DNA of 32,000 nt from Methanobacterium aggregans (GTDB lineage Archaea; Methanobacteriota; Methanobacteria; Methanobacteriales; Methanobacteriaceae). The position numbers were made by a program, and so were the translations under genes. The DNA is taken from the NCBI RefSeq assembly GCF_017874455.1, contig NZ_JAGGLN010000002.1, positions 406,248 to 438,247 of the forward strand, in the 5' to 3' direction. Numbering within the stretch: the first letter of the stretch is position 1; every line of letters starts with the position of its first letter. Under the pieces are notes generated by a model, which was given only the letters and a program-made list of their open reading frames with translations, made no database searches and was not told the origin of the DNA. Below are positions 1 to 32,000 of this stretch, piece by piece.

Positions 1-569
1 TGTCTTGATGAGTAAGCTGTACTGTACTGAACTATCCTTGCACTTATACCAGCTGCTTTGAGCTTGCTGTAAAGATAAGCACTCATCGCCCAACAGTCTC
101 CACTTCCAATACTCTGCATTGCAGCCGCTGTATGTGCTGAGCTGCTGTAGCCGTACCTTGCACCACTTTTAAGGATCTGAGCTGTGGTTGAAGAGGAACT
201 GATACTGTAGGTTGTGGTCGTTGTTTTGGAAACAGACGCTGCTTTAGCTGTTTTGTAGTAAACCTTTTTGTAGGTCACGACCTTCGTGTACTTGTAGTAC
301 TTCTTGTACTTGTAGTACTTTTTATGGTTCTTGTAGTAAGCTACTTTCTTGTAGTAAGCCACCTTCTTGTAGGTCACAACTTTCTTGTAATAGTAAGAAG
401 CTGCACTGGCTTCTGCAACACTTCCACTGTTTCCATTTGAATTTAAACTAACTTTTTCTTGTACGCTTAGCGTACCTTGGCTCTGATCTCCTGCTCCCAT
501 TGATCCTGGGATAATGCAGATAGCAATAGCTACAGCAAATAGAAGTGCGCCAACATTAAGTCGCCTAAT
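1..569 (-). CDS. Secreted Tyr/Lys-repeat protein with transglutaminase-like Cys core, paralog A (3' end cut by window edge)
   Basis: The minus-strand frame is open from the window edge. It translates to IIRRLNVGALLFAVAIAICIIPGSMG (signal-peptide-like), SNGNSGS, a YYYKKVVTYKKVAYYKKVAYYKNHKKYYKYKKYYKY repeat, an S/T-rich linker and GSGDCWAMSAYLYSKLKAAGISARIVQYSTAYSSRH. It aligns along its whole length with the 1362..1958 gene. GGAGG lies at 581-577. An in-frame TAA sits 10 codons upstream, and no ATG/GTG/TTG precedes the signal peptide. Start assigned to ATT 569-567 (ATA 572-570 also possible). Confidence 0.7.
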   Translation of the reverse strand, partial: MRRLNVGALLFAVAIAICIIPGSMGAGDQSQGTLSVQEKVSLNSNGNSGSVAEASAASYYYKKVVTYKKVAYYKKVAYYKNHKKYYKYKKYYKYTKVVTYKKVYYKTAKAASVSKTTTTTYSISSSSTTAQILKSGARYGYSSSAHTAAAMQSIGSGDCWAMSAYLYSKLKAAGISARIVQYSTAYSSR

Positions 570-584
570 TATACCGCCTCCGAA

Positions 585-606
585 CCTATAATGCTTTGAT
601 TATAGG
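585..606 (-). promoter_or_regulatory. 5' leader hairpin immediately upstream of the SD of paralog A
   Basis: Perfect 8-bp inverted repeat CCTATAAT (585-592) / ATTATAGG (599-606) with a 6-nt loop. The same structure is conserved upstream of paralog B, with one loop substitution. Confidence 0.45.
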
Positions 607-641
607 AATCTTTTTGGATAACATTAGGTCAACCTCAGGCA

Positions 642-650
642 CATATAAAG
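642..650 (-). promoter_or_regulatory. Candidate archaeal TATA box for paralog A
   Basis: The minus strand reads aaaCCTTTATATGtg about 75 nt upstream of the proposed start. The block aatttccaaaaaa...aaaggttttgattt is conserved with the paralog B upstream region. Confidence 0.45.
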
Positions 651-1361
651 GTTTTGATTTAATTTCCAAAAAACGGCCATTATAGAGTCCCTTTTTAGAT
701 TTAAAACGCTTTAAATGGATATTTAAATGAAGGATTTGGAAGAAGGTCATTTTATTGACACTTTTAAGAAACAACCATAGTTTTAGGACTGTTTCAAAAA
801 AATAAGCCCATTCAATATGTTTTTGTTTGCAGTTACCCCACCGTAATCAATTGACAAATAATATTTAAACTCCGTTGACTTTAAAAAGTTTTTTTAAGAG
901 CTTTTTTGATTCAAAGAGGGATTTATAAATAAATAAATAAAAAATAACTCATTTGAGAAGTTTTTTAAAATTTGAACTGAATCCTGATATAACGAACAAA
1001 ATGCTTCTTTATTGAAGATGTTCATGGTTTGGAAGTTATTACTAAGGATCATGCCAGATGAATTGGTTATGAACTGTTCAATGATCATCATCCATGCAGG
1101 TAGAAAAAAAGCTTATTAAACCTTATTAAAATTTTATTAAAAATATTTCATTAAATAATTCCGAAATGGAATGAAACATGAACCATTCAAACAATTAAAA
1201 TAGAAAATATGGGGGACAGATCCCTCTGCCCTCCCAAGTACGTTTATATTCCCTATATCTCACTGAACTTCAATGTTTTTCTCTGTTACCATATGGGCAA
1301 CGATACATTGGGTATGCTTGATGCAATACCATCTGAGCTCGAGTTTTCACTTGTAAAACAC

Positions 1362-1958
1362 TTAATTTGTACTTACCACAAACATTCCAGGTTTCGAAGA
1401 TGTTGCGTAGTATACCTTTTTGTAACCATTGGCTTTGTAGTTGTAGTCAACCCATTTACCGTTCTTGTACAGCTGAATAGATCTGTGCCTTGAGGACAGA
1501 CTTGTTCTGTACTGTATGATCCTAGCTTTAACATGGGCTTTGGTTAGTTGACTCATTAGAACTGCACTGTTAGTCCAACAGTCACCTACACCCTTACCTG
1601 AAGAGGAGTAAGAGTAAGTGTAAACTGATGCTGCTTTCACTGATCTGTAGACCTTCTTGTAGGAGGTAACCTTCTTGTACTTGTAGTACTTCTTGTATTT
1701 GTAGTACTTTTTATGGTGTTTGTAGTAAGCTACTTTCTTGTAGTAAGCCACCTTTTTGTAGTAGGTAACTTTCTTGTAGTAGTAAGAAGCTGCACTGGCT
1801 TGTGCAACACTTCCACTGTTTCCATTGGAATTTAAACTAATTTTATCTTGTACGCTTAACGTACCTTGGCTCTGATCTATGGTTCCCAATGATCCTGGGA
1901 CAATACATATAGCAAAAGCTAATGCACATAGAAGTGCGCCAATATGTAGTCGCCTAAT
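1362..1958 (-). CDS. Secreted Tyr/Lys-repeat protein with minimal transglutaminase/papain-like Cys-His core, paralog B (complete)
   Basis: The ORF track gives 1362..1889 from a TTG. The frame stays open upstream and encodes IIRRLHIGALLCALAFAICIVPGSLG (n-region RR, hydrophobic core). GGAGG at 1970-1966 is followed by cggtATAATT. The body has YYYKKVTYYKKVAYYKKVAYYKHHKKYYKYKKYYKYKKVTSYKKVY repeats. The C-terminus reads GVGDCWTNSAVLMSQLTKAHVKARIIQY...SRHRSIQLYKNGKWVDYN, which fits the G-x-C...ARI...H-x-x-x-x-Y..G-x-W pattern of transglutaminase-like cores. Confidence 0.75.
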   Translation of the reverse strand: MRRLHIGALLCALAFAICIVPGSLGTIDQSQGTLSVQDKISLNSNGNSGSVAQASAASYYYKKVTYYKKVAYYKKVAYYKHHKKYYKYKKYYKYKKVTSYKKVYRSVKAASVYTYSYSSSGKGVGDCWTNSAVLMSQLTKAHVKARIIQYRTSLSSRHRSIQLYKNGKWVDYNYKANGYKKVYYATSSKPGMFVVSTN

Positions 1959-1973
1959 TATACCGCCTCCATA

Positions 1974-1995
1974 CCTATAATACTTTGATTATAGG
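1974..1995 (-). promoter_or_regulatory. 5' leader hairpin upstream of the SD of paralog B
   Basis: CCTATAAT (1974-1981) / ATTATAGG (1988-1995), loop actttg. Same position relative to GGAGG as in paralog A. Confidence 0.45.
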
Positions 1996-2028
1996 AATCT
2001 TTGGATACAATGGGATCATCGTCGTGCA

Positions 2029-2036
2029 TATATAAA
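2029..2036 (-). promoter_or_regulatory. Candidate archaeal TATA box for paralog B
   Basis: The minus strand reads aaaCCTTTATATAtg, matching the TTTATATA archaeal consensus, about 75 nt upstream of the proposed start. Flanks are conserved with paralog A out to tttagatttaaaacgcttt (about 2098 / 715). Confidence 0.5.
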
Positions 2037-2814
2037 GGTTTTGATTTAATTTCCAAAAAAAGGCACGTAGCATGCTCTTTTTTAGATTTAAAACGCTTTC
2101 TGAGGTTATTGAAGTAGATGATCTTGGATAAGGATTATCCATTGTTATTTCTAGTAAATCAGCTTATTTTAAAGTCCATTCCTCCAAAATACCCATATGC
2201 GATCCTTTTGTAGAGAGGTAAATACATTCCGATTGAACTATAATTTATGAAATTCCTTTTTTTAAATAGATATCTTGTTTTTAGGGATTAAATAACCATA
2301 TAACCATTTAAAACAGAGATAGCCCTAAATCAGATTATTCTAAAAGGATTTAATATAAAATTTAAAAATCTTAATAAAAGCCTTGAAAGCTTGAAAAAAT
2401 CGCCTAAAATTTTACATAATTTCAAAGGATTCCTATTAACATGCATTATTAAAAGTATGAATTTATTGAGTGATGAATCATCCAGATAGATGTGAATTAT
2501 GGCACGAACATATATAGATTCCATGAAAAATGGTGATTCTTACTAAATTTTCCAAGGGGTTTTTAGTAGATTTATATTACTTTACAGAGAATTAATATTA
2601 ATTTTTATATTGATTTTTATTGAAAACATCACGGATCTTTAAGGATCTTTTGATTTACACAACTACCGAATAGACACATCTATATATATATTACAAAGCA
2701 ACTCACCAACAATTCATTATAAATATAATACAATCCAATTTTAATGAAACGTAGTCTACGTTATAAAGAATTATTTTGAATGTTATATTTTAATATCACA
2801 AATTGAATGATACT

Positions 2815-3729
2815 ATGCTGCTTAAAGATGAAGATAAAAGGGACCTCGAAAAGAAGGGTTACAGATTTGCAGGTGAACACAGACATGCAGCTGCAAAGGT
2901 CTGCCACTGGACCCGTAAAAGTCTGGTGGATGAAGGAGTATGTTACAAAGAAAGGTTCTATGGTATCAAAAGCCACAGATGTCTCCAGATGTCCCCAAGC
3001 ATTCCATTCTGTCACCATAAATGTCTCTTCTGCTGGAGGGATGTTTCCATAACCAAGACAGAGTGGGTTGAAGAGTACGATGAACCAAAAACCATTATAG
3101 ATGACTGCATTGAGAATCAGAGAAATCTTCTCTGCGGCTACTTTGGAAACTCAAAGGCCAACATGAAAAAACTTCAGGAAGCCCAGGATCCTAAAAATGC
3201 TGCAATATCCCTTGCAGGAGAACCCATGCTCTACCCAGAAATAGATGGACTTCTTGAAGAGTTTAAAAGAAGAGACTTCACAACCTTTCTCGTTACCAAT
3301 GGAATGACACCCTCTAAACTGAAAGAACTTGAAACAGAACCCACCCAACTCTACGTGTCCCTCGATGCACCCAATGAAAAGGATTATAAAAGCCTGTGCC
3401 AACCACAGGTTGATAATGGTTGGAAGCTTCTGAATGAATCCCTTGAACTTTTATCAAGCTTCGATTGTAGAACAGTTCTCAGAACAACCTGCGTTAAGGG
3501 CTACAACATGATGAAACCTGAAGGTTATGCAGAACTAATCAGAAGGAGCAATCCAGATTTTGTTGAGATAAAGGCATACATGTACGTTGGAAATTCCAGG
3601 CAGCGCCTTGAACTTGGAAACATGCCTTCCTTCAGTGAGGTTAAAGAATTTGCAGAATCTGTTGCAAAATTATGCGGCAGAGAAGTGGTTGATGAAGCCT
3701 ATGAAAGCCGTGTTGTTCTCCTATCATGA
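2815..3729 (+). CDS. taw1: tRNA 4-demethylwyosine synthase (radical SAM, Taw1/TYW1 family)
   Basis: HAAAKVCHWTRKSL..CYKERFYGIKSHRCLQMSP..FCHHKCLFCWR (CxxxCxxC radical-SAM cluster) and a C-terminal EIKAYMYVGNSRQRL wyosine-family motif. The ORF is open from TTG 2803; ATG 2815 is the preferred start. Confidence 0.9.
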   Translation: MLLKDEDKRDLEKKGYRFAGEHRHAAAKVCHWTRKSLVDEGVCYKERFYGIKSHRCLQMSPSIPFCHHKCLFCWRDVSITKTEWVEEYDEPKTIIDDCIENQRNLLCGYFGNSKANMKKLQEAQDPKNAAISLAGEPMLYPEIDGLLEEFKRRDFTTFLVTNGMTPSKLKELETEPTQLYVSLDAPNEKDYKSLCQPQVDNGWKLLNESLELLSSFDCRTVLRTTCVKGYNMMKPEGYAELIRRSNPDFVEIKAYMYVGNSRQRLELGNMPSFSEVKEFAESVAKLCGREVVDEAYESRVVLLS

Positions 3730-3807
3730 TTTTAGTTAATATATGATATTTATATTATCTATAATCTACATTTCAACGGTTTTATGTGATTACATCATCC
3801 ATTACAT

Positions 3808-3839
3808 TTGATTATTTCATTTTTTGATTATTTCATTTT
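3808..3839. repeat. Perfect 2 x 16-bp tandem duplication (ttgattatttcatttt) in an intergenic region
   Basis: 3808-3823 and 3824-3839 are identical by direct reading. The repeat lies between taw1 and the DUF1002-like gene. Confidence 0.8.
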
Positions 3840-4014
3840 AATCATTACTCTCTGAATTCATGATTCATTTTAGGATTGCATTCAACTATTTTTTTTAATA
3901 ATTCAAATCCAAGTTTTTATAGGAATTAAAAATGATTTTAGGAATTTATACACTCCACAAAATTTAATTAAGATATTAATCATAAGTACATGAAAATATG
4001 AAAGGAGTGTTAAC

Positions 4015-4887
4015 ATGAAGAAACTAGCAGTTGGATTGATTTTGATACTCGTATCTTTAAGTCCCATATACGCCACTTCAGGATTTGCAGTAACCTACGG
4101 TGAGGCAACTTACTCAAACCCTGCCTGGAAAAATTCAGTTACAAGTTACTTCCAGTCCCACACAGATAAAAACATCAGCGATGCAACTTCAAAGGTTATT
4201 ACTGCATCTGAAGTGAATACCGTGTCCAAGGGTGTTACAGGGAAAACTTACAGCTCAAGTCAGATATATTCCTGTGCAATGGTGGATCTCAGCTACTCAA
4301 ATGGAATAAAGATCGTGGTGGATAAAAGTAAGATAAGTGTTGTAACACCTAAAATGTATGCAAATGCACTTAAATCAACTGGAATAACAAATGGATACGT
4401 TGTTGTAACATCACCAGTCACTGCTTCAGGTGAATCTGCACTTGCAGGTGTGCTTAAATCCTACGAAATTGCAGTTGGAACTTCAATACCAGAACAGGCT
4501 AAAAAAGCAGCCACCGAAGAACTTTACACTGAAACACAGATAGTTAACCAGACAGGACAGAGTGGAGATAACGTGGCAACCCTCTTCGATAAGGTGAAGA
4601 CTGAAGCAACGAACCAGAACACCCAGGATCCTGCCCAGATAAAAGTTATAGTCGTGAACATTGCAAACAACATGAACATCAACCTAACGGATAGCCAGGC
4701 CCAGCAAATTGCAGATGCAGTTGCAGGTTCTCTGCAGGCTCAGTCAAGTCTTACTGACTTTAAGAATCAACTTCAAAGTGTTACAGATCAGGCCAGTCAG
4801 TCAAGTGGAATACTGAATCAGATATGGAATTATCTACAGGGACTTTATGATTATTTGGCAGGGGTTGTCTCAGGTCAAAGTCTGTGA
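4015..4887 (+). CDS. Secreted protein, YpuA/DUF1002-like extracellular domain
   Basis: SD GGAGTG 6 nt upstream. Signal peptide MKKLAVGLILILVSLSPIYA. ISVVTPKMYANALKSTGITNGYVVVTSPVTASGESALAGVLKSYEIAVG..IPEQAKKAATEEL matches my recollection of the conserved DUF1002 core (..MYaNAL.TaGi....V.v.aP..vSGtaALtGi.KayE). The C-terminal part is Q/S-rich and helical. Confidence 0.65.
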   Translation: MKKLAVGLILILVSLSPIYATSGFAVTYGEATYSNPAWKNSVTSYFQSHTDKNISDATSKVITASEVNTVSKGVTGKTYSSSQIYSCAMVDLSYSNGIKIVVDKSKISVVTPKMYANALKSTGITNGYVVVTSPVTASGESALAGVLKSYEIAVGTSIPEQAKKAATEELYTETQIVNQTGQSGDNVATLFDKVKTEATNQNTQDPAQIKVIVVNIANNMNINLTDSQAQQIADAVAGSLQAQSSLTDFKNQLQSVTDQASQSSGILNQIWNYLQGLYDYLAGVVSGQSL

Positions 4888-5160
4888 TCCCCACATCTCT
4901 TTTTTAAATATCCTTTAAATTTGGTTGAATAATCACATCAAGGTATCAAATCCCATGAAATTATGAATGAAAAGGGTATGGATGGAATGAATCCCTTGAA
5001 TAAATTAAACTGCCTTAAAGAAAATTAGATAGATACAATATTAACTGTGCAAAGATAATTTAAAAGTGAACCAATTATAATTATAATCCTGTAATACATT
5101 AAAAAAAATCAAAGAATAATTCCTTTAATTACAGATCATATTATTAGTACTGATTTAATA

Positions 5161-6252
5161 GTGATAAACATGCTTATAGCTCAAAACCATCTTCAGCTCA
5201 TATTGGAAGTCGCAATAATGATTCATGTTGGAGTACTTCTCCTTTTCAATATAATAACCATCCCATTGAGTATGGTTCTCTTCCTTTCATTGTTATTAAC
5301 TGCCCTACTGGCACTGGTATTTGGATTGGATGCAACCTTCCTTTTTTTACCATTTCTCTCGCACCATGAATTCACCCACCCCTTCGGCCCTCTGGCTGTT
5401 TTTGGATGGGTAACCCTTGCTGCATCTGCAAGTCTCTTGAGTGAAGTGGACATTAAATCATCGTCCATCAAGGCACTTTCTTACATCCTTTTCTTTGTTA
5501 TAGCAGTTGCAGGAGGCCTTATGCACAGATCATTCCTGTTACTGTGGTTCCTTGGATGGATCATTGGAACCGTTATAATGTCCAAGAGCTTCAAAAGAAC
5601 GTCTCAAATTACTCCAAAAAGAGTAATAGGCCTGTTAATTGTGGCTTTGGGAAGTTTTGGAGTGCTGGAACTGTTTTCAAGGATCTTCAACAAAGCCGTG
5701 CTGAGCCCACTCTTGAGAATTTCACGTCTTGAAGATAATGCAATGCCCAGCCTAGGTATGGTTGTTCATAACACCACATTCTGGGGGCATGTGCAGGGTT
5801 CCTGCTACTGGGGAGCCAACTGTCTTGGAGGATCCGATGGCTACATATCCCTCCCAATGAACCTCATAAATTTATTCACACTTCCACTTCCACTCTTCTT
5901 TGGAGTGCTTGTTACAAAAAAGGATGTAATAGATTACATGCTCCCTGGAATATTTGGAATAGCATTCGACTTTGGATACGGAAGTTTAATACTCTTCCTT
6001 GGCTGGTGCCTCCTTGTAATGTTCACAGGATTTTACATACTCAGGAAATATAGAAGCACACGTAAAAATGGGAGTAGAAGATATCTGGGCCGTGAAGCAC
6101 TTTTAATAGGTGCTCTGACAGCATTCATTTGCCAGACCATCATAGGACTGTTCCTCTTTAACAGAACCATCAATGGATCTGCAATGCTGACTTACATGAT
6201 GCTTTCAGCACTTGTTATGGCCCATGTTGTTAACGTTAAAACTAGAGTGTGA
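5161..6252 (+). CDS. Polytopic integral membrane protein, unknown function
   Basis: A 363-aa ORF with about 9-10 hydrophobic segments and a Cys-containing loop (FWGHVQGSCYWGANCLGGSDGYISLP). No family recognised. The start is uncertain (GTG 5161 or ATG 5170). Confidence 0.5.
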   Translation: MINMLIAQNHLQLILEVAIMIHVGVLLLFNIITIPLSMVLFLSLLLTALLALVFGLDATFLFLPFLSHHEFTHPFGPLAVFGWVTLAASASLLSEVDIKSSSIKALSYILFFVIAVAGGLMHRSFLLLWFLGWIIGTVIMSKSFKRTSQITPKRVIGLLIVALGSFGVLELFSRIFNKAVLSPLLRISRLEDNAMPSLGMVVHNTTFWGHVQGSCYWGANCLGGSDGYISLPMNLINLFTLPLPLFFGVLVTKKDVIDYMLPGIFGIAFDFGYGSLILFLGWCLLVMFTGFYILRKYRSTRKNGSRRYLGREALLIGALTAFICQTIIGLFLFNRTINGSAMLTYMMLSALVMAHVVNVKTRV

Positions 6253-6483
6253 TTTAAAGATTTAGAACAATTAATAATTGAAATCAGGTAGGTTTCAATT
6301 TATTAAGTTTTTGTACTGGAAATTAGTTCTTTTACTAAGTAAACTACCTTATTCCATTATTTTATTGGCCAATAGTCTAATTCTAAAAATCATAATATCA
6401 GTATCCTAGGAATTATTTTTTTACCTTAACTTTTTTAGCCAAATGAATTTTAAAGAAATATTGAATTAAAGCATAGAGAAATA

Positions 6484-6531
6484 AATTAAAAATTAAAATA
6501 ATTAAAAATTAAAATAATTAAAAATTAAAAT
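6484..6531. repeat. Perfect 3 x 16-bp tandem repeat (aattaaaaattaaaat)
   Basis: The copies at 6484-6499, 6500-6515 and 6516-6531 are identical. They lie in the convergent intergenic region between the membrane-protein gene and sucC. Confidence 0.9.
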
Positions 6532-6834
6532 AAAACTTTTCTGAATTAAAAGAATTGACATGAAAAGTGGGTAATAATACTCTTCAGTATGTCTAACTTC
6601 AGGTGTAACATCCTTAACTTATGAAGATTCTAGGTATATACCACTCATTCTTGATAGGTGGGATGAAGTGGATCATTGAATTTAAACAACAACAACTCTC
6701 AGAATTAATGACGTTCCATATTGAACTATGTGAAATATTAAGAGTTCTTTTAAAATAAAAGTAGGAAAAGGATTAGGTTAAAATGAAAGGATGGGTTGAA
6801 AAAGATATTTGAAAAATGTTAAAATAAAAGGTGT

Positions 6835-7950
6835 TCAAGTCATGGACTTGCAGATGTCAACTGCCTTTTTTGCAGCTTCTTCCATGGAAGTTTCGAATGA
6901 AAGTCCTGCTTCAGCAAGTATTTTCTGACCTTCCTCTTCATTTGTACCTGTTAACCTTATGACAATTGGAACTTTACGGTTGGAAGAGTTCATAACATCA
7001 AGAACACCCCTTGCAACATCATCAGCCCGAGTTATACCACCCAACACATTTAAAAACACAACTTTGACATTTTCATCTGAGATAACAATGTTCAACGCCT
7101 TTGCAATACTCTCTTCCGATGCACCACCACCTATATCCAGGAAAGTGGCAGGTTTACCTCCATAAATGTGTAACATGTCCATTCCACTGAGTGTAAGGCC
7201 TGCACCGTTTCCAATAACCGCAATATTTCCCTTGAGTTTAACGTATGCAAATTCAGGTTTATGCACATGTTCAAGTTCTGCAAGCTTTTTCTGCCTGTAA
7301 AAAGCATCATCATCCACTTCAAATTTAGCATCAGCTGCAAAAAGTTCCTCCCCTGTAAATACTAGGGGGTTTATTTCAGCTATGGTTAAATCATAGTCCT
7401 TAAATGCCTGGAAGAGTTTCCAAATTATTGAACCAACCTTGGAGATCAAGTGGCTTGGAACACCCATTTTAATGGCAACTTCCCTTGCCTGGTAGGGTAA
7501 AAACTCTTCAAGTGGGTTTAAATAGTACTTGATTATTTTTTCAGGGGTTTTCTTGGCAACTTCCTCAATATCCACACCACCCTGAAGACTTGCCAGTACC
7601 AGAGGTTTTTTGGTTGACCTGTCCAAAACAACACTGACATAAAATTCTGATTGGATGTTCAGTTTTTCCTCCACAAGCACTATTTCAACAGGTTCTCCAT
7701 TCACCTCTGATCCAAGAAGCCCTTCTGCTACAACGTAAGCTTCAGCTGGTGTTTCTGCAAATTTTATTCCCCCAGCTTTACCCCTACCCCCTACAAGTAC
7801 CTGGGATTTGATGGCAACAGGTTTTCCTATAGTTTCAGCTGCTTTTTGAGCTTTCTCTGGGTTTTCTGCAATGATACTCTCAGGCACAGGAATTCCCTCT
7901 ACCTGAAATATTTTTTTAGCTATGTACTCATGAATTTTCAAGTTAATCAT
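6835..7950 (-). CDS. sucC: Succinyl-CoA synthetase (ADP-forming) beta subunit
   Basis: MINLKIHEYIAKKIFQVEGIPVP ATP-grasp N-terminus, VLVGGRGKAGGIKF, and GNIAVIGNGAGLTLSGMD / FLDIGGGAS ligase-CoA motifs. The start overlaps the korC stop by 8 nt. Oligo-T tracts follow the stop. Confidence 0.93.
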   Translation of the reverse strand: MINLKIHEYIAKKIFQVEGIPVPESIIAENPEKAQKAAETIGKPVAIKSQVLVGGRGKAGGIKFAETPAEAYVVAEGLLGSEVNGEPVEIVLVEEKLNIQSEFYVSVVLDRSTKKPLVLASLQGGVDIEEVAKKTPEKIIKYYLNPLEEFLPYQAREVAIKMGVPSHLISKVGSIIWKLFQAFKDYDLTIAEINPLVFTGEELFAADAKFEVDDDAFYRQKKLAELEHVHKPEFAYVKLKGNIAVIGNGAGLTLSGMDMLHIYGGKPATFLDIGGGASEESIAKALNIVISDENVKVVFLNVLGGITRADDVARGVLDVMNSSNRKVPIVIRLTGTNEEEGQKILAEAGLSFETSMEEAAKKAVDICKSMT

Positions 7951-8500
7951 CCTCCCCGACTAGAGATGTTCCTGCATCAAATGCAGCAAGGTTCTTATCT
8001 TCAGTACCTGGTGGAACACTTTCTGCCACTGCCTGTCGGGCTGCTTTCTCAGATATAACCTTTGTTATCCTTGTTATTGCACCTATCATCACTATGTTGG
8101 CAACGATCTTCAATCCAACAACTTCTTCAGCTGTTTTGGTTACAGGTGCCTTGTGAAATTTTATGTTGTGATCCTCCACGAATGGCAGAACCTCATCCTC
8201 AATTATCATATCGGGATCAACTATCAAAGTGCCACCATCCTTTAGATCATCAAGGTAAGCTATCAATGCCTCATGGGATAATGCTACAAAAATGTCTGGC
8301 TTTTGAACCTTTGGATAGTCTATCTCCTCATCACTTATTACAACTTCAGTTCTTGAAGCTCCGCCCCTTGCTTCAGGACCGTAAGATTGGGTTTGAACAG
8401 CGTTTATTCCATCGTGAAGGGCTGCAGCTTTTCCTATAACTATTCCTGCAAGGATTATGCCCTGACCTCCAAAACCTGCTATTCTTATGTCTTTACGCAT
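7943..8500 (-). CDS. korC: 2-oxoglutarate:ferredoxin oxidoreductase gamma subunit
   Basis: MRKDIRIAGFGGQGIILAGIVIGKAAA...QTQSYGPEARGGASRTEVVISD is the typical POR/KOR gamma signature. The track ORF extends to 8563, but ATG 8500 follows AAGGAGG and sits 1 nt after the korB stop. Confidence 0.9.
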   Translation of the reverse strand: MRKDIRIAGFGGQGIILAGIVIGKAAALHDGINAVQTQSYGPEARGGASRTEVVISDEEIDYPKVQKPDIFVALSHEALIAYLDDLKDGGTLIVDPDMIIEDEVLPFVEDHNIKFHKAPVTKTAEEVVGLKIVANIVMIGAITRITKVISEKAARQAVAESVPPGTEDKNLAAFDAGTSLVGEDD

Positions 8501-8501
8501 C

Positions 8502-9368
8502 TTAAGCCTCCTTGTAAGCTGACTTAACTGATTGAGGAGTTCCATTTTGACATTTGTCTGCAATTAACTTGCAGAGTTTCTCTGCAAATTCAGGTTCTTT
8601 CTTATCCTGAAATTCTCCTATGACAATTTTTCCCTCAAGTTCTTCTTCAGGAAGTTTATCAGCCTTTCTTTTCATCATACTGGACTCCTTCATCCAGTTC
8701 ATCATGTCGATGGGAGAACGCATCTTATTTTTACGTCCGAAGTAGGTTGGACATTGGGATATCGTTTCAACAAATGAGAACCCCTTATTTTCAAGACCTT
8801 TTTTTATGGAATTTGAAAGCGGTACTGGATGTGTGGTTGTCCATCGTGCAACGTAGGTTGCACCTGCTGCTTTTGCAAGTTCTGAAAGGTTGAAAGGCCT
8901 TTCAATTGCCCCATATGGTGCTGTACTTCCATAGCTTCCCTTGGGACTTGTTGGGCTTATCTGTCCTCCAGTCATACCATATATGTTGTTGTTTATGCAG
9001 ATAACAGTCAGGTCTATGTTTCTCCTTGCACCATGTATCAGGTGGTTTCCACCTATTGCAGCAGCATCACCGTCTCCTGTGAACACAACAACATCGAGGT
9101 CAGGATTTGCAAGTTTCAGTCCTGTTGCAAATGCTATTGGTCTTCCATGGGTTGTGTGGAGTGAATCACACTTCACGTAGCCGGGTATTCTTGATGAACA
9201 CCCTATACCTGAAACGAGTACAAGGTTGTCAAAGTCCATTTCTGCAAGTTCCATGGCATTGAAGAATGCGTTCATGACGATACCATTCCCACATCCTGGG
9301 CAGAAGATGTTTGGAAGTCTTTCCTTCCGGAGGTACTTCATAAAACGGCTTTCCTTCTTTTCATCCAT
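8502..9368 (-). CDS. korB: 2-oxoglutarate:ferredoxin oxidoreductase beta subunit (TPP-binding)
   Basis: FCPGCGNG...SGIGCS...VVVFTGDGDAAAIGGNHLIHGARRN (GDG-x-N TPP motif). Confidence 0.92.
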   Translation of the reverse strand: MDEKKESRFMKYLRKERLPNIFCPGCGNGIVMNAFFNAMELAEMDFDNLVLVSGIGCSSRIPGYVKCDSLHTTHGRPIAFATGLKLANPDLDVVVFTGDGDAAAIGGNHLIHGARRNIDLTVICINNNIYGMTGGQISPTSPKGSYGSTAPYGAIERPFNLSELAKAAGATYVARWTTTHPVPLSNSIKKGLENKGFSFVETISQCPTYFGRKNKMRSPIDMMNWMKESSMMKRKADKLPEEELEGKIVIGEFQDKKEPEFAEKLCKLIADKCQNGTPQSVKSAYKEA

Positions 9369-9521
9369 CTTATCTCATCTCCGTGTTACAGTATATCCTT
9401 AAATTCTGTATTATCATTAAATTTATTTTTAAATTAATATTTAGAAGTTATTTGTCTGAAATAATATTATTTAACTTAATTAAACAGATGTTCCAAATTT
9501 GAAGCTTTTTTAATGGATATT

Positions 9522-9544
9522 AACAATTTTAATCATTAATTGTT
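9522..9544 (-). terminator. Hairpin abutting the korA stop, inside a 176-bp korA-korB spacer
   Basis: AACAATT (9522-9528) / AATTGTT (9538-9544), 9-nt loop, directly after the korA stop (9545-9547). On the minus strand it is followed by an A/T-rich spacer containing TATA-like tttaaaaataaattt and the SD GGAGATGA before korB. Its function (attenuator, terminator or processing site) is not established. Confidence 0.3.
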
Positions 9545-10678
9545 TCAATCTGATCTTATTTTTTCAAGTATTTCCTCAGGTAAATGCATTTCTCCACCGA
9601 TCTTTGGGAGGAGTTCAACTTCTTTATCCCTGAGAACCCTTTGAACCTCGTAAAATACCTGTCCAAGGTTCATCTCTACAACCAAAATTTTTTTGGCATT
9701 GCTCACGGCCTGGATCAGTTTTTCTTCAGGGAATGGCCAGACAGTTTCAAGCTTCACAAAACCTGCCTTTATACCCTCTTCTCTTGCATTTTTAACTGCT
9801 GTAAGGACTGACCTTGATGGTGCACCGTAAGATACAACCACAACCTCTGCATCATCTGTGAAGGTTGTTTTGATCCGGGTTATTTCATCCCTGTTTTTCA
9901 GGATCTTGTCACATAACCTTGTAACCAGTTTTGAATGGGTTTTGGGGTTGGATGCATCTGGATATCCCCTTTCATCATGGGTCAATCCTGTTATGTGCAT
10001 CTTGTAACCATCACCGAAAGCAGGCATTCTTGAAGTTCCAGTGGGATCCGCCCTGTAGGGCAGGAAATTTTCAGGAGATTCTTCAGGCATCTTTCTTGGT
10101 GTGATGTCAACGTGTTCAGGTATGGTGATCTTCTCCCTCATATGGCCAACGATTTCATCGCTCATTACCATAACTGGTACACGGTACTTTTCAGCCAGGT
10201 TGAATGCTTCAACTGTGAAGTCAAAACATTCCTGGACAGATGATGGTGAAAGAGTTATTACTTCGTAGTCTCCATGGGATCCCCAGCGTGCCTGCATCAT
10301 GTCGCTCTGGGAGGCCATTGTTGGCTGGCCAGTGGATGGTGATCCACGCTGCATGTTCACGATTACAATGGGTGTTTCTGTCATGGCTGCGTATCCCATA
10401 TGCTCCATCATCAGGGAGAATCCTGGGCCTGAAGTGGCAGTCATTGCCTTCATACCGCCCCAAACAGCACCTATAACAGCACCAAGTGCCGATATTTCGT
10501 CTTCCATCTGTATGAATGAACCTCCCTCCCGTGGGAGGAAAACTGCCATGTCTTCGGCTATTTCAGTTGAGGGGGTGATTGGGTATCCTGCAAAGAACCT
10601 GCAGCCCGCCTTAATGGCACCCCTGGCACAGGCCTCATTTCCCTGTATAAAGAATTGATCAGTCTTCATCTTCTTCAT
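9545..10678 (-). CDS. korA: 2-oxoglutarate:ferredoxin oxidoreductase alpha subunit
   Basis: QGNEACARGAIKAGCRFFAGYPITPSTEI...SGPGFSLMMEHMGYAAMTETPIVIVNMQRGSPSTGQPT is the canonical 2-oxoacid:ferredoxin oxidoreductase alpha signature. The start overlaps the korD end. Confidence 0.93.
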   Translation of the reverse strand: MKKMKTDQFFIQGNEACARGAIKAGCRFFAGYPITPSTEIAEDMAVFLPREGGSFIQMEDEISALGAVIGAVWGGMKAMTATSGPGFSLMMEHMGYAAMTETPIVIVNMQRGSPSTGQPTMASQSDMMQARWGSHGDYEVITLSPSSVQECFDFTVEAFNLAEKYRVPVMVMSDEIVGHMREKITIPEHVDITPRKMPEESPENFLPYRADPTGTSRMPAFGDGYKMHITGLTHDERGYPDASNPKTHSKLVTRLCDKILKNRDEITRIKTTFTDDAEVVVVSYGAPSRSVLTAVKNAREEGIKAGFVKLETVWPFPEEKLIQAVSNAKKILVVEMNLGQVFYEVQRVLRDKEVELLPKIGGEMHLPEEILEKIRSD

Positions 10679-10874
10679 CCACCCTTATTGCTTGATCTGG
10701 ACACATAAGAGTGCAAGTACCGCATCTGGTGCATCTTTCCCCATGAACTGGTACTGGCAGGCGCACACCCTTTTTATTGGGTGTTTTTGACTGCTCATAA
10801 ACCTTCCTGGGACAGAACTCAGTGCAGATATTGCATCCCTTGCATAAGTTCTCATTAACGGTTATCATATTCAT
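10659..10874 (-). CDS. korD: 2-oxoglutarate:ferredoxin oxidoreductase delta subunit (2x[4Fe-4S] ferredoxin)
   Basis: CKGCNICTEFCP and CTRCGTCTLMCP are two CxxCxxCxxxCP motifs in 71 aa. Confidence 0.9.
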   Translation of the reverse strand: MNMITVNENLCKGCNICTEFCPRKVYEQSKTPNKKGVRLPVPVHGERCTRCGTCTLMCPDQAIRVDEEDED

Positions 10875-11112
10875 TCCCTAATTTATGGTAATTAAACAGA
10901 AATTTATCAATATATGATGTATAGCCCTAATAATATAAAAATTAATGCAGAATTAGTGGAGTTCTTATAAAGTGATCCAAACTGTGTGAATTAAAATTAG
11001 TATCATTAAAAAGGACAAAGTTCATTTAAGTCATAGCATCATCCAAACCCGGAACATGATTAAAATATTTGCTATTAAAGATTCAAGCTCATAATCACTT
11101 ATTTTTATAATT

Positions 11113-11565
11113 TTAAATGGCTAATTTTGTTTTAACCGAGTAAATTTTGATGGTACCTTTAACACCGTTTTCTGAAATTACAAGGCTTTTAATTGCAGAA
11201 TTATTTAAATTAAAAGTACATGTTTATTTTGATTCTCATTAAAAAATGGAATACCTTTGTTGTAAATTATATTTCCATTAAATTGAGCTATTGACTGCCT
11301 ACCCTTTACATCAGCATTATAACCCATATTAAAAGACCATGGGTGCCTGTACTTACTGGTGCCCATGATAAATTGTAATTTATCCTAATATTCATGGTTC
11401 CTGAAGGTATGGTAACAACGGTGTCCTCTACTGAATCCATTCCACCTACGTTATAACTTCCTATTAGCGTGCTTTTGGTAGTTGTTAAAGTGTTGTTGGT
11501 AGTTACAGTGTGGGTTAATACGAATGGTATCAAACAACAAGGAAAACCAAAGCCCCAATCCCCAT
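11113..11565 (-). pseudogene. Possible frameshifted remnant of a small secreted beta-rich protein gene
   Basis: Minus-strand ATG 11565 gives MGIGALVFLVV then a stop. A +1 frame continues IPFVLTHTVTTNNTLTTTKSTLIGSYNVGGMDSVEDTVVTIPSGTMNIRINYNLSWAPVSTGTHG. A third frame continues WSFNMGYNADVKGRQSIAQFNGNIIYNKGIPFFNENQNKHVLLI. A fourth continues NLNNSAIKSLVISENGVKGTIKIYSVKTKLAI and ends at a stop. Long open stretches in AT-rich DNA with CARDB/Ig-like beta-strand composition suggest former coding sequence carrying about three frameshifts. Confidence 0.35.
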
Positions 11566-11578
11566 TAAAATCCGTTTT

Positions 11579-12508
11579 TTAGTTTATCCCAGACCTTGAA
11601 CCAGCCTCAGATTCTGATTCTTCATCCAGTGACAAAACCTCACTAAATTTTAAAGTGCCTCCACACTCACACTTATCACTGAAATCCTCAGGAGACTCCC
11701 CAGGCTGTAACTGGTAGTATCCTCCACATTTCTCACAGACTAAATATCCATTGCTTTCAGATAGATAGAATAATGCTGCGGATCTGTAGATGTAGATCTC
11801 TATGTAGGGAACTATGAGCAATTGGATTAACAGAACCCCTACAATTTTAAGCGAAGCTAAACTGAAAAGGGCTACAATGAAAGCTCCTATAATTATAACA
11901 ATTAAACCAATGATTATGGCACTTATATACAATTTTACAAGGTTACCCCATCCAATATTAGAGATCTTCTTGAATATTTCGCGGACTTCAAATGCTGCCC
12001 CAAGATCATCATAAAATGCCATATTTGCCAATGCCATTAAAAATACCGGAAGCATTACAATCAAGTAAAAAATTGCAATTAAAATCAAAATTCCAAGGAG
12101 TATTACAACACTATTTCCCATAATGCCCGCAGTTAAACCTAAACCTAATCCACCAACTATCATAATCAAGAAAAAAGGAAGGATATAACCGATAACAACC
12201 ACAAATATTTTAATACCATCTACAAACAGGTCAAACCCATTGTTAAAATCTGGGAGTTCTTCAAAACCAGCTAAAGAATATTTCAGAATTCTGATCTTAT
12301 ACCCATATACAAATAACCCAAATATTAACCCAAAAAGACCTGAAATGGCTAATAAGATCAGAGTAATACCTGCAGATTGGAGAACACCCATAGATTCAAA
12401 AATATAATTTAAACTACTCAGCATTACAAGGATTCCAAAAATCAAAAGCTTCTTCCAATCTGAAAACGGATATTTAATGGAATTTTTTACTATTTCCCCA
12501 ACCTTCAT
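11579..12508 (-). CDS. DUF4013-like polytopic membrane protein with C-terminal cytoplasmic zinc ribbon
   Basis: [27 protein letters not shown] is an N-terminus typical (from memory) of DUF4013. About 6-7 TM segments follow. The C-terminus reads [30 protein letters not shown] (CxxC-x18-CxC) with an acidic tail. The track ORF starts at 12529; ATG 12508 is preferred. Confidence 0.6.
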
Positions 12509-12876
12509 GAGCATTACACCTGTAAACAATTGAAATCAATATTATATTAACATAACAAAATAATATTTAATACTTTCTATTTTATTTCTATATAACCCGG
12601 TAAGAGCATCAGTAGAACTATTTTTAGGATGTTCTTTAAAAATAAAAGGATATTCCTAATTCTTTCAAAATATTTCCTTCATCAATCATGTTTAAAAAGA
12701 TTTTAAATCCAATAAAACTCGTTGAATGTTTAATTCAATCAATTCCAAAAGTTTTGAAAAAAATAAAAGCAGTACTTAGGTATGAAAGTTCATTTCAATA
12801 TTAAAAAAAGTGAGGTTAAAAAATTCCAAATTGAGAAGTTCAAACTAAATTCGATAACAAAAATCAGGAAAGTAGT

Positions 12877-12906
12877 TCATGGAATGATCTCTCATGGAAT
12901 GATCTC
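12877..12906. repeat. Perfect 2 x 15-bp tandem duplication spanning the stop codon of the 84-aa gene
   Basis: tcatggaatgatctc occurs at 12877-12891 and 12892-12906. On the minus strand this is gag atc att cca TGA twice, so the last four codons plus the stop (E-I-I-P-stop) are duplicated just downstream of the real stop. Confidence 0.9.
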
Positions 12907-13146
12907 AAGGTAATGAGCCTCATTTGCACCAGCATTAAACTCTATACTTGTAACACCATCCATTATATCTTCAAATATCTGCCATAATGTGTCATCATCT
13001 GCGTAGATGCAGAAAACATTTTTATCTTTAAGTGTAACCTTCTCAACACCTTCATAATCATTTTTAAGGTCTTGGTATATTTCATCAGCAGTGACATTAC
13101 TATCTGTTTCAGCTTCTTTTCTAACAGTTTGGTTATTAATATCCAT
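12892..13146 (-). CDS. Small acidic hypothetical protein (84 aa)
   Basis: Strong SD GGAGGA 6-7 nt upstream of the ATG. Asp/Glu-rich with no TM or signal peptide. No family recognised. Confidence 0.55.
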   Translation of the reverse strand: MDINNQTVRKEAETDSNVTADEIYQDLKNDYEGVEKVTLKDKNVFCIYADDDTLWQIFEDIMDGVTSIEFNAGANEAHYLEIIP

Positions 13147-13385
13147 GAATAGTCCTCCGTATCAAATTTCACCAACGAACCCAATGAATGAGTTCAATGA
13201 ATCAATTTTAGTAAGTAGAGTTTATGTTGGTTAAAATAGGTTATTTCATCATTTATGAATTATTTGTTATGAATTATTTTATTTTTAAAACACTGTTAAA
13301 AAAATAGTGAAATTAATGGTTTAATTATTTTTTTAAATTAGGGTTTATTCCCTGGTATTCATTGCTCTTTTACTGATCTCGGGTT

Positions 13386-13817
13386 TTATTCTTCGATCTT
13401 TTCTATGTACATAAGGGGATAGTTAAGCTCTTCAACATACCTCAACCTCACAGTTACCCTTTTACCACCATAGACTGATGAAACCTTAACATCCAACATT
13501 TCACCTGTGAGGGAGATGTAATCATATTCATTTTCAACGGCGTGGAGTGTGTTCCTGTCTATGGTAACCTCCAGTTTTTCTATACATGGCTGGAGTTCCA
13601 TTGCACCCTTTATGGATCTTTCAAGGGATTCAGCACTTTTGATACTGACTGGGGTTCCAACGAACTGATGAAAAAGTGCACCCATGGTTATTGCACCTTC
13701 AAATATTGCCCTTTCCCTTTCTGAAATATTACTGAAGTACTCTGAATCCACATCCACTTTATCCACAGTTTCTGTATTCAAATTCTTTGTATCCAAATTC
13801 TCTGAGTTCTCTTTCAT
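13386..13817 (-). CDS. mptD: Archaeal dihydroneopterin aldolase (methanopterin pathway, MptD-like)
   Basis: The SERERAIFEGAITMGALFHQFVGTPVS...ESLERSIKGAMELQPCIEKLEV core matches my recollection of the MJ0408/COG2098 family (E..aIFE.GI.lGa.yHQF.GTPvs). SD AGGTG upstream. There is an N-terminal low-complexity extension. Confidence 0.6.
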   Translation of the reverse strand: MKENSENLDTKNLNTETVDKVDVDSEYFSNISERERAIFEGAITMGALFHQFVGTPVSIKSAESLERSIKGAMELQPCIEKLEVTIDRNTLHAVENEYDYISLTGEMLDVKVSSVYGGKRVTVRLRYVEELNYPLMYIEKIEE

Positions 13818-13891
13818 TCAAACACCTGATAATATGACATTTAATATGGGATGTATAGTTGGATACACCCAAAAAACGTTAAAACTGAAAT

Positions 13892-14638
13892 CTAAACACC
13901 TAATAAACTGTTCATCCATGACAATCCTGATCCAACAGCATCTGGAAGGGGTTGATAGAAGTATCCTACCACAAGGAGCAATGTGAATAGAACTGTTGCT
14001 GCAAATATCAGGATCTTATCCTCTTTAACAGGATATAAATAGCTCAGTATCGTTCCAACCGCAAAAAAACCAGCCATTATAATGAATGCATATTCAGGGT
14101 TGTTCGGGGGTTTTTTCTCGGTCTTCTCCTGTATTGGATATATCTTACCCTGTTTCGCCTCTATCACCAGCCTTTGAGCTGATGATCCCAGGGGATAACA
14201 TGTTATAAGGAACAGCACTTTTCCCTGTTCCACGGATAATCTGTAGGAAGCTGGAACTATTGTTGAGTTGATAACAGTGTACTCCACGTTACCTATCCCC
14301 GGCCATTCAAGGGTTATGTTGTCTCCTGCCTTAAGCTCGTTGAGCCTGAGAAACGGGGACCCATGAAGGGTCCTGTGACCAAAAAGAACAACCGTTCCAT
14401 AGCCTGGTTTGGAAGATGCAGGTTCATGGTAAACACCATAATTAATGGATTTATTGTTTATGGCCTGATCAACACCTATTTTAGATATTTCAAGGTAAGG
14501 AGTGTCTGAGATGTTCTTGGTTACCTCCTGGGCAGATGCATAGTAATTAACTTCCACGATGCAGTAGAATGAAATTATGAGCAGACCCAGCACCACGAAG
14601 ATGGTTGAAATTTTCATGGTTATTAATATGAAACTCAT
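13892..14638 (-). CDS. Sortase-family transpeptidase with N-terminal anchor and two extra C-terminal TM helices
   Basis: LEISKIGVDQAI...YGTVVLFGHRTLHGSPFLRLNELKAGDNITLEW...VEYTVINSTIV...VLFLITCYPLGSSAQRLVIEAK contains the sortase His (GHR), Cys (ITCYP, the TLxTC-type motif) and Arg (QRLV) in canonical order and spacing. There is an N-terminal TM. C-terminal hydrophobic segments are YAFIIMAGFFAVGTILSYLY and ILIFAATVLFTLLLVVGYFY. Confidence 0.8.
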   Translation of the reverse strand: MSFILITMKISTIFVVLGLLIISFYCIVEVNYYASAQEVTKNISDTPYLEISKIGVDQAINNKSINYGVYHEPASSKPGYGTVVLFGHRTLHGSPFLRLNELKAGDNITLEWPGIGNVEYTVINSTIVPASYRLSVEQGKVLFLITCYPLGSSAQRLVIEAKQGKIYPIQEKTEKKPPNNPEYAFIIMAGFFAVGTILSYLYPVKEDKILIFAATVLFTLLLVVGYFYQPLPDAVGSGLSWMNSLLGV

Positions 14639-14736
14639 CTTTAAGAACCCTTTGATCCTTCATGAAAATGGGCTCATGAACCTTGCAAAAATTTGGGAAA
14701 CAGTGATCAACAAAGATTTCGGTTTTAATTTCAATT

Positions 14737-14783
14737 TATAGATTATAGGTAGGTTATGGAACAAATTAAGTATAGATTATAGG
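14737..14783. repeat. Two copies of a 13-bp direct repeat (tatagattatagg), 34 bp apart, upstream of the sortase gene
   Basis: 14737-14749 and 14771-14783 are identical. They lie about 100-145 bp upstream of the sortase start on the minus strand. They share GATTATAGG with the leader hairpins of the Tyr/Lys-repeat genes. Confidence 0.6.
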
Positions 14784-14874
14784 ATAAAAACTTGAAAAAA
14801 AGTATATCAAAAATAATTTTTTTAAAATTTGAGTTTATAGAGGGATTTATTTAAAAAAAAGGGTTTGAAAGATT

Positions 14875-14914
14875 AAAAAAAATATCCGTACTGACTGTTA
14901 ATGTTAACAGCCAG
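14875..14914 (-). terminator. Hairpin plus T8 tract after the psd-pssA-465aa operon
   Basis: The minus strand after the stop (14929) reads CTGGCTGTTAAcaTTAACAGTCAG (11-bp arms, one mismatch) and then tacggatATTTTTTTT. This is intrinsic-terminator-like and fits oligo-T dependent archaeal termination. Confidence 0.6.
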
Positions 14915-14928
14915 TTTTAGGCCCTTCT

Positions 14929-16319
14929 TCAATTGTAGATGGTTTTGAGTTCACTGATCATCCATGTTGGAGCTGATTGTGTTGGAACAGTGAGCATTGC
15001 ACTATCCATGTTCTGTATTAAGAACGGAGCATCATCCCTTGGAACCTCCAAGAGTATCATGTACTGAGCATCAAGCTCTCCCAGGTTTGACACCCTTTCA
15101 AAGTCAGCAAGTCTCCATCCATAGGAAGTTAGGAGTGAACTAACCTGACCTTGGTTCCATGTTCTAGATGCTGCAGCCTTTAAAAGCTCTTCAACATTGG
15201 TTACCTGAACAGATTTGGAGTATCCAGATCCTGATCCAGCTGAAGAACCATATGCGGATCCTGATCCTGAAGTGGAGTTAGTGTTCGCAGATGCAGATGC
15301 TGCCATTGATGCTGCATATTTTGCCTGTAACTGTGCCTGTGTTAAGTTGGCATCTATAGTTCCACTATCCGTTGCCCTTAAAATTGCCAGGACTGTTGCT
15401 CCACTGATGTTAGGAGTTGTACTCGTATTGGTAGTATTTCCACCACTTGAAGCATTGGTTCTAAGGTACACATCAACTGTGTTTCCCACAGTGACCAATC
15501 CCCCAGCAGCCTGGAGTCTGGATACCAGTATTGGAACTGCAACAGTGTCTGGTGTTTCAACATCCATGTTGGACAGAACACTTGCATCGGCGCTGTTAAC
15601 AATTTGCTGGGCCGCATCAACCTTCATCATCAAATCCTTTTGATTGTCAGAACTTTGATTTCCAGTATCATAGGTTATCATCACCCTCTTGTAGGTGTCC
15701 TTCTTGTTGTTGATCTGCTGGGTTTGATACGTTCTCCATGACGTTGTTGCAGGTCCAAGAACATCCACTGCCAGTACCTGATCCGGAGTAACACCACTAT
15801 CGATCTCAGCTAGTAGTATTTGTTTCTTTGGATCAGATGCTAAACCTCCTTTGAAATAGGAATTAATCTCATTGTACTTCTGCATTTTGGCATCGTTAAG
15901 TGTATCTTGATACGGTGCATAGAACAGGAAGTAGTAACCTACTACAGCAATAACTATGAGTATAACACCAAAGACAGCCGCACCAACCAATGTTTTCTGG
16001 TCATCATCGGGAAGTTTCTTTCCAAAGCCACCACCCCCACCTAAACCTCCTAAACCTTTAGCTTTTTTCTCAGGAGGTCTCAACCTAGGTTTAGAGTCCA
16101 GAGGCTTCGTTTTAGGTCTGGGCATGGGTTTGGGTATTTTTTTGTTGTTAGAAGATTTTTCACCCAAATCACCTGTTTCCTTACCTTTTCCATTGTTCCC
16201 TGATACTTTACCCACCATGTCCTTGAGTCGTCCCCCCATGTCTGACTCGGACTTTTTTCCATTTTTACGGAGATCAGGGGCTTCTTTTTTATCTTTATCC
16301 TTTTTTCCTAGTATTTTAT

Positions 16320-16326
<7 letters not shown>
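14929..16326 (-). CDS. Single-pass membrane protein: Lys/Pro/Gly-rich cytoplasmic tail, TM, extracellular CpaB/SAF-like domain, S/G/T/N-rich linker, C-terminal globular domain
   Basis: A 465-aa ORF. Residues 1-111 are basic and low-complexity (KKDKDKK, KKIPKPMPRPKTKP, GLGGLGGGGGFGKK). The TM covers about residues 112-136 (LVGAAVFGVILIVIAVVGYYFLFY). VAVPILVSRLQAAGGLVTVGNTVDVYL and ATVLAILRA resemble the CpaB/RcpC beta-clip motif (..V.v.....gG.i.pGd.VDV..). The ATG overlaps the pssA stop (ATGTTAG). Confidence 0.75.
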
Positions 16327-17039
<713 letters not shown>

Positions 17040-17082
17040 AATTAAACTCCTTTAAAGTCCTTTTTATGGTTTATATTCTCTT

Positions 17083-17808
17083 TTAATTCATTTCAGGAGT
17101 TATTTTTTCTGGTTTTTCATTTAATTCCATCATGACCTTTTCAACGAGTTCCGCCATGATGGTTTCTCCAGCCTTGGGTTTCTGACCTTCAGCCACCCTA
17201 ACCTCAAATTTTTCATGGGGCACTATGAGGTCTACCCTGGAACCAAATCTTATCATGCCCAGTTTGTCTCCTATTTCAAGTTTATCGCCCACTTGAACAT
17301 ACTGAACTATTCTTCGGGCTATAAAACCTGCTATCTGGATTACTCCCACTTTCCCATAATCTGAATCTATTACTATTAAGTTTTTTTCGTTTTCCTTTTC
17401 AACGTTCTTCCATGCCATCTTAAATTTTCCAGGGCAGTACTTGGTTTTTACAACTTCACCTGAAATTGGTGCCCGCTGTACATGAACATCAAAGGGGGAC
17501 ATGAATGTACTTATACGAATTCCCCTCTCCCCTTCATCTAAAAGATGTTCCATGAGAGGATAATCACAACCAACCACTTCTACCTTATCTATGCGTCCTG
17601 TTAATATCCTTCCATCTGCAGGTGCAACAACAACACCCTCATCAGAAGGTATTTTTCTCTTTGGATCTCTGAAAAACTGCATTAAAAATGCTATGGCTGA
17701 AAACAAGATGAAAGTCACAATAACGTAGCCAAATAAGAAGGGTAAAACTGCTATTGTTAATAATATTCCCACTTTTTTATAGGTTCCTTTCACAAACATT
17801 GTAACCAC
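17083..17808 (-). CDS. psd: Archaetidylserine/phosphatidylserine decarboxylase proenzyme
   Basis: N-terminal TM helices, FMSPFDVHVQRAPISGEV, and GDKLGMIRFGSRVDLIVP containing the G-S autocleavage/pyruvoyl site. The start is GTG 17808 or ATG 17799. Confidence 0.88.
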   Translation of the reverse strand: MVTMFVKGTYKKVGILLTIAVLPFLFGYVIVTFILFSAIAFLMQFFRDPKRKIPSDEGVVVAPADGRILTGRIDKVEVVGCDYPLMEHLLDEGERGIRISTFMSPFDVHVQRAPISGEVVKTKYCPGKFKMAWKNVEKENEKNLIVIDSDYGKVGVIQIAGFIARRIVQYVQVGDKLEIGDKLGMIRFGSRVDLIVPHEKFEVRVAEGQKPKAGETIMAELVEKVMMELNEKPEKITPEMN

Positions 17809-18373
17809 TGATTAATCAAAAAATTGATTATCAAATTATTATTAAACTATTTTATTCTCTATTTTATTCTACTGAACTACTATTTTTACTCAATTATTCT
17901 GTACTACTCCTTTCTGGATCCATTCTAAAGCCTGAAATGTAGCTGAGTTTAGTTAATTGAATATAAATATAAATAGTTGCACTTGGTATGTAACAACCTA
18001 CATAAAACATGTGTCATTACAAACATTTCAATATTTCAAGGGTCCAAACAGAGAATCTGGTAAATATATTCATTTATGAAAGAAAATAATCCCATGATAA
18101 ACACCCATTGTGTGAAAAAAATTTCAGAGAATACCATTTAATATTACGATTTAGTTATTTAATAAACTTTTAAATAGTGCTCCACTTATAAATTAAAACC
18201 ATTGAAATGATTTTTGAATTAACAGATCTCTTGATATAATATATATTGTTTTATCATCATGTAAGTTCAAGTAAGGTAATATTCTAATTATATTTATATT
18301 TCATAACAGTTTATTTAATAAACCAGTACAGTAAATTAATCACAGAAACTTATATGATATGATATATGTGATG

Positions 18374-18392
18374 GAACTTGAAACTCAAGTTC
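18374..18392. promoter_or_regulatory. Perfect 8-bp palindrome GAACTTGA-aac-TCAAGTTC in the psd / mreB-operon divergent intergenic region
   Basis: Read directly at 18374-18381 and 18385-18392, about 240-250 bp upstream of the 18634 ORF. A half-site-like gttcaagt also occurs near 18262-18269. Confidence 0.3.
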
Positions 18393-18633
18393 ATTCAAAA
18401 ACTGTGGTTTTACTACATCATTCATAAATTAACATAAGCATCCTAATTCATAAATAGTATAATATTAATTAAGAAATATTTTGTTTGAATGAATACTTAA
18501 ATGAATAAATTTGTAAATTGAGTGTAGTAAAAAAATTATAGATCGTACAATTTGTAAGTGAATAATTTCTTAATTTCTAAGTAATATTCAAATAAACGTA
18601 AATCTGTACTGAAAATTATTACGCCATGAAGAA

Positions 18634-19272
18634 GTGGTATTGATGATAGAAAATAAGATTAAAACCTTGAGAAAAGCTGCAAAAGTTACTACAATGCAGG
18701 ATTCTGATGAAATATGGTGCGTAATCGCAGGTAACGAAGAAATGGTTAATAACGTTGCATATGCAGCTATAACAGACAAAGAAAGGGTTAAAATCCTCTG
18801 CAGAGAACATATAACCACTAAAGAATCATTCGTAACAAAAAAATTCGACTTCATACTGATCTATGGAGACTTGAATAAAATAAGAGAACTAAGCTGGATT
18901 TGCAAAGAAAACGGTGGAGCTTACATTAAGATAGCACCTTACTACGCTATAAATGAATCTAACCTACTTTTAACAGTAGGACCTGAAAATTCCGTTAAGA
19001 AGTTCATGGGAGACTGTGAAAAGAACCGGGTCAAACTTTCATTTTTACTCGAAGATCAAACAACTGGTTTTATAGAAACTGATGTTTACATAACCAACAT
19101 ACTACCTACTTTTATCAGAAACACAATTGATCCTCTGTTTAAAATAGCAGATGTTGCTCTTTCAACTGTTCTGATATCAACCACTGACGATTACATTAAA
19201 AAAATCAAAGAAATTGCGAAGTTGAACAAGATCTTCGTAATAGAATTCGATAAATTTTTAGAGGAGGACTGA
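18634..19272 (+). CDS. Hypothetical cytoplasmic protein translationally coupled to mreB
   Basis: A 212-aa ORF (GTG 18634 or ATG 18643) with no TM or signal peptide. The alternating hydrophobic/helical pattern suggests an alpha/beta fold. Its last codons contain the mreB SD (GAGGAGG), and its TGA stop is 1 nt from the mreB ATG. Confidence 0.6.
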   Translation: MVLMIENKIKTLRKAAKVTTMQDSDEIWCVIAGNEEMVNNVAYAAITDKERVKILCREHITTKESFVTKKFDFILIYGDLNKIRELSWICKENGGAYIKIAPYYAINESNLLLTVGPENSVKKFMGDCEKNRVKLSFLLEDQTTGFIETDVYITNILPTFIRNTIDPLFKIADVALSTVLISTTDDYIKKIKEIAKLNKIFVIEFDKFLEED

Positions 19273-19273
19273 A

Positions 19274-20350
19274 ATGTTCAATTTATTTGGAAAAAAGGAA
19301 GAAAGTGGAGAAGTAAAGAAAAAAGCATTGACAAGCACTTTGGGGATCGATTTAGGAACCCTGAACACTGTTGTTGCAAAACCATCTGGAGATAAATTCG
19401 ATTTATACAAAATACCCTCAGTGGTAGCTGTTAAAAAAGAAGAGCCAACTTACGTGCTTGCAGTTGGTGAAGAAGCTAAAGCCATGCTCGGAAGAACACC
19501 CGAAGATATCATAGCTGTAAGGCCACTGCGAAAGGGAGTTATAGAAAGCATAGCCCAGGCAGAAGCTCTTCTTGTTTACGCAATGGACAAGGGCTCTGGA
19601 GAGTCCATGGACTCAATAGACAGGATCGTTGTTGGAATTCCTGGAGATGCATCTGAAGTTGAAAAACGTGCAGTTGAGGACATAGGTAAAAAAGCAGGTG
19701 CAAACTACGTTCTTGTAATAAGTGAAGGACTTTCAGCAGCAATAGGTGCAGGCCTTCCAATTGCAGAGGCAGCAGGTACCATGGTCATAGACCTTGGAGC
19801 AGGTTCCAGTGACATCGTTGTAATTTCCCTGGGTGGAATCACAGACATTGAAACCATAAGAAACGGTGGAGATGACATAGACAACAACATAGTTGACAGG
19901 GTAAAAGATCTTTACAACGTTGAAATAGGTATTCACGAAGCTGAAAACGCTAAGATCCAGGTTGGAATGGTTCATTCCAGTGCAGATATGGAGAACACCA
20001 CAACATCAGCCATTGGAAAATGCATGGAAACCAACAAGCCTAAGAAAGTTGAAATAGACTCAAAACTTGTTGCAGACGCTGCAGAACCAATAGTTGTTAA
20101 TTTAATTCAAGCACTAGCTTTGGTACTTGAAAGAATGTCCCCTGAACTCATATCCGGTGTTTACAACAAAACCGTAGTTGTTGGTGGAACATCACAGCTC
20201 CGTGGACTAAAAGACAGGATATACGAGGAAGTTGGAGTTCCTGTGGAAATATCAGACGACCCAATGACCGTTGTTGCTAAAGGTGCTGCAATAGTAGCTG
20301 CAGAACCACGGGCACTTGAACCAGAAGTTCGTTTAAAAGCTATGAAATAA
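19274..20350 (+). CDS. mreB: Actin-like ATPase, MreB family
   Basis: LGIDLGTLNTVV (phosphate 1), AVRPLRKGVIESIAQAEALL, VVGIPGDASEVEKRAVEDIGKKAGANYVLVISEGLSAAIGAGLPI, GTMVIDLGAGSSDIVVISLGGI (phosphate 2), GGDDIDNNIV and VVGGTSQLRGL (adenosine) are collinear with bacterial MreB. There is an N-terminal MFNLFGKK... extension. Confidence 0.88.
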   Translation: MFNLFGKKEESGEVKKKALTSTLGIDLGTLNTVVAKPSGDKFDLYKIPSVVAVKKEEPTYVLAVGEEAKAMLGRTPEDIIAVRPLRKGVIESIAQAEALLVYAMDKGSGESMDSIDRIVVGIPGDASEVEKRAVEDIGKKAGANYVLVISEGLSAAIGAGLPIAEAAGTMVIDLGAGSSDIVVISLGGITDIETIRNGGDDIDNNIVDRVKDLYNVEIGIHEAENAKIQVGMVHSSADMENTTTSAIGKCMETNKPKKVEIDSKLVADAAEPIVVNLIQALALVLERMSPELISGVYNKTVVVGGTSQLRGLKDRIYEEVGVPVEISDDPMTVVAKGAAIVAAEPRALEPEVRLKAMK

Positions 20351-20397
20351 TTATTTTCAATATTTAATTGAAATAATTATTTATTTTATTTATTTTT
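20349..20397 (+). terminator. A/U-rich hairpin plus T-tracts after mreB
   Basis: aattattttcaa-tatttaa-ttgaaataatt (one bulged t) followed by atttattttatttattttt. Confidence 0.4.
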
Positions 20398-20737
20398 AAA
20401 TTTTAGTTGAATATCTTTTTTTAAATTAAAATTATATGGTACTATTGATGAAATTATCAATTTGAAGATTTGAAATTCATCACATCCCAAGTTCATTCTA
20501 TTAGAGGTTACTGAAGTTCGTGCTAAATTTATTTAAACCACTTCTTTTAAACTATTTTAAACAAAGATTTAAACCATGGGACTAAAGCTAATCCCATTAG
20601 AAACTTATTAAGTATTATTAAGTGAAGTTTGAAACTGATCTAAAAAGTGATCTAAACTAAACATCGATCTGAAGGTTGTAATTCATACTGTACATCCTAA
20701 AAGAATGTTGGGATAACTACTAAAAAAGGACAATAAA

Positions 20738-21349
20738 ATGAAGATAGTGGGAATAGATGAAGCAGGAAGGGGATCCGTACTTGGTCCTTTAGTTGTGTGT
20801 GGTGTGGCAGTAGAGGAAGATAGATTAAAGTACCTTGAAAGACTGAGACTAAAGGATTCTAAAAAATTATCTCCAAAACGGAGAACCATACTTTCAAGGA
20901 AGATAAGGAAAATAGCAGAATGTTACCCTGTTAATATAACTGCCCAGGATATAGACATCCTGCGGTCGAAGGATGTTAACCTCAATGAAATTGAAAAAAT
21001 AGCAATTAAAAAAATCATAGGAGAATCAGAACCAGATATTGCCATAATTGATTCCATGGATGTTAAACCTGAGAGACTCAAGGCAGAGGTTGAGGGTTAC
21101 AGGGAAAATCTTGAGGTTGTGGCAGAACACAGGGCCGATGATACCTATGTGATTGTTTCAGCAGCATCCATCATTGCAAAGGTTGAAAGAGACACTGCAA
21201 TATCCAATATCAGAGAAGAGTTTCCAGATGTTGGATCCGGTTATCCAAGCGACCCTACAACGATTGCATTTCTTGAAAAAATACCCTACGAGGAAATGCC
21301 AGATTTTGTCAGAAAATCCTGGTCAACCGTGTCAAAAAGGAAGAAATGA
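20738..21349 (+). CDS. rnhB: Ribonuclease HII
   Basis: MKIVGIDEAGRGSVLGPLVVCGV...LKDSKKLS...DSMD...ADDTYVIVSAASIIAKVERD are the canonical RNase HII active-site motifs. Confidence 0.93.
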   Translation: MKIVGIDEAGRGSVLGPLVVCGVAVEEDRLKYLERLRLKDSKKLSPKRRTILSRKIRKIAECYPVNITAQDIDILRSKDVNLNEIEKIAIKKIIGESEPDIAIIDSMDVKPERLKAEVEGYRENLEVVAEHRADDTYVIVSAASIIAKVERDTAISNIREEFPDVGSGYPSDPTTIAFLEKIPYEEMPDFVRKSWSTVSKRKK

Positions 21350-21358
21350 GGACCAACC

Positions 21359-22198
21359 ATGATATACGAATTCTTTACCAGCGGTTTTGGAACCATAATG
21401 GAGATGTTCAAAAGCGGAGGAGTAATAACCTACATAATAACCATAATCGGTTTGTACGGAATCATTTATTCCTTTGAGAAGATCCACTATCTGCGTAAGA
21501 TGTCCAAGGTGGATCTGCCCCAGATAATGGGGGTTGTGAATGATACCATGGAAAATGGAGGTTCACTCGAGGCACTGCGCTCAATAGGAAAGTATCAAAA
21601 CCCCTTATCCAAAATAATCTCCGAAGCCCTTAAGATCGGTTACAGGAGCAAGAGTGAAGTTGAAGATGCAATGGAACGAGTTTTCATAGTTGAAATGGGC
21701 AGAATGACCAAGGGACTTGACAGCATCCGAACCATAATTGAAATCGCACCTCTACTTGGACTTATCGGAACTGTTCTTGGTATGTGGTACACCTTCAAGG
21801 CACTGGGTGTGAATGCCAACCCCACAGCCATGGCAGAAGGTATATACATAGCACTCATAACAACCATAGCAGGTCTTGCCGTTGCCATAATCATATTACC
21901 CCTTTACTCTTACATCAACGGTAAAATAGAGGGCGAACTGGATAAAATCGAGATAGCCAAAAAGATGACCAACTGGCGAACTGCAGAAATGAAGATAAAA
22001 GTGGATTCAGGAATAGATAACGCTGTTCATGCACTTAAGGAATCCAATGGCGTGGTTGAGGTCCGAAAACTTCTTGATTCAGAAGCTAATATTTGGATAT
22101 CCATTAACCCCAACATGCTTGAAAAGAGCATAAACAACATAATAAGGGAAAAATGTAACTGTAACGTGAAAATCGTTGAAAGTAAACTTAGACAATGA
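21359..22198 (+). CDS. MotA/TolQ/ExbB-family proton-channel protein with about 75-aa C-terminal extension
   Basis: The N-terminal TM is GVITYIITIIGLYGIIY. The core IAPLLGLIGTVLGMWYTFKAL...GIYIALITTIAGLAVAIIILP is the MotA_ExbB channel signature. Residues about 203-279 (MKIKVDSGIDNAVHALKESNGVVEVRKL...CNCNVKIVE) form an extra soluble domain. Confidence 0.85.
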   Translation: MIYEFFTSGFGTIMEMFKSGGVITYIITIIGLYGIIYSFEKIHYLRKMSKVDLPQIMGVVNDTMENGGSLEALRSIGKYQNPLSKIISEALKIGYRSKSEVEDAMERVFIVEMGRMTKGLDSIRTIIEIAPLLGLIGTVLGMWYTFKALGVNANPTAMAEGIYIALITTIAGLAVAIIILPLYSYINGKIEGELDKIEIAKKMTNWRTAEMKIKVDSGIDNAVHALKESNGVVEVRKLLDSEANIWISINPNMLEKSINNIIREKCNCNVKIVESKLRQ

Positions 22199-22306
22199 TC
22201 TGGAATTTAAATAAAAAAAACAGGGAATAGATGGGATCTTAAGTCGAATAAAAGTGAAGAGATAATTGGAACGGTCTAACATCAAAATAATGAGGAGGAA
22301 CCCTAC

Positions 22307-22705
22307 ATGACCCTTGATACTCAAAGATACAGGAATAAAATGCGGCAAAAACAGGCCCGAGTTAATCTAGTTCCACTTATAGATGTTATTTTCACCATAC
22401 TCATATTTTTGATGGTTACAAGCAGTTTTCAGGCTGCTGCAGATACAAGTTCCTCTTCAGGTAAGCCCGAGGTGATCCAGACAAATGGAACCTCAGAATA
22501 TTATTTAATACCTGTTTCAGGCCTTAAGACTGTCACAGTCAACGGTGTGGATATGTCAAAGGATATAAGAAACAGTGCCATTGCTGTTCATACAGATGTC
22601 ATAGATTACGGGGAGATAATAATAAAATCCAAGGAAGGAACCATAATAATCACATCACCCTCAAATGTACCTACTGATAAAGCTGTGAGCATTCCTCAAT
22701 CATGA
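22307..22705 (+). CDS. ExbD/TolR-family protein
   Basis: SD GAGGAGG upstream. ARVNLVPLIDVIFTILIFLMVTSSF is the single TM with the conserved Asp of ExbD/TolR. It is followed by an extracytoplasmic beta-rich domain of about 85 aa. Confidence 0.82.
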   Translation: MTLDTQRYRNKMRQKQARVNLVPLIDVIFTILIFLMVTSSFQAAADTSSSSGKPEVIQTNGTSEYYLIPVSGLKTVTVNGVDMSKDIRNSAIAVHTDVIDYGEIIIKSKEGTIIITSPSNVPTDKAVSIPQS

Positions 22706-22879
22706 TATCTTGAGTTTGAATTGGGTTAATTGGAATAGTTTATTAAACCCCAGACCCAAATAAATTTTATTGATTTAATTTTGAAGAATCCCATGAAGAT
22801 TCCATCTGAAGCATTTAAATCCAATTAAAGTCATTGAAATGATAATTAAAACGTTAAAAAAGTTTAGAGGGTGATATTA

Positions 22880-23485
22880 GTGTACCTTGGAAGAATAGTT
22901 GCAGTTGGAAGTACTGAAAATGGAAAATTCGCAGCATACAGAGTTTCAAGCCGTTCATTTCCAAACAGAATGGCAAAATCCTTCAAAAACCGAGTTTCAA
23001 TAGTTCCAACAGAAGGAAATGAAAAGGATGTCTTTCAAAATCCGTATATAGCCTACAACTGTATTAGGATAGTTGGAGATGTTGCAGTGGTTACCAATGG
23101 TTCTCACACAGATGTTATAGCAGAAAAAATAGCGTCTGGAATGAACGTAAGGGATTCAATTGCCCTATCACTCATTGCAATGGACTACGAGAAGGATGAT
23201 TACAACACACCAAGGATAGCATGTGCAGTATCTCCAGATGAAGGTTCGTACATAGGTATAGTGACCCATGACGATGTAATCGTTGAAAAGGTTCCAGAGG
23301 GAAAATCAGTGTACATATCCACCTATGAACAGACCAGACCCGCATACGTTGACTTTGAAGCAGAGGATGCAGAGGATGCAGCCCAGTTCATAATGGATGG
23401 GGGTAAATTTGCAGAGTTCACAAACCCTGTGACTTCAACTGCAGCTTTCATGAAGGATGGGGAATGGAAAATAAGTTCCATATAA
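22880..23485 (+). CDS. purO: Archaeal IMP cyclohydrolase
   Basis: (V)[29 protein letters not shown]...VTNGSHTD matches the PurO family N-terminus. The track ORF starts at GTG 22871; GTG 22880 is better placed after GAGGGTGA. Confidence 0.88.
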
Positions 23486-23597
23486 AATCAGTGAGTGACT
23501 GGGGATAATTGATTTACTAAAAAAGTAGTTAGTGGATTACATATCACTGAAAAATTGTAGTTTAATTGAAATTTAAAAATCATGAGTTGGGTGCGTA

Positions 23598-24359
23598 ATG
23601 GAATTGAAACTCATAGGCATACCAGGTATACCTATTTTAAAGGAAGGAAATAATATTGCAGATATCATATTAAATGCTCTGGATGAAGAAAGCCTTGAAA
23701 TCTGTGACGGTGACGTTCTGGTTATAGCAGAAACCATCGTATCAAAATCTGAGGGAAATATAATTGATCTTAAGAGTTTAGAGCCAAGTGAACTTGCATT
23801 TGAGCTTTCAGAGAAAACTGGGAAAACTCCTGAGATTGCAGAGGCCATAATAAATGAATCCAAGGATATAATAAAGGTTGGTCCTGATTTTATAATATCA
23901 GAAACAAAACACGGTTTCATATGTGCCAATGCAGGAATAGATGAATCCAATGTTGGTGAGGGACTTGCAACTCCAATGCCTGCAGATCCAGATGGGAGTG
24001 CAGGTAATATAAGGCAGAAAATTGAGAAAATCACAGGACATGAGGTTGCAGTTATAATTTCAGATACTCAGGGAAGGGCCTTCCGTGAAGGGGCTATTGG
24101 AACGGCAATTGGTATCTCTGGAATGTTTCCACTGTGGGACAGGCGAGGAGAACAAGATCTTTACGGTAGAGAACTTGAAACCACAAGTATAGCTGTTGCA
24201 GATGAACTTGCAGCCGCAGCTTCAATACTAATGGGACAGGCCAATGAGGGAATTCCTGTGGTTATAATCCGTGGTGTTGATTACTTCAAAAAGTTGAGAA
24301 CTGATTCTGCAAGCGTAAGATCACTCCTGAGACCTAAGAAGTACGATGTTTTCAGATGA
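23598..24359 (+). CDS. cofE: Coenzyme F420-0:L-glutamate ligase
   Basis: [58 protein letters not shown], and [21 protein letters not shown] are CofE family motifs. Confidence 0.9.
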
Positions 24360-24426
24360 GATTCTCAGTGCATTGAATTTAAAAAAATAATAAATCAAGA
24401 AGAAATAAAATGGATAATAGGATCCT

Positions 24427-25332
24427 ATGATAACCATACTTTCAGGTGGAACAGGCACCCCCAAGCTCATACAGGGAATTATGCAGATTGTAAACCCTGA
24501 AGAGATTACTGTGATTGTTAACACCCTTGAAAACTCTTATTTTTCAGGTGTTTACGTTGCAGCAGACCTAGACACAGTTATGTACACCCTTGCAGGTCTT
24601 ATAAATGAGGAAACATGGTATGGAATTAAAGGTGATACATTTATTACACATGAAACTTTAAAGGAGATCAAATGTCCTGAAACCCTTAAAATTGGGGATA
24701 AAGACAGGGCAACAAAGATACAGAAAACCCTCCTCATGAAAAAATATTCCCTTTCAAGGGCCGTTGACATACAAAGAACCGCTCTGGGCATTAAATCTCG
24801 TATTATTCCCATGAGCAACCAGAATTCCAATATAACCATTGTGACAGATGAGGGAGATATGGAATTTCATGAGTTCCTCATTGAAAGATCAGGAAAGCCT
24901 GAAGTTCTGGATATTCAATACAACACGGTTGAACCATCACCGGGACTTGTTGAATCCATTGAAGAAGCAGATATGGTTGTTTTAGGACCTTCAAATCCAG
25001 TTACATCCATAAAACCCATAATATCCATGGATGGTGTTGTTGATGCACTTAAAAAAGCTCATGTTACTGCAGTTTCTCCAATAATTGGAGGTGCTCCTGT
25101 AAGTGGTCCTGCAGCGAAGTTTATGAGTGCACTTGGATATGAGGTTTCATGTTCTGGTGTTGCTTCTCTTTATGGTGACTTTTTAGACAGATTTATTATT
25201 GATGTTGAAGATGGTAAGTATAAGGAAAAAATAGAAAGACTAATATCGGATGTTGTTGTAACAAACACAAACATGAGAAACATCGGAAATAAATTGATGT
25301 TAGCCAGAAGTATTTTGGGTGAAATTTTATGA
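24427..25332 (+). CDS. cofD: 2-phospho-L-lactate transferase (LPPG:FO)
   Basis: [18 protein letters not shown]..., [23 protein letters not shown], and [18 protein letters not shown] are CofD signatures. Confidence 0.92.
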
Positions 25333-26093
25333 TTCAGATGACTTTAATTCAAATTGATAACTACGGCCCATGGACCGTGACTCCCACACCAAGGGCAGAG
25401 GCAGATCTTCAGATACTGCAATCAGAGCTATATGCAGACCTTCAAAGACAATTTGCAGCAAAAGGAGGTCTCGTTTTCTTCACCCGGTTTGATAATATGC
25501 TAGCGGTGACAAACGGCGTTGATATGGAAGACCACCGCAGAATCCAGAAATCCATAGGAAACAGGTACCCCATAACAGTCAGTATGGGCGTTGCAACAGC
25601 AGAAACACCCTATGATGCACAGAGCAAGGCAACTGCAGCTCTTCAGAACTATGGAGGGGCTCAGTCCGAGGAGCGAAAGGAGATACTCGCAATAGACAGC
25701 CTCGTTAAGAAGGAAGAAAGCTTTGTTCAAATTGCACACATCGACATAAATGGAATTACAGATACACTTACAGATATAATGCCTGCATATGATACTAGTT
25801 TTATTGTGAATCGTGTTCAACACTTTTTAATGAAAAAATTGATTGAAAAAGGTTCTCTTTTGTTCTTCATAGGCGGAGACAACTTCATGTCCCCCTGTAA
25901 TGGATTAACACCAGAGGGACTTCTCAAGATCATAGAAGAAATTAAGGACGAAATAAACATAGCACTTAAAGCTGGTGTTGGAAAGGCTCCAAGCGCTGAA
26001 AAAGCTGCAAATCTTGCAGATCTTGGACTTGAGGAAATAAGGGGCGGTTTCACCTACAACCTAGTCCATGTTATGAAGGAAGCCCAAGGATAA
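25329..26093 (+). CDS. gch3: GTP cyclohydrolase III (archaeal, FAPy-forming)
   Basis: [38 protein letters not shown]...FFIGGDNFM matches the MJ0145-type family. The ATG overlaps the cofD stop (ATGA). Confidence 0.9.
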
Positions 26094-26403
26094 GAATTGG
26101 ATATGTTCAGGTGAAAGGTTGAAAAATACCTTAAATTCCTTTTTTACTCTTTTATTAATTTTTGTTTATGCCAAAAGTCTAATTAAAAATTGAATAAAAT
26201 GAAAATGATGTGTAAAGAAAGATAAATAAAACTGATTAACACGATTGGTTAAAAGTTAAAAGGATATTTTCTGAATTATATTCAAAAATGTATTCACTTG
26301 ATAACTGCAGTCTTTCCTCAGGTAAGTCTTAACTAAAAAAAGGATTGTGAATCTTTTTAATTTAAATGATCCTTGAATTTATTATTTTAAGTCAGGTGGT
26401 TTT

Positions 26404-27138
26404 ATTGAAGTACTAGCACCCATGGCAGGTATAAGTAATGGTAGATTCTGCAGAAAAATGTCTTCATACGGCTTTGACATGCTTACACTTGGAGGTTACA
26501 GTGCAGATGATATCTCTGCAGAGGCCGGACGTAAAATACTCCAGAGAGGCAGACCAGAATTTGACATGGACCCATCCAACCTTCCCTCCCACATAGAGAA
26601 AGAGATAAAAATTATCAGAGAGGGAAATCCTTGGGAAGGTCTTGTATCTGTTAACCTCAGGGCAGCTTCTCCAGAACCCATGATACCCATCTCAAAGCTG
26701 GACTTTGTGGATGTTGTTGAGATCAATGCCCACTGCAGACAGCCAGAGCTGGTTGAAGCAGGCTGTGGTCAGAGCTTACTAATGGATCCAGAGGTACTTC
26801 ATGAATTCACATCCCATGTTGTGAAGAAGGGAAAAAGCAGTGTTTCTGTTAAGTTAAGGGCAAATGTTCATGGTGTTGATGATCTAGAAATTGCGGGTGC
26901 TGTTGAAGATGCAGGTGCAGATTATCTCCATCTTGATGCAATGAAACCTGGATTTAACTCTGCAGATTACGAACTGGTGCGTTCCATTAAGGATGCTACA
27001 GACATATTTCTCATAGGCAACAATTCCATCGTTGATCTGGAGTCTGCAAGGAAGATGATGGCTGCGGGTGCAGACGGAATATCCATTGCAAGGGCTGCAA
27101 TATCTGGAATTCTCAAATTCGATCTGTGGGATATATAA
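26404..27138 (+). CDS. nifR3/Dus-like FMN TIM-barrel protein (uncharacterised methanogen subfamily)
   Basis: (IEVLAP)[13 protein letters not shown]..., [11 protein letters not shown] (the INxGCP-like active-site loop of Dus/nifR3 proteins), and LHLDAM...IGNNSI...[13 protein letters not shown] at the end of the TIM barrel. The track ORF starts at ATG 26422. The frame is open from 26380, and AGGTGG (26394-26399) sits at normal SD spacing from in-frame ATT 26404. Confidence 0.7.
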
Positions 27139-27244
27139 GAAATGGGGTCAAAAATAAATAGGAACCAGTGTTAATTAAAATATATATAAATGATCCATCA
27201 AATTAAGAATATATATTCATTATAATTTATTGAAAGGTGGTTGC

Positions 27245-28840
27245 ATGTCGTTTATAGAATTGGAAAATGTTACTAAAACCTTCGATGGTGTAAAAGTTCT
27301 AAAAAATCTGAGCATGACCATAAACGAGGGAAAAGTTCTGGGTATTCTTGGTAGAAGTGGTTCCGGTAAATCCGTACTGATAAACATGCTCAGGGGAATG
27401 AAGGAGTACAAACCCGACGAAGGCAGGATCTTTTACACGGTGGCTCTATGTCCAGGGTGTATGAGGGTTGAAGCCCCATCCAAGGCTGGAACTAAGTGTG
27501 GATGTGGATGTGAATTTGGACTTGAAAAGGTTGATTTCTGGAACTCTGACAGAAAACTCTTTGCAGCCATTAAAAGAAGGATTTCAATAATGCTGCAGAG
27601 GACCTTTGCACTTTATGAGGATGACACAGTTATAGACAACGTTATAAAATCCATTGAAGGCCATGAATACGAGGAAAGCACCTACATGGCAATAGACCTC
27701 CTTGAAATGGCCCAGATGACCCACAGGATCACCCACATAGCCAGGGATCTGAGTGGTGGAGAGAAGCAAAGGGTCGTGCTTGCAAGGCAGATAGCAAAGG
27801 AGCCTATGCTTTTCCTTGCAGACGAACCAACAGGTACACTTGACCCTAAAACAGCTGAACTCATACACGAGGCTCTTATTGAAGGTGTTAAGGATAAGGG
27901 AACCACCATGGTTATAACATCCCACTGGCCAGAGGTTATGAAAAAACTCTCAAACTACGTTATCTGGCTTGAAAAGGGAGAAATAATTGAGGAAGGCAAA
28001 CCAGAAGAAGTTGTGAAGAAATTCCTTGAACAGGTACCTTTACCTGAGAAGAAGGAAGTTTACCAGACAGGAGGCCCAATAATCCAGATGGAAGGGGTCA
28101 AAAAACATTACTACTCCATAGAAAGGGGAGTTGTCAAGGCAGTTGATGGAATAGACCTCAACGTTAACGACAGTGAAATATTTGGAATTGTTGGATTAAG
28201 CGGTGCAGGTAAAACAACCCTTTCAAGGATACTCTATGGATTAACAGAACCCAGCAGTGGTAAGATAGAAGTTAAACTCGGGGAGAACTGGGTTGATATG
28301 ACTGAAAAAGGCCCCTTTGGAAGGGGTCGAGTGAAACCTTACCTTGGAATACTGCACCAGGAGTACAGTTTGTACCCCCACAGGAACGTGCTTGGAAACC
28401 TTACAGAGGCAATAAGCCTGGAACTTCCAGCAGAATTTGCACATATGAAAGCACTGTACGTTCTCAAAGCAGTTGGATTTGATGAAGATTACGCTAAAAA
28501 TATATTGAAGAAATATCCTGATGAACTGAGTGGTGGAGAGCGTCACAGAGTTGCCCTTGCACAGGTGCTCATAAGGGAACCTAAGATAATCATTCTGGAT
28601 GAACCAACAGGTACCATGGATCCAATAACAAGGGTTCAGGTAACAGATTCTATAAGAAAGGCACGGGATGAGCTTAGTCAGACTTTCCTGATAATATCCC
28701 ACGATATGGACTTTGTTCTTGATGTGTGTGACAGAGCAGCACTTATGCGTGGTGGGAAAATTCTGAAAGAGGGAGATCCTCATTCAATTGTGGAAGACCT
28801 CACACCAACTGAGAAGGAAAAGATGCTTACGGAGGAATAG
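27245..28840 (+). CDS. atwA: Methyl-coenzyme M reductase system component A2 (tandem ABC ATPase)
   Basis: Two ABC cassettes are present. Walker A motifs are GRSGSGKS and GLSGAGKT. Signature motifs are LSGGEKQR and LSGGERHR. Walker B motifs are [12 protein letters not shown] and [13 protein letters not shown] Cys-rich insert [21 protein letters not shown] (27449-27511) lies in cassette 1. The length of about 531 aa from ATG 27245 (AGGTGG SD) fits component A2. Confidence 0.9.
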
Positions 28841-28841
28841 A

Positions 28842-29318
28842 ATGGTATGGGAAGATGCACCATCACACGTATGTAGGGGAGGAGACAAGAGGGCGTTGGC
28901 TTTCTGCTGTCCGCCTGTAAAACCCTGTCCAATATTGTACGCACTTGAAGATACTAAGATCACACCTCAAGAGTACATAGAGATCAAGGAGAAGTTTGGA
29001 GAAAAAAGCAGGCTAGGCCAGGGTGAAGGAACCTGTTTCGGTTCACTTGTATGGTGCTGTAAACCATCAAAACCATGCCCCTTAAGGGATATGGTTATGC
29101 GCAGAATAGACATGGATGTTGACGAGTACATGAAGCTTAAAAAGGAACTTTCAGAGGAACTCGTTGGTAGCGAGGGATCAACACTCCAAGAAAGTGTGAA
29201 GGCACTCTCTGAAACCTTCAACATTCCAGAGGATGAAGCCCAGAAGGTCCTTGCAGAATGTGGCAACGATGTGAAAACAGCTGCCAAAATACTCAGAATG
29301 AAGAATCTGGAGTTATAA
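28842..29318 (+). CDS. Methanogenesis marker domain 9 protein (8-Cys, two [FW]CCxxxKPCP[IL] motifs) with C-terminal UBA/NAC-like helical domain
   Basis: [31 protein letters not shown]...[19 protein letters not shown] has Cys at residues 11, 22, 23, 29, 65, 72, 73 and 79. The C-terminus [29 protein letters not shown] is UBA/NAC/EF-Ts-N-like. The ATG lies 1 nt after the atwA stop, with GGAGGA upstream. The track ORF start at 28788 overlaps atwA and is rejected. Confidence 0.8.
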
Positions 29319-29319
29319 G

Positions 29320-29946
29320 ATGGGATGGACTCCACTCTTCCTTGAAATGCACCATAAAAATGTTTTAGTGGTGGGTGCAGGAGAGGTGGGAGAAAGGAGA
29401 GCCAGAAGATTTCTTGAAGCAGGTGCAAGTGTTGTGGTGCTGGGAAGCATTGCACCCCGTGAGATCCTTGAACTTGGAGCATCCCTAGAACCAATGGAGG
29501 ATGCTGCAAAATGGGTTGAATGGGCCGACCTTGTGGTTACAGCAACCCCTGACACTGATTTAAACCAGATGATTGCAGATCTTGCAGGAATTAAGCTGGT
29601 CAACAGGGCCGATGCACCACAAAATGGTAACTTCATAGTTCCATCATCTTTTTTCATAGGCGATGTACAGATATGCATATTCACAGGCGGTAAAAGCCCC
29701 CTCATGTCCAAGGAATTAAGAAAAAAGATACAAAAAGTAATAAAAACTGAGGATGTGCTGCAGCTCGAGCTTCAGGACTTTGCAAGGAACATCCTAAAAA
29801 AACGGGTTGATGATCAGAAAGCCCGTAAAAAGTATCTTTATCAAATATTAAATGATGAGAAGGTTAAAAAGTTCCTGGAAGATGAAGATCTTCAGGGGGC
29901 CCAGGTTTACGTTGAATGTTTACTATCTGGATTGAAAGAAAATTGA
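29320..29946 (+). CDS. sirC: Precorrin-2 dehydrogenase / sirohydrochlorin ferrochelatase-type (siroheme synthase N-terminal domain family)
   Basis: [29 protein letters not shown] is a Rossmann motif. [32 protein letters not shown] and [21 protein letters not shown] match the CysG-N/Met8/SirC pattern. The ATG lies 1 nt after the preceding stop. Confidence 0.85.
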
Positions 29947-30216
29947 TTTTAGGTATAAAAAATAAAAAACTAATTTTAAATAGGATTGAATTCAAAAAAA
30001 GATTTTGATGAGGTAGTTCTGGAGTATTAACACCTTTTTAAGTACTAAAAAAATTAGTATTACCTCAAAAATTAAATTTAATAAAGAGATGGGATAAACA
30101 ATTCTTTTACTGAAGTGATCCTTACTGATCAAAAATAAATATAAGTTTTTATTGAATTTAAATAAACCATAATTGATTGATGATGAACCTTTTTTTAAGG
30201 GTTTTGGAGGGAGCAA

Positions 30217-31410
30217 GTGATCCTAAATATCAGAGTCGACCATAAAACTGCAAGCATCGGTACAATGGAGAGATCAGCACATAAACTTGACGTTGCGTTC
30301 CAGGAAATTCAGAATAAGTACCCTGTAGAGGAACACCTCCAAATAAAGACCTGCAACAGAACAGAATTTTACCTGGTGCTTAAGGACTGCAGTATGGAAG
30401 TGGAATGTGATGATTTCGTGGTTGAAACTGATGAAAAAGCACTTGAACATCTTTTAAGACTTGCATCCGGATTGGAATCCATGATAGTAGGTGAAGACCA
30501 GATACTTGGCCAGATAAAGGATGCCCGTAAACGAAGTATTAAGGAAGGATGCTGCGGCAGAGTTTTAAACACTGTTTTTACCAAGGCAGTTCATGTTGGC
30601 CAGTCCGTTCGTAAAAAAACCCGGATAAACGAGGGATCCGTGTCCATAGGATCTGCAGCAGTTGACCTTGCAGAGAAGGTTCATGGAAACCTTAAATGTA
30701 AGAAGGTCCTGGTTGTGGGTGCTGGTAAGATGGGAACCCTTGTTGCCAAGGCCCTGGTTGAAAAAAATCTTAAAGCAATCGTTGTTGCAAACAGAACCCA
30801 TGACAGGGCAGTTTGCCTTGCAAGGGAGCTGGGTGGTTCAGCCATACACTTCAACAAACTCGCTGAAGCAATGAAAGATGCAGATGTTGTTATAAGTGCA
30901 ACAGGAGCCCCACACCCAATTTTAACCTATGAAAAGGTGAAGGAAACTGTGCCTCCAGAAAATCTCAGGAACATGGTGATGGTGGACATTGCAAACCCCC
31001 GTGACATAGAGGAGAGGGTTTCAGAACTGGGTGTTAAACTTTTCAACATAGATGATCTTCGTGGAGTTGCAGATGAAAGCCTGAAGATGCGTGAAGCAGA
31101 AGCAGTGCGTGCAGAGAAAATAGTTGAAGAGGAACTGGAACTTCTCCATAGATCACTGAAGCGCATGGAAGTTGAACCATTGATATCCAGTATTCGTGCT
31201 AATGCCGAGGAAATAAGGGTTAAAGAAACCAGGAAAGCTCTTAAAATTCTTGGAGATATGAATGGTAATGAGAAGGTGGTTGATGACCTTACAAAGGTCC
31301 TGGTCAAACACATCTCCTACGATATGATTCAAAACCTGAAGCATGCAGCTGAAATGGATGAAAAAGAGGTTATAAAGGCTGCAGAAACAATTTTTAAGGG
31401 TAAAAATTGA
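30217..31410 (+). CDS. hemA: Glutamyl-tRNA reductase
   Basis: GTG start after [19 protein letters not shown] (catalytic Cys), [17 protein letters not shown] and [17 protein letters not shown] (NADPH Rossmann) are followed by a C-terminal dimerisation helix region. Confidence 0.93.
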
Positions 31411-31411
31411 C

Positions 31412-31444
31412 AGCTGATTTAAATTAGGGTAGCTGATTTAAATT
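31412..31444. repeat. 14-bp direct repeat (agctgatttaaatt) x2, separated by 5 bp, just after the hemA stop
   Basis: 31412-31425 and 31431-31444 are identical by direct reading. Confidence 0.7.
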
Positions 31445-31620
31445 TAATTAGTTTTAATGGATTTTTTAATGTTAGGATATGAATTAAAGATTTTTTTAAG
31501 GTTCTGATTAGGAATTAAATAATTCTTTATTTTAAATTTTAAAATCCTTTATCTGATTATTTGTTTTAAAAATCATTACTTGACCCTGTATATAAAAAAA
31601 ACTTATTTTTAATGATAATT

Positions 31621-32000
31621 TTAATGATTGAATGAATCTTCACCCCTGTCCATAAGTCCCAGAACCCTTGTGGTGAATAGGAGGATGAACGGTGCTATTA
31701 TGAGCTGGGAAACCAGATCTCCCACCAAAGGCAGGGTTGAGAGGTTGTCAGTTAGAACCAGCTTCAAAATTCCAAGTATCAGAAATATTCCAGTGTAAAC
31801 CACCACAAGATCCTTGAAGCCCAGATATTTGATTTTCCTGATTATTGCCCTGAAATCCAGGCCTGATCTTATGTTCCCATGGTTGTGGGCCATGTTGAGC
31901 ATGACTGCAGGAAAGAAGATGTAGATGGTGCCCAGTAAAAGGATGAGGATCAAAAATCCAATTATGGTGGCATCTGCAGATGCTTCAGTGCTCCAGAGAA
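31621..32000 (-). CDS. DUF4013-like membrane protein, second paralog (5' end beyond window)
   Basis: The minus-strand frame is open to the window edge (…LWSTEASADATIIGFLILILLLGT…). GLDFRAIIRKIKYLGFKDLVVVYTGIFLILG parallels [31 protein letters not shown] in the 11579..12508 protein. There is no zinc ribbon at the C-terminus. Confidence 0.55.
   Translation of the reverse strand, partial: LWSTEASADATIIGFLILILLLGTIYIFFPAVMLNMAHNHGNIRSGLDFRAIIRKIKYLGFKDLVVVYTGIFLILGILKLVLTDNLSTLPLVGDLVSQLIIAPFILLFTTRVLGLMDRGEDSFNH

Follow-up and report, generated by a model that had tools for sequence, protein, structure and literature searches.

Separated halves of a fused methanogen marker protein flank atwA in Methanobacterium aggregans and may serve coenzyme biosynthesis

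Two genes that bracket atwA in Methanobacterium aggregans, one for a Dus-like TIM barrel and one for methanogenesis marker 9, are, on the evidence of their sequences, a true split of a protein that is encoded as a single fusion in other methanogens. We give roughly even credence to a joint reading in which the pair constitutes two oxidoreductase subunits, most likely of coenzyme biosynthesis and specifically that of tetrahydromethanopterin (H4MPT), and in which the position of atwA between the halves is a lineage-specific arrangement within a block of cofactor genes, with no functional coupling to methyl-coenzyme M reductase (MCR) activation. The locus lies in a window of 32,000 nt, the whole stretch of DNA analyzed here (GCF_017874455.1, contig NZ_JAGGLN010000002.1, positions 406,248–438,247, forward strand), and profile searches together with the sequence itself find all three genes where the original prediction had placed them (Table 1). 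Methanogens still have signature proteins to which no function has been assigned, marker 9 and the MJ0144 barrel (m25) among them, and several steps of methanopterin biosynthesis are still without enzymes. The split/fusion relation can already be found in family descriptions, and NCBI carries annotations for the proteins; only the functional lead is new.

Table 1. Features of the atwA region of the M. aggregans window (positions are those of the window).
Feature	Positions	Strand	Details
cofE, cofD, GTP cyclohydrolase IIa/III (arfA): F420 and riboflavin biosynthesis	23598..26093	+	NCBIfam, Pfam
Shine-Dalgarno-like AGGTGG	26394..26399	+	4 nt 5' of the barrel-gene ATT start; read from sequence
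Dus-like TIM-barrel gene, MJ0144 family (TIGR00736), predicted FMN-binding	26404..27138	+	244 aa; profile match
AT-rich spacer between barrel gene and atwA	27139..27244	+	106 nt; read from sequence
atwA, canonical component A2 (ABC-type ATPase) of the MCR activation system	27245..28840	+	TIGR03269
Marker-9 core, residues 1–110	28842..29171	+	TIGR03277
UBA-like three-helix tail of marker-9 protein, residues about 115–158	29184..29318	+	weak Pfam and Foldseek matches
sirC-like precorrin-2 dehydrogenase gene	29320..29946	+	cysG_Nterm 81.4 bits; NAD_binding_7
hemA (glutamyl-tRNA reductase), downstream end of conserved block	30217..31410	+	TIGR01035 371.6 bits; synteny

The barrel protein (26377/26404 to 27138) matches TIGR00736 over profile positions 1–230 of 231 with 262.7 bits (cutoff 218.7, E 2.6e-78), and this family is the one listed as methanogenesis marker m25 or arCOG04853 (Adam et al., 2022, supplement). 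Its match to the Pfam Dus family PF01207 is partial (67.7 bits, positions 54–218 of 311). In alignment, the AHC motif of the barrel falls on the catalytic cysteine of the GCP motif of DusB and DusC, and the K, H, NN and R positions, FMN-binding in Dus, are kept; the top fold matches are Dus enzymes, followed by dihydropyrimidine dehydrogenase (DPD) and DHOD among analogues. What emerges is a Dus/DHOD-type TIM barrel that is predicted to bind FMN and that, with the Dus catalytic cysteine retained, looks catalytic.

The marker-9 protein, 100% identical to the NCBI-annotated M. aggregans protein, scores well above the family cutoff, as its original assignment would have it (186.7 bits against TIGR03277, cutoff 96.2, E 9e-56), with residues 2–109 covering positions 1–108 of this 109-position domain. 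All eight cysteines are present (C11, C22, C23, C29, C65, C72, C73 and C79), vary little or not at all among 18–40 diverse sequences, and form two C-x(6-10)-CC-x5-C repeats with a CP motif at the last cysteine of each. The earlier description of the family was right as to its eight cysteines and two CC motifs, but not as to the spelling of the motif, which reads [FW]CCxxxKPCP[IL] with three intervening residues and not two. AlphaFold models the core at pLDDT 80–97, and neither a fold search of the PDB (every E above 1) nor a sequence search of it returned a match covering the domain. The core is thus a predicted metal- or Fe-S-binding module with no solved-structure relative, and is probably a novel all-helical module with two four-cysteine sites. 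Beyond the core, the standalone Methanobacteriaceae proteins carry a tail, absent from the fused forms in alignment, with weak Pfam matches to UBA/TS-N (E 0.0036) and UBA_HYPK (E 0.02) and, in Foldseek, local resemblance to several UBA domains (those of Tap, p47, EF-Ts and NAC; rmsd 0.9–3.2 Å over 34–48 residues). Strong matches that bear names are all from methanogens, to which the TIGR03277 family is described as confined; more remote relatives, at E 1e-15 to 1e-4, turn up in an Aenigmarchaeota MAG, in a Thermoprotei MAG and on contigs whose gene content looks DPANN-like or virus-like.

The fused proteins, of 322–391 aa, join an N-terminal barrel to a C-terminal TIGR03277 domain. TIGR00736 is the best family for their barrels too, at 105–187 bits, which is under the cutoff of 218.7, with only 22–55 bits against DusB, and the window barrel shares 38.8% identity over 237 aa with the barrel of the Methanosarcina fusion (E 1e-40). 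The split point coincides exactly in alignment with the inter-domain linker of the fusion, the AlphaFold model of which is confident over both packed domains (pLDDT 94, pTM 0.92), and in Methanosphaera the barrel and marker-9 genes are immediate neighbors. With one barrel subfamily on both sides, the fusion model and the Methanosphaera adjacency, the earlier proposal that these genes are separated fusion halves that act together is borne out, and we infer that the split proteins form a physical complex. The MSKOL_2771-type fusion of Methanosarcinales and Methanomicrobiales has both domains in the same order as the window pair (39% identity for the barrel and 47% for marker 9, with AHCRQ and the eight cysteines common to both), whereas the window has two genes with atwA between them, does without the ~25-residue linker helix, and encodes a standalone marker 9 that has gained the UBA-like tail.

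Because the pair in the window lineage does not adjoin genes for CitG-like, DUF447 or DmrX proteins, all of them neighbors of the MSKOL_2771-type fusion, the link to a pathway has to be transferred from the fused orthologues. A CitG-like gene lies directly downstream, often overlapping, in 47 of the 61 informative fused loci (those with at least 1.2 kb downstream), and the run continues with DUF447 in 38 of 50 and then with DmrX in 15 of 42. When the loci are clustered at 70% identity, the CitG-like gene is directly downstream in 15 of 19 informative clusters; a sixteenth (L098) has the CitG-like and DUF447 genes adjacent on the opposite strand, and three fused clusters, including Methanothrix-like loci beside fpo genes, are missing the CitG neighbor. 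The operon recurs in named genomes of Methanosarcina and Methanoregula and on a Methanothrix-type contig. Its DmrX member matches the dihydromethanopterin reductase family TIGR02700 with 409.8 bits, and its DUF447 member falls in the solved-structure family of 2nr4, 2iml and 2ptf, which is presumably FMN-binding.

Several lines of background point from these partners toward H4MPT. The methylotroph gene orf7, whose annotation is triphosphoribosyl-dephospho-CoA synthase, belongs to the mch-orf5-orf7 cluster of H4MPT-linked C1 genes. A genetic study of 2005 reportedly had orf7 (CitG-like) and orf19 (DUF447) acting in H4MPT rather than methylofuran biosynthesis; several of the genes of that study were later reassigned to methylofuran. 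Methanimicrococcus, in which methanofuran biosynthesis has been lost and H4MPT biosynthesis kept, retains the fusion. In the window itself the pair is surrounded by the coenzyme genes cofE, cofD, arfA, sirC and hemA, and such genes are met again beside the fusion, with cofD directly upstream in 7 loci and cfbABDE divergently upstream in 11.

On the methanopterin reading, the barrel and marker-9 genes would encode two subunits of an enzyme that in class II methanogens would be a single polypeptide, and the marker-9 domain would pack on the barrel, most likely holding Fe-S clusters (or zinc) and feeding or gating electrons. The CitG-like ribosyl-transferase homologue, the DUF447 protein and DmrX would be its probable partners. 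Metal content, pathway and reaction are all things that we infer; for the reaction, our preferred guess is that ferredoxin drives a reduction within the side-chain portion of the pathway, for example of ribofuranosyl to ribityl on an aminobenzene riboside intermediate. A flavin barrel joined to a Cys-rich metal or Fe-S module is plausible as a redox enzyme: DPD (FMN barrel domain IV with the 2x[4Fe-4S] domain V) and DHOD-B (PyrD with PyrK) likewise combine a Dus/DHOD-type FMN barrel, in which a cysteine is the general acid, with a Cys-rich electron-input module C-terminal to the barrel, and DPD is among the top fold matches. Between marker 9 and their ferredoxin-like domains, however, neither sequence nor fold comparison detects any similarity, and the CC-containing motifs of marker 9 are unlike CxxCxxCxxxCP. 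DmrX (MJ0208 family), an iron-sulfur flavoprotein known mainly from methanogens and, in many of those of class II, encoded in one cluster with the fused gene, offers a comparable FMN-plus-Fe-S design, but its fold (flavodoxin-like AfpA with a ferredoxin domain) is unrelated, and the window has no copy of it.

Taken to its most specific form, in which the pair is the missing methanogen-type, ferredoxin-driven methanopterin reductase, built from a Dus-like barrel and an eight-cysteine Fe-S fold not seen before, forming a module with the CitG-like, DUF447 and DmrX proteins and split in Methanobacteriaceae, the proposal is a tentative one that we hold to be possible and rather less than probable. 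Were it true, it would close a gap in the biosynthesis of an essential C1 carrier, a pathway that methane-mitigation inhibitors might target, and would define a new metal-binding fold; the conserved operon of class II methanogens, in which the barrel–marker 9 gene stands with those for the CitG-like, DUF447 and DmrX proteins, provides a testable lead. Two observations constrain it. Methanotrichaceae barrels are without the APMAG, AHCRQ and NNS motifs while the marker 9 of the same lineage is still highly conserved, so that the function of marker 9 must extend beyond that of an electron wire to the barrel flavin. Archaeoglobus and methylotrophic bacteria, furthermore, make H4MPT too, and since marker 9 has been described as methanogen-restricted, it could not be a universal step of the pathway.

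The genes had been taken, from their position on either side of atwA, to serve, alongside component A2, in the activation or maturation of MCR or in F430 handling, through low-potential electrons or a redox modification, and we now regard this as improbable. The neighborhood from which that claim was drawn is real enough. The window atwA is canonical, with 895.7 bits against TIGR03269 (cutoff 517.1) and an end-to-end match over 531 aa (680 bits) to PDB 8s7v chain K, deposited under the name OpuCA and taken here as the A2 subunit of the M. maripaludis activation complex; the gene stands between both halves and a single nucleotide from marker 9. The barrel-atwA-mmp9 order is kept in ~70 Methanobacterium and Methanobrevibacter loci, marker 9 is followed tightly by sirC, the maker of the F430 precursor sirohydrochlorin, and the cfb F430 genes (cfbABDE) lie divergently upstream of the fused operon in 11 Methanomicrobiales-type loci. 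The restriction of marker 9 to methanogens would also fit.

On the other hand, the linkage was seen only in loci of Methanobacteriaceae, the one family that our genome-collection scan returned, namely in Methanobacterium, Methanobrevibacter and one further relative, and in the first two of these it is part of a frozen nine-gene block, purO-cofE-cofD-arfA-barrel-atwA-mmp9-sirC-hemA, which is syntenic throughout (cofE-cofD-arfA stand directly upstream of the barrel gene in 80 loci and in Methanosphaera). Elsewhere the linkage of atwA is missing: Methanosphaera retains the block with atwA absent from it, four other standalone marker-9 contexts have no atwA, and a true atwA lies within 5 kb of none of the 80 fused loci. 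Even where the order is kept, atwA and mmp9 are for the most part loosely spaced, with a gap of at most 15 nt in only 27 of 74 loci and of more than 500 nt in 14. To our knowledge, the CfbA-E pathway to F430 has no missing reductase for such a pair to supply.

Biochemistry of the activation system leads to the same conclusion. The purified MCR activation complex consists of McrC, Mmp7, Mmp17, Mmp3, A2 and DUF2098, and the A2 operon of M. acetivorans carries Mmp5, 6, 17, 7, 3 and 15; the barrel and marker 9 are found neither among the subunits of the purified active complex, nor in its supplementary tables, nor in that operon, and the sole part in common with the window is the A2 gene between the two halves (Nature 2025, PMC12176620). 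With the linkage confined to one family, none of the fused loci near atwA and both proteins missing from the complex, the step from flanking position to MCR is not supported, and adjacency to atwA should not be read as evidence of a role in MCR activation.

We attach equally little weight to an RNA dihydrouridine synthase-like enzyme in which marker 9 would be a Zn module replacing the helical tRNA-binding domain of Dus. The nearest solved relatives of the barrel, by sequence and by fold, are indeed DusB, DusC and the T. thermophilus Dus (PF01207; PDB 3b0p, 4yco, 6ei9), with the same barrel and aligned catalytic cysteine and K, H, N and R positions, and in the fusion marker 9 occupies the exact place of the helical RNA-binding domain; the distant marker-9-like domains of non-methanogens, one with a sub-threshold CopG/RHH-like C-terminus, suggest nucleic-acid-related roles. 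The window barrel, however, is a protein of 244 aa only, ending 12 residues past the last barrel motif in alignment, with the C-terminal helical domain of Dus absent, and it falls far below the equivalog cutoffs of both DusB (61.4 bits against 293.3) and DusC (36.6 against 395), TIGR00736 being distinct from the canonical Dus families. Its pairing with an eight-cysteine domain in a context of cofactor-biosynthesis genes sets it apart from Dus, operonic coupling to CitG-like, DUF447 and DmrX genes would be unexpected for a tRNA-modification enzyme, and the decay of the barrel in Methanotrichaceae with marker 9 conserved also speaks against it.

Slightly less probable still is a role in energy or C1 metabolism, and not in biosynthesis, as an F420-linked redox enzyme, which has been suggested for m25 on the published grounds that in one non-methanogen lineage it co-localizes with Ftr, an H4MPT enzyme, and with an F420-dependent NADP oxidoreductase, and in another with F420H2 oxidase (Adam et al., 2022, supplement). 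The presence of cofD and cofE beside the pair in the window, and of cofD directly upstream in 7 fused loci, might seem to agree, but these genes make F420 and do not use it, profile searches found no F420-binding domain, and the tightest and most consistent partners of the fusion are CitG-like, DUF447 and DmrX; the Ftr association can equally be set beside the H4MPT evidence above. Least probable by some way is a metal- or redox-sensing regulator with the barrel as its sensor or scaffold, for which the older COG4008 label of marker 9 ("predicted metal-binding transcription factor"), the CopG/RHH-like match of the one distant homologue (27.2 bits, under the Pfam cutoff of 28), the persistence of marker 9 where the barrel decays and a UBA-like tail that could mediate protein contacts are outweighed by a lack of any DNA-binding domain in the methanogen proteins (Pfam search), by tight fusion in most lineages to a barrel that is enzyme-like and has its catalytic motif intact, and by operon partners that are enzymes.

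The fine structure of the locus is as follows. The one-nucleotide gaps described on either side of marker 9 are there in the sequence: the atwA stop TAG (28838–28840) is separated by one base from the marker-9 ATG at 28842, and the marker-9 stop TAA (29316–29318) by one base from the sirC ATG at 29320. Across loci sirC is marker 9's tightest neighbor, at a median of 16 nt and with a gap no wider than 15 nt in 37 of 76, and the barrel-to-atwA distance has a median of 158 nt (65 loci). The atwA ATG at 27245 is preceded by GAAAGGTGG, its probable ribosome-binding site, and an alternative in-frame TTG lies at 27230. Given the AT-rich spacer of 106 nt before atwA, which probably holds a promoter and ribosome-binding site of atwA's own, the barrel gene is probably transcribed apart from atwA-mmp9-sirC.

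The barrel gene opens with ATT, a non-standard start codon, with the first ATG only at 26422. Comparison of 66 orthologous loci shows that the ATT is the genuine start: it is present at the equivalent position in 46 of them, the residues I-E/K-V-L-A-P encoded 5' of the first ATG are conserved, and Shine-Dalgarno-like sites (GGAGG-, GGAGTG- or AGGTG-like) stand in the same place, 4–7 nt before it. In some of these loci a stop codon immediately precedes the ATT.

The genes for the Dus-like TIM barrel of the MJ0144 family, for AtwA (component A2 of MCR activation) and for the eight-Cys protein marker 9 all lie where the original prediction placed them, with family scores far above the curated cutoffs, and the 1-nt junctions between atwA and marker 9 and between marker 9 and sirC read as it described. 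All eight of the expected cysteines are present in the window's marker 9; its two Cys motifs are 11 residues long each, and the protein is 100% identical to an NCBI protein of Methanobacterium aggregans.

Genes and features discussed in the text (nucleotide positions in the window; bit scores against family models)
Feature	Position	Strand	Family score or remark
Dihydroneopterin aldolase gene, archaeal type	13386-13817	-	PF04038, 141 bits
purO	22871-23485	+	
cofE	23598-24359	+	
cofD	24427-25332	+	
GTP cyclohydrolase IIa/III gene	25329-26093	+	
AT-rich gap	between GTP cyclohydrolase IIa/III gene and barrel gene		310 nt
Barrel gene	26404-27138	+	TIGR00736, 262.7 bits (curated cutoff 218.7)
Spacer	barrel gene to atwA		106 nt
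atwA	27245-28840	+	TIGR03269, 895.7 bits (curated cutoff 517.1)
Cys-rich insertion of AtwA	27449-27511		residues 69-89, first ABC domain
Marker 9 gene	28842-29318	+	TIGR03277, 186.7 bits (curated cutoff 96.2)
UBA/TS-N-like domain of marker 9	29184-29318		residues ~115-158
sirC-like gene	29320-29946	+	
hemA	30217-31410	+	

Among 1.8 billion representative proteins, 93 relatives of marker 9 were found, either as standalone proteins of 114-183 aa or as fusions of 322-391 aa in which the marker 9 domain occupies the C-terminus. Named fusions come from Methanosarcina, Methanolobus, Methanomethylovorans and Methanimicrococcus, and also from Methanothrix, Methanocrinis, Methanolinea and Methanoregula. 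Their N-terminal part has TIGR00736 as its best family (105-187 bits, under the cutoff and far over any Dus model), as does the gene at 26404, so that the fused homologues draw their barrel from the same subfamily rather than from a different one. The Methanosarcina fusion shares 38.8% identity with the window barrel over 237 aa and 47% with the window's marker 9 over 116 aa. In an alignment of fused and standalone proteins, the split point is a linker helix of ~25 residues: the window barrel ends before it, and marker 9 begins after it. The AlphaFold model of the fusion has a pLDDT of 94 and a pTM of 0.92, which predicts rigid packing of the two domains against each other. With the fusion, the barrel identity, the linker split and this model in hand, the Rosetta-stone argument that the two window proteins are partners stands. 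Marker 9 of the Methanobacteriaceae ends in a UBA/TS-N-like three-helix domain that includes a stretch of 13 residues; this bundle occurs only in standalone Methanobacteriaceae proteins and is absent from the fused forms and from the standalone forms of 114 aa.

The neighborhood of the fused gene points toward coenzyme biosynthesis. A gene of the CitG family overlaps the fused gene in Methanosarcina, in Methanoregula and on a Methanothrix-type contig, and a DUF447 gene comes next; in Methanosarcina the gene after that scores 409.8 bits against TIGR02700, the dihydromethanopterin reductase DmrX. When metagenomes were scanned with a divergent fused protein as the seed, 80 loci (38-97% identity) were returned, and the CitG-like gene lies directly 3' of the fused gene in 47 of the 61 with enough downstream sequence, with DUF447 added after it in 38/50 and DmrX in 15/42. 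When loci are clustered at 70% identity, the CitG-like gene is directly downstream in 15 of 19 informative clusters, and in a sixteenth (L098) it and DUF447 are adjacent on the opposite strand. The DUF447 neighbor is a member of a solved family (2nr4, 2iml, 2ptf), which we take to be FMN-binding.

In methylotrophic bacteria, orf7 of the H4MPT-linked C1 gene cluster stands next to mch and carries the annotation triphosphoribosyl-dephospho-CoA synthase. Mutants in orf7 and orf19 reportedly lack dephospho-H4MPT; some of the genes in that screen have since been assigned to methylofuran instead. A role in methanofuran synthesis is argued against by Methanimicrococcus, which has lost methanofuran biosynthesis, has kept that of H4MPT, and keeps the barrel/marker 9 fusion.

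More broadly, the pair recurs among coenzyme-biosynthesis genes. Those around the window pair are cofE, cofD, arfA, sirC and hemA. Directly upstream of the fused gene one finds cofD in seven loci (L155, L158, L159, L168, L170, L171, L174), which belong to a lineage distinct from the one flanked by cfb genes; most of these loci have DmrX after DUF447. The cfb genes of F430 synthesis stand divergently upstream of the fused gene in 11 loci (those so arranged being listed as L151, L160-L166, L169, L172, L176 and L084); in Methanomicrobiales-type loci, cfbA, E, D and B are divergent just 5' of the operon of fused gene, CitG-like gene and DUF447. In the marker set of Borrel et al. the barrel family is m25 (arCOG04853), and the sole published comment found on it reads [quoted passage not shown] (Adam et al., 2022). 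In the published marker tables the barrel is present as m25, and marker 9 itself is not among the entries.

Sequence motifs suggest what kind of enzyme this would be. The AHC of the barrel aligns with the catalytic Cys of the GCP motif in DusB and DusC, and its VSVKLR, LH and IGNNS motifs, together with a further stretch of 11 residues, align with Dus motifs that bind FMN and substrate. By fold, the barrel comes closest to Dus of T. thermophilus, to dihydropyrimidine dehydrogenase of pig and to dihydroorotate dehydrogenases. It has no counterpart of the helical domain with which Dus binds tRNA. In dihydropyrimidine dehydrogenase, an FMN barrel is followed by a C-terminal domain with two [4Fe-4S] clusters. 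The marker 9 core is modeled by AlphaFold (pLDDT 80-97) as all-helical with its cysteines in loops, and has neither a sequence relative in the PDB nor a fold relative by Foldseek (all E >1). Each half follows the pattern C-x(6-10)-CC-x5-C and then Pro, which would suit either a pair of Fe-S sites or a pair of Zn sites.

Taken together, the barrel and marker 9 genes would encode one two-subunit oxidoreductase, in which a Dus-type flavin barrel is joined by a novel eight-Cys module. Its most likely place is in tetrahydromethanopterin biosynthesis, a pathway link that is carried over to the window's split genes from their fused orthologues. In Dus-type barrel chemistry, a hydride passes from FMNH2 to a conjugated C=C bond and a Cys donates the proton. 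Such chemistry would suit the conversion of a ribofuranosyl-aminobenzene intermediate to its ribityl form, for which we know of no enzyme; barrel and marker 9 would reduce a quinone-methide-like form of this intermediate, though to name this step as the exact reaction is a guess. Both families and their fusion are already catalogued, so that the feature as such counts as known, and the operon lead toward methanopterin biosynthesis is the new element.

A complication arises in the Methanotrichaceae (Methanothrix, Methanocrinis), in whose fusions the APMAG, AHCRQ-loop and NNS motifs of the barrel are deleted or replaced (P0127, P0344, P0350, P0371, P0372, P0407, P0426 and others in the alignment), and 11 of 14 fused sequences have no match to TIGR00736. 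Their marker 9 domains are nonetheless among the best conserved, and the CitG-like/DUF447 operon is kept (L085). Marker 9 must therefore have a role beyond serving the flavin of the barrel, possibly in concert with the DUF447 flavoprotein.

A less probable alternative for marker 9, a role in regulation or one tied to nucleic acids, is raised by distant eight-Cys domains that resemble it outside the methanogens. These occur in a Thermoprotei MAG, an Aenigmarchaeota MAG and contigs that are DPANN-like or virus-like by gene content (proteins P0150/P0436, P0206, P0171, P0175, P0177, P0182 and P0203; loci L093-L096). Most are N-terminal in proteins of 210-240 aa, and two lie within far larger ones (1650-1749 aa); one protein has a weak CopG/RHH-like tail, and another is split by an intein that contains a LAGLIDADG domain.

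The original prediction had also tied the pair to MCR activation, maturation or F430 handling by way of atwA. For MCR activation we find no support, and five lines of evidence stand against it. First, a nine-gene block from purO to hemA is kept whole in 80 Methanobacterium and Methanobrevibacter loci (the best matches of a genome-collection scan with a diverse marker 9 alignment, all Methanobacteriaceae), and the adjacency of atwA therefore carries no specific signal. Second, the coupling of atwA to marker 9 is loose: the spacing between them has a median of 123 nt, being at most 15 nt in 27 of 74 loci and over 500 nt in 14, versus a median of 16 nt from marker 9 to sirC. Third, on a Methanosphaera-type contig (L177:6130-7486) the purO-to-hemA block is kept, with the barrel gene followed by marker 9 across a 127-nt gap and no atwA; either the Methanobacterium/Methanobrevibacter line therefore gained atwA at this place, or the Methanosphaera-type line lost it.

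Fourth, in other orders, as judged from individual protein loci and the metagenome scan seeded with the divergent fused protein, a true atwA lies within 5 kb of none of 80 fused loci, and in four other lineages the standalone marker 9 gene has neither atwA nor a barrel or CitG-like gene beside it. Some fused loci have weak atwA matches (24-30%) nearby, which are generic ABC ATPases. At one locus (L083) the fused gene lies 1.8 kb downstream of mcrBDCGA, but the two are separated by PCNA and TFS genes on the opposite strand, and this is a single AT-rich Methanosarcinales-like contig. Fifth, neither marker 9 nor the barrel is found in the purified, active MCR activation complex (McrC, Mmp7, Mmp17, Mmp3, A2 and DUF2098; PMC12176620), in the supplementary tables or in the M. 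acetivorans A2 operon, which encodes Mmp5, 6, 17, 7, 3 and 15.

At 680 bits, the window's AtwA matches chain K of PDB 8s7v over its full length (the chain is deposited under the name OpuCA and is presumably the A2 subunit of the activation complex from M. maripaludis), and is by this measure canonical A2. The same match rules out the "AtwA-like" paralogue of Adam et al. The Cys-rich insertion of AtwA (CPGC...CGCGC) aligns in part with M. maripaludis A2 of 8s7v (CPHC...CEC), and may be a metal site bearing on the reported redox sensitivity of A2.

The first standard start codon in the barrel gene is the ATG at 26422, while position 26404 is an ATT. Across 66 orthologous loci, the six codons ahead of that ATG encode a conserved I-E/K-V-L-A-P and vary synonymously, and the start position holds ATT in 46 and ATG or TTG in 10. 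A Shine-Dalgarno-like site lies 4-7 nt 5' of the ATT in the orthologues, a stop codon immediately precedes it in some loci (L024, L060, L064), and the LAPMAG stretch aligns with the fused proteins too. For these reasons translation very probably begins at ATT 26404, and a conserved non-canonical start suggests deliberately low or regulated translation of the barrel gene.

Throughout the 32,000 nt, no tRNA and no Rfam RNA family was detected. The region from 2803 to 22705 holds ordinary Methanobacterium genes, including those for TYW1, succinyl-CoA ligase beta, 2-oxoglutarate:ferredoxin oxidoreductase subunits, archaetidylserine synthase and decarboxylase, a sortase-like protein, an MreB-like actin, RNase HII and an ExbB/ExbD-like pair. 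The dihydroneopterin aldolase gene, which we take to be MptD-like and thus of the pterin branch of methanopterin biosynthesis, is 12.6 kb away from the barrel gene on its upstream side, a distance too great for linkage.
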